In this document: one piece after another, positions 1 through 47,332 of the stretch
Position numbering within the stretch: the first letter of the stretch is position 1
How the letters are laid out: each line of letters opens with the position of its first letter
Assembly: GCA_039208735.1 (NCBI GenBank)
Contig: JBCCQY010000057.1
Coordinates: 1-47,332 of the forward strand
Source: Myxococcota bacterium
GTDB taxonomy: Bacteria; Myxococcota_A; UBA796; GCA-2862545
Direction of reading: 5' to 3'
DNA length: 47,332 nucleotides
Notes under the pieces: generated by a model
Told to the model about the DNA's origin: nothing
Seen by the model: the letters and a program-made list of their open reading frames with translations, nothing else
Databases searched by the model: none
Translations under genes and position numbers: made by a program

Positions 1-710
1 CGAGCAACTCATGGGCCCAGTCCGGGAGCGGATCATCCTCTTCGCCCCAGTAGTGCTCGGATGGGTCCCAGGTGCCCATGGGGTTCAAGCGGAGCGGCTC
101 GATGCCAAGAGCGGCGATGTCGAGTCGCGACGTCGTCAACTCACCGGAGAGGTAGGGGTGGCCAGCGTGTCGCCACTGCTTGCGTCCCTTCACCGCGATG
201 ATCTGCCCCGGAACGACGTTCCAGAGGCCACTGGCGCGCAAAGTCAGCTCGTGACCCGAGGCGAGAGCACGACATCGGGCCGCCTTCTGGCGAACGCCGA
301 GCACTGCAAGCTCGATCGGTGACCCGAGATCGAGCTCGCTCGCGTCGACCTTGTGGCGCTTGGCGGCCTGTGGGGCGTCTGCCTCCACGGGCTCGAGTCC
401 GCGCCACAGGCGATAGGCGTCGATCAGCCGTCGTCCCGGAGAGCCGACTGGGAAGATCGACCGCGGTGAGCTCGACGTTGTACTCGCGACCATCCGGTCG
501 CCGACACCGACCATTCAGGGTGGGTCGGTGAGCTCCCTGAACCTCCACGGAGACCAGCGACATTGGCTCGCCGATGACGACCACGTCGGCAGGAAGCTCG
601 ACCTCGTCCACGAACACGGCGTCGAACGCGGAGATCTGCTCGTCGTCATCATACGCATCCACGATGATGGACGAGACGAGGTCCGAGAGGTCTTGGTCGA
701 GGTCGATCAT
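1..710 (-). pseudogene. Frameshifted paralog of the CcbP-like/TPR protein at 11878-13089; runs off the left edge
   Basis: MIDLDQDLSDLVSSIIVDAYDDDEQISAF... aligns with 11878-13089. An apparent 1-nt insertion near 460 shifts the frame (VELTAV|DLPS vs VELTAVVFPD); DNA similarity continues to position 1. Confidence 0.8.
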
Positions 711-879
711 GGCTGCTCCGGCTTGATGACGAGCAACGTACAGCGCGTCTGTTCGGAAGCGTGGGGATTTGGTTGGTCTTCCGCAGCTCGACCTCGAACG
801 CGTCGCGGACATTCCTTGGCTCGTCACTGTGGGATGGTCGGCGTTTGCAGAGATGCCATGCCGTAAGCTCATTTCACAA

Positions 880-1400
880 CCGATTCCCCGAGATCGGGGT
901 CACCGAGTATCGAGTGGTGATGCCGGTCCTCGATGGGAGAATCGTCGAAGAGCTGCTCTTCGTGGAGATGTATTGCGACGAGCCCGACTGAGATTGTCGT
1001 CGGGTGGTCGTCAAGGTCTTCTCCGAGAAGATGCGACGGGATGGAGGCAGCTTCGAGTTGGCCGACCTCTCGTTCGGGGTGGGAACCCGAGTCCTACTAC
1101 TGCCGCTGGGCGGGGTTCCCGCTTTCGGACGCGCAGCTGAACGACCTCAAGGGCCTGGCCGTGCGAATGCTCACGCTACAGACCGACCGGTCCGACGAGA
1201 TGCTCGGCCACTTTCGTATCCTTCTCGACGACCCCGCCTATATCGACCGGATCTGCCGCACCACCGGATGTTCTGGGCCGCGATCGACGAAGCGCTCGCC
1301 GAACGGTCTCGACCTTGCTCAGGCGACTTTGCGGGCGCAGGGTCAACACGACGACGTCCCCCAGATCGATGTGGAGTCCCTGCGGCCTCTGGCCCGACGG
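880..1400 (+). pseudogene. Disrupted SEC-C-associated-type hypothetical protein (YCDEPxCDCRRV motif)
   Basis: LFVEMYCDEPD*DCRRVVVKV has TGA at 989-991 where Cys is expected. It continues in other frames (GWEPESYYCRWAG...LDDPAYIDRI; HHRMFWAAID). Boundaries approximate. Confidence 0.55.
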
Positions 1401-1561
1401 CATGTGGCGCTATCCTCGTGGCGAGTGACGGATCGGTATCGCGGCCGCGTGCGTCGCGAGGTCGCACCGTAGTCATTGTGACTCGAAGTTCGAGCTCGCC
1501 GATCTGATGGTGCCAACGCCGTAGGGCGCCTTCGGATTCGGGGTCACGGTGGGCTTGCCCC

Positions 1562-2611
1562 TTGGGCATACTGGTTCGGGGAGGTGGCATGAGTACGATC
1601 GTGGGCTTGGCGTGGGCGGTGGGTTGCGGAACGAGTGGCGGCGGGGGGCCAGCGCCCGATCGGGTCGACCCGGTGCCGACCGGAGAACGGCCTGAAGTCA
1701 TCGAGGTCGAGACCTTCGGCTGCTACAGCGAGACCGTCATCGACGACCGACTGCTCGGGGGCACCGCCAACCGCGTGTACTATCGTGGCTACGACGACAC
1801 CGCGCCCGAGCCTCTGAGGGTCTACCAGCTCTGCGACCTCGACGGGGACGGCTTTTGGGACCGCCGCGAGCGCTGGTTCTTCGATGACCGCGGGCTCCAG
1901 ATCCGCTATGAGCGCGACCTTTACGACCCTCGCATCGACACGTCCACCTACGATGACCGCGGCAACGAGGTGCGCTGGACCAGGGACGACGACGGCGATG
2001 GCACGACCGACTACGTCCGCGAGAGCACCTGGGACGCGCAGGACCGTGAGGTGCTCCGCACCATCGACGAGGACGCGGACGGCACCATTGACCGCCGCGA
2101 GGAAACCGTGTGGTCGGACGACGGTCGCACCAAGGTCAAGCGGTTCTACCGAGTGGAGGCGCTCGAGGAGATCCAGGAGTCCGCGTTCGACGAGCAGGGC
2201 CGCCTCGTCGAATTCCGACGCGATGATCTCCTGGATTCGGCTTACGATCGGGTCATCACGCGAACCTACTCGGACGATGGCCGAACAACGGTCGAGACCT
2301 TCGATGAGCCCGCCGATGGTGTGCCCGAGTGGATCGAGACGAACGTGCGCGACGCGCACGGATTGCGCGTGGCGACGGACGCCGCCCGGAGCGACGGCGA
2401 AGTCTATCGCTACGAGCGCCTTTCGTACGACCCGGAAGGTCGCCTGCTGCGATCGTTCTGGGCCAACGACGAGATCGAGAAGACGTCAGAGTCGACCTAC
2501 ACCTACGATGCGCGCGGGCGGACGCTCGAGCGGTACCGTCGCGTCGAGTCGGGTGACGAGGTGTGGGAGGACGAGCTCAGCACGACGACCTACCACGGAA
2601 CGTGCCCATGA
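1562..2611 (+). CDS. Putative lipoprotein with YD/RHS-like and DxDGDG repeats
   Basis: 349-aa ORF (likely ATG start at 1589) with lipobox-like LAWAVGC and repeated TYDDRGN/WDAQDR/FDEQGR/YDPEGR/YDARGR and DDDGDG motifs. Confidence 0.75.
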   Translation: MGILVRGGGMSTIVGLAWAVGCGTSGGGGPAPDRVDPVPTGERPEVIEVETFGCYSETVIDDRLLGGTANRVYYRGYDDTAPEPLRVYQLCDLDGDGFWDRRERWFFDDRGLQIRYERDLYDPRIDTSTYDDRGNEVRWTRDDDGDGTTDYVRESTWDAQDREVLRTIDEDADGTIDRREETVWSDDGRTKVKRFYRVEALEEIQESAFDEQGRLVEFRRDDLLDSAYDRVITRTYSDDGRTTVETFDEPADGVPEWIETNVRDAHGLRVATDAARSDGEVYRYERLSYDPEGRLLRSFWANDEIEKTSESTYTYDARGRTLERYRRVESGDEVWEDELSTTTYHGTCP

Positions 2612-3029
2612 CCTGTTCGTGCAGCATGTGCCTCGTCCGAGCAGCAGCTCGAGTCAGTCGCAGTCTTCGCAGGGAAAGGGGAGCGGGCAGCCGAGCATGA
2701 AGCTCGCGGACCCTTGGCACGTGTCGATCTCCGTGACGTCGCACGCAGCGGCCTGGGCAAACGAGCCATCCGAAACCCATCGGTGAAGCACGTGCAGGTC
2801 GTTCCATCGCAGTCGTGCCCTTGACTCGCTCCGGCATTTACTCTACCGACTTCGAGACACCACCGCTCCAGAGAAATCCGCCCTTACCGGTTCCGGCACG
2901 TCATTCGGCAGCCGCTGGATCTCCCAGCGTCCGAGGTCGGAGGATGCGATGGCGGACGAAGCAGGCTGGCGGGGTCGGTTCGAACCCTTGGTAAACGGGT
3001 GTTCTTGGGCCGGCGAGGGAACGGCGCTG

Positions 3030-3500
3030 CGCTACCGGGACCACAAACTGTGCTGGTTCACGGGTGACCTCGAGCTGCTGGGGTCGACTCCGCGACGACA
3101 ACTACAATTACCCAGCGTGGTGACGCTTCCCTACTCGCAGTGGACCTGGGCGACGGTGTGCCGCTCGACGGCTGCGACCCATGATCTCGGCGCGGGCAAG
3201 CGCGACTTCAATGCCGACTACCAAGAGTTCATGGACCACCTGGGGATAAAGCCGCGGACGATCGCGGTCGGCAAGAGCAACCAGAACGGCCCGGTGGAGG
3301 CGCGCAACGGTGCTTGAAGCGTCGCCTCGAGCAGCACCTGCTGCTCCACGGCAGCCGCGACTTCGCGACGGTGGCCGACTACGAGGCTTGGCTGGCCACG
3401 GTGCTCGACAAGGCCAACGCGACGCGATCGGTCCGGGTGACCGAGGAGAAGGCGGTCATGGAGCCGTTGACGGCGAGTCGCCTGCAGCGGATGTGTGGCT
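3030..3500 (+). mobile_element. istA: IS21-family transposase (IstA) remnant
   Basis: VVTLPYSQWTWATVCRS...FNADYQEFMDHLGIKPRTIAVGKSNQNGPVEARNG, then a frameshift to LKRRLEQHLLLHGSRDFATVADYEAWL; internally deleted; no istB seen. Confidence 0.75.
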
Positions 3501-3639
3501 CGATGTGTCCAGGTTCGATCATAGCGGCGCGCAGTCGGACCCCTTCGATCTCGCGAACCATGACGAGCAGCGCGAGGTCGGGAAGGTCTTCCATAGGGCT
3601 GTTCGGACGTGTCCGGGGAAGCGGATAAGCGACAGCCTT

Positions 3640-3960
3640 CCGTAGAGTTTGTTCGCCAACCGTCCTTCCACACGGAAGCGGAGCTCCTCATAGAGCATGC
3701 CCTCGGTCTCGATGGTCGGGTGACGTGGATCGGGAACCACCAGGTAGGTGAAGAAGTCATCGAGGTCGAGGCGACCGGCTTCCTGTAGCCGCATCAGCGT
3801 GTCCAAAGAGGACCTGAGCACGCGAAGGTCCAGGTCCTGGCTGGTCCGAGCACGCTCGAGTCGGAGCTCGAGAACCATGCCGCCTTCAGCATCACCGCGT
3901 CGCCGAGATGCACGAACAGCCGGGCGAGATATCGCTCGAAGACCACGAGCTACCGGATCC
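3640..3960 (-). pseudogene. AbiEii/AbiGii nucleotidyltransferase toxin fragment (type IV TA)
   Basis: RIR*LVVFERYLARLFVHLGDAVMLK, then a frameshift to GGMVLELRLERARTSQDLDL...DFFTYLV...RFRVEGRLANKLYGR (KGG...RxTxDxD-type motif). Truncated on its 3' side, ~100 bp from the IS21 remnant. Confidence 0.75.
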
Positions 3961-4071
3961 GTGGAAGCCAAGCTCTCCAGCTTGGCCCGTCGTGAAGAGG
4001 CCAGCCTGGGAGACTGACAGCTCGAGGAGCGCGTCCCAGTTGGGTGGACGGTGTGGCTCGAAATCACTCAC
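3960..4071 (-). pseudogene. AbiEi antitoxin N-terminal fragment, fused by deletion to the AbiEii remnant
   Basis: VSDFEPHRPPNWDALLELSVSQAGLFTTGQAGELGF, homologous to 6500-6590. Confidence 0.7.
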
Positions 4072-4104
4072 GCACAAAACCGAAGTGCTGCTGCGGTTGT
4101 GTGC
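4072..4104. promoter_or_regulatory. Inverted repeat directly upstream of abiEi (probable operator)
   Basis: GCACAAAACCG-N11-CGGTTGTGTGC (10/11 match). An equivalent repeat, GCGCAAAACC...GGTTCTGCGC, lies at 6611-6643 before the second abiEi copy. Confidence 0.55.
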
Positions 4105-4285
4105 AGAGCGATGCTCGAGCGAGAGAATTCCTCGACGCGTCCTCCAGAGTCGCCCTCCGAAGACCGTCCCGAAGATCGGCCGGTTGGCGCACCGGGGTGC
4201 CGGCGGACCTTGGCATGTGATGTGGGTCCGGCTATGCTCCGAGAGTGAGTCGCACCGACTCGCTCCGAGTCGCTTGGAGGTTGGA

Positions 4286-4549
4286 ATGGAGCAACTGACT
4301 GTCCGGGGCTTCGGACCCGAGGTGGAGCGTCGCCTTCGTGAGCTCGCTGACCGAGAGAACATCTCGCTGAGCCAGGCTGCCATGAGACTCATCCGAAGGG
4401 GGGCCGGGCTCGAGCCCATGCCGGCCGAGGCGCGAGCCATCGGTGGTGCACTCGACGACTTCATCGGTTCGTGGACCGACGAGCAGGCGAGGGAGTTCGA
4501 GGAGGCGCTGAATCCGCTCGATCAGGTCGATCCCGAGTTGTGGCAGTGA
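4286..4549 (+). CDS. FitA/VapB-like ribbon-helix-helix antitoxin
   Basis: GGAGG RBS then MEQLTVRGFGPEVERRLRELADRENISLSQAA...FIGSWT...DPELWQ; the stop overlaps the toxin start (GTGA). Confidence 0.8.
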   Translation: MEQLTVRGFGPEVERRLRELADRENISLSQAAMRLIRRGAGLEPMPAEARAIGGALDDFIGSWTDEQAREFEEALNPLDQVDPELWQ

Positions 4550-4953
4550 GCGCAGAGCGGATCGTAATCGACACGAACGCGTGGTCCGACCTCATGCGCG
4601 GCGCCCCAGCGGTGACGCGAATCGTACGGGCTGCGCATCGAGTGCTCATGTCGGCGATCGTCGTGGGCGAGCTGGAGTACGGCTTTCGACGAGGGGCGTG
4701 GATGGAAACCAACCTGGAGCGGCTCGACAGGTTCCTTGCTAATCCGCACGTCCGCTTCCTGTTCGTCACGAGGACAACGTCGGACAGGTTTGGCCGAATC
4801 CTCTCCGCCCTCCGAGCAAAGGGGACCCCCATTCCGACGAACGATGTCTGGATCGCCGCGCACGCCCTTGAGACTGGCGGAACGCTCGTGACGCGAGACA
4901 AGCACTTCGAGCAGGTCGATGGCCTACCTCTCATCGAAATCCCCACCCCCTGA
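4546..4953 (+). CDS. vapC: VapC-family PIN-domain toxin
   Basis: IVIDTNAW...IVVGELEYG...KGTPIPTNDVWIAAHALETGGTLVTRDKHF; PIN acidic residues present. Confidence 0.9.
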   Translation: MSAERIVIDTNAWSDLMRGAPAVTRIVRAAHRVLMSAIVVGELEYGFRRGAWMETNLERLDRFLANPHVRFLFVTRTTSDRFGRILSALRAKGTPIPTNDVWIAAHALETGGTLVTRDKHFEQVDGLPLIEIPTP

Positions 4954-4978
4954 TCCGATCGAGCGAGCCCGCCTGGAA

Positions 4979-5138
4979 TATGCCGGCTCGGTATGCCGAC
5001 CTCCACGTGCACCGAGATGCATCCGAATCACCTCCATGACCTTCGGTGCGCACACCGGACACGCCAGAACCTCCACCAGCACCGCCAGATCGAGCTTCGG
5101 GAGCAGGAAGTCGTAGGTTCGAATCCTGCCACCCCGAC
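4979..5138 (+). repeat. att-like element copy A: ~115-bp conserved arm plus tRNA-Pro(CGG) 3' half (5094-5138)
   Basis: ...GCACCGCCAGATCGA GC TTCGGGA GCAGG AAGTC GTAGG TTCGAAT CCTGC CACCCCG AC: anticodon loop (CGG), 3' anticodon stem, T-arm and 3' acceptor strand; no 5' half. Confidence 0.85.
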
Positions 5139-5510
5139 TCGCATCTTCCGGCGTTGAGCCTGGCTCCTCCGGATATTGGTTGGGCGACGGTTCGGCGGGT
5201 ATGCCGAGTCTGGTATGCCGACTTTGAATATGGTGTTCAACTTGCCAAACTTCCGATGTTTGATCACAGCTCGGGTCGTTTGATGCATCTGAATTTAGCA
5301 ATCGCAAGATCACCCAAGTCCGATGCCTATCGCGGCAGTCGGCATACCGTTCGCCAGACCTTCCATTGGGCTGATCCGTCCTGCCATCTTGCCCTTCGGC
5401 ACTACTGCCTGGTGGCAGGCGCGCGGCCATCGGGACGTGGGCTGGTCTCGCTCGCAACCGCGACGCCGAAGTGTGGGCGAGGCGACGGAGTCCAGGATAA
5501 GCAGTTAGTC

Positions 5511-5738
5511 ATGAGCAAACCCGCCCGCGACCTCACGAACCGCGCCCTCGGCCTTCCTGAGGAGGAACGGCTGGCGCTTGCCGCAGAGCTGATTGACAGC
5601 GTCGAAGGCGCAGCCGACCCTGAGTGGGAAGCGGCGTGGCTCGAGGAACTTGAGCGCCGCAAGACGCACGGAACATCGGACGCCAAGCCGTGGAGCGAGG
5701 TGAGGGCTCGTTTGCTACGACGCTTGAGCGGTTCGTGA
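5511..5738 (+). CDS. Addiction-module antitoxin (TIGR02574-like)
   Basis: ALGLPEEERLALAAELIDSV...EAAWLEELERR...KPWSEVRARL; overlaps the downstream toxin start. Confidence 0.85.
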   Translation: MSKPARDLTNRALGLPEEERLALAAELIDSVEGAADPEWEAAWLEELERRKTHGTSDAKPWSEVRARLLRRLSGS

Positions 5739-6044
5739 CGCTACCCGTCGTCGTTCATGCAGACGCCGAAGACGAGATCACGGAGGCCGCCATCTGGTAC
5801 GAGGCGCGCCGACCGGGCTTCGGGTTGGAGTTCGTCGCGGCCATCGATCGCTCGGTGCTCGAGATCGGCGAGAACCCGAGCAGCTCCAAGCATGGAACCC
5901 ACCTTGGCGACGCGTCGTTCTTCAGGCTTCCCCTTCGTGATCTTCTACGAGATCGAGCAGGATCGCGTCGTCGTGATGGCGGTCGCTCACGCCAGGAGAC
6001 GTCTCGGCTACTGGGTGACACGCCGGCCTCCACCGGTTCCGTGA
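5735..6044 (+). pseudogene. RelE/ParE-family toxin, frameshifted
   Basis: VHADAEDEITEAAIWYEARRPGFGLEFVAAIDR...ENP in one frame and FPFVIFYEIEQDRVVVMAVAHARRRLGYW in another; shift near 5890-5920. Confidence 0.8.
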
Positions 6045-6063
6045 CGACCGCTCTGGTGGCGCC

Positions 6064-6156
6064 TATGACGATCCAGTACGTCAAGCGCGATGTGCATCCA
6101 GGTGCATCCGAATCACTTTCATGACCTTCGGCGCGCACTCCGGACACGCTAGAGCC
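6064..6156 (+). repeat. att-like element copy B (arm only, tRNA core missing)
   Basis: GTGCATCCAGGTGCATCCGAATCACTTTCATGACCTTCGGCGCGCACTCCGGACACGCTAGA matches the arm of copies A and C, then diverges into the abiEi remnant. Confidence 0.75.
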
Positions 6157-6189
6157 TGCGCAGCGCTCCCGCCTCGTGCTCCAGCAGTT

Positions 6190-6590
6190 GACCTCGCCCG
6201 AGGGCCTGAGCGTGCGGGTGACCGTCGTGACCGGCACGTGACCAACCCACGTCCGATCCGAGTCGTCGATGTCCGAATAGTGCAGCCTCACGACGTCGGG
6301 GACCGCAGCCGACGCCGTGACCACGCAGCGGGGACGATCAGGTCGATCTGCGACGGAGGACATCGGACAGGTCGAAGAGCGCCAGCGCAGTCCTCATTCC
6401 GAACACACCTCGGCACGCCGACCACAGCCAGGTCTCCAAGAGCTGCTCGTCATCCGAGGGAGGCCGGCCTCGCTTCAGGTGGTGGAGCAGGAGTTCTGGT
6501 GAGAAACCGAGATCTCCAGCTTGGGCCGTCGTGAAGAGGCCAGCCTGAGTGACCGCCAGCGGGAGGAGCGCGTTTCAGTCGGGTGAAGAT
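6190..6590 (-). pseudogene. AbiEi antitoxin pseudogene (second copy)
   Basis: PD*NALLPLAVTQAGLFTTAQAGDLGFSPELLLHHLKRG...WLWS...TALALFDLSDVL and VRLHYSDIDDSDRTWVGHVPVTTVTRTL; premature TGA, deletion and frameshifts. Confidence 0.75.
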
Positions 6591-6654
6591 CGGCGTCGTT
6601 CAGAACCCACGCGCAAAACCTAAGCCAGGCTTTGGTTCTGCGCAAGACGACCTC

Positions 6655-6750
6655 CGAGGCCAGGAACTCTTCGAAGCGCTCCTCCAGGAACGCCTGACGC
6701 GGATGGTCTTCGCCCTGCCGGGCAACCGAATCGTTCTCCCGCCCGAGATG
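6655..6750 (-). pseudogene. C-terminal remnant of a probable HNH endonuclease
   Basis: GRTIRLPG / EDHPRQAFLEERFEEFLAS; related DNA at ~4120-4155 and 10325-10360. Family assignment is from recall only. Confidence 0.45.
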
Positions 6751-6990
6751 CTTTCCGTCAGCCGAGCGCACGTGAGTCGCGTCGAGAGCGCCACCAACGG
6801 ACCGTCGGCCCGTGTGTTGCGCGCCTGGTATTCCGCCTGCGGCTACACGTTGACCGCCACCGCGGAGAGTGAATCTGACGTCAGCCTCCGCCAGGCCCTG
6901 TACGGAAACGAGCTGGTGGACCGTGGCCGGCCCGTCTGTCTTCCACGTACGCTGTTCACTGACGCGAATCCCTACGTCGCAGGTCCGTTG

Positions 6991-7572
6991 TCAGTCAGCT
7001 GCTGGATCCATGCCGGCGAAGTCGTAGAGCTCGTCGAGGGAAAGAACGATGTCGAGCGACTCCAGTGCGACGTTGCCAGTTGTGATCTCGTGGATGAACC
7101 ATCCTCCCTCGACGCGTCGTCGGACCTCGACTCTCTGCTCGTCCTGGCTGATCAGCACGTACTCCTGGAGGCTGTCGATGCGCCGATAGTGCTGGAACTT
7201 GGTCCCCCGATCATGGCTCTCGGTGTGGGGCGACAGCACCTCGAACAGCACCCTGGGGTTCACCACTGCGTGGTCGTCCTCCGCATCGTAGGCGTAGTGT
7301 CCACAGATCACGGTCAGATCGGCGTAGAAGCTTCCGCCGGTCGCGGGGACCCGAATCTTCTGGTCACTGTCCGCTGCGTGGCAGCCCGACCCCTTCAAGC
7401 GAGGGAATACGGCCCCGAGGAGGTTCGTCTTGATGCGAGCGTGCCTCGGGCTGCCCCCCGACATCGCGTAGGGCACGCCATCGATCAGCTCGTGACGCTC
7501 GCCCGTCTGCTCCTCGAGCGACCGCAGCTCCGAGGGGGTGAGTCGACGTGGCTCTTCGGCGGTCTGGGACAT
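6991..7572 (-). CDS. Uma2-family (DUF820) PD-(D/E)xK endonuclease
   Basis: ERHELIDGVPYAMSGGSPRH...FYADLTVIC...NPRVLFEVLSPHTESHDRGTKFQHYRRIDSLQEYVLISQD. Confidence 0.9.
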   Translation of the reverse strand: MSQTAEEPRRLTPSELRSLEEQTGERHELIDGVPYAMSGGSPRHARIKTNLLGAVFPRLKGSGCHAADSDQKIRVPATGGSFYADLTVICGHYAYDAEDDHAVVNPRVLFEVLSPHTESHDRGTKFQHYRRIDSLQEYVLISQDEQRVEVRRRVEGGWFIHEITTGNVALESLDIVLSLDELYDFAGMDPAAD

Positions 7573-7625
7573 CTGGTCACCTTCCTCGGACATCCTACTG
7601 CCATCAGCAACCGCCGCACAGGGTC

Positions 7626-7787
7626 GGTATGACCGCTCGATATGCCGACTTCGATGTGTATCCAGATGCACCCGAATCACCTCCATGGCCTTCGGCGCGA
7701 ACGCTGGACACGCCAGGACCTCCACTAGCACCGCCAGATCGAGCTTCGGGAGCAGGAAGTCGCAGGTTCGAATCCTGCCACCCCGAC
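7626..7787 (+). repeat. att-like element copy C: arm plus tRNA-Pro(CGG) 3' half (7743-7787)
   Basis: GCACCGCCAGATCGAGCTTCGGGAGCAGGAAGTCGCAGGTTCGAATCCTGCCACCCCGAC; perfect T-stem GCAGG/CCTGC. Confidence 0.85.
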
Positions 7788-8081
7788 GATTAGTTTGGCA
7801 TGCCGACTCTGGCAAAGTCGGCATTCCGGGCAATGCTGTCGAGGGATGTGGCTTAAACCTTGGTTCTTCGATGGCCGAGCGCGTGTCCGGCAGGCAGGCG
7901 TGCGGTCAGCTCCTGGCGCACTCATTGCCACTTGGCATGGTGGCAGGTCATGACTCAGCACGGGATTGAGACGCTGCTCGTCGGTCTCGCGAAGGCGGTT
8001 GTGAGCCACCCCAACCACAGGATTATTCTCCAGCCTCCGGCTAGCTTCGTCCGATCTTCGACGACGATGGGCCAAGGCCTG

Positions 8082-8345
8082 TCACGCTGCCGACGACGAA
8101 GGGGCGTCCCCCTTCACCGCGGGATGGTCCATTGGGCTGCCCAACAGGAGCCTGCCCAGCTCGTCCGATGCGCCCTCGTAGAAGCCGACCTCCACGTCGA
8201 CCGCCTCTGGGTTGGAGAACGTGCCGAAGAGCAGGTCGAAGATCGAGGTGTTGCCAAAGTTGCCGTAATGCACGCCACGTTCGTGATGCATCGTGTGCTG
8301 CTCGGGCCGCATCACGAACCAACCGAGCCAACGCGGCGTCTTCGA
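8082..8345 (-). pseudogene. Sterol desaturase/fatty-acid hydroxylase family C-terminal fragment
   Basis: KTPRWLGWFVMRPEQHTMHHERGVHYGNFGNTSIFDLLFGTF (HxxHH box, DxLFGT); N-terminus missing. Confidence 0.7.
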
Positions 8346-8369
8346 CGAGCGCGTCTTCGCTCCGCTGGG

Positions 8370-8820
8370 GGCTCGAGGTGACCCGATTCGCCGTGCCCGA
8401 CTCCGTGCCCTCCGAACTCGTGGAGGGCTACGTCGACCTGCGCAACGACGGTCGCCTGGTCGAGAGCACGATGTTCAGCGGGTGGGACGTGCACGCCGAC
8501 GGCGGCCTGCTGAGCCGGTCCAGCGATCTGGCGCTGCTGATGCGCGGGGCCAACGACGGATCGCTGCTGTCGGAGGAGCTGACCGACGCGATGCATGTGG
8601 TGCGCGCACCCGACGGCGGACAGGAATTCTTCGACATCGCTTCGGCCTTGGCGTGTTCCGCATCGACACGCCGCAGGGCGTGCGGTGGCATCACAGCGGC
8701 GACGCCATCGGCTACTGGGCCACCGCGCTGGTGCGGGAGTCCGACGGCCTCGCGGTCTCGTGGGGCGTCAACGGCAACTACGGCACGCTCGACGAAGTGC
8801 TGGCGAGCCTGGGCTCCTGA
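8370..8820 (+). pseudogene. Serine hydrolase (beta-lactamase-like) C-terminal fragment
   Basis: ADGGLLSRSSDLALLMRG...LLSEELTDAM, then a frameshift to FGLGVFRIDTPQGVRWHHSGDAIGYW. Confidence 0.6.
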
Positions 8821-8989
8821 CGTGAGACCATCCGGCCCGTGCTGCTCGGAGCCTCGACTCGCACGGCCAGTGCCGGAAGTCCGCACCGAAGGACGCAAAC
8901 GCAGCCCCGACCTCGACAAGACAGGCGTCGACAAGTTTCGAATTCGGATGCGTCGGCTGTGGCGAGCCGGATGTCCGTTCCACCGGGAA

Positions 8990-9090
8990 GAAACGGCTCC
9001 GAGAGGAGATACCAGCACTGGACTGTGCGCGGCGACGAGATGCCGGAGGTGCTCGAACGCGGCGAGGCGAATTGCGAAGTCGGCATCCAC
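8990..9090 (-). pseudogene. N-terminal remnant of a probable HNH endonuclease
   Basis: MDADFAIRLAAFEHLRHL resembles the 'VRLAAFxWL' N-terminus of an HNH family; coding signal is lost after ~30 codons. Confidence 0.45.
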
Positions 9091-9140
9091 CCCTGACTGC
9101 GGGAACTCTGCCTGTGCTAATGCCGGTCCAGTACGCAGCC

Positions 9141-9722
9141 TCAGCGTGGCGGAAGGAGGTCGCTCAACTCGATTCTGCGACCCTCGACCTCGAAACCCTC
9201 GCCGTCGACGAGCAGAGCAACCCGCGAATACTCGGCTGCGTCCTCCCGCGGGGCCGTGAAGACGGTGGCGCGTCGGGCAGGGACGTCCACCTGGCAGTAG
9301 CAGGGCACTCCTGCCGCGGCGTAGATGACCGCCTTGGCGCGATCGAGGGCCTGGCTCGTGACGGAGAGTTCAACCGCGATCACGACGTCTTGCCCCGTTG
9401 GATGGACCTCGAGGAAGTCGGCCGCGGAGCCACGAATGACCGTGCAATCCGGCTCGGGCATGTTGTGTTCGCCGGCCACGATGGGGGAGTGGTCCTGAAC
9501 GTGATGGCCTTCGCTGAACGTCCGCACGAGCGCTTGGTGAACGAGGACGGTCAGACCTCGATGCAAGGGTCCCTGAGGGCTCACGACGATCAGATCTCCA
9601 TCGAGCAGCTCCAGCGGCTCGTCTTCATCGAGTGCACCGGCCTTTACCATCCGCAGTACATCGTCTACGGTGAGTCGGCGCCGCTGGAACGCTGGGTTGT
9701 CCACTCCAACCTCCGCTCTCAT
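9141..9722 (-). CDS. Uma2-family endonuclease
   Basis: RRRLTVDDVLRMVKAGALDEDEPLELLDGDLIVVSPQGPLH...MPEPDCTVI...AVELSVTSQALDRAKAVIYAAAGVPCY. Confidence 0.9.
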   Translation of the reverse strand: MRAEVGVDNPAFQRRRLTVDDVLRMVKAGALDEDEPLELLDGDLIVVSPQGPLHRGLTVLVHQALVRTFSEGHHVQDHSPIVAGEHNMPEPDCTVIRGSAADFLEVHPTGQDVVIAVELSVTSQALDRAKAVIYAAAGVPCYCQVDVPARRATVFTAPREDAAEYSRVALLVDGEGFEVEGRRIELSDLLPPR

Positions 9723-9782
9723 CGTACTCTGGCTGCCGGTAGCCAGCGAGCGACGCTTTATCTTGCGCTCATATGTCCAGTT

Positions 9783-9930
9783 GGTATGACGGCTCTCGTG
9801 TGCTTCCGGATGCATCCGAACCACCTCCGTGGTCTTCGATGCACGCTCCGGACACGCCCGGACCTCTGCCAGCACCGCCAGATCGAGCTTCGGGAGTAGG
9901 AGGTCGTAGGTTCGAATCTGCCATCCCGAC
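9783..9930 (+). repeat. att-like element copy D: arm plus degenerate tRNA-Pro 3' half (9887-9930)
   Basis: GGATGCATCCGAACCACCTCC...CCGGACACGCC...GCACCGCCAGATCGAGCTTCGGGAGTAGGAGGTCGTAGGTTCGAATC-TGCCATCCCGAC. Confidence 0.85.
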
Positions 9931-10393
9931 TCGTTTCATCAGGTCAGCGACCGTGAATCACTCGGCCGGACCACGGTGTGCTTGTTGCACTCAACTACAT
10001 CGCCGTGCATCGCTGCGGAATCCTCGCATCTCGCAGTTGCGGCCAGCCTGGCAGGCAGGAACGTGTCGGGCTACTCACGCTCGCTCTCAACCCCACACCG
10101 CCTGCCGCAAGTGACCACACTGGCAGGTCGGACCCTGGAAATGGGCCGAAAGGTCGCTTGCCGCGTTCGCGATTTCGTCGAGCGACCGCGAAGGCAGGTC
10201 GTTGGCCACTCCGGTATAGGGCCGGGACCACTCGGAGTGCCCCTTCACATCCGCTCGATGGCCGAGCGCAACATCACGCCTTCGACCTCGCGGACCATGC
10301 TCCGCGTCCGCAATGGGTGCGATGCCAGGAACTCCTCGAAGCGCTCCTCCAGGAATGCCCCGCGCACGTTCAGATGGGCACCTTAACGATGCT

Positions 10394-10444
10394 AAAACAA
10401 CGCGTTGTTTTGTCGATCTGATACGATAAACAACGCGTTGTTTT
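10394..10444. promoter_or_regulatory. Tandem perfect palindromes upstream of the ATPase gene
   Basis: AAAACAACGCGTTGTTTT (10394-10411) and AAACAACGCGTTGTTT (10428-10443). Confidence 0.7.
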
Positions 10445-10456
10445 ATTGGAGTGGCG

Positions 10457-11833
10457 ATGAGGCGCAGGTTCGCCGATGTCATGGATGCATGGTTGGCTAG
10501 ATCCGACCGACGACCGCTTGTGCTTCGGGGGGCTCGGCAAGTGGGCAAGACATGGCTCGTGCGCGATCTCGCAGCGCGTTCGGGCCGTCGGCTGGTCGAT
10601 CTCAATCTGGAACAGGATCCGAGCTGGGCACGTGCCTTCGATACGAACGAGGTCAGGGCGTTCCTCTCTGACCTGTCGCTGCGGCTCGGGCATAGAGTGG
10701 ACGCGGGCACCTGCATGCTTTTCCTCGATGAGATCCAGGCGGTTCCTTCGCTGCTCGCCAAGCTCCGGTGGTTGTACGAGGACGCTCCCGACCTGCCGGT
10801 GGTCGCAGCGGGGTCGCTGCTCGAGTTCGTACTGGGCGACCACGCCATGAGCATGCCGGTCGGGCGTGTGAGGTTCGAGAACGTGGAGCCCGTGAGCTTC
10901 GAGGAGTACCTCGGAGCTCACGGGCAGGACGAGCTGGCGGAGCGGATGGTTCGTTGGCGAGCAGGTGCTGCCTGGTCGGCCATTGCGCATGAGCAGGCTA
11001 CCCGATGGTTTGAGAGATACGCCATGATCGGCGGAATGCCCTCAGTGGTCGATGCAGACGTGCACGGCGCCTCGCCCCGGGAATGTCGGCGTCTCCAGGC
11101 CGATCTTGTGGCGACCTACCGGGCGGACTTCGCGAAATACCGAGGTCGACTCGATCGAACGGTGCTGGACGCGGTGCTGCAGAGTGTGGCCCGCTCGGTC
11201 GGTGAGAAGTTTGTCTACGCCCGAGTGGGTGACGGCGTGAAGCAGCCGTCGGCCAGGCTCGCGCTAGAGCGCCTCGCGGAGGCCCGCATCTGCCACATCG
11301 CGCCTCACTCTGCCGCGAATGGGTTGCCGCTCGGCGCCGAGGCCAACCCACGTCATCGCAAGGTCAGTTTGGTCGACGTCGGACTGCTTCATGCGTTGCT
11401 GGGCACCCCCGCCGACGACAGCTTCCCGCCGTCCCACCACCTAAGCGCGGCGATGCGAGGACAGCTCGCGGATCAGTTGGTCGCACAGCAGCTGAGGCTC
11501 ACACAGCCCTCGTTCGGAGGTGGGCCCGAACTCCACCACTGGCGCCGCGGCGGGGGGCGACCCGGGGAGATTGACTTCATCGTCCCGCTGCAGGGTCGCG
11601 TGGTGCCGATCGAAGTCAAGGCCGGGGCGGCAGGAGCGATGAAGAGCCTCCACCGATTCGTGCATGCCAAGGGGCTCCACTTCGCGGTGCGATGCGACGC
11701 GAATCCTCCTTCCGTCCAACGGATTCAGGTGAAGACGACCGAAGGGAATCCCGTAGCCTACGACCTGCTTTCGGTGCCCCTCTACCTGGTGTGGAACCTC
11801 GATTCGATTGTTCGCGACTTGATCAGAGGATGA
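10457..11833 (+). CDS. AAA+ ATPase with DUF4143 domain
   Basis: LVLRGARQVGKT (Walker A), LFLDEIQ (Walker B), AAGSLL, GGMP, DVGLL and C-terminal EIDFIV...PIEVKAG. Confidence 0.9.
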   Translation: MRRRFADVMDAWLARSDRRPLVLRGARQVGKTWLVRDLAARSGRRLVDLNLEQDPSWARAFDTNEVRAFLSDLSLRLGHRVDAGTCMLFLDEIQAVPSLLAKLRWLYEDAPDLPVVAAGSLLEFVLGDHAMSMPVGRVRFENVEPVSFEEYLGAHGQDELAERMVRWRAGAAWSAIAHEQATRWFERYAMIGGMPSVVDADVHGASPRECRRLQADLVATYRADFAKYRGRLDRTVLDAVLQSVARSVGEKFVYARVGDGVKQPSARLALERLAEARICHIAPHSAANGLPLGAEANPRHRKVSLVDVGLLHALLGTPADDSFPPSHHLSAAMRGQLADQLVAQQLRLTQPSFGGGPELHHWRRGGGRPGEIDFIVPLQGRVVPIEVKAGAAGAMKSLHRFVHAKGLHFAVRCDANPPSVQRIQVKTTEGNPVAYDLLSVPLYLVWNLDSIVRDLIRG

Positions 11834-11877
11834 GACCCGTAGGCGCACCGTGGACGCCGGGCATGTCTACGGCGACC

Positions 11878-13089
11878 TCACTGTCGTCCTCGATCAATGT
11901 GTTCCTCCCATGATCGCCCAGCTCGCAGATCCAGAAGCAGGAACCGTGCTCCGAGGTTGTCGCTCGGGTTGAGCCGCAGCATCCGCTCGTACACGTCGAT
12001 CGCGTCATCGAAGCGCTGCTGGCGCCAGAGACACAGGCCGTAGCCGTGAAGGCACCGGTGGAATGGTCGGTTGTCGAGGTGACCCCACAGCAGGACTCCG
12101 TCGAACCCGGGTCCGAGGGTCAGCTCGGCGATGCGGAGTCCGACCTCGTAGTGACCAAGCGCGACTTGGGGGTTGTCGAATTCGAAGTTGCCGAGGTGGG
12201 TGTGGGCGTCCAGGCAGCGGAGGTCTTCGATCAGCATGTCCATCAGAACCCGCCGTCCGGCCTGGTGATCTCCGCTGTCACGCAGTGCGATGGCCCGGAG
12301 GATCGGCCCATCGTCCCATTTACGCGGGTCGTCGCCCGGAGTGATGACTTCCAACTCGAAGCAGGGACGAGGGCCACCCTCCACCAAGGCTTGGGCCCAG
12401 TCCTCGAGTGGATCGTCCTCTTCGCCCCAATCGTGATCGGATGGGTCCCAGGTGCCCATCGGGTTTAAGCGGAGTGGCTCGATGCCCAGGGCCGCAATGT
12501 CGAGTCGCGATGTCGTCACCTCGCCAGATAGGTAGTGGTGGCCAGCCTGTCGCCACTGCTTGTGTCCCTTCACCGTGATGATCTTTCCCGGAACCACGTT
12601 CCAGAGGCTACCGGCGCGAAGAATTAGCGCGTGACCCGAGGCAAGAACGCGACATCGGGCCGCCTTCTGGCGAACGCCGAGTACCACGAGTTCAATCGGG
12701 AGCTGGAGATCGAGTTGGCTCGCATCGACCTTTTGGTGCTTGGCAGCCGGTGGGGCGTCTGCCTCTATGGGCTCGAGTCCGCGCCAAAGGCGATAAGCGT
12801 CGACAACCTTTCGCCCCGTAGAGCTGTCTGGGAAGACGACTGCGGTGAGCTCGACGTCGTACTCGCGACCATCCGGTCGCCGACACCGACCATTCAGCGT
12901 GGGCTGGTTCGCTCCCTGGAGCTCCACAGATACCAGCGATACGGGTTCGCCGATGACGAATACGTTGGCAGGAAGCTCCACCTCGTCCATGAAGGCGATG
13001 TGGAACGCAGAGATTTGCTCGTGGTCATCATACGCGTCCACGATGATGGACGATACGAGCTCAGCGAGGTCTTGGCCAAGGTCGCTCAT
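11878..13089 (-). CDS. Protein with CcbP-like N-terminus and C-terminal TPR
   Basis: IIVDAYDDHEQISAF...; C-terminal DLRCLDAHTHLGN...DNRPFHRCLHGYGLCLW...MLRLNPSDNLGARFLL. Intact ORF. Confidence 0.75.
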   Translation of the reverse strand: MSDLGQDLAELVSSIIVDAYDDHEQISAFHIAFMDEVELPANVFVIGEPVSLVSVELQGANQPTLNGRCRRPDGREYDVELTAVVFPDSSTGRKVVDAYRLWRGLEPIEADAPPAAKHQKVDASQLDLQLPIELVVLGVRQKAARCRVLASGHALILRAGSLWNVVPGKIITVKGHKQWRQAGHHYLSGEVTTSRLDIAALGIEPLRLNPMGTWDPSDHDWGEEDDPLEDWAQALVEGGPRPCFELEVITPGDDPRKWDDGPILRAIALRDSGDHQAGRRVLMDMLIEDLRCLDAHTHLGNFEFDNPQVALGHYEVGLRIAELTLGPGFDGVLLWGHLDNRPFHRCLHGYGLCLWRQQRFDDAIDVYERMLRLNPSDNLGARFLLLDLRAGRSWEEHIDRGRQ

Positions 13090-13174
13090 CAGCTGCTCCC
13101 GCTTGGTTACGAGCAGCGTACAACGCGTCTGTTTGGAAAGCGTTGGGTTCCGGTTGGACCTCGTGTGCACTCAC

Positions 13175-13794
13175 TCACGGCCTCGGGCAACCCAGCTCGT
13201 GTGATGCAATCGCTGGTCGGCGGGCGGTGAGGAGGAATATCGGGTAGCTCCGCTCGTCCCTGGTCACATGGCAGGCCGTGGAGAACCCGATGTCGACGAA
13301 ACCAGCGGCCTGGGCCAGCCCACCGAGGGCGCTGCGGTCGAACCCGTGGTGAAACACCCCTTCGATGTCCGGCGGGTGGAACCGGCCGTCCTCGGCATCG
13401 AGATCCGCCAGAGCCAGGGTGCCGCCCGGGGTCAGATGGGCGAATAGGGTGCGCATCAGCTGGGCCGTGTCGTCCACGTGGTGGGCCGCCATGGCGCTGA
13501 CCACCAGGTCGACCTGGCGGTCCAAGGGGGTGCGCAGCAGGTCTTGGCACACGATCTCGACCCGATCGGACAGGCGCTCGAGCATAGCCGGGGACACGTC
13601 CACGGCCAGGATGGGCCCGACGTAGGAGGCGATCCTGGTGCTGACCAGGCCCGTCCCGGCCCCGAAGTCCATCACCGTGGCGTCAGGAGACAGCACGCCA
13701 GCGCGTTGCAGTGCCGCGAATACCCCATCGGAGATCTGCTGGGCACGGGTCTGTCGTCGTAGTCGGCGGCGCGGTCGCGGAACAGGTCGGTCAT
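13175..13794 (-). pseudogene. Class I SAM-dependent methyltransferase with a 5' frameshift
   Basis: VMDFGAGTGL, AVDVSPAML, SAMAAHHV, EDGRFH...HHGFDR. The natural start MTDLFRDRAADYD (13794) is out of frame by ~1 nt near 13741. Confidence 0.75.
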
Positions 13795-14051
13795 CTTCCC
13801 CTCCAGGTGGCTCGCTGGGGCGTCAATACCATTCCTCAACGGTCCCCGAGGAGGGAAGCTCGGACCTCACCAACCGCGAAGGGTCCGCAGGCCTCCATCG
13901 GAGGCGACCATCCTGACACCATCCAATATGGATGTTTTGAGTTGCGCTCTACGCCATCCTTCTGCCCAGCCTGACTGAAACAAGCCCGAAAGCTGAGCCG
14001 ATGCTCGCGTGCGAGGGCCAAGCGCCCTTGGTTTCATGATGGGAGAGTTTG

Positions 14052-15767
14052 ATGTCTGCGATTCCTGCCGCACTCCATGCCGCATTGCAATTGCTTCCCA
14101 CCCCAGAAGCAGCCGAGGAGTCCGCCCCGACTGAGGCCGTACCCCGCAGTAATTTCCAGCCCGTGGGCAATCCGTTCCTGCAGCGATTCGCCCTTCACCG
14201 CATGCTCGGGGCGTTTGTGGCGGCCACCGGCGTTCTGGAGGCCAAGCGAGGGGCAAGCTACCACGCGTGGCTTCATCGCCTGCGTTTGCTCGATCGCTTG
14301 CCCGGTTCGTGGTCGGTCGAGTCGGTCGTCGACACCTTGCCCGTCATCGGCAGCCGACCGGTGGCGCCGTGCCCAGACCTTCCACCGGGGGTCACTGGTC
14401 CGTGGCCCCAAAGACCGGTCCTCGCCCCTGGACTGTACTCGCCCGTCATGAACCTCTCGCGTGAGGAGGAGCAACGACACCTTTCGTTCAACGTGCTGCG
14501 GTATCTCGGCCAGGCCACTACGACGTTGCCCCGCGCCGTGTGGAAGGCGAGCGCCCGAGCCCGCCTGGCCGAAATGAACGACGTGACGTTCGCGTCGCTG
14601 CTTCAGGACACGACCTACGCGCAGTACATCTGCAAGGGCCTCGACCCCAAGGACCTCCACCCGTTTCGGCACCTGCTTCGACGCCCCGCGAGCGAGTACT
14701 ACAAGGTCGACTTCGAGCTGTTCGCGGAGATGCAGACCATCGACCCCGAGATGCCTCAGACGGGCTCGGTGACCCTTCTCGAACGAGACTCCACGGGCCG
14801 GTTTTGGCCCCTCGCCATCCAACTTGGCGATCGTGTGATCGAGCCGCAGCATGGTCCGGCCTGGGAACTCGCGCGGTACTTCGTCCTGCAGCACGCGGCC
14901 ACCCAGACCGTGGTGGTCTGGCACCCTCGATTGCACTTTCCCTGCGACGCGGTGCATGCCATCACCCTGTCGCTGCTTCCCGACGGCCATCCGATCAAAC
15001 GGCTGATGTTGCCGCACACTCCGCTCACCCTTGGCTTGCACCAGGCCGTGATGCACAACCATCGGTCCGTCTTCCACAACAACCAACGCGAGATCTTCGC
15101 CCCGATGGCCTACACCACGAAGGCCATCCGCGATGCGGCCGCCAAGGGACGCGCTGGCATTGCGGGCAACCGAGGGTACCCGGAGTATCGATGGGGCGAC
15201 GACCTACTCGGAGACCACGTCAGCTACGGGCATTACCGTCGGGAGTGGGCCGCGGCGTTCTTCCGGCTGTGCGAAGGTGCGCTCGCCCAGGTCTCGTCGC
15301 ACGACCGCGCCGTGGCCGCGTGGGCCGATCACATCAGTGCGTTCGTACCCGGCTTCCCCGACTCGTCGGTGATCTTCCAGGGCGACACCCTGGCCCAGGC
15401 GGTGTCGACCTGGATGCGTGGGGTCACCGCGTTCCACACCGCCGATCACTACAGCTACGGCCGAATCCCGATGAAGTGGTCCCCGCTGCGTGTGCGCGCT
15501 CCGCTGCCCCACCCCGACCAAACCGAGCGGGTGCCGGTGGGGCGTCTCGTGTCGCGCGAGGATCGCTTACGCCAGGTGCTGGCTCACGAGCTTTTCTTTC
15601 GCCCAACCGTCATCTACCGCTTGTCCGAGGTGCAGTACGACGTTGAAGGGGGGCGGGCCCAGCATTCGGTCGACCGCTTCTTCGAGGAGGTCGCAGCCAT
15701 CGATGCCGAGTGGTCGACGAGCAGTTTTCCGACTTCGGACCAGATCGGAGCCAGCATTCACTATTGA
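14052..15767 (+). CDS. Lipoxygenase-family protein (atypical metal ligands)
   Basis: WPLAIQL, WELARYF, HPRLH-x17-H-x8-H (LPDGHPIKRLMLPH), FHTADH, C-terminal ASIHY. Confidence 0.75.
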   Translation: MSAIPAALHAALQLLPTPEAAEESAPTEAVPRSNFQPVGNPFLQRFALHRMLGAFVAATGVLEAKRGASYHAWLHRLRLLDRLPGSWSVESVVDTLPVIGSRPVAPCPDLPPGVTGPWPQRPVLAPGLYSPVMNLSREEEQRHLSFNVLRYLGQATTTLPRAVWKASARARLAEMNDVTFASLLQDTTYAQYICKGLDPKDLHPFRHLLRRPASEYYKVDFELFAEMQTIDPEMPQTGSVTLLERDSTGRFWPLAIQLGDRVIEPQHGPAWELARYFVLQHAATQTVVVWHPRLHFPCDAVHAITLSLLPDGHPIKRLMLPHTPLTLGLHQAVMHNHRSVFHNNQREIFAPMAYTTKAIRDAAAKGRAGIAGNRGYPEYRWGDDLLGDHVSYGHYRREWAAAFFRLCEGALAQVSSHDRAVAAWADHISAFVPGFPDSSVIFQGDTLAQAVSTWMRGVTAFHTADHYSYGRIPMKWSPLRVRAPLPHPDQTERVPVGRLVSREDRLRQVLAHELFFRPTVIYRLSEVQYDVEGGRAQHSVDRFFEEVAAIDAEWSTSSFPTSDQIGASIHY

Positions 15768-15948
15768 GCGAGTGTTGCTCGCGCCACGCGCTCCGATGAG
15801 CAGGGCATGCACGCAAGACCCGACCCCGAGGCCTTCTCGTGTTTGCCCCTTATCCTCGCGACCATGGGGTCGGTCGTCCTGCTATTTTCGCTGCTGTGCA
15901 CGGGCGTCGTGACCGTGCTCGGAAGCTCGCTCGCCACTGGCGGTTGAA
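15733..15948 (+). repeat. 216-bp direct repeat, left copy
   Basis: Gapless alignment with 31700-31915; only a handful of substitutions. Confidence 0.95.
15807..15947 (+). CDS. 46-aa single-TM small protein (copy 1)
   Basis: MHARPDPEAFSCLPLILATMGSVVLLFSLLCTGVVTVLGSSLATGG*; differences from copy 2 are synonymous or conservative. Confidence 0.55.
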   Translation: MHARPDPEAFSCLPLILATMGSVVLLFSLLCTGVVTVLGSSLATGG

Positions 15949-16209
15949 TCATCCTTCGGAAGGCCAGCACAAGTCCACCATCGATGAGCGCATGGAACTC
16001 ACCCTATCCTTGCCATCTGCCTCCAAGGTAAGCGGTCGAAACCTGCTCTCGGCGAGCGTGTAGAAACTCGTCGAGCCTGCAGAACAGAGCATCAGGTACC
16101 CACGGTCCCGCAGCCGACGAGGGAGCTGGCTCGTCCCCAGCGTGTCAACTCTGATCACCTGCGCGTTCGCGCATTGTCGATCTTCCTTGTCCTACGCGCT
16201 TACTGGCGG

Positions 16210-18588
16210 GCTTCAGCAGCGTCGAGCCCGAGTCTCGGATTGGACTAAGCGTGCCGACGTTGACGCCGCCCGAAGCGACCTTGCTTCAACGGGGCCGAGC
16301 CCGAGGCTCGGATGGGACCATCGTCGTCGTTGCCGGCAGCGTTCACGGCCTCGTCGCTTCAACGGGGCCGAGCCCGAGGCTCGGATGGGACGCGGCGCAG
16401 GAGGGGTGTAGCCCCACCATCGTCCCAGCTTCAACGGGGCCGAGCACGAGGCTCGGATGGGACGGGGACCCAGGGGATGGGCTGTCGGTTGCGGGGCAAC
16501 GGCTTCAACGGGGCCGAGCACGAGGCTCGGATGGGACGACAGGTTCTCCGTCCCCCCGACAACCGCATCTGGCTTCAACGGGGCCGAGCACGAGGCTCGG
16601 ATGGGACCAATCAATGGGCAACGATGGGGCAACACCCCCATCTGGCTTCAACGGGGCCGAGCCCGAGGCTCGGATGGGACCCCGAGCCGGTGCGCTCGAT
16701 GGCGTAGGGGACCTCGGGGCTTCAACGGGGCCGAGCACGAGGCTCGGATGGGACGGCACTGATGAGCCCATGGCCAGGGCGAAACCAAAGGAGGCTTTAA
16801 CGGGGCCGAGCACGAGGCTCGGATGGGACCGCGCCACTTGCGACGGCCGTTCAACCCTTGTTGAACGCTTCAACGGGGCCGAGCACGAGGCTCGGATGGG
16901 ACAAGTTCTTCTCGAGCCTCATCCACGCGAGGCCGACCCACGCTTCAACGGGGCCGAGCACGAGGCTCGGATGGGACTTGGGTTCAGACACGGCCGCGTA
17001 TTTATCAAGGCCGCTTCAACGGGGCCGAGCACGAGGCTCGGATGGGTCCGCACAAGTCATGGATGCAGCGCGGTGCAGCTGGTGAAGCTTCAACGGGGCC
17101 GAGCCCGAGGCTCGGATGGGACAGTTTCGGACTCTCGCTGGTAGATTGGGGCTTCGTCGAGCTTCAACGGGGCCGAGCACGAGGCTCGGATGGGACCAGT
17201 GGGTCAAAGATGCTCGAGCGCAGCCGCTCACAAGCTTCAACGGGGCCGAGCACGAGGCTCGGATGGGACTTTCGAGTCGCACTAGAAAGTGTTCCGCCAT
17301 TGTGCCGCTTCAACGGGGCCGAGCACGAGGCTCGGATGGGACATACTAGCGTCCCGCTGGGTGCCAGGTCACACACCGCAGCTTCAACGGGGCCGAGCAC
17401 GAGGCTCGGATGGGACCCTGCGCACGGCATACGCTTCATGGCGGGACCAGTTCGCTTCAACGGGGCCGAGCACGAGGCTCGGATGGGACGCCGCATCGGA
17501 AGCGTCCGGGGGGCGACGTCGCCGCCGCTTCAACGGGGCCGAGCACGAGGCTCGGATGGGACCGTCCGAGGGGCTGGACAGAGCCTCAACTGGACCGTGG
17601 CTTCAACGGGGCCGAGCACGAGGCTCGGATGGGACACGATGCGGCTCTCCGAGGGCGAGCGAGATGAGATGGCTTCAACGGGGCCGAGCACGAGGCTCGG
17701 ATGGGACGGCGGGTCGGGCCCCGTTCGACGCGTACTACACCCCCGCTTCAACGGGGCCGAGCACGAGGCTCGGATGGGACGCCAAAATCTTCGCGGATCT
17801 AGGCGTGCAGCAGCATGGAGCTTCAACGGGGCCGAGCACGAGGCTCGGATGGGACGAGTCCCTCAAGGTAAGGAATGGACCCTGACGTCTGCAGGCTTCA
17901 ACGGGGCCGAGCACGAGGCTCGGATGGGACACCTGCGCTCGATCTGCGCAGGCAGCGCGAACGCATCGCTTCAACGGGGCCGAGCACGAGGCTCGGATGG
18001 GACGGCTTCGCCATCGGGCGCCTCCGGCTGCGGCGGCGGCTTCAACGGGGCCGAGCACGAGGCTCGGATGGGACCGCGATCGATGGTGTTGTGGGTGAAG
18101 ACGCCCGCGAGGCTTCAACGGGGCCGAGCACGAGGCTCGGATGGGACCGAGAACCGCCAACGGAAATCGAGCGTTCATTGTCTCTCCAGTGCTTCAACGG
18201 GGCCGAGCACGAGGCTCGGATGGGACGCTGCCAGTCACCCGAGCCTGTCTCATCTTCGAACGCTTCAACGGGGCCGAGCACGAGGCTCGGATGGGACCGC
18301 GGCGTTGGCGGATTCGTACCACCCCTGGGTGGTGCTTCAACGGGGCCGAGCACGAGGCTCGGATGGGACGCTAGCGCACGCATCGTAACAACAGGAGACG
18401 ACATGGAGCTTCAACGGGGCCGAGCACGAGGCTCGGATGGGACCCACGCAGACCCCCAGATGACGCAATTACCGACAGTGGCTTCAACGGGGCCGAGCAC
18501 GAGGCTCGGATGGGACCGATCTGATTGCGGTACAGGGCGCCAGCCCAGGGGGGCTTCAACGGGGCCGAGCACGAGGCTCGGATGGGAC
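16210..18588 (-). CRISPR. Type I-G CRISPR array: 33 repeats (one degenerate terminal copy), 32 spacers
   Basis: 36-bp repeat GCTTCAACGGGGCCGAGCACGAGGCTCGGATGGGAC on + (GTCCC...GTTGAAGC on -), with a CCGAGC/GCTCGG hairpin. Starts counted from 16283 to 18553; degenerate trailer copy at 16210-16245; spacers ~35-43 bp. Confidence 0.98.
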
Positions 18589-18790
18589 AGCGCCCTTGGT
18601 TTTGTGGTTTCAACCTTGATTGAATCCACCTCCTGCGAGAGGTCTCGAAATCTCCTCAAATCTAACCGCCGATCTTCCCTCGAACAGCCCTGAAATATCT
18701 CCGAAATCTAGATTAAACCTATATCGCGAGCGGTCCCAGGGACTTTCGGCGCCACCGGACCGCTCGCACGGATTTCAATGATCGGGAACG
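18589..18790 (-). promoter_or_regulatory. CRISPR leader
   Basis: AT-richer segment between cas2 and the first repeat, with inverted repeat GCGAGCGGTCC...GGACCGCTCGC (18726-18767). The degenerate repeat is at the opposite end of the array. Confidence 0.75.
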
Positions 18791-18795
18791 TGTCG

Positions 18796-19104
18796 TCAGA
18801 CAATTCGTACCACGCGTTCAGGTTCGTCCACCGAAAAGCCAATCGTCCACGCCGACCAAGAGTTCGCGGCGTCGGCTTCGCCGAGCGGCACCAGCAAGAC
18901 TTGGTCGCGAGTTGGATCGATCACCGACTGCAGTTCTTCTTCGAAGGATGCGAGCTGGCGATCGGTGAGTGCGCAGCGAAAGACGGAATACTGGAGATGA
19001 TCGCCAAACGCGCGGCACGCTCGATAAACCCTACGCCAACGAGCCTCAGCGCCTTCGCCGCAAATGTCGTAGCAAACCAAATAGAGTTGGCGTGGTCGAG
19101 TCAT
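18796..19104 (-). CDS. cas2: CRISPR-associated endoribonuclease Cas2
   Basis: LYLVCYDI...RWRRVYRACRAFGDHLQYSVFRC...DQVLLVPLG. Confidence 0.95.
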   Translation of the reverse strand: MTRPRQLYLVCYDICGEGAEARWRRVYRACRAFGDHLQYSVFRCALTDRQLASFEEELQSVIDPTRDQVLLVPLGEADAANSWSAWTIGFSVDEPERVVRIV

Positions 19105-20747
19105 CGAATGCGATACGAAGGGTACGTGGGGATCTCTTCCAGTACCGTCTTGCATAGCAAACGGGCCTGGACTTCCAAGATGCGGCGGTAGGACATGCGA
19201 GTCGCAAATCGTGGATGGGTCGCTTGCTGTGCCATGCGCCTCTCGAAGGCCCGAATGAACGCCTTTCGCCCAGTTGGCAGCAACGTTGTTCCGAGTCGCC
19301 CGACATGAAAATCGTCACGCCCGAGTGTGCCATTGTTCAAGGCTCCAACGACCACGGAGTCAGCAAGTACGGGGCGGAATTCCTCCATGAGGTCAAGGGC
19401 CAGTGCGGGTTTACCAGGACGAGGGCGATGAAGGAATCCCACCCACGCGTCGAGTCCAACCCCGACGAGAGCTGAGGTGACTTCTCGGACCAAGAACGCG
19501 TAGCTTAGGGAGAGCAGTGCATTGACCGGATCCTTCGGCGGACGTCGGTTTCGCCCTTCGAAGTCGAAGCCCTGCTGAATGGCTTCCGACTTCAACATCC
19601 GATCGAAATGCTCGAAATAGCGTCGGGCGGCACGACCCTCCACCCCGTAGAGCTCGTTCAAATTTGAGACACGCAGCGCCCGCTCGGAGAGTTCCCTCAG
19701 CTCCTCCAAGACGTCAGGGTCGACGTACCCTGCGTTTCGTCGCAAGAAGACGCGCTGGTTCGCAACCTTCCCGCTCACGATGCGACCCGCGATCGCCAAT
19801 GACCGCCGCGCATCATTGGCCATCCGATGCTGTGCCATTCGGCCGAGCACATTGTGCCCACTGACTGGTAGAAACGACCCCACCACATGGTTCGACCATC
19901 CGTGGACCGACAGCGGCGTGTCCTGCGCTGCGAGTGCCTGCAGCAATGGCGTGGTCACCGATGCCGCGCCTGTCACGACGACACGCGACGTGTCGCTCAT
20001 GCGCACACGCTCAATTTCCCGTCCGTCGGCCTTCACGACGATTTCCCCACCCGATTTGGCGAGCTTCGCGCCGCGGTGCTCTACGTAAAGCGGCACCCCT
20101 TCATCACGCTTGGGAGCCAGCATTCGAACCCGATCGGTCCGGCCATTGAGCACATTGTGCTCATCAGGAAGGCAGAGCCCGACCAGCGAACAGCCCCAAC
20201 ACTTCGGGCTGTCGATGAGCGGCTCGGGAAGGCGACCTGACGCCACGATGGCTTTGGCCCGCTCAATGGCCTTCCGCGTTTCGGCGATCAACTCGTCCGT
20301 AAATCGAACCTCCACCCTGCGCCGACTCTCGGCAAAGTACAACACGGCATGATCGCAGTGAAAGCCGTTGGCCCGCAACAAGAGCCCCTGCGCACAGACT
20401 TGCACGCGCTCGGGCAGATACGCGTGCTCCGGCACGTCAGGAACGCGGCCCTTCTTGTAGTCGACGGGCACCACGTGTGTGCCGTCGACCTCCAACAGGT
20501 CAAGCTTGCCAACGAGCCCGAGTTCATTGCACCCCAAGGTGACGCTGCGGACTTGTGGAGGCGCGGCTTCGGGAGGTTCCGCTGCGGGCAGAGGCTTGGA
20601 CGAAGGGCGATCCACCCGGCGATGAACGGTTCGACCGCGAATCGTATCTGCCGATTCCGCCCACTCGCCGTTCAGGTGTTCCAGCGCGAATAGTCGAGCA
20701 AAATAGACGACTTCATTGACCATTCGCACCGGAATCGGCTGGCTCAT
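19101..20747 (-). CDS. cas1: Cas4-Cas1 fusion
   Basis: Cas4 part: GKLDLLE, PVDYKKG, QVCAQ, CWGCSLVGLC. Cas1 part: GVEGRAARRYF, RNRRPPKDPVNALLS, GFLH, LALDLMEEFRP. Confidence 0.95.
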   Translation of the reverse strand: MSQPIPVRMVNEVVYFARLFALEHLNGEWAESADTIRGRTVHRRVDRPSSKPLPAAEPPEAAPPQVRSVTLGCNELGLVGKLDLLEVDGTHVVPVDYKKGRVPDVPEHAYLPERVQVCAQGLLLRANGFHCDHAVLYFAESRRRVEVRFTDELIAETRKAIERAKAIVASGRLPEPLIDSPKCWGCSLVGLCLPDEHNVLNGRTDRVRMLAPKRDEGVPLYVEHRGAKLAKSGGEIVVKADGREIERVRMSDTSRVVVTGAASVTTPLLQALAAQDTPLSVHGWSNHVVGSFLPVSGHNVLGRMAQHRMANDARRSLAIAGRIVSGKVANQRVFLRRNAGYVDPDVLEELRELSERALRVSNLNELYGVEGRAARRYFEHFDRMLKSEAIQQGFDFEGRNRRPPKDPVNALLSLSYAFLVREVTSALVGVGLDAWVGFLHRPRPGKPALALDLMEEFRPVLADSVVVGALNNGTLGRDDFHVGRLGTTLLPTGRKAFIRAFERRMAQQATHPRFATRMSYRRILEVQARLLCKTVLEEIPTYPSYRIR

Positions 20748-22240
20748 GGCCCCAGAGGCTCGAAACGTCCCAGACCAAGGTGCGCAGCATATCCAAGCGC
20801 GATGGGTCCGGAAACGGGTTGTGCAAAATGAAGTTCGAATCCAAATCCACGCAACCCGAAGGGCAACGCCGGGCGCCGACGCCTAGGTCGGGACCTTCGA
20901 AATCGAAGCCATCCCCCTGGGGGTTCCCATGCCACAATCGCATCGGGCCTCGGCAGACCCAACTGCTCCAACGCGCGACCTACCTGGTCTTCTGGACCAT
21001 CACGGCGGATGCTGCCATCGGGCCGTCGTTTGGGATGCCGTTGAAGGATCATGGGGGTCACACTGCGCCAACGTGACGCTCGGCCCAAAGTCGGAGGACG
21101 GGTCGTTAGGTTCCGAAGGTCATCCTGGTTCCACAACGCCTCCAGGACGAGTTCGAAAGGTTGCATTTCACTTCCACGTTGCCGAAGGCGGAAGCTTCGC
21201 AATCGCTTGAGGACCGTCGCCTCGTCGAGTGCTAGGCCCTCGGCGGCCATCGCGGGGAGAGCGACATGGACGTGCGTTACACGCGCACGGTCTCGTCCTG
21301 TCAATGCCTCGCAGCTTGCCAAGATGTAGGCATGCTGCTGATTCACGAGCGGAAGGCCCTCCGCGTCACGTCCGATCAGCCGTGGAATCGCGTACCCATC
21401 CCCGATCTTGGCAAGCCGGGCATGGATCGCGTCAGCCACCTCGAGGGCACGAGTCATTAGAGGTCGGATCCCCTCCCGAGGCCGCACGGTGTACCGTGCC
21501 ACCCGCACCGCCAATGAAGCCCGTAGGACGCTGCTCCGTCGTGGTCGAACAGGAATGGGTTCGGGACTGTAGCGAATCGAACGCACACCAGGCGGCGCTG
21601 ACCAACGAGCCCGCTGAAGATCTCGCGTTCGGATCGTAAGGGCACCCCACAGATCGTCCGGAGGACGATGGGAAGCCTTAGGGATCTGCGGCACGGTCTT
21701 CTGTCGCCAGACTGCGTAATCACCCGTCGACATCGCCGCTTGCAGGGACAAGCTTCCACCCTCCGGGTCTGGATGCAGATTGGCGTGGATTGGGCCGTCT
21801 CGATCAAGCCGCACCTCGGCCCAACTCTCGGCACGACCGAGGTAGCGGACCTGCCGAGCGATTCGATCCAGCAATGCCATCGCTTCGTCATCCAACGAGG
21901 CCCCAGGAAACCCAATCCGGAGGAGTGCACGATCCCACGGCATCAGGACGAACGTATCGAAAACCAGGGTGGGCTTTCCATCGGTTGGCATGTACTGGCG
22001 AGTGTGCCCTTCCGTGAATCGCGGCAACTGGTATACCGGGTCAACGTTTGCAAGGCCCGCAATGAGGTCACGCATCTGGCTTTCACCTTCCGGTTCCGAC
22101 AATTTGAACCAGCCTGCCACCAGCGCTCGAAGCAAGCGCCAAGGAGACGGTGGCCACTCGACGAGACCTTCGTTGACGTGGTGGTTCCACGGTGTGGCGT
22201 GGTATCGACCCGCCACAAACTCCACACGCAACCCAACCAC
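20744..22240 (-). CDS. csb2: Type I-G Csb2 (Cas5/Cas6 fusion)
   Basis: GRYHATPWNHHVNEGLVEWPPSPWRLLRALVA, YLGRAESW, WRSVTP, C-terminal GPIALGYAAHLGLGRF. Confidence 0.93.
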   Translation of the reverse strand: MVGLRVEFVAGRYHATPWNHHVNEGLVEWPPSPWRLLRALVAGWFKLSEPEGESQMRDLIAGLANVDPVYQLPRFTEGHTRQYMPTDGKPTLVFDTFVLMPWDRALLRIGFPGASLDDEAMALLDRIARQVRYLGRAESWAEVRLDRDGPIHANLHPDPEGGSLSLQAAMSTGDYAVWRQKTVPQIPKASHRPPDDLWGALTIRTRDLQRARWSAPPGVRSIRYSPEPIPVRPRRSSVLRASLAVRVARYTVRPREGIRPLMTRALEVADAIHARLAKIGDGYAIPRLIGRDAEGLPLVNQQHAYILASCEALTGRDRARVTHVHVALPAMAAEGLALDEATVLKRLRSFRLRQRGSEMQPFELVLEALWNQDDLRNLTTRPPTLGRASRWRSVTPMILQRHPKRRPDGSIRRDGPEDQVGRALEQLGLPRPDAIVAWEPPGGWLRFRRSRPRRRRPALPFGLRGFGFELHFAQPVSGPIALGYAAHLGLGRFEPLGP

Positions 22241-22241
22241 G

Positions 22242-23204
22242 TCAGTCTCCGAACGTGACGATGGTCACGCGGGGGTCGGCGAATTGGGCGGCACACGCTT
22301 CGATCAGGCCCGGCAGGATTTCGCCAAGGTTCGCCGTCGTGAGAAGCTCAAAACCGCTCGGCCGTCGTACGGTCACGGGCTCTGCGACGTCCAGGTCACA
22401 AGCCGTCCGTAGTCGAAGCCCTTCCTCTAAGAATCGCCCAATCTTCCAAAGCGAGAGCGCAAACAGGAGCTGCTCGGCTTCGGGGCCGAGTTGGTAGCTC
22501 CGGAGCTGTACCAAATCGACATTGAAATACGCGGTGATCGAAGCGGCCGTGAACTCCTCACGATGGAACGGAACGTTACCGAAGCCGTCCTTTGCGGTCC
22601 GTCCCTCGGCGGCGTCGGCCTTCGCACTCACCCGATCGTTTTTGACCCCGCCGTACGGTACGCGCTCCACTCCCTCAGCTTCGATGAATCCGGATACTAA
22701 ACGAGGAACGCGCAGCACTCCCGCGATGCTCTCGAGAAAGCAGCCGTGGATGAGTGAATTCGGATCATAACGAAAGAGGGCAGCGGCCAGCTTTCGGGCG
22801 TCGTGAGGGCGACTGGCTTGGTAGCCAATCTCGGTTGCGAGGCGTTTGTGAAACCCTTCCTTCTCCCCATTCCAGACACTCTTCTCGATATACGGGCTGT
22901 TCAATCGGTGGGCTTCCTCCAATGAAGAGGTCAACGGCATGCCACCCTGGTCGACCCGCACGTAGGGCAAGCCTCGAAGCTCGGAAACCAGCTCGCCATC
23001 GGCCGTGACACAAACCGATTCAAGACGATTCGCGACACTCTGCGGAGACTCGACAAGCACCATGGGTACTGTCCCGTCCTTTTTAGGCCGGTCGTAGGTC
23101 GCAGGACCCAAATCGGGGAATCCCGTCGGCTGAAAACGTGCCCCTTGGATGGGCTTCAAGGCAACGTCTAACAAAAGGCGAGACGCGTCAGGTACGTCGA
23201 TCAT
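22242..23204 (-). CDS. csb1: Type I-G Cas7 (Csb1)
   Basis: RFQPTGFPDLG, LVESPQSVANRLE, EAHRLNS, DPNSLIHGCF, GGVKNDRV, GFGNVPFHR, LRLRTACDL. Confidence 0.95.
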   Translation of the reverse strand: MIDVPDASRLLLDVALKPIQGARFQPTGFPDLGPATYDRPKKDGTVPMVLVESPQSVANRLESVCVTADGELVSELRGLPYVRVDQGGMPLTSSLEEAHRLNSPYIEKSVWNGEKEGFHKRLATEIGYQASRPHDARKLAAALFRYDPNSLIHGCFLESIAGVLRVPRLVSGFIEAEGVERVPYGGVKNDRVSAKADAAEGRTAKDGFGNVPFHREEFTAASITAYFNVDLVQLRSYQLGPEAEQLLFALSLWKIGRFLEEGLRLRTACDLDVAEPVTVRRPSGFELLTTANLGEILPGLIEACAAQFADPRVTIVTFGD

Positions 23205-25438
23205 GAGGTCTCCACAGTGATAGCATCAGAGGATTCGCGTCCGAAGACGACGGAGGTAAGTGAAACCAGGGTTCGGTCCGCAAGGGGAAATGCCAAGCTG
23301 GCGATGACGCGACGCGTTCGAGATGGCGTCGCGTATTGTGTACCGACGGGGATGCCTCGATCTCCTGAAGCGTACGACTCGCCTCGCTCATGGCGCAGGG
23401 TCCCGCTTTGCAGGCGGCGCATGGCCGTACGACTTAGGGCATTGGCATCGCCTTTCGTACCGGATGCAATCAGGCCTTGGATGCGTCGAGGATTCGCATC
23501 GTCCGATGAGTCCAGTCGCCGCTGATCCCAGGCCAAGGCGGCCATGGCCCATAGAGGGTCGATCGGCAGTTGCGACACCTTCGGATGGATTGATGACGTC
23601 TTCTTTGGTTGCAACCCGACGAGAGAAAGCGCTTCGGCAAGCGAAGCGATCTTTTCGTCGTCGAGTTCTGCATTTAAGAACCGCTGAATATCGTCCGAGA
23701 GCGCTTCCGCACCTCCGAACTTTGGTTCGAGCCCTTCCATTGCGAGTTCGGGCGCCTGGCTGCGTGCCACCCTGACCATCGAGAGTTCCACCGCCTGACG
23801 CCGTATGACCGCAATCAGCGCATCCACCAGCAGACCGCGTCGCCACACTACACCGGGATCGTTCCTTGCTGACCAGTCATACCGGCGTCGGAGTTCAAGG
23901 ACCGCAATGCGTCGCCGAAGGTCGGACTCGGCGAGGCTTCGCGCCAATCGATACTCTGGGCTGCCATCATCCGCGCGGTCCATCCAGCGCTTTGGTAGCG
24001 GAGGCACGGGTCGAACCTTGGCTCGTAGCGAAGGTGAGCGTGCACAGACCGCTTCGAGGTTTGCGAGGGCAACCAGGACCGCTTGAACTTGCGATGGCTG
24101 CTGCTTGCCTCGGCCGAGGTCGAGCAGGGAGCGTGCAAGGACGTTTCCCGCGGCACGTTGCGTGGCGGGGGATTCGGAGCCGCTCACCTCGCGACGTGAT
24201 TGTGCGATCCATCGGTCCAATGCCGGACTGATAAGGTCAAGCACGGTCCTCCGCTGCACGGTCCATCGACCCAAAGGCGTGGCAAAATACGCAAGGCCAT
24301 TGCGTTTCAGAAAGCCGTAGCGAACGAAGGATGAGACTCCGCGGTCCACGCCTAGGGTTCCCAGGGCCCGGGCGAAATCCACGGCATCCACCGCCGGCCG
24401 TCGTCCAACCGTGGCTCGACCCTCTGCGAACAAGCGTTGAACCTCACTCCATGCCGCGGGCCGTGACCAAAGGGGAAGCCAAATTTCAGCCCGCGATGCA
24501 CTCGATGCACCATCGGTCTCGGCAATGCTCGCCGCTCCCGCGCCCGTCGTTCGAACCGTGAAGGGATACGACAGTGCCCCGCCGGTCGACGACTCCATCC
24601 TTCGCGTGGCTGCGCTGGCGAGCACCAATGCGCCCTCCATCATCAAGATGAAGTCCCATGGATTGACGATGCTCGAGTTTACGCCAAAGCCCTCGTTCCG
24701 ATTCGCACCGCCGGCGGATGCTGGATCGTACTGGCCCACTGCGGCACTCACGAGCCCGGGCACCGGATCTCCAAAAAGGGCTCCATCTAGCCAGGCGACA
24801 CTCGCCTCGGTCGGCGCACCCGTGTCGACATCCATGATTTCAGAAAGCCGACGATGCAGGTTGTTGGCAAAGTCCAACGCACCGTCGTTGCCACCTGTGC
24901 CAAGTAAGGGAGGGAAGCGCGCATCCCGCTCACCCACCATCACTACGGCATCCAACCAGGCCAGGGCCTGATCGTCAGCGTTGTCGCGCAACGTAGCCAG
25001 CAGGCGCCGTTTCTCGTCAGGTTTGGGCACGGTCTCGAGCCCCTGTTCTTGGACCGCCTGCTGGCAAAAGTGGACAAACGTCCGGATGGGCTCAAGGCGC
25101 GACGCTTTCGAAGCAGCAATTGCGTCTGTTGCTCGAGTCATTTCGGTGGGTTTGTCGAAGCGGGCCTTGCCGGTTTCCGGGTCCTTGGAGCCCCTGCGCA
25201 TGAAGAGCCCCCCTCCGCCATTCCAGGCAGCAAGGATGGGCGTGGGCGAATATCGCTCGGTGAAGAAGCCTAGAAGCGAAGTTCGATCCAAGGGACTGGA
25301 CAATACGAAGCCGTTGTTCTGCCAATTCCCGCGAACCTCACCCCCCGCCTGCTCGGCGACCAAACGCAGGACCCCGAGGGCCTTGAGGTAATCCGCGAGT
25401 GGCTCAGGGTTGCAGCCTGTCAAGACCAGTTCATGCAT
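23201..25438 (-). CDS. csx17: Type I-G large subunit Cas8g (Csx17)
   Basis: MHELVLTGCNPEPLADYLKALGVLRLVAEQ, PLLGTGGNDG, NPWDFILMMEG, EIWLPLW, RYGFLKRNGLAYFA. Confidence 0.93.
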   Translation of the reverse strand: MHELVLTGCNPEPLADYLKALGVLRLVAEQAGGEVRGNWQNNGFVLSSPLDRTSLLGFFTERYSPTPILAAWNGGGGLFMRRGSKDPETGKARFDKPTEMTRATDAIAASKASRLEPIRTFVHFCQQAVQEQGLETVPKPDEKRRLLATLRDNADDQALAWLDAVVMVGERDARFPPLLGTGGNDGALDFANNLHRRLSEIMDVDTGAPTEASVAWLDGALFGDPVPGLVSAAVGQYDPASAGGANRNEGFGVNSSIVNPWDFILMMEGALVLASAATRRMESSTGGALSYPFTVRTTGAGAASIAETDGASSASRAEIWLPLWSRPAAWSEVQRLFAEGRATVGRRPAVDAVDFARALGTLGVDRGVSSFVRYGFLKRNGLAYFATPLGRWTVQRRTVLDLISPALDRWIAQSRREVSGSESPATQRAAGNVLARSLLDLGRGKQQPSQVQAVLVALANLEAVCARSPSLRAKVRPVPPLPKRWMDRADDGSPEYRLARSLAESDLRRRIAVLELRRRYDWSARNDPGVVWRRGLLVDALIAVIRRQAVELSMVRVARSQAPELAMEGLEPKFGGAEALSDDIQRFLNAELDDEKIASLAEALSLVGLQPKKTSSIHPKVSQLPIDPLWAMAALAWDQRRLDSSDDANPRRIQGLIASGTKGDANALSRTAMRRLQSGTLRHERGESYASGDRGIPVGTQYATPSRTRRVIASLAFPLADRTLVSLTSVVFGRESSDAITVETS

Positions 25439-27899
25439 CGTGATTGACCTCGGGTGGTGTGAACCGTGATGGATGACCCGAGGCCCGCCAGTCCGCGATT
25501 CGGACCAGGGTTTCGAGAAAGGCAAGGCGGTACGGACCGTGTTGCTCCATCAAGATCAAGACGCGTTCGACCCAGCTCGCACGGGAACCGCCGCCCAACG
25601 CCATGACGGAAAGGTCGAGGGACACCTCCTGTGTCGTCAGTCCTCCACCCAGGTCCGTAGCGGGCAGGACTTCACCGTCGTAGACGCCGAGGGCGAGACG
25701 CACTTCCGCATCCTCGGCCAAGCCAAGCTCTGATAGCACTTTGCTGTCCGGAGTTTCCCCGGGCCGAGATCGAATCGCCATGCGTACTTTGCCATGATGG
25801 GCGGCAATGAGGTAGGCGACGAGGTCATCGGGATCCTCGTGCTGCAGGTAAGCAAGCGCACTGGCCAACTCGTGCCGGAAATGCTTTCGGGGATTGGGAA
25901 TGGGCGATGGTGCATGTAGGGGGCGTTTGGCCCACGGACCGGAATCTGGAAAGGAGTGGTGGGACGTGATCATGGCCTGCCACGCTGGATGGACCTTTCC
26001 CAGGTCATGCCAATGGGCTGCGAGCACGACGGCTGCCCATGGCAAGGAGGAATCCAGTTCAATGAGGGATTGACTCAATGACTCGGCGTGATCACGTACG
26101 TCGAGCGCGTGGTCTTGGAGTCGAATGTAGGCGTTCTTTTTGATGAGCGCGTCGGGGTCGTCATCGTCGGCCTCGACGGGAATGGGCTTGTGGACAACGA
26201 CGACCGGTGGTCGATCCGTTCGCGTGCCTGTAAATCCGAGCGACTGTGATGGGTCCTCCGGATCGACATGGTAGCCACCTACCGCTGTACGGAGGAGCAC
26301 GGTGCTGCCTGGTACGACCCGCCGGCCCCGAACCCAGCTTCCACGACGCTTTGTTCCATCGGACGTCGAAGCGAGCGGATCCCACATCCACCAAGCGTGG
26401 GTTCGTGTGAGCTGTTCAAAGGCAGCGACGGGCACCCGACACAACTCATCACGCGCCAAGGCATTTCGACCTTCGGTTGGATCATCGAGACCGGGCGGAC
26501 GGTCCTTCGTACCTGACCAATCACGCCAGGCCACCTGAACCTCCGGCCCGCCGTCATCTCGGATGAAGCGAGACACGTCGATGTCGAATCCCGAGAGGTC
26601 CGAGGTGTTGTCAAAGAGGTCCTGAAGGTCCCGGCGGCGCAACACGGGCCCGGTGGGCGTTGCAAACGCGGGATGGCCAACCTTGAGACGGGCTGGGCCT
26701 ACCTCCTGGTGCTGGAGGAGTAGCGACCGTGCATGCTCGAATTCCTCGGCGGTATATGGAGGAGCGACCTTGTCGTTGCCCGGCAGGTCAACCCAATAGA
26801 TATCGGCGCCCGACTGGACTTCACCGTAGCGATTGCAACGCCCAAACCGCTGGACCAAAGAGGGCCATGGTGCGAGTTCCGTGATCATGGTGCTGCACGT
26901 CAGGTCGACTCCCGCTTCGATCGCCTGCGTCGCGACAACAATTCCATCAAAATCCTTGTCCAGAGCCGCCTGGGCGACGGCTTGGCGGTCTGGTGGACGA
27001 AAACGGCTGTGCAACACCACGACCTTTCCCGAAGTGGTTCGTCGAAGCCGCTGAACAACCGCAATCGCCCGCGCCACGCGATTTACGATCACAATGGTGC
27101 GCCCATTGTTCTTCGCATGCCGGTCCACGATGAACGGAGCCAGCTCACGAGCATAGGCATCGTCTTTTGCATTGAATTCAACCGACGCGCGGTACAACCG
27201 TTTTACGGACTCGAGGCGTGGTTGAAGCTTTTCATGAGTGCGATCGGCCTCTTGGATGTCTTGTGTGGTGAGCGCCTGGCCTCGTAGGTCGATGGTGGCA
27301 AGTTTGCGCTCATCGAGCGTTGCACTCATCCAGACCGACGTACGGGAACCGTAGGTCGCGTGCGAAAAACCTTGGAGCTGAGCTGATGTGGACAACCCGA
27401 CGCCCATCAGCTGGATCTCATCCATGACCCACAACACGTCGTTGTTGAGCAGTGCAAAATGGACCGGCCACCGAAAGCGCGACATTCCGTAGCCCCGATT
27501 GAGCGCACGGGAAAGCAACTGATCTTGCGTTCCCACCAATATAGAATCCCGCTCCGGCTCCATCTCCCAGTCGACGGAAACCGCGCCACCCATCAGGCTG
27601 TGAAGCCCAACGTCGTCAAGTAGTCCGAGTTGCTTCAACCAACCCTGTGTTGCATTCACAGTTTGTGAAACCAACGATCGCATCGGCAAACAGAAGACCA
27701 GTCGGCGAGGTGTAGAAGAGCGAAGCTCGGAAGATGCAAATCGGCGTCGCCAGAGCCATCCCAGCACAGCGGTTGCCGTCTTACCCGCACCAGTTGGAGC
27801 TCGCAATAGGTCAGGCAGCTTCTCGGATTCAGCAAATTCAATCTGGTACGGATAGGGATCGTACCCCGTCGCACCTCGGAAGAGCTCTGGAAATTCCAT
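25431..27899 (-). CDS. cas3: Type I-G Cas3 (SF2 helicase with C-terminal HD nuclease)
   Basis: APTGAGKT, MDEIQLM, MSATL, HSRFRP, QRFGRCNRYG; C-terminal HDLGK, RHELAS, HHGK, RIADWRAS. Confidence 0.96.
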   Translation of the reverse strand: MEFPELFRGATGYDPYPYQIEFAESEKLPDLLRAPTGAGKTATAVLGWLWRRRFASSELRSSTPRRLVFCLPMRSLVSQTVNATQGWLKQLGLLDDVGLHSLMGGAVSVDWEMEPERDSILVGTQDQLLSRALNRGYGMSRFRWPVHFALLNNDVLWVMDEIQLMGVGLSTSAQLQGFSHATYGSRTSVWMSATLDERKLATIDLRGQALTTQDIQEADRTHEKLQPRLESVKRLYRASVEFNAKDDAYARELAPFIVDRHAKNNGRTIVIVNRVARAIAVVQRLRRTTSGKVVVLHSRFRPPDRQAVAQAALDKDFDGIVVATQAIEAGVDLTCSTMITELAPWPSLVQRFGRCNRYGEVQSGADIYWVDLPGNDKVAPPYTAEEFEHARSLLLQHQEVGPARLKVGHPAFATPTGPVLRRRDLQDLFDNTSDLSGFDIDVSRFIRDDGGPEVQVAWRDWSGTKDRPPGLDDPTEGRNALARDELCRVPVAAFEQLTRTHAWWMWDPLASTSDGTKRRGSWVRGRRVVPGSTVLLRTAVGGYHVDPEDPSQSLGFTGTRTDRPPVVVVHKPIPVEADDDDPDALIKKNAYIRLQDHALDVRDHAESLSQSLIELDSSLPWAAVVLAAHWHDLGKVHPAWQAMITSHHSFPDSGPWAKRPLHAPSPIPNPRKHFRHELASALAYLQHEDPDDLVAYLIAAHHGKVRMAIRSRPGETPDSKVLSELGLAEDAEVRLALGVYDGEVLPATDLGGGLTTQEVSLDLSVMALGGGSRASWVERVLILMEQHGPYRLAFLETLVRIADWRASGHPSRFTPPEVNHDA

Positions 27900-28404
27900 T
27901 GGATGTCTCGTTGCCTGAATGGGACGGGTACTCAGTGAGCGGGTTGGCAGATGGATATGCCCCCGATCACGAGATGCCGATGCTTGGAAATGACTAGCGG
28001 AATCGATGTTCTAGGTTTCTATCAACCCGCTCACGTGACACCTTCAACGGTGTTGCCGGCCACCCCTCAAGGGCGGGGTTGATTCGGTGAGGAGGGCCGC
28101 CTCAGTCCATGTCGCTTCGGGCGTTGTCGCGGCTCCGGTTCTCCTGCACTTCGCTCAACCTGTTTCATCTGCCCGACCTCGGCGACGGGTGAAGCACGAT
28201 CGAGTAGCTTCACCCTGGCATCCCGCAGCTGTTTCATTGATGTCGAAAGCTAACGCGCTTCGTACAACAACGAAGAACGGCTCGTTTTCTCAATTGGAAA
28301 ACACCCTGATGTAATGATGGCATGCAGCCCGTGAAATTGTTGCAACCTTGGTTTTCGGTCAGTGTGCTGGTCACGAGAGTGTCGCCACTTCAATGGAGGC
28401 TCTT

Positions 28405-28788
28405 GTGAACCGTTCCTTTCCACTGTTGGCCCTTTGTGCGGGCTTAGGGATTGCTGGCGCAGCGGCGGCTAGCACGATTATCGGCAATCCGATCATCAGC
28501 GTACAACTTGATTCTGGCTCTTCCGCTCACATTGGACTCGTTCGCGGGTACACGTGTCCTGGCTACGTTGATGTTTTCGTTGGCGAAACGATCACCACCA
28601 CGACGTTCGCCGAGTTTGAGCTACCCGAGAAGACCTGGTGTGCGATGGACATCGATGTGACTTGGCCAGGGCATTCAACTCCCGACACGCTGGCCGTGAA
28701 GGGATTTTCAACCTTCATCACGGTCGCAGGGGGGCCCGATCGAACGATCACGCTTTTGGCGTCTCCTCCGACCGCGACGCTCGATTGA
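28405..28788 (+). CDS. Secreted hypothetical protein
   Basis: Signal peptide MNRSFPLLALCAGLGIAGAAAA then STIIGNP; GGAGG upstream. Confidence 0.65.
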   Translation: MNRSFPLLALCAGLGIAGAAAASTIIGNPIISVQLDSGSSAHIGLVRGYTCPGYVDVFVGETITTTTFAEFELPEKTWCAMDIDVTWPGHSTPDTLAVKGFSTFITVAGGPDRTITLLASPPTATLD

Positions 28789-29623
28789 AGACGAGAGCCC
28801 GGCTCACGGGTATCAATTGCACGGCCAGTTGATAGGCCCTTCGTTCCTCTGCCGCAGGGTCATCCGCCAGGTCACTGATTTGTTGGATGAGCCGAACGAT
28901 TCGTAGTTTGACCTCCGGTAGTAGCTCGGTGGGCAACGAGACGACGGTGGCCATGAGATGGCGAAGCTCGGCAGGAACGTCTTCCATTCGATCTAGGATG
29001 GCCGGTACCATTCGCTTGTGGAATTCTGCGCTGGCTCGAGCCTCCGTGTCGGGCCGGGTTTGTACCCGGAGGCTTCGGACCTCGACCTTGCCGTCCCGCA
29101 GGTCTAGCAGACTCAGGTCCTGCAGGGTCTGGAGCGCTTCGGCTGCCTCTTCCTCGGTCACCGCAGGAACAAGGGTGCGAGCCAGCCACCGGGGGTCTGC
29201 TCGAAACGAAGGGTGCCGCGCAAGTTCACGGACCACCGGATAATACCAGCGTGAAAGATAAATCTCGAAGACGTCAGGCCGATCCTCAATCCACTCCGAA
29301 TGACCCGTTTGGGGCTGCTCGGTGATCTTACGAACGATCTGCCGTCGTTGCTCGATAGATGATGCCGTATTCAGTTCGACAAGCAGCCCTAGATGCATTC
29401 GTTCGGAGGGGCAAAGTCCAATCGCCCGAGCGAATTTGTCGAGGGTCTCGGGCTTTGGGGTGCGCCCATCGTAAAGCACATTGTGAAGCGTCGACCGCGC
29501 CAGACCTGAGGCCTTCCCGAACACACCATGGGAGTAGCTTGGATCGATGTGCTTCTTGTACGCGAGCCAATCCTTCAGGTACCGGCGAAAGTCGAGGTAG
29601 TGAGTCAGGCGTGGTGGTGTCAT
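28748..29623 (-). CDS. TIGR02147-family protein (HTH plus DUF4423)
   Basis: YLDFRRYLKDW...SYS...FGKASGL...YLSRWYYPVVRELA...DPRWLARTLVP...AYQLAVQLIPVS. Confidence 0.85.
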   Translation of the reverse strand: MTPPRLTHYLDFRRYLKDWLAYKKHIDPSYSHGVFGKASGLARSTLHNVLYDGRTPKPETLDKFARAIGLCPSERMHLGLLVELNTASSIEQRRQIVRKITEQPQTGHSEWIEDRPDVFEIYLSRWYYPVVRELARHPSFRADPRWLARTLVPAVTEEEAAEALQTLQDLSLLDLRDGKVEVRSLRVQTRPDTEARASAEFHKRMVPAILDRMEDVPAELRHLMATVVSLPTELLPEVKLRIVRLIQQISDLADDPAAEERRAYQLAVQLIPVSRALVFNRASRSEETPKA

Positions 29624-30498
29624 TCGCCACTCCGTGTGCGGATCCAGGGCAGGTCATCAGCGAACGTGATTTCGACGTCTCCCACCACCCGATAGCTATG
29701 TAGGGCCGGCACGAAGTCCGACAGCCCACGAACGGCGAGTCCCTTCAGCAGATGTCGAAGACGAGAGGCCCACGTACGTACCCGACCCGCCTGCGCCTCG
29801 GGATCATCTAAGGCAGATGGTACCGACCACCCCAGCTCACCCGCAGATGCGGCAGCAACAACCACGTGGGGCGGTGCTCCAGGATGCCTTACCAACGCGC
29901 ATAAGGCGGCGCCGAGCACATCGGAAAGCTGGATCGAGAACTGTTCTCCGTGAACATCGAAAACGTGGTAGGTCCAGCCGCGAGAGCACCGATGGAGTTC
30001 CGCTCGTGCATTGGTCGCGTCTGCCTTTGTCACACGAAGCAGCTCCTTATAGGACGCCTTTTGCATGAACGTTGACGAGCCGTGCCTCAGGAGGCGACGT
30101 AGCCTGGGAATCTCGACCGGCATTCCGTGAACTCGCAATCGATCGTCTGGGCGCTCCACACACAACCATGCCGTGACCGACCAGAGAGCACGGGAGGACA
30201 GTGGGCCATCGAGCACGAGGTCGATGCTCACGCCCGCAGGGAGCGTTTCGGTCCACTCGCGAAGCCGAGAGAATGCGGTATCGGGCTCCGACACAGCAAT
30301 AACTCGGGTGTGTGGACCCATTCCGTCTGACCGCGGTGGAGGCCAACCTCCGCACCAAATTGCTTCCGCGTTCGTTAGTGCCGCCGCTTCTGCGCCACAC
30401 CACACGTCGATGGCGTACAGATGGTCAGATGAATCCACAAGTGGATTCGCCAGTCCCTTCGGCTCTTCGGTCACCCACACCACAACCCTCGACTGCAT
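29620..30498 (-). CDS. Hypothetical protein, possible C-terminal winged-helix regulator domain
   Basis: 292-aa ORF overlapping the TIGR02147 start by 4 nt; C-terminal VRTWASRLRHLL...SYRV resembles a wHTH effector (weak). Confidence 0.55.
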   Translation of the reverse strand: MQSRVVVWVTEEPKGLANPLVDSSDHLYAIDVWCGAEAAALTNAEAIWCGGWPPPRSDGMGPHTRVIAVSEPDTAFSRLREWTETLPAGVSIDLVLDGPLSSRALWSVTAWLCVERPDDRLRVHGMPVEIPRLRRLLRHGSSTFMQKASYKELLRVTKADATNARAELHRCSRGWTYHVFDVHGEQFSIQLSDVLGAALCALVRHPGAPPHVVVAAASAGELGWSVPSALDDPEAQAGRVRTWASRLRHLLKGLAVRGLSDFVPALHSYRVVGDVEITFADDLPWIRTRSGE

Positions 30499-30550
30499 CG
30501 CATCCTCCGTACCGTGGTGGTACCGAAGGCCAACGTCCGCGCGCGTCGCG

Positions 30551-31528
30551 TCACCTCGTGTCGCGCAGTGCCGACTCGTGGATCTCCCGCACCTGTTCGG
30601 CGAGAGCAGGTGGCGTCATCACCCTCGCAAAACCTCCGTATCCAGCGACCCAACGGGCAAGTTCGATGGTGCCCGCCATGTGCCAGGTGAAGAGACGTCC
30701 CCACGGGGTCGCTTCGCTTCGCTGCGTGTAGTGCCACAGGCGCTCTTCAATGAGGTACGCAATGTCCCGATGAAACTCGACCTGGATTTTCCGGGTGTCG
30801 TCATTGAAGACCCCGAATCCACGGCGCGTGAGATCGGTTGGATCGAACGTCGGATCAGGTTCGAAAACCTCGTCGAGAATGGTGAGTTCGACGATTCGAG
30901 GAATGGCAAACGTGCGTTTCTCTCCCGTGAGGTGGTCGTGCGCGACGATGTACATGACGCCGTGGGCTTGCCACAGCAGATAGGGGTCGAGGACACGTTC
31001 GCACAACCCTCTCCGAACGGAGCGGTAGTACATGCGAACTCTGCGTTGCTGATTGATCGCTTCCGACATCTCCTGAACGTGGCGGTAGTGAAGGTCCTCC
31101 ATCATGACGCGGGGCTTGGGTGTCGTCTGGATGAATGGCTTTAGGCGCTCGACGAACTGACGCTGAGCCTCGGGCATCATGGCCCGCGTTCTGCTGAACA
31201 CGTCTTGAAGCGCGCCAGCCATGGGCGCTCGCCTCGTAGACTCTTCCGCCAGGAGCAGCGCGACCATTTCGGTCGTAGACATCGCGAGTTGGGGTTGCGC
31301 ACCCACACCGCTATTTTCGAGTCGATATCGATCGTCGGCATCCCTTCGAATCCGAAAGCCGACGTCATCGCGAAGCATCTTGACGTCGCGTTGAACCGTG
31401 CGACGGGAGCACGGCCCGTTTTCGTCTTCCAGAAATTGGTGCAGCTCGGTCAGCGTATGGCCACGTCGACTCCGATCGAGCTTTTGCAGGAGCAACCACT
31501 GCCGTCGCATGGTGGCTTGTTGGGACAT
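30551..31528 (-). CDS. HTH-WYL-WCX transcriptional regulator (PafB/C-like)
   Basis: SRRTVQRDVKML (HTH), ERVLDPYLLW...MYIVAHD...RTFAIPRI (WYL), ARWVAGYGGFARVMTPPALAEQV (WCX). Confidence 0.92.
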   Translation of the reverse strand: MSQQATMRRQWLLLQKLDRSRRGHTLTELHQFLEDENGPCSRRTVQRDVKMLRDDVGFRIRRDADDRYRLENSGVGAQPQLAMSTTEMVALLLAEESTRRAPMAGALQDVFSRTRAMMPEAQRQFVERLKPFIQTTPKPRVMMEDLHYRHVQEMSEAINQQRRVRMYYRSVRRGLCERVLDPYLLWQAHGVMYIVAHDHLTGEKRTFAIPRIVELTILDEVFEPDPTFDPTDLTRRGFGVFNDDTRKIQVEFHRDIAYLIEERLWHYTQRSEATPWGRLFTWHMAGTIELARWVAGYGGFARVMTPPALAEQVREIHESALRDTR

Positions 31529-31699
31529 CGATGAGCCCTCTCGCTTGGTGCTGCAAGGATGTGCAGGAGTTTGCCATCCTTACCAAGCTGGGACCCGCGT
31601 GCTCGGGCCTAGATTCACAGCCCCAACATCTGGACCCCTGCGTCGAAGTCGGGGAAACCGATCGCACCAGGCGAGAACCCGTTGTTGACGAGCCCTCGT

Positions 31700-31915
31700 C
31701 TTCGGACCAGATCGGAGTCAGCACTCACTATTGAGCGAGTGTTGCTCGCGCCGCGCGCTCCGATGAGCAGGGCATGCACGCAAGACCCGACCCCGAGGCC
31801 TTCTCGTGTTTGCCCCTCGTCCTCGCGACCATGGGGTCGGTCGTCCTGCTATTTTCGTTGCTGTGCACGGGCGTCATGACCGTGCTCGGCAGCTCGCTCG
31901 CCACCGGCGGTTGAA
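31700..31915 (+). repeat. 216-bp direct repeat, right copy (contains the 46-aa ORF copy 2 at 31774-31914)
   Basis: Matches 15733-15948, including the lipoxygenase-like 3' end SDQIGVSTHY*. Confidence 0.95.
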
Positions 31916-31919
31916 CAAG

Positions 31920-32756
31920 CACCTGACCGCGTCCCACCAGATGGCCCTCGCATCATTCGCGAGGTGGAAGGCAGGCCAACCCCCTTCGCAGCGCCAAACC
32001 TCGGTTGGCGCCGTTGCCCCCGGGGCGAGTTCGAGGATCGACTCCTTGGAGTTTATGGCGTCGTACGATCCCCAGGCCACAGTGCCGTCAGGCAGCTCGA
32101 TCAAGGCATGATGGTGGCCCGGGACGTCGAGCTTCTCGATCTCCTATCGAGTTAGCTGCGGTGAGCGACGGATTCTTCGCCAAAGCTCGCTACCTCGTCC
32201 CAAAGCAGGGCGTTGCCCGTAACCGAGACTTGGGCGTAGAGGATCCACCGATTGGGGAGGGTCTTGGTGGCCCATACCGGCCGTCCCGCTCGGTCGATGA
32301 TCATCAACCAGTAGTTACCCCCACACCAGCTACAAGCCTCTTGGTTGATCGAGACCAGAATGTACGGAGCCGTGGGCTCGTGTTGTTTCGGGTCCGAGGC
32401 GATCACGGTCGGCAGTGGCATGCCACGCGGAATCGACTGTTCGATCGGCCGAGCACTATCCACTGCCAATGAGCCGTCCGTGGAGACAATTCGCCAATCT
32501 GAGGTCTCACCGAGCGGAATGCCCATGACGGTTTTTACGTTAGGGCCAGCCTTGCCCGCGATATCCGGGGTGGTCTGCCACTCACCATCGACCAGGTACT
32601 CAACCCGAACATCGGCTTCGGTCGTCTGCTCCCACGACACTTCGACCGGGCCTTCATAGCGTTCATGCAGTTCGTGCTGAAGGTTTCGATGTCAAGCGAG
32701 GTAGCACTGCAGCCACCACCCATGCCAATCATGACGAATCAGCAAAGTCTTGACAT
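31920..32756 (-). pseudogene. Disrupted arylsulfotransferase-like lipoprotein
   Basis: VSWEQTTEADVRVEY...GGNYWLMIIDRAGRPVW...HHALIELPDGTVAWG; in-frame stops and frameshifts; 3' part ends at the direct repeat. Confidence 0.5.
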
Positions 32757-32909
32757 TTCTTCCCCCCGCGCCTGTATCTCCAGGGGCTGCCACTGGCCAA
32801 GGACTTGGCTTGCAGTAGCTTGCAGCGCAGGGGCTATCCGACCCATCGATGGTGAACCCGCCTGACCAGGTCTGCCAAGCGGGTAGCCCGCTAGGTTTGG
32901 CTGGGGCGG

Positions 32910-32988
32910 GATCGAGCCTCGGGAGCAGGAAGTCGTAGGTTCGAATCCTGCCACTCGACACATAACTTCCGCCTTGAGCCTGGCTCCC
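32910..32988 (+). repeat. att-like element copy E: tRNA-Pro 3' half (32916-32959) plus a downstream flank shared with copy A
   Basis: GATCGAGCCTCGGGAGCAGGAAGTCGTAGGTTCGAATCCTGCCACTCGAC...CTTCCGCCTTGAGCCTGGCTCC, vs copy A CTTCCGGCGTTGAGCCTGGCTCC. Confidence 0.8.
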
Positions 32989-33153
32989 TCACGAGTGCCG
33001 GGCTACGGTCGTTGACGGGATTGCGCTGAAGGGGCGCGTACGAAGCTCCCATCAATCCCGCCGTGAGGCCATCCTGGCCCACATCGGAAGCAGGCACGTC
33101 TTCCTGCACGACGCCTCTGGAGACAGGGGCACCACATCGAGAAATCCTGAACT

Positions 33154-33411
33154 ATGTCCAATAAGCTCTTCGTCGGTGGTCTCTCCTGGGACACCACGGA
33201 CCAGTCGCTCGCCTCCGCCTTCTCTGCATACGGAGAGGTCACCGAGGCCAAGGTCATCACCGACCGAGACACCGGTAGATCGCGAGGCTTCGGTTTCGTG
33301 ACGTTTGCCAACGCGGCCGATGCACAAACTGCGATTCACACCATGGATTCGAGCCAGCTCGATGGCCGATCCATCCGCGTTTCCGAGGCGAACGAGCGCC
33401 CGCGTCGGTAG
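33154..33411 (+). CDS. RRM RNA-binding protein
   Basis: KLFVGGL (RNP2) and RSRGFGFVTF (RNP1). Confidence 0.95.
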   Translation: MSNKLFVGGLSWDTTDQSLASAFSAYGEVTEAKVITDRDTGRSRGFGFVTFANAADAQTAIHTMDSSQLDGRSIRVSEANERPRR

Positions 33412-33439
33412 GTCCGACGATAGCGAGCAGAGGCGACTC

Positions 33440-34102
33440 GGGCTGCCCCGTGAGGAGGGGGTCCGGGTCCGTTACCAGACACTGGACTTTCGAGGGCTCG
33501 ACCTGCACATCCGGAGTCTGCGCGATCGAAACCAGTTTTCGGATCCCGTGGGAGCCGCGGCGGCAGTGGGGATTTCGTCAGCTAGCTGGCCGATGTTCGG
33601 TTACCTGTGGGACTCGGGGATCGTACTGGCCGACTTGATGCTCGACCAACCGATCGAGGGCCTCCGATTCCTCGAGGTAGGCTGTGGGCTTGCGCTCGGC
33701 AGTATTGTGCTTAGCCTCCGTGGGGCCGACATCACGGCGACGGATCAGCACCCAGAAGCGTCGAGCTTCTTGGAGGCGAACGTCGCCCTAAATGGTGGAC
33801 CGCCCATCCCGTTTCGCAGGGCCGGTTGGACTGAGATGCACGGCGGTGGCGGAACCTTCGACGTCATCATTGGCAGCGACGTGCTCTACGAGCAACAGCA
33901 TCCCGAGGCACTTTCGGGGCTCGTCGCGCGCCACGCAGCACCAAGCGCGCAGGTGATCATCGTTGACCCGGGGCGCCGGCACATCGGCAGTTTTGTTCGG
34001 CTCATGACGGAGTACGGATGGGCAGCCGACCGTAGCGTGGCTCCATCTACCGCTCCGCTCGAGGGACGAAGCACAGGACATCTGCTTCGGTTCGAGCGGT
34101 AG
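33440..34102 (+). CDS. Class I SAM methyltransferase (Methyltransf_16-like); start uncertain
   Basis: WPMFGYLWDSG, FLEVGCGLALGS, FDVIIGSDVLYE, IVDPGR. No clear in-frame start just before VRVRYQT. Confidence 0.8.
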   Translation, partial: GLPREEGVRVRYQTLDFRGLDLHIRSLRDRNQFSDPVGAAAAVGISSASWPMFGYLWDSGIVLADLMLDQPIEGLRFLEVGCGLALGSIVLSLRGADITATDQHPEASSFLEANVALNGGPPIPFRRAGWTEMHGGGGTFDVIIGSDVLYEQQHPEALSGLVARHAAPSAQVIIVDPGRRHIGSFVRLMTEYGWAADRSVAPSTAPLEGRSTGHLLRFER

Positions 34103-34262
34103 GAGTCGCGCATTTGCGGCCGTGGCGTGACCTCATGGAACGGCTCGGCACGCAGGGGAAGCGAGTTGTCTCTTCCCGGGTGGTCTGACACAAGCTGGCA
34201 CAGGCCAGTGACCAGCTTCTTCCTACCTGTTCTGCAGGCAACGCGAACGCCTGGAGTACAAG

Positions 34263-34643
34263 ATGTTCAAGAAGATGCTCGCCATTGGTTTTCTGCTCGC
34301 GACGGTTGGCGGCTCGTCCGCGAATGCTCAGGACACGGGAGACACCCATCAGCAGCGCGGATGGGATTCTGCCGCACTCGACCTGATCGACGAGGCGTTT
34401 CGCATCCTCGAACAGGATCGACGGTCCGAAACGCCCGCGCTCGACCTCATCGATGAGGCGTTTCGCATCCTTGAGCAGTCCAACCCGCGGGCCGACGAAG
34501 ACGCCGTGCTGGCGTCCCTAGACGAGGCCCTTCAGGTCCTGGAGACGCAGCAGGATTCGGCCCGGCACAGCGCCGCCCTCCGCCTGATCCATGAGGCCTT
34601 CATCGCCTTGGGCTGCAATTGGCAGGGCTTCGATTGCGACTAA
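34263..34643 (+). CDS. Secreted small helical-repeat protein
   Basis: Signal peptide; ALDLIDEAFRILEQ twice plus two degenerate copies; GGAG RBS. Confidence 0.7.
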   Translation: MFKKMLAIGFLLATVGGSSANAQDTGDTHQQRGWDSAALDLIDEAFRILEQDRRSETPALDLIDEAFRILEQSNPRADEDAVLASLDEALQVLETQQDSARHSAALRLIHEAFIALGCNWQGFDCD

Positions 34644-34804
34644 TCAGCTTGCAGGAGTGGAGCGACGAAAGCTGACCGCGTGAGCCTGCAACGCGTAGCG
34701 CCGAAGGCCAGCGGTGATCAGCGGCAAGGAAGCTTGCGCGAATCTGATCAGCGCCGCCCAGCGCAGCATCGACCGGCACGTGGCCCTCGAGGTCCGCACG
34801 TCCG

Positions 34805-35023
34805 GTGACCTACCCCGACACCGTCAGGGCCCGAACCGGCATCCGTCGCCTGGGCAACACCTCGTACGTCATGGCGTATGAAGTGTGGTCGGAGGCACAG
34901 CAGGCGGTCGTTGGCGAGGGGGAAGGGGTCATCGTTCAGGTGGACTACGGTTCGGGAGAGAAGGTTGCGCTGGACAAAGCCTTGCGTGACTGGCTGTCCG
35001 CCTTCATCGCCCCTGGCGGTTGA
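34805..35023 (+). pseudogene. Acyl-CoA thioesterase (4HBT-like) C-terminal fragment
   Basis: VTYPDTVRARTGIRRLGNTSYVMAYEVWS...GEGVIVQVDY; N-terminal half missing. Confidence 0.65.
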
Positions 35024-36296
35024 CCACCCACACCGGGCCGTCGGGTCGGAGGGTGGCCGCTGGCGAGGTCTGAATCGTTTGGCCCATCTTCAGCTCGACA
35101 TCGACCTTAGGCACCATGGTGGCCAACACGAGGCGGGCCTCGAGCTGCGCAAAGTGGGCTCCGATGCACTTGTGCTGCCCCGATCCGAACGGCGCGAAGG
35201 GCAGCTCGGGAAACGCCTGCCCCTGAACGCCGCCGACCTCAGGGGTCCGCAGCCACCGGCCGGGATCGAAGCCTTCGGGATGGGGCCAGAAGTCGGGGTC
35301 GTGCTGCATGGTGTGAAACGCAAGGAGCAGCGTCGTTCCTGCTGAAACTTCAAAGGGAGCTTCGCCGTCGACCTGCAGCATCGCAGGTTCGGTCGCGGTG
35401 CGCACGGTGGCCCAAACGGGGGGAAACCGTCGCATGGACTCAGAGATGACGGCATCGGTCCACGGAAGGGCGCCCGAGGCCAGGGCGGCTGGGTACCGCA
35501 ACAGGTGCACCCACGCCCACGTGAGCGCGTTGGCGGTCGTCTTGTGGGCGGCGAGGAGCATGGTCACGACCTCGTCGCGAACCGCTTCATCGTCGAGCCC
35601 ACAGTGCAACCACAGGTGCAGTAGGTCCTCGCCGTCGGAGCCCCGGGCTCTTCGTCGTTCCACAAGCCTTGCCACCACCGCATCGAGCTTGGTGATGGCC
35701 TTGCGGTACGCCACCGCCGGACCAACGGGGAAAACCTCAGGTCGGGCGACGGGTTGGGTCACCATGCGCCGGAAGTTTTCGAGGATGCTCTGCAGCGCAG
35801 CATCAACCTCCGAAGCATCTTCGGCGAGGTCGTCGTCGAACAACGTGCGAGCTGCGATGTCGAGGGCGAGGTGCATCATCGACTGATGAAGGTCGATGGG
35901 CCCGGAGGCCCTACGCCACCGCTCGGCCAGGGCGAGGCTCGCCTCGTGCATGACGGTTGCGTAGACCGCGAGTCGGGGCCGTCGGAACGCAGGTTGAGCG
36001 ATGCGCCGCCGCGAACGCCACTTGGTCCCTTCCGAGGTGAGGAGGCCATTACCGAGGAGCGTACGGGCGACGCGCTGCGCTCGGGCACTTTTGTCAAACC
36101 GGTTCGGATGTTGCAGCACGTGGTGGATGGCCGAGGCGTCGAATACGGCCACCACGTTGAAGGGCCCAAGTTCGAGGGGCACAATGCGACCGCGGCTTCG
36201 TTCCTTTCGCAGGAACGCAAGGGGGTCGTTGCGGACCGCCCAGAGGTTTGTGACCCGCCTTCCCAACCCACGTAGACGTTCCGCCGTTTGGATCAC
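35004..36296 (-). CDS. Cytochrome P450
   Basis: GNGLLTSEG, W..RRRIAQPAF, ExxR (ESMR), HPEGFDPGRW, heme motif PFGSGQHKCIG. Start approximate (ORF open to 36422). Confidence 0.9.
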   Translation of the reverse strand: MIQTAERLRGLGRRVTNLWAVRNDPLAFLRKERSRGRIVPLELGPFNVVAVFDASAIHHVLQHPNRFDKSARAQRVARTLLGNGLLTSEGTKWRSRRRIAQPAFRRPRLAVYATVMHEASLALAERWRRASGPIDLHQSMMHLALDIAARTLFDDDLAEDASEVDAALQSILENFRRMVTQPVARPEVFPVGPAVAYRKAITKLDAVVARLVERRRARGSDGEDLLHLWLHCGLDDEAVRDEVVTMLLAAHKTTANALTWAWVHLLRYPAALASGALPWTDAVISESMRRFPPVWATVRTATEPAMLQVDGEAPFEVSAGTTLLLAFHTMQHDPDFWPHPEGFDPGRWLRTPEVGGVQGQAFPELPFAPFGSGQHKCIGAHFAQLEARLVLATMVPKVDVELKMGQTIQTSPAATLRPDGPVWVVNRQGR

Positions 36297-36415
36297 GAGT
36301 TCTCCCGTCCTTATCGCCGCGGACCAGCGTAAGCGCCCAAGTTTGCTCAGTGATGGAGAGGGCCGAACGGTCTTTGACGTAGACTCCGTGAAACACGGCC
36401 ACAAGAGGAGTCGCC

Positions 36416-37267
36416 ATGTCATTCACGGTGTTGTACCACTGGCGTCTTCATCCCGGGCGCTCCGAAGCGTTTGCGGCAGCATGGTCCCGGGGCACCCACC
36501 TCATCCACCGTTGGTGCGGTAGTTTCGGAGCGCGGCTCCACTTTAGCGGCGATCACGCCTGGTCGTATGCACGCTGGCCTTCGGCCGATGCACGCACGCG
36601 CTGCTTCGAGCGTCCCGAGGTTCAGGACGACCCGTCGTTTCCGGAGATGCAAGCTTGCATCTCTGAGCACTTCGATGAAATCGTACTCGACATTGTCGAT
36701 GACCAGCTTCGGGAACCCAGAAACGTCGTTCACCCTTTGCTCACGTTGACCACCGAGCGGCTGCGATTGCGTCCCATGCGCATCGAGGACGCCTGGTCGC
36801 TGCACGCCGCGTTCTCCGACGCGACACAGATGCGGTATTGGAGCGGAGACGTCCACTCTTCCATGGAGGAGACGCTCGCCGCAATCGAATCCGACGTGGG
36901 CAATCGGGATGTGCAGGCGTTTTCGATCACCAGGCTTCAGGACCCCGACGATGCGCTAGGCAAGGTTGTGCTCATGGACCGGCGGCCAGATGTCGTCGAG
37001 ATCGGCTTCTTTTTGCGGCCCGACAGCCAAAGGCAAGGCTACGCGCTTGAGGCCGTCAAGGCCGTGGTGGCGCACGCGTTCAACACGCGTGGCGTACGCA
37101 GGATCTACGCCGATACCGATCCGGACAACACGGCGTCCATCCGGCTCCTTCAATCGGCCGGATTCCAGGAGGAAGGACGGTTACGGGCGCAGTGGCACAC
37201 CCACATCGGCATCCGCGATTCGCTGATTTTCGGTCGACTCGCTACCGATCGACCAGGCCAGACGTGA
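36416..37267 (+). CDS. ABM-like domain fused to a RimJ/RimL GNAT acetyltransferase
   Basis: N-terminal VLYHWRLHPG...YARWPS; C-terminal LTTERLRLRP...EIGFFL...QGYALEA...NTASIRLLQSAGFQEEG. Confidence 0.85.
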   Translation: MSFTVLYHWRLHPGRSEAFAAAWSRGTHLIHRWCGSFGARLHFSGDHAWSYARWPSADARTRCFERPEVQDDPSFPEMQACISEHFDEIVLDIVDDQLREPRNVVHPLLTLTTERLRLRPMRIEDAWSLHAAFSDATQMRYWSGDVHSSMEETLAAIESDVGNRDVQAFSITRLQDPDDALGKVVLMDRRPDVVEIGFFLRPDSQRQGYALEAVKAVVAHAFNTRGVRRIYADTDPDNTASIRLLQSAGFQEEGRLRAQWHTHIGIRDSLIFGRLATDRPGQT

Positions 37268-37363
37268 TGACGATGGCCAGCCTTACCCAGCGGTTGCGAA
37301 GCGCAGAAACGACCCGGGACACCGGCAGGGGCGGGCGGCGTCACTCGGGTCCCTGATGCTTGC

Positions 37364-38506
37364 CTACGGGCTAGCCGGCATCGGCATCAGGGCTCGGAGG
37401 CGAGACCCGGTTCGCGCACTCCCGTCCTCTATGCCGGGCTCACCGAGCGCGAGCCCGACCATCACGTCGACGGTCCCCTCTGCATCGTCGCCCGAAGAGG
37501 TCGCGACAGCGGTCATGCCGATGGTGCCTAGCTCGAACTCCTCCATGATCCTATCGTGCAGATCACTGAGCACCTCCTGCGCCGCCGCGGGTCCGGGTTC
37601 GCCCTCGCTTCGTGTTTGAAACACGGCTAGGCAAGGGTATTCTGAGCAGTCGATGTCCACAATCGTGGCCTTGGTGTCGCCGAGTACGGCGCGGATCGTC
37701 TCCTCGAACTGATCGCCGCGCAGCCTGGGCGTCAGGTTGTCGGGCCAGGGACTCTCCACGCCCTCCACGGCCGTCAGCTGACCACGAAGGAAGTCTCGCT
37801 CGAGCGTCAGCTCGCCAAGCTTCTGTTCGAGCGCTTCGAGCCGAGCCGTCGCTTCGGGCCCTGGTCCTGCGGCAGCCCTCGAGCTGGACGCTCGAGCCGG
37901 CGCCGGGCGTGCAGGCCCAGGGGCCGTCCCCGAGAGGGTTCGGGTCTCCCCTTCGCTCAACTCGATCGGTGAACCGTCGTGGCCGGTGATCTGAACCGTT
38001 CCGGCTCCGACCGCTACCGTGACGAGCACCCCTCCTGCGAATCCTGCCAGTCCTTGACGCATGAGTACCTCCTGGTCATACACACGCTGGCCAGGGCGGA
38101 CCGGTTCGACTCGAATCGTTGCTTTTCCATCGACATGGATCGGCAGCCCGCCTGCGACCAGATGCACGTGGCCGGCGACGAGCTGCTCGCCTCGTGTCAT
38201 CTTCAGTTCGGTCGGCGGGGTGGGCCACGCATTCCACAGCGTGAGCAGGGCCATGGCGGCGAGCGCGAGGGCCTGGAACGAAGGCATCCAGCCGCGCCGA
38301 TGGGGGGCGCCGGCCGTGCGCTGGACGAGGGACTCAGGCACTGGCTCGTCCGAGGGCATGGCCTCGAGCTGGTCGACCATGGCCTTCAGGGCGTTCCACA
38401 CGGCGGCCACCTCGGGGTCCGTCGCAATGCGAGCGCGCCATTCCGCAGCTTCCTCATCGGGCAGCTCGCCGTCCAGCAATCGCGAGAGGGCTTCATATCG
38501 ATTCAT
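37364..38506 (-). CDS. Membrane anti-sigma factor
   Basis: EALSRLLDGELP N-terminus, TM segment; coupled to the upstream ECF sigma gene. Confidence 0.75.
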   Translation of the reverse strand: MNRYEALSRLLDGELPDEEAAEWRARIATDPEVAAVWNALKAMVDQLEAMPSDEPVPESLVQRTAGAPHRRGWMPSFQALALAAMALLTLWNAWPTPPTELKMTRGEQLVAGHVHLVAGGLPIHVDGKATIRVEPVRPGQRVYDQEVLMRQGLAGFAGGVLVTVAVGAGTVQITGHDGSPIELSEGETRTLSGTAPGPARPAPARASSSRAAAGPGPEATARLEALEQKLGELTLERDFLRGQLTAVEGVESPWPDNLTPRLRGDQFEETIRAVLGDTKATIVDIDCSEYPCLAVFQTRSEGEPGPAAAQEVLSDLHDRIMEEFELGTIGMTAVATSSGDDAEGTVDVMVGLALGEPGIEDGSARTGSRLRALMPMPASP

Positions 38507-39039
38507 GGGGCCTCCTCGGTGAACCACGCGAGCAGACGTGCACGGATTCGATGGAGCCGCGACTTGACCGTGCCGAGCGCAACGCCCTCGGTGGCGGCAA
38601 TCTGGGTCAAGGGAACCCCCTCGATGTGATGCATGACCACCACCCTACGGGCGTCGTCGGGCAACTTCTGCAACAGGGTTTCCAGCTGTCGGGTGCGTTG
38701 GTGAGACGACAAGCGATCCTCGACGGTGGGGGGCTGGGCTGGGGCCTCGGTGAGGTCGGTGTGCTCGCCCCGCCGCTGTCGCCGTCGATGGCGGTCGATG
38801 AGGTGGCGGTGGGCGACTCGCACGAGCCACGTCCTGAACGAGGCGGGCCCGTCCGGATCGAAGCGATGGAGGTTACGGAACACTTTCTCCCAGATCTCCT
38901 GGAACGCGTCCTCGGGGTCGGGATCGAGGCGTCGACACAAGCCGAGCACGACCGGCCCTTCTTCACGGACCAGGTCGGTGCGGGACCGCTGGTCGGGCGG
39001 GAGGGGCAGGGCTCGCAAGTCGGTAGGGTGAGGTTTCAC
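38503..39039 (-). CDS. ECF RNA polymerase sigma-70 factor
   Basis: EDAFQEIW, FRTWLVRVAHRHLID, IAATEGVALGTVKSRLHR. Confidence 0.92.
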   Translation of the reverse strand: MKPHPTDLRALPLPPDQRSRTDLVREEGPVVLGLCRRLDPDPEDAFQEIWEKVFRNLHRFDPDGPASFRTWLVRVAHRHLIDRHRRRQRRGEHTDLTEAPAQPPTVEDRLSSHQRTRQLETLLQKLPDDARRVVVMHHIEGVPLTQIAATEGVALGTVKSRLHRIRARLLAWFTEEAP

Positions 39040-39380
39040 GGTCGTCTACACGTGGGTCCGAGGGACCGGTTCCCGTTTGGCGCGAAATTTCACCTGACCC
39101 GCAGGGGGAACACGCCGTGAGCCCCGGCTCGGATGGCGCTCGCGCAGGATCTACGGTTTGCGTGTTGCGGCAATGCCGCGAAGACCCAACGCCCGGAATC
39201 GAGGATGAGGATCCCGCGCTGCTCCTGGATCATCCCGAGCGTGCGCAACCTTGAACGCATCGATTTGCGTTGGAACACGCTGCTCCTTTCTCGACCCTGA
39301 ACTCGCCGAGGCGCCTGCCCAATGTCCCTCGATTCAACAGTTGCATGGAGTGAATCCCGATCCGACAGAGACCAAGCACG

Positions 39381-39638
39381 TCACCCGCATTGATTCCCAA
39401 GTTCGGGACACCGATCGTAGGACTCGAGACAGTTGAGATAGAAGGGCCCCCAGTCTCCTTCTTCCTTGCATTCTGCAAAGCATGTGTCGTAGGGGTAGTT
39501 GACGGTATTCCCTTTGACCTGAGTGCAGGTCCGCCACTCTTCGCACGCGGCATCACACAGAGCGTCCGTACTGGCGCAGCCCACGACTCCCGTGAGCAGG
39601 AGAAACGCGCTCCACTGCCTCCAACCCCTCGTCATCAT
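39381..39638 (-). CDS. Small Cys-rich lipoprotein
   Basis: Lipobox-like VVGC followed by 8 further Cys in ~65 aa. Confidence 0.65.
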   Translation of the reverse strand: MMTRGWRQWSAFLLLTGVVGCASTDALCDAACEEWRTCTQVKGNTVNYPYDTCFAECKEEGDWGPFYLNCLESYDRCPELGNQCG

Positions 39639-39898
39639 GGCACATCTCCTCGTTTGTGCGGTGGTTCATCGTATCCAGCTCCTCTGGTGAACGGCCCGAT
39701 GCTCATCGTGAGCGGTGGGGCATCCGGGGACGGTCGGCCGAGGGGTTCAATCCGGCGAGAGAGGGCATTCGTAGCTTTCTCATTCAGATTGGATTGGAAT
39801 GAGGCGAGCAAAATTCGCCGGTCGTCGAATGTTTCAAACACGCCATCGTCGAACGCGACATGGCAGCCGAGGAGGCTCGCTAAGTGGAGGAATCCTAG

Positions 39899-40294
39899 AT
39901 GCATCGATTCGGCTTCGTCGCGTTGATCCTTGCAGGGTGTGACTTCAACACTACAAACCTCTTTTCCTTCAACGGGATGATTCTCAACGACTCGGACGCC
40001 ACTATCGTGGAGGTTCGAACGTATACTATCGAGGCAAGCGCGGACCTTGCCCCGGAGGATTGCGAAGACCAACTCCGTGCGCTAGTCGAACCAGGTGGTA
40101 GCGGCGAAATTCGTTGGCCCGCGCTACGAGACGGTGGAGGATGGGACATCGAAGTCGTTCTCGAACCCGGCGGATGCACCTCCCGTGGTGCGGTTTGGCC
40201 GCACGAGGATTTCGTAGTTCCCGCAGGCGATGATCCCAAGCTTGCAGTTTGGTCTTCCGATTGCCTTTGTGAAGAGCTGTCGATCGGTAGGTAG
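39899..40294 (+). CDS. Putative lipoprotein
   Basis: GGAGG RBS; MHRFGFVALILAGC lipobox. Confidence 0.7.
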   Translation: MHRFGFVALILAGCDFNTTNLFSFNGMILNDSDATIVEVRTYTIEASADLAPEDCEDQLRALVEPGGSGEIRWPALRDGGGWDIEVVLEPGGCTSRGAVWPHEDFVVPAGDDPKLAVWSSDCLCEELSIGR

Positions 40295-40744
40295 CCATCC
40301 CCAGGCTGGAGTTTCTGATTTCAGTGCCTCGACACGACGCGAAGTGAGGGGATGTCACCGATCCCGACCTCGAGCGGATAACGGACCGAATTACGGCATC
40401 CTTCGTTAGGTCGTCGTACCGGCCGCAGAAGGCGTGGAAGCCTTCGCCGCCGAGTCCATGGCGGCCGAGCATGCGGAAGATGGCCCTCACGTCCTGCTCG
40501 GGTCGGGACATGCCCTCGGTCGGTGCCTCGTCGATGACCCAGGCCCGCGGGGCGTCGGGCCGAACGTAGACGTCCTCGTTCCAGTTCGGCAGCCAGCGCT
40601 CGTCCCGCATGGGCTTTGGGCTCGGGCTAGTTCCTGACGGGTGGAAACCGCCGAAGTCGATCCCCGGCGGCGCCATGCTGCGGTGCAGTTTCGAGGGGAT
40701 GCTGCGCGACAACAGCGTGCTGCGGCTTGACGATGTGCGTGTCC

Positions 40745-41210
40745 ACGTGAGGGGTGGTACGAGCGCGCGGTGGCGGCAGCGGAGCAGGGGGACGTGCACG
40801 GCCGGATCGACCACGCAAGCCTCGGGAGGAGCCTGCACTGTGTCGGCGGCTGGTGCCTGTCGCAGAGGGGGGCGTACGCGGAAGCACGGGGGTGGTACGA
40901 GCGGGCGGTGGCGGTGGCGGAGAAGGGGCAAGGGGACGCGCAGGGCCGCATCGACCACGCAAGCCTCGGGGTGAGCCTGCACATGGTCGGCGTCTGCCTA
41001 TCGGAGACGGGGGCGTATTCGGAAGCGCGGGGGTGGTACAAGCGGGCGGTGGCGGATGGAGCAGGGGGATGTGCACGGCCGCATCAACCACGACAGCCTC
41101 GCCATCAGCCTGGACGCAGTAGGCCACATGTGGAATCGGCTGGACCAACCGGCTGAAGCCAAAGCCTGGTTCGAGCGGGCTCGCCAAGCCCGAGCCCAAG
41201 CGTCCAAGTA
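40745..41210 (+). pseudogene. TPR-repeat gene fragment (GDVHGRIDHASLG repeats)
   Basis: Three repeats of RGWYERAVA..EQGDVHGRIDHASLG; frameshift near 41055; no N-terminus. Confidence 0.7.
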
Positions 41211-41864
41211 GCCCCACCCCGTGCGCCGCCGCGTCCTCGCCGGCGAGATCGGCCGCGAGAGAAGGCCGGCGCGGGGTCATCGCGGCCCCACCTGCGCACC
41301 CGGAAGCCGGGCATTCGAGGATGCTGCGGCGCGTCGTCGCGACCCTGAGTCTGGCTTGGAACGAGCGTGAGCCCGCTCGATCGGTTCGCGGATGTTCGGG
41401 CGCGGGTCGAGGTGCTCTTCCGCGAGGATCTTCGGGGTGCGGTTTGGTGTGCTGGACTCTGCGCTTCGACCGTGTTGCCCTGGATGTCCCTGCCGCACGC
41501 TCGGCCTGCGCTTCGGCTGGTGGGCTTGTGGGCTCAGGGGGTTCCGGTGTCGGCCTCACGGCTGCGCAAGGAGGGGCAGTACAGGCGTTTGCTGGGGTTC
41601 ATCGCCTCTCAGGCGGCACCGCTTTCGCACCCAGGTGTGTCGCCGCTGGGCGATTGGTTGCTGGAGCGAGGTTCCCGTCCCCGTCGCGTTGGCACGCTCG
41701 GAGCGTCGCTGACCTGGGCCCGCGCACATCGGCTTCGCTGGTGGGTTCCCGCACAGCGGTGGGCCGCGGAGCACCGCATCCTCCCCCCGCCTGCGCTCGT
41801 CCGCGGCCGCTTGTAGCGAGCATCACAGGACGATCCAACGTGAAGCCCGTGAGGAGTGAACCCC

Positions 41865-41960
41865 TTGCGGCCTCGAGGCCGGATGGGCGGTCGGCCGAAG
41901 GCCATCACGCCCGAGGTCTTCGCCATGGCCAAGCACCTGTACGACACCAAGACGTCTCGG
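41865..41960 (+). pseudogene. Resolvase/invertase C-terminal HTH remnant
   Basis: RGRMGGRPKAITPEVFAMAKHLY; no catalytic domain. Confidence 0.5.
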
Positions 41961-42047
41961 TGGGCGAATCTACACCCGACTGGGCATCACGAAGCGAACG
42001 TTCTACCGGTACCTGAAGGCCGAGCAGACCGCGGAGTCCGGTGACGA

Positions 42048-43055
42048 ATGACGAAGAAATCCCCCAGACACGACGGCTTCGTCCGCCGGCTGTTCGCCCA
42101 CCACGACGTCACGGTCGCCCAGCTGCGGTGGCTCGTCTCTCCCGCACTCGCGGCCGAGCTCGACTGGGCGACCCTGCGACAGGGCCCCACCGACACCGCA
42201 GACGTCACCGGTCGGGCCCGTCGCAGCGACGTCATCTTCGAGATTCGGACCCGCCGCGGAGACCCGCTCCTCCTCCACATCCTGCTCGAACACCAACGCG
42301 CGCCTGATCCGCTCATGGCCTTCCGTATGGTCCAGTACCAGACGCGGATCTGGCAGGCCTTCATCGATCACGTGGGCAAGGACACGCTGACCGCGTTGCC
42401 GCCCATCTTGCCCATCGTTCTGTACAACGGCACCCAGGCCTGGCGGGCCCCCGCCGCCATCGAGGACCTCGCCCGAGCTCCCGCTTCGTGGGCGCTGGGC
42501 GCCCACCAGCTCTCCGGCCGCTTCGTGCTCCTCGACCTGTCCCAGGTTCCCGATGACGCCATCGAGACTCAGGCGGCGAACGCGCACCTCGAACTCGGAC
42601 TTCTCGCCCTCAAGCACATCAGCGATCCCGATCCGTGGACCCGATTCCTCGAATGGGAAGCGTCCTTGCGCAAGGTCCGGGCCATGGCCCAGGGCAACGA
42701 CCGCATTCAGGCGGTCTTGCACTACCTCTTTCGTGCTGCCGCACCGCCCTCGGCGGAAGAACGACGGCGTGTTATTCAGCTTCTACCCGAATTCGAGAGT
42801 GACATCGTGACCTGGGAACAGCAAATCCGACAGGAGGCGCTTTCGGAAGGCGAGCGCAAGGGCCGCTCCGAAGGTCGCCTCGAAGGCCGCCTCGAAGCGC
42901 TTCGCCACACGGTGCGTGTCTTGCTGAAGGCGCGCTTCGGCGCGCTCACGAGCGAGGCGAAACGCCAGATCGACGAAGCCGACGAAGACACGCTGAACGA
43001 CTTTGTCGAACGCTTCCCCTCGTTCGAGGGCTCGCTGGACGAGTTCCTCGCGTGA
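42048..43055 (+). CDS. Rpn-family recombination-promoting nuclease / putative transposase
   Basis: HDGFVRRLF, RSDVIF, LLEHQ...DPLMAFRM, LPPILPIVLYNG..AW, EGERKGRSEGRLEG. Confidence 0.92.
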   Translation: MTKKSPRHDGFVRRLFAHHDVTVAQLRWLVSPALAAELDWATLRQGPTDTADVTGRARRSDVIFEIRTRRGDPLLLHILLEHQRAPDPLMAFRMVQYQTRIWQAFIDHVGKDTLTALPPILPIVLYNGTQAWRAPAAIEDLARAPASWALGAHQLSGRFVLLDLSQVPDDAIETQAANAHLELGLLALKHISDPDPWTRFLEWEASLRKVRAMAQGNDRIQAVLHYLFRAAAPPSAEERRRVIQLLPEFESDIVTWEQQIRQEALSEGERKGRSEGRLEGRLEALRHTVRVLLKARFGALTSEAKRQIDEADEDTLNDFVERFPSFEGSLDEFLA

Positions 43056-43482
43056 CCCTGGTTGCAGAGGAGCTCGATGCTCCAATCCTGTTGGTTGGGT
43101 GAGACCGCATCGACGGGACTGTCACTCACCAGGGTGTGCAGATCAAAACCAATGCCATCGGCATTGAGCAGCTCGAAAGCGAACGTGAAGCCAGCCCCTT
43201 CGAGGATGATGACAAGAAGAGGGTCCGACAGGGCGTTGAAGCAGGCAGGCGCCTAGCGCTGGCTACGCTTTTGCGGGCGTTTGCCGAACTGCTGGGAAGC
43301 CTTTGGTCCTTCAGATTGCGCCCACGGGCGACGGAAGAAACCAGAGTTCCACACCACCTTCCGCTCGTTGCCGGCCGACATGCGGGCACCCTCCGTCCCC
43401 GGTTTGGCCCCACCGTAGCGGTGACGAAGCGGTTTGTACGGGTGTGAACCGGTCCATGCGAACATCGAAGCGGGAGGCTCGG

Positions 43483-45644
43483 ATGCGCGGCGTGCACGCC
43501 CTGTACGACTACCTGGTTCGCAACGTGGGCGCGGCCCGCCTCGAACGGCTCATCGCCGTTGGGCCTCGCCCCCACCGTGCCCGAGCGGAGCTTCCCACCC
43601 CGGGCTCACTGGCCGAGCGGGCCCAGGCCTATGCCACCTGGCTCGAGCGGGAACAGGGGGTCGTGGAGGCGTGTACGGCCTGGCTTCCTCGTCGACCCTA
43701 CGACCATGTGGCGTTGCGGGCGGTGGTGCAGGCGTTTGGGGGGCCGACCACCGGCCCCTGGGCGGCTGTGGGTCCTGAGGGGCTGTCACGGTCTCACTTC
43801 GACGATGTGGTCACCGACCTTCCGATGGGACTGTCTGACGGCATCGACCGGACCGACCCGCTCACGGCGGCCGACTTGCTGCTGGCGGCCCAGCGGGTGG
43901 TCGCGTTCACCGGCCGTGCGGCGGAACTGGAGGGCCTCGAAGCGTGGCGCGACAGCGCCGCATCCCTTTCGGTGTTCCTGCTGCATGGACCCGGAGGGGC
44001 AGGGAAGACCCGGTTGGCCCAGCACCTCGCGCGTCGATCGCTTGGCCAAGGCTGGGAGGCGGGGTTCTTGGACCGTGGGGCGACAGCGACCCACCTCGAA
44101 GCCCTAGCCGTTGGGGTTCAACCACTGCTCGTGGTGGTGGACTACGCCGAGACCCGGGTGGGGCAGGTCGTGGAGGTCCTTCGGGGCGTTCTCGAGGCGA
44201 CCGCGGGGACTCGGCCCGTCGTGCGGGTGCTGTTGCTCGCCCGAGCCGCCGGCGAATGGTGGGACCAGTGGCCGCGGACCGAAGGGGCCCCTCGAGCGAT
44301 TCGACGCATCGTGGCCCAAAGCCCTGCCCCCCAGCGGCTTAAGCCCGTCAACGTCGAACGACAGGCGTTCTGGGACGCAGCCTGGCCGGCCCTCGCGGCC
44401 CAACCCTTGTTGGGCCTTGCCTCCGTTCCTGAGACGTTGCCCTTTCCCGAGCGTCTCGAGGACGACCTGCAAGGTCGACCGCTCTACCTGTCCATGGCCG
44501 CGTTCTTGCAGCTAAAGTCCGGTCAACCCCTGCCCAAGGGCGATGACCGGTACGTGCTCGACGAGATGCTCGAGCACGAGCGAACGTACTGGCAACAGGC
44601 GCTGCGGCACGAGACCGGCGGACAGCGGGCGGAGGGCGCTCACCTCGAGCGGTTGCTCGTGGCGTTGCGGCTTCGGGAGGGGTGTACAGAAGCCGAGTTG
44701 TCCGAGGTGCTGGTCCACGCGAATTCGTCGTTCGTGGATAGGCACAGCCAAGCCCGGGCCGTGGCCCGGCTGTACACGGACCGCTCGGGGGAAGCCAAAG
44801 GCCCCCTTCGCCGGTGCGTCCGCTCGAGCCCGACGTGCTCGGCGAGCACCTGGTTGACCAGCACCTGGACCGGGACCCCGGACTGTTGGACGAGGTGCTC
44901 GACCATCCGGATTGGACGCCTCAGCGCGCCCCCCTCGATGTGCTTCACCGACTGCACACGCGCACCGGGGAGGTGCGGTGGCTGAAGCAGGCGCTCTCGG
45001 GGCGACTGGTACGGTGGTGGAAGCCCGCACTTGCGGTTGCGCAGGAGGCGGACAGTGCGCTTCCTTCGGTGCTCGAGGAGGCCTTTGCCCAGACGCCCTT
45101 GTTGCCGGACAATGCGCGGGTGACGCTGTACAACGCGTTGCCCGAGGCCCAGCGAACCGTTGCGCTCGCGCCTTTGGCGGTGTTGGTCGCCGAAGCCTTG
45201 CTTCAGTCCGGGGCGCTGGATGAGGCCGCTCGGGCGGCTCGGCTCACCAACCTCGGCCTCCGACTGTCGGCGCTGGGGCAGCGGGAGGCCGCGTTACAGG
45301 CCACCGAAGAAGCGGTGGGGCTCTACCGCCCACTCGCCGAGGCCCAGCCCGACGCTTTCCTCCCCGACCTCGCAGGTAGCCTATGGACCCACGGCGATAG
45401 CCTAACGGCCATGGATGACCGGAAGGACGACGCGGTCGAAGCCTACGGCGAAGCGTTGACGCACTTGGTTCCCTTGGCCCGTCAGCATCCCAATGACTTT
45501 CGTGGACAGGTTCGCGGCACGTGGGCTGACCTCCAAGCGGCCCGACTTCCGGGGACAAGCCTCTCGCCCTCCGTCGCGTGTGCCTGCCACGAGCTGGTCG
45601 CCCTGGGGCTTCTGGACTCATCGGACGCGACCGAGGCGCGGTAG
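43483..45644 (+). pseudogene. P-loop NTPase-TPR (STAND-like) protein, frameshifted near 44810
   Basis: LHGPGGAGKTRLA, LLVVVDYAET, VRVLLLARAAGEWW. It continues in another frame as RPLEPDVLGEHLV...LTNLGLRLSALGQREAALQATEEAVGLYRPLAEAQPDAFLPDLAGSL. Confidence 0.8.
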
Positions 45645-45983
45645 CTCGACTCGCAAGTCCGACCCGATTCCTGCCACCTCGGAGTCCAGAGCTGGCATGA
45701 TAAGTGCAGCGAGGACTTGGCTTGGGTGGGCTTGTTTCCAGATGTCCTCCGCCACTTCAGCTCACAGATAAGATTGAAAGATGTTTCCTTCCTCTGGCGG
45801 TCTGGAGCATGGGCAACAAATGGGCAACCGACAGTTCAGGGGTGGTCGATTATCAAGGTTCGCTCGTTAGGCCTTCCCACCACTCCAACACCCGATAATC
45901 GCGTCGTGTTTTGAAATCAGAAGACTCAGATGTCGCGAAAAACAGGTTGCTTGTTCTGCTCCTCCACTCCTCCGCCCCAAAGC

Positions 45984-46757
45984 TCATTGCCGCAACGCCT
46001 CGGCGATGGCTCGCGCCACCGCTTCAGGGCTCCCGAGCGCCTGGGCATCCAGGCTCTGGAGGATGGCGAGGCCCGGCGGCACCTCCGCGACCTCGTCGGG
46101 GACGCCGTCGAGGTAGACCGGGAAGAGCCCGTGGTCGTGCTTGCGGTACAGCGCAATGCCCCGCATGAGTTCTTCTTGTTGCCAGAACGCCCCGGACCAA
46201 TGCGATGAAAGCGCGAGGACCGTGGCGTGCGCGGTGCGCTGGGCGTTCCACAGGCCAGAGTTCCACACTTCGCCCACCGCCAGGTGGTCGCGGTCTCGGA
46301 ACACTCGGAGCCCCTCGTTCCGCAGGGCCTCGGCGAGCGCGGCGACCCGCTCGCGATCGGGGGATGCGTAGGACAGGAAGACGTCCCACACCGGGGCTTC
46401 GGTCTGTTCGTGCGCGACGTCGTCCACCGCGGTGAGCAGCTCCGCGGGGTCGAGTTCGGACAGGTCGACCGACCGGCCCCCGAAGCGAAGGCGGATGCCA
46501 CGACCTTCGGCCCACGCGGCAAGCCGGCGGAGGGTCTCGCCCACCTGCAGGCGGTCGACGAGCGACCAGGTGGCGACCGCCGCAATGGGCAGGGTGAGGA
46601 GGAGTTGGGCGAGCTGGAGTTCGTCACTCTTGAGGTCCTCGGGGGGCACCACCCGGCCCTCGTCGGTGACGAGCGGTGCGCCGAGGATGCGAGCCAGGGC
46701 TTCTTGCAGCGCGAGCGCCAGGGCGGGGTCGGGCGTCTCAAAGGTCCAACGGGTCAT
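45984..46757 (-). CDS. TIR-domain protein
   Basis: WDVFLSYASPDRERVAALAEALRNEGLRVFRD...GEVW...FWQQEELMRG...LFPVYLDG. The ATG overlaps the stop of the upstream TPR gene. Confidence 0.88.
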   Translation of the reverse strand: MTRWTFETPDPALALALQEALARILGAPLVTDEGRVVPPEDLKSDELQLAQLLLTLPIAAVATWSLVDRLQVGETLRRLAAWAEGRGIRLRFGGRSVDLSELDPAELLTAVDDVAHEQTEAPVWDVFLSYASPDRERVAALAEALRNEGLRVFRDRDHLAVGEVWNSGLWNAQRTAHATVLALSSHWSGAFWQQEELMRGIALYRKHDHGLFPVYLDGVPDEVAEVPPGLAILQSLDAQALGSPEAVARAIAEALRQ

Positions 46758-47332
46758 GGCGCATCCGGTTTCGTGACGAACTGCGAAACGATGCCCTCGA
46801 GCTGCTGCTGCAGGGCGAGAAAGCCGTGGGTCTTGGCCATGGCGTGGGCCTCGACCAACAGTTCGACCGCCTTGGGGAGGACCTCGGTGCGCTGCCCGTT
46901 CAAGAGCGTCAGGGCGATGTTGGCCTTGCACACCAAGAGTTCCCGCACATCGCCAAGGCGTTCGAAGACGGGAAGCAGCTCTTCGGTGCGGATGCGCAAG
47001 GCCTCGTCGAGCTGCCCTCGCCGTACCAGGATGTCCGCAACCTTGCCCATCGTCACGGCGCGAGACCTCACATCGCCGAGGCGTTCGAAGACGGGAAGCA
47101 GCTCTTCGGTGCGGATGCGCAAGGCCTCGTCGAGCTGCCCTCGCGCTACGAGAATGTCCGCAACCTTGCCCATCGTCACGGCGCGAGACCGCACATCGCC
47201 GAGGCGTTCGAAGACGGGAAGCAGCTCTTCGGTGCGGATGCGCAAGGCCTCGTCGAGCTGCCCTCGCGCTACGAGGATGTCCGCAACCTGGCCCATTGTC
47301 ACGGCGCGAGACCGCACATCGCCGAGGCGTTC
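46754..47332 (-). CDS. TPR-repeat protein, 3' end (5' part beyond the window)
   Basis: Near-identical 41-aa/123-bp repeats GDVRSRAVTMGKVADILVARGQLDEALRIRTEELLPVFERL; unit boundaries at 46946, 47069, 47192 and 47315. Confidence 0.9.
   Translation of the reverse strand, partial: ERLGDVRSRAVTMGQVADILVARGQLDEALRIRTEELLPVFERLGDVRSRAVTMGKVADILVARGQLDEALRIRTEELLPVFERLGDVRSRAVTMGKVADILVRRGQLDEALRIRTEELLPVFERLGDVRELLVCKANIALTLLNGQRTEVLPKAVELLVEAHAMAKTHGFLALQQQLEGIVSQFVTKPDAP

Follow-up and report, generated by a model that had tools for sequence, protein, structure and literature searches.

The three 160-nt direct repeats of the studied stretch (the 47,332-nt contig C57, in the following the window) are probably attachment-site junctions that arose from repeated site-specific integration at tRNA-Pro(CGG). 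The array as a whole most likely consists of CIME-like integration remnants, free of any integrase, that were stacked at tRNA-Pro. Each junction would combine an element-side P arm, the tRNA 3' half (O) displaced per new integration, and the P' arm belonging to the following unit. A tyrosine integrase of the lambda type, equipped with an arm-binding domain and crossing over in the anticodon loop, may have made the junctions. The units would be CIME-like (i.e., att-flanked and integrase-less), either as remnants or as non-autonomous members of one element family.

Repeat copies and cargo of the array

A repeat search of the window, with which BLASTN agrees, identified the copies e1 (4979-5138), e2 (about 7626-7787) and e3 (about 9772-9931). 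Over the 160-nt repeat (family D2, where e2 spans 7628-7787), e2 and e3 are 89% and 76% identical to e1, respectively. The coordinates given in the earlier note thus hold for e1 and e2, while e3 starts at about 9772 instead of 9783. The arm-only copy that had been placed near 6064 is recovered by both methods as one of four copies of the arm-alone family D6 (6064-6157, 78%). The common orientation of the copies is likewise confirmed, i.e., every copy of this repeat is on the + strand. The core-alone family D9 also comprises four copies, among them 32910-32954 (98%). The copy at 32910-32959, previously termed core-only, does exist but retains, ahead of the core, the final 8 bases of the arm (GATCGAGC), which are common to the other copies. 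Behind the core, an e1-type P' start is present in diverged form. Downstream of the arm-only copy, just 25/51 aligned core positions are kept. The search also reports further local duplications in the window (families D3/D5, D7, D11 and D14) and 0 inverted repeats. Respective features are listed below.

4286-4549, + strand: VapB-like RHH antitoxin (weak FitA-like match below cut-off)
4471-4953, + strand: ORF of a PIN-domain VapC, cargo adjoining e1
4979-5093, + strand: P arm of e1, exact 11-mer GGTATGCCGAC at 4990
5094-5138, + strand: core O of e1, the tRNA-Pro(CGG) 3' half, 45/45 vs. the intact gene on contig C65
5139-5350, + strand: P' arm behind e1, 11-mer sites at 5198 (1 mismatch, +), 5212 (exact, +) and 5338 (exact, -)
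5511-5738, + strand: Unstab_antitox antitoxin (profile match)
5757-6044, + strand: C-terminal piece of a ParE-like toxin split over two reading frames (ParE_toxin E 5.6e-4, below cut-off)
6064-6157, + strand: arm-only copy, 78% to e1 over 94 nt
6991-7593, - strand: Uma2-family nuclease gene 1 (start 7572 or 7593), start faces e2
7626-7742, + strand: P arm of e2, 85% to e1 arm, site GATATGCCGAC at 7639
7743-7787, + strand: core O of e2, 44/45 vs. the tRNA half
7788-7903, + strand: short P' arm behind e2, sites at 7797 (+) and 7817 (-)
8082-8315, - strand: fatty-acid-hydroxylase-type gene, C-terminal fragment (match below cut-off to profile positions 103-132 of 132)
9141-9722, - strand: Uma2-family nuclease gene 2, start faces e3
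9772-9886, + strand: P arm of e3, 79% to e1 arm, 11-mer degenerate (2 mismatches at 9783)
9887-9930, + strand: core O of e3, decayed (41/45, one base lost)
9931-32909, no strand: 23-kb stretch from e3 to the core-only copy, no integrase
32910-32959, + strand: core-only copy (core4), 42/45 vs. the tRNA half, acceptor end degenerate

The units carry VapBC, ParDE, Uma2 or AbiEii genes without an integrase. From core to core they span 2.1-2.6 kb in the window; in G001, a genome of the same genus, the range is 0.7 to about 3.6 kb. Arms are located close to these genes, namely 26 nt from the VapC stop (4953 to 4979), 20 nt from the ParE-like stop (6044 to 6064), and 33-54 nt (7572 or 7593 to 7626) and 50 nt (9722 to 9772) from the two Uma2 starts. 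That is, the measured distances of 20-54 nt agree with the ~20-60 bp claimed before. Complete small units are found as well: a 1.1-kb unit O-P'-VapBC-P-O is present in G001 and in the X3/X4 contigs, and a second 1.1-kb unit with AbiEii cargo is flanked by two Pro(UGG)-type copies. Toxin-antitoxin cargo would favour keeping such smallest units. The fragment at 8082-8315 is decayed content of the third unit, and decay grows with distance along the array in terms of core mismatches, the frameshifted ParE and gene fragments. The 23-kb stretch behind e3 encodes an AAA_14/DUF4143 ATPase, a TPR protein, a methyltransferase, a CRISPR array with cas genes, a DUF4423 protein and a WYL regulator.

Since the element is compact, always near a gene end and contains local inverted repeats (e.g., GTGCAT..ATGCAT and CCGAA..TTCGG), one could regard arm plus half-tRNA as the gene of a structured tRNA-like ncRNA with a role in regulating or processing the toxin or nuclease genes beside it. 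We consider this highly improbable. Rfam provides 0 matches at E<=1 over 4700-10300, and the RNAalifold prediction for 6 copies shows a covariation term of -0.19 of -29.04 kcal/mol. Two-sided changes are observed for 5/41 pairs, where 2 are T-arm pairs differing between tRNA species and 3 come from single sequences. Furthermore, the orientation of the genes relative to the arm varies, with two stops and two starts facing it.

Link to tRNA-Pro and putative arm-type sites

ARAGORN predicts no tRNA within the window and a single tRNA-Pro(CGG) in the whole genome (C65:16-90, minus strand). When compared from GC+TTCGGGA to the acceptor end, this host gene is matched by the cores in 45/45 (e1), 44/45 (e2), 41/45 (e3) and 42/45 (core4) positions, and identity to the tRNA begins 2 nt ahead of the anticodon loop. 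In addition, C57:5094-5153 equals the first 60 nt of C65 exactly, i.e., the tRNA 3' part plus 15 nt beyond. The genome-wide scan thereby supports what had been proposed from the window, namely that the core is a host tRNA-Pro(CGG) 3' half starting at the anticodon loop and that an intact tRNA is missing there. The assembly does not join C57 to the tRNA contig C65, and the tRNA-proximal part of the array is absent from the bin.

Both in the own genome (G000) and in G001, e1-type P' sequence directly follows the intact tRNA-Pro(CGG), where the P' behind e1 is 97% identical over 130 nt to the sequence after the G001 tRNA. Upstream of the tRNA, both genomes show syntenic core genes. In the arm-less genomes G003 and G004 of the same genus, a terminator hairpin is found after the tRNA, with an encoded CCA between in G003. 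Beside this, contig C97 of G001 harbors a homologue of the arm, 74-77% identical to e1, whose partner is a tRNA-Pro(UGG) half. This half is 98% identical over 51 nt to the tRNA-Pro(UGG) of the own genome.

The 11-mer GGTATGCCGAC is found on both sides of the core. The 9.4-Mb genome has only 4 exact copies, of which 3 (4990, 5212, 5338) are no further than 360 nt from e1, and 7/8 window sites with at most one mismatch lie between 4990 and 7827. When up to 2 mismatches are allowed, the 17 sites of the whole window are not above shuffles (mean 14.3; 29/100 reach 17). G001 contains 10 exact copies, 8 of them on array contigs, while the reversed control provides 0; the arm-less genomes G002, G003 and G004 contain 1, 1 and 0, respectively. 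P' contains a direct pair, at +60 and +74, and inverted copies between +190 and +203. The 11-mer thus flanks the core as arm-type sites of a lambda-like attP would, and it may be bound by a protein.

With regard to its distribution, BLASTN confines the arm in the own 9.4-Mb genome to C57. Arm-bearing matches are found in 2/61 related genomes (G000 and G001, both metagenome bins with about 6% contamination each). A search of the contig collection of 185,579 species genomes with the arm pattern returned G001 contigs only, and there were 0 matches each in the metagenome and viral contig collections. A short non-coding repeat in several copies could be a dispersed MITE/REP-type repeat that sits here by chance. 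This explanation is extremely improbable and already contradicted by the arm distribution: the own-genome copies fall into a 5-kb span of one contig and all point the same way, the window lacks inverted repeats, and beyond G000 the arm occurs in G001 only among both the 61 and the 185,579 genomes. Core match, restriction to one locus and arm-type-like repeats on both sides together sustain the earlier view of att-type junctions tied to tRNA-Pro(CGG). None of the three findings that would have overturned the earlier proposal was made: the arm is not scattered, the core agrees with the host tRNA in 45/45 positions, and the content of the units varies between strains.

Unit order, breakpoints and integrase search

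Order and content of the units vary between genomes and metagenome contigs. In contig C140 of G001, Uma2-e2-O-P' precedes VapBC-e1, while VapBC-e1 is ahead of Uma2-e2 in the window. Contigs of three other metagenome runs show the joints 7901->4224, 5125->(36 nt)->9137, 5223->7851, 3925->6991 and 9133->10395. As for the breakpoints, P' is broken at its outer end (7901-7903) and within (5223), the P arm is interrupted at 7684, and further breaks coincide with cargo edges (4185, 6991, 9137). The comparison with G001 and the metagenome contigs showed none in the anticodon loop. For the P' behind e2, similarity to G001 C140 and C187 stops at 7903 and the X3/X4 contig joint is at 7901. The single core SNP, a T to C change in the T stem, accompanies the e2-type P arm in both the window and G001 C140a, while the P' behind differs.

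These observations are not all in favour of stacked integration remnants. Breakpoints at arm edges or inside arms rather than in the core count against this preferred reading, and the linkage of the core SNP to the P arm is unlike the prediction of an anticodon-loop crossover. Further points against it are the unassembled link between C57 and the tRNA contig, the 11-mer count at up to 2 mismatches, and the contamination of about 6% in both bins. Later gain, loss and reordering of units may have proceeded via recombination between the att repeats, either site-specific or homologous. Taken further, a single old site-specific event could have been followed by local segmental duplication of arm and core, with homologous recombination between the 160-450-nt repeats explaining all gains, losses and reordering. 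Beside the breakpoints inside arms and at arm edges and the SNP linkage, this agrees with mosaic P' arms and with the other local duplications of the window (D3/D5, D7, D11, D14). Still, we deem it improbable. The arms of the window copies differ by 15-22% vs. only 0-9% for the cores, which fits independent elements with their own arms rather than one copied. A Pro(UGG) version of the arm exists, P' sits on the intact tRNA itself, and arm-type sites are found on both sides of the core.

Neither an integrase nor an integrase remnant was found on C57, in agreement with the earlier note, or on the six array contigs of G001, and no integrase could be tied to the array sites. A pure decay model predicts some integrase remnants, such that their absence from C57 and the G001 array contigs counts against it. 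A possible though rather doubtful alternative is an active platform, in which the units are non-autonomous gene cassettes of 0.9-2.6 kb and an integrase encoded elsewhere, e.g., in an unassembled tRNA-adjacent unit, captures, excises and reshuffles them at tRNA-Pro genes. Here, a circular unit would carry a complete P-O-P' site. Tight cargo packing (ORF to P arm 12-54 nt in 5/6 cases), one P' preceding varied cargo and one P arm family trailing varied cargo fit such a platform, as do the complete 1.1-kb units (VapBC; AbiEii between Pro(UGG)-type copies), the variable unit order, the lack of integrase remnants in every unit and a bin without the tRNA-proximal part of the array. On the other hand, no integrase is linked to the array, cores and sites show a decay gradient, ParE is frameshifted and gene fragments are present. 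Furthermore, breakpoints are outside the core, the core SNP moves with the P arm, no circular or empty-site junctions were seen, and the arm family is restricted to one genus. Of the earlier proposal that an integrase acting in trans stacked the units at tRNA-Pro, the att-type junctions at one locus thus remain, while neither a linked integrase nor an excision product was seen.

Relation to known systems

As a positive control for the tRNA-Pro(CGG) layout, we used G013, a complete genome of the same family. Besides tRNA-Pro(CGG), it contains two more 3' halves, at spacings of 100 kb and 33 kb. A conserved P arm lies ahead of each half, and a conserved downstream stretch lies behind the tRNA as well as behind each half. 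TGTGCAGCA-type repeats in direct pairs are found after the tRNA and the first half, and the distance of tyrosine integrase genes to a core is about 0.6 kb in one case and about 5 kb in another. Shared with the array are the target, identity from the anticodon loop, a ~100-nt P arm before each displaced half, and paired direct repeats in P' with related repeats in P. In contrast, the G013 islands (33 and 100 kb) each have their own tyrosine integrase, and their arm sequence and repeat motif (TGTGCAGCA-type) are unrelated. A search of G000 and G001 with the G013 integrase returned no match at E<=1e-5.

Like an integron cassette array, the array is a row of small, recombinase-less units that mostly hold one gene, share one orientation, are TA-rich and each end in a recombination site. 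Unlike integrons, it lacks IntI, attI and attC hairpins (0 inverted repeats in the window), its sites are long, double-stranded and attP-type on a tRNA half, and its cargo faces both ways.

PMC5704250 (citing Pavlovic 2004 and Bellanger 2011) describes CIMEs as cis-mobilizable elements with tandem accretion at tRNA or gene 3' ends, and complex excision and reshuffling are expected for accreted elements. The array shares att-flanked, integrase-less units stacked by accretion. It differs in far smaller units (2.1-2.6 kb; down to 0.7 kb in G001) with usually 1-2 genes, and in many units in a row without integrase remnant or visible partner ICE/IME, for which an origin by deletion is only putative. 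According to bioRxiv 10.1101/2020.12.28.424599, tRNA-anchored Prochlorococcus islands hold tycheposons and degenerate remnants; newer insertions shift older ones inward and more partial tRNAs are scattered through the islands. Tandem elements separated by partial tRNAs are thus common to both. The array belongs to another host group, no tycheposon-type integrase or replication module was found in it, and its element-side arm, in which an 11-mer is repeated, is conserved from unit to unit. PMC6449649 and PMC13141974 present pdif (Xer) modules of Acinetobacter plasmids as small, often TA-bearing units with tyrosine-recombinase sites at their ends, without own recombinase and shuffled between replicons. 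The array shares small TA-bearing, recombinase-less, shuffled units with site borders. While pdif sites are 28-bp Xer sites served by host XerCD, the array sites are 300-450 bp long, arm-bearing and tied to a chromosomal tRNA gene.

The earlier claim of a kind distinct from known systems was therefore overstated, given that CIME accretion and tycheposons separated by partial tRNAs are already in print. Stacks of this kind are known; units so small and integrase-free are unusual. If the units were indeed cassettes of an active platform, it would represent a tRNA-anchored analogue of the integron.

Arm-core repeats and their link to tRNA-Pro(CGG)

A repeat search of the window recovered three 160-nt direct copies, each composed of an arm of ~115 nt (P arm) and a core, i.e., the 3' half of a tRNA-Pro. 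The repeat and the positions reported in the earlier note are thereby confirmed, and BLASTN against the whole genome agrees. The arm family as well as the core family have four members. Every copy is oriented along the + strand:

4979-5138, + strand: e1, arm and core
6064-6157, + strand: arm-only copy (78%)
7628-7787, + strand: e2, arm and core (89%)
9772-9931, + strand: e3, arm and core (76%)
32910-32954, + strand: core4, core-only copy (98%)

The genome bin (G000; 9.4 Mb in 288 contigs, with the window as contig C57) contains 57 RNA genes predicted by ARAGORN, i.e., tRNAs and one tmRNA. None of the tRNAs is found in the window, as had been claimed before, and genome-wide there is a single tRNA-Pro(CGG), located at C65:16-90 on the minus strand, 15 nt off the contig end. 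The claim that the core equals the 3' half of this host gene also holds: counted to the acceptor end, the identity is 45/45 for e1, 44/45 for e2, 41/45 for e3 (one base lost) and 42/45 for core4. It sets in at GC+TTCGGGA, that is, 2 nt ahead of the anticodon loop. The first 60 nt of C65 exactly match C57:5094-5153, such that the 5' half of the tRNA and the arm of e1 both enter the same core and the same first bases past it. The repeats are thus most likely junctions of the attR/attP type, with a block identical to the 3' part of the host tRNA that starts at a tRNA loop. The elements e1-e3 and core4 are all direct repeats on the + strand, and the intact tRNA sits at the end of the separate contig C65; the assembly does not join the two contigs.

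We consider it probable that the array is a stack of CIME-like, integrase-less units (CIME: att-flanked cis-mobilizable element; unit: stretch between cores) that stems from repeated integration at tRNA-Pro(CGG), is partly decayed and was reshuffled via recombination between att repeats.

Other explanations of the repeat were rejected. The element has no Rfam match at E<=1, and in an RNAalifold consensus of six copies covariation contributes -0.19 kcal/mol and finds support solely in the T arm of the tRNA, which speaks against a structured RNA family. A coding remnant does not fit, since indels of 1 nt and 7 nt separate the arm copies; C57 is also free of PF00589 matches. A dispersed repeat of MITE/REP type is excluded as well. 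Within the whole of G000, BLASTN places the arm in C57:4979-9931 only, without genome-wide scatter. No inverted repeats were detected in the window, and the consensus fold is without a supported arm hairpin.

Next, we consider the distribution of the element among 61 genomes drawn from the genus, family and order of G000. The query is matched in 56/61 genomes, though by nothing more than its tRNA part. The arm is included in the matches of 2/61, namely G000 and G001 from the same genus, where the latter provides eight copies (contigs C140 (2), C187, C131, C97 (2) and C225 (2)). A 29-nt match in G048 (E 9.8e-4) was taken as chance. When scanning with the degenerate 30-nt arm pattern GRTGCAYCCGRAYCAMYTYSRTGRYCTTCG, only G001 contigs were matched among the species-genome contigs scanned, with 0 matches in metagenome and 0 in viral contigs; thus, no integrase-bearing relative was found by that route. 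The junction pattern TCGAGCTTCGGGAGYAGGARGTCG has two metagenome matches, both of which resemble by eye a response-regulator-like coding sequence and are attributed to chance. A double-site pattern for the arm after the core (P') hits three loci in viral contigs, all read as unrelated short coding repeats (15-nt and 12-nt periods). Given its presence in G000 and G001 only, and at one locus in G000, the arm family is genus-restricted and locus-restricted.

The two copies on C97 of G001 carry a homologous arm (74-77% to e1, 82% to one another) that continues into a 3' half of tRNA-Pro(UGG) instead of CGG; over 51 nt, this core shares 98% identity with the tRNA-Pro(UGG) of G000. That is, one arm family exists in two versions that match two proline isoacceptors.

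In other genera of the family and order, we also observed pairs of tRNA-Pro(CGG) 3' halves spaced by just 0.13-4.3 kb (G007:C9:26838-27085, G005:C64:5749-5915, G037:C5:2089-2343, G053:C128:6469-9227 and G055:C54:27259-31633). Short units at tRNA-Pro(CGG) may be common in these groups.

Putative attachment-site layout and cargo of the units

The 11-mer GGTATGCCGAC occurs four times in the G000 genome, and three of these copies flank the e1 core at 4990 (+), 5212 (+) and 5338 (-). Allowing for up to one mismatch, eight sites are found in the window, 7 of them within 4990-7827. With up to two mismatches the number rises to 17, which is not above shuffled sequences (mean 14.3), so the signal consists of exact and near-exact clustered copies. 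G001 holds 10 exact copies, 8 on array contigs, with 0 for the reversed control. In the three same-genus genomes without the arm, exact copies are at background (G002 1, G003 1, G004 0). The 11-mers thus form repeated putative arm-type sites that cluster in P and P' of G000 and G001.

The P arm shows one or two such sites ~100 nt ahead of the core. In a full P', two direct sites lie at +60 and +74 and inverted ones around +190 to +203, and a conserved tail forms its end; in two comparisons with G001 the likeness stops at window position 7903, adjoining a joint at 7901 seen in two other metagenome runs (X3, X4). Arm, core and P' together amount to about 300-450 nt. The layout would correspond to a lambda-type attP with putative arm-type sites.

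The surroundings of the intact tRNA were compared between the same genomes. A terminator hairpin comes after the tRNA in G003 and G004 (preceded by the encoded CCA in G003); in G000 and G001, P' sequence follows, i.e., the 3' flank of the tRNA is element-derived. Upstream, both G000 and G001 show syntenic core genes (ribulose-phosphate epimerase, GDPD, aldehyde dehydrogenase, periplasmic binding protein) and no recombinase upstream of tRNA-Pro(CGG).

The cargo is listed in the following table.

Table. Genes within units and next to arm copies in the window and in G001.
Window, before e1: VapB-like RHH protein (weak match) and PIN-domain VapC, whose end is 26 nt short of e1 (Pfam)
Window, e1-e2 unit (2649 nt core to core): Unstab_antitox antitoxin, ParE-like toxin broken over two frames (Pfam); ParE-like C-terminal piece (ParE_toxin match below cut-off) with the arm-only copy 20 nt beyond; weak HTH fragment, Uma2 nuclease gene with start toward e2 (Pfam)
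Window, e2-e3 unit (2143 nt): fatty-acid-hydroxylase C-terminal fragment, further broken reading frames, second Uma2 gene facing e3
Window, e3 to core4 (23,029 nt): AAA_14/DUF4143 ATPase, TPR protein, methyltransferase; CRISPR array and cas genes, DUF4423, WYL regulator (Pfam)
G001 C140: Uma2, arm, VapBC, arm
G001 C187: ParE, then arm
G001 C97: AbiEii flanked by the two Pro(UGG)-type copies, which are 1.1 kb apart
G001 C225: two Uma2 genes
G001 C131: arm copy, then ATPase, reverse transcriptase, HTH_17 protein and TIR protein

On C131 of G001 (L024), the genes at 617-3904, directly past the arm/core copy, encode an AAA ATPase, RVT_1 and HTH_17 (excisionase-type fold), followed by an FGE-sulfatase and TIR; possibly, they represent a defence system and a directionality factor. 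Just upstream of the AAA_14/DUF4143 ATPase gene of the window, two palindromic AAACAACGCGTTGTTTT boxes (10396-10445) look like an operator. Short repeats (3964-4046 and 6503-6585 with 84%; 6655-6694 and 10320-10359 with 93%) link the regions upstream of VapBC, the HTH-Uma2 pair and the ATPase gene, which we take as signs of mosaic rearrangement inside units.

Some further features of the window concern the region between e3 and core4 and the contig ends. The CRISPR array (region 16263-27899) has 32 repeats with a conserved 36-nt core and is adjoined by cas2, a cas4-cas1 fusion, a Cas_GSU0053 protein, a large unassigned ORF and cas3 with C-terminal HD domain, a gene set that we take to be type I-G (formerly I-U). 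The whole CRISPR-cas block is bracketed by 219-nt direct repeats (15730-15948 and 31697-31915; 95% identical, 15,967 nt apart), each containing a small hydrophobic ORF (MGSVVLLFSLLCTG...), such that the block may itself be an inserted module. The contig start (5-710) is an 86-87% paralogue of 12385-13089, which is part of the gene of a 430-aa TPR protein (11878-13170); this pair is a second local duplication. At the other end, 123-nt tandem repeats (95%; 46943-47332) within a TIR-TPR gene likely caused the contig break at 47332.

Variation between strains and decay along the array

We compared the order of the units with that in G001. On its contig C140, positions 6310-7331 correspond to window 6907-7903 (89%; Uma2, e2, core and P'), and 70 nt further on, positions 7403-8328 correspond to window 4185-5113 (94%; VapBC and e1). 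VapBC-e1 precedes Uma2-e2 in the window and follows it in G001, i.e., the order is reversed. On C225 of G001, the first 58 nt of an e2-type arm are joined to window 9138-9758.

Further joints were found in Logan contigs of three metagenome runs with related strains (X2-X4), namely 7901->4224 (X3, X4), 5223->7851 (X4), 3925->6991 (X3) and 5125->9137 with 36 other letters in between (X2, X4). The joint 9133->10395 (X3, X4) is not read as a clean deletion, since its intervening letters are not known. As the matches were made at 90% likeness and stem from other strains, each joint is to be taken as a lead; they rest on the covered parts of the window, and uncovered parts are uninformative. The joint 7901->4224 agrees with the G001 assembly. 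Taken together, reordering and joints indicate that units, or cargo attached to conserved arms, have been exchanged between strains.

Such exchange would also be expected from an active, tRNA-anchored cassette platform. Here, an integrase acting in trans would capture cassettes of ~1-2.6 kb at tRNA-Pro(CGG)/(UGG), each with a full lambda-type attachment site on the tRNA-Pro 3' half, and tandem capture and reshuffling between strains would yield an integron-like store of toxin-antitoxin and defence genes. The reordering is in line with this alternative, which we nevertheless regard as rather improbable. The strain breakpoints are located at arm outer ends, in arm interiors or at cargo edges and never in the core. 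A single SNP was seen in the core (T to C, T stem); it accompanies the e2-type P arm in the window as well as in copy C140a of G001, despite a different P' behind it. For this pattern, homologous exchange would be no worse an explanation than an anticodon-loop crossover.

Repeated integration followed by decay, our preferred reading, is reflected in the state of the copies. Core identity drops along the array from e1 over e2 and e3 to core4 (45, 44, 41 and 42 of 45), the 11-mer sites are exact in e1 and show one mismatch in e2 and two in e3, and the second unit carries a frameshifted toxin and the third gene fragments. This gradient is what successive insertion at the tRNA, with displacement of older units, predicts. 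Between copies, the arms diverge by 15-22% and the cores by 0-9%, which would fit separate elements that each brought their own arm; each core would then for a time have been part of a working tRNA.

Integrase candidates and known systems

The assembly around the tRNA was studied in Logan contigs of the run that covers the window best. There, a unitig of 60 nt that spans C65:1-51 plus 9 more bases has a depth of 17.2, compared to 8.08 for the flanking C65 contig and 6.7-8.8 for C57 pieces; the next C57 unitig begins at 5133. We read it as two copies of the core and 24 nt of P', which follow the tRNA and e1, respectively, and diverge at window position 5163. The continuation of P' beyond the tRNA is on no other contig of the bin, thus the unit adjoining the tRNA is missing from it. 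This is where an integrase would be expected.

The statement that the window holds no integrase is correct (0 PF00589 matches on C57). G000 has 8 PF00589 matches elsewhere, none beside the sites, and G001 has 14, none on its six array contigs. Of the intact tRNA-Pro(CGG) and the adjacent integrase that the earlier note suggested looking for, the tRNA was thus found, while none of the integrase candidates of G000 could be tied to the sites. Likewise, of the proposal that an integrase in trans stacked the units at tRNA-Pro, the repeated integration is part of our preferred reading, and no integrase acting in trans was linked to the array.

Individual candidates were rejected as follows. The C110 integrase is located right after tRNA-Pro(UGG) but has a different P', with flanks free of arm and 11-mer. 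The C287 integrase, its 58% paralogue, is cut by the end of a 3.2-kb contig and adjoins an IS-type transposase (DDE_3) gene. The C223 integrase adjoins tRNA-Thr, and those of C107/C153 belong to a multi-copy family at contig ends that is shared with C103/C121 of G001. For the integrase type of G013, which is a complete genome of the same family, neither G000 nor G001 yields a match at E<=1e-5. A weak lead is a lone tyrosine integrase of G000 (C23:44599-45831; L082:6600-7832) directly after alternative complex III genes: among 41 genomes searched, its only close relative (81%, with an in-frame TAA) is in the arm-bearing G001. It has no tie to the sites.

The C110 gene heads an 11-kb island at tRNA-Pro(UGG) (G000:C110:1-11021; L069) with the order tRNA, tyrosine integrase, HTH protein, family-A DNA polymerase, ResIII helicase, AAA ATPase and subtilase. 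At the contig start, the island terminates in a tRNA fragment that may continue on C267.

G013 (single contig) served as a positive control from the same family. Besides its tRNA-Pro(CGG) gene, it carries two more 3' halves at spacings of 100 kb and 33 kb, where identity again starts at the anticodon loop and a conserved arm of ~100 nt lies ahead of each displaced half. Behind the tRNA and behind the first half there are paired direct TGTGCAGCA-type repeats, with related repeats in the arm, and tyrosine integrase genes are located ~0.6 kb and ~5 kb from a core. While the architecture is the same as for the repeats of the window, the latter differ by an unrelated arm sequence, no integrases and units that are 10-50 times smaller.

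CIMEs are described in PMC5704250 as decay products of integrated elements that keep attL and attR and have lost integration and transfer genes. Similarly, the units of the window and of G001 hold P', P arms and cargo between their cores, and no integration genes. For an origin from an ICE or IME, neither an integrase or transfer-gene remnant nor a partner element was found. In contrast to integrons, there are no IntI, attI or attC hairpins here, PF00589 is absent from C57, and core genes lie upstream of the tRNA. Partial-tRNA repeats are shared with tycheposons, the tRNA-targeting elements of Prochlorococcus, whereas the window's units are without recombinase or replication genes. For recombinase-less modules served in trans, pdif modules provide a working analogue (PMC6449649, PMC13141974). 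Against these systems, the array is unusual in its many very small units with integrase traces wholly absent, in intact toxin-antitoxin, Uma2 and AbiE genes packed tightly against conserved arms, and in two isoacceptor versions and reordering between strains.

The arm family, with its paired Pro(CGG) and Pro(UGG) forms, offers a natural case in which to study a change of tRNA target within an integrase family. Should the units be nothing but scars, the locus clearly documents a tRNA hot spot that fills with defence and addiction genes, where att arms and toxin-antitoxin genes are the parts that survive decay. An active platform served in trans would, if true, be of high interest: should the units be mobile still, no smaller class of tRNA-targeted cargo elements that depend on an integrase would be known, and they would provide a second route, beside integrons and Xer modules, to keep and shuffle single-gene defence cassettes.
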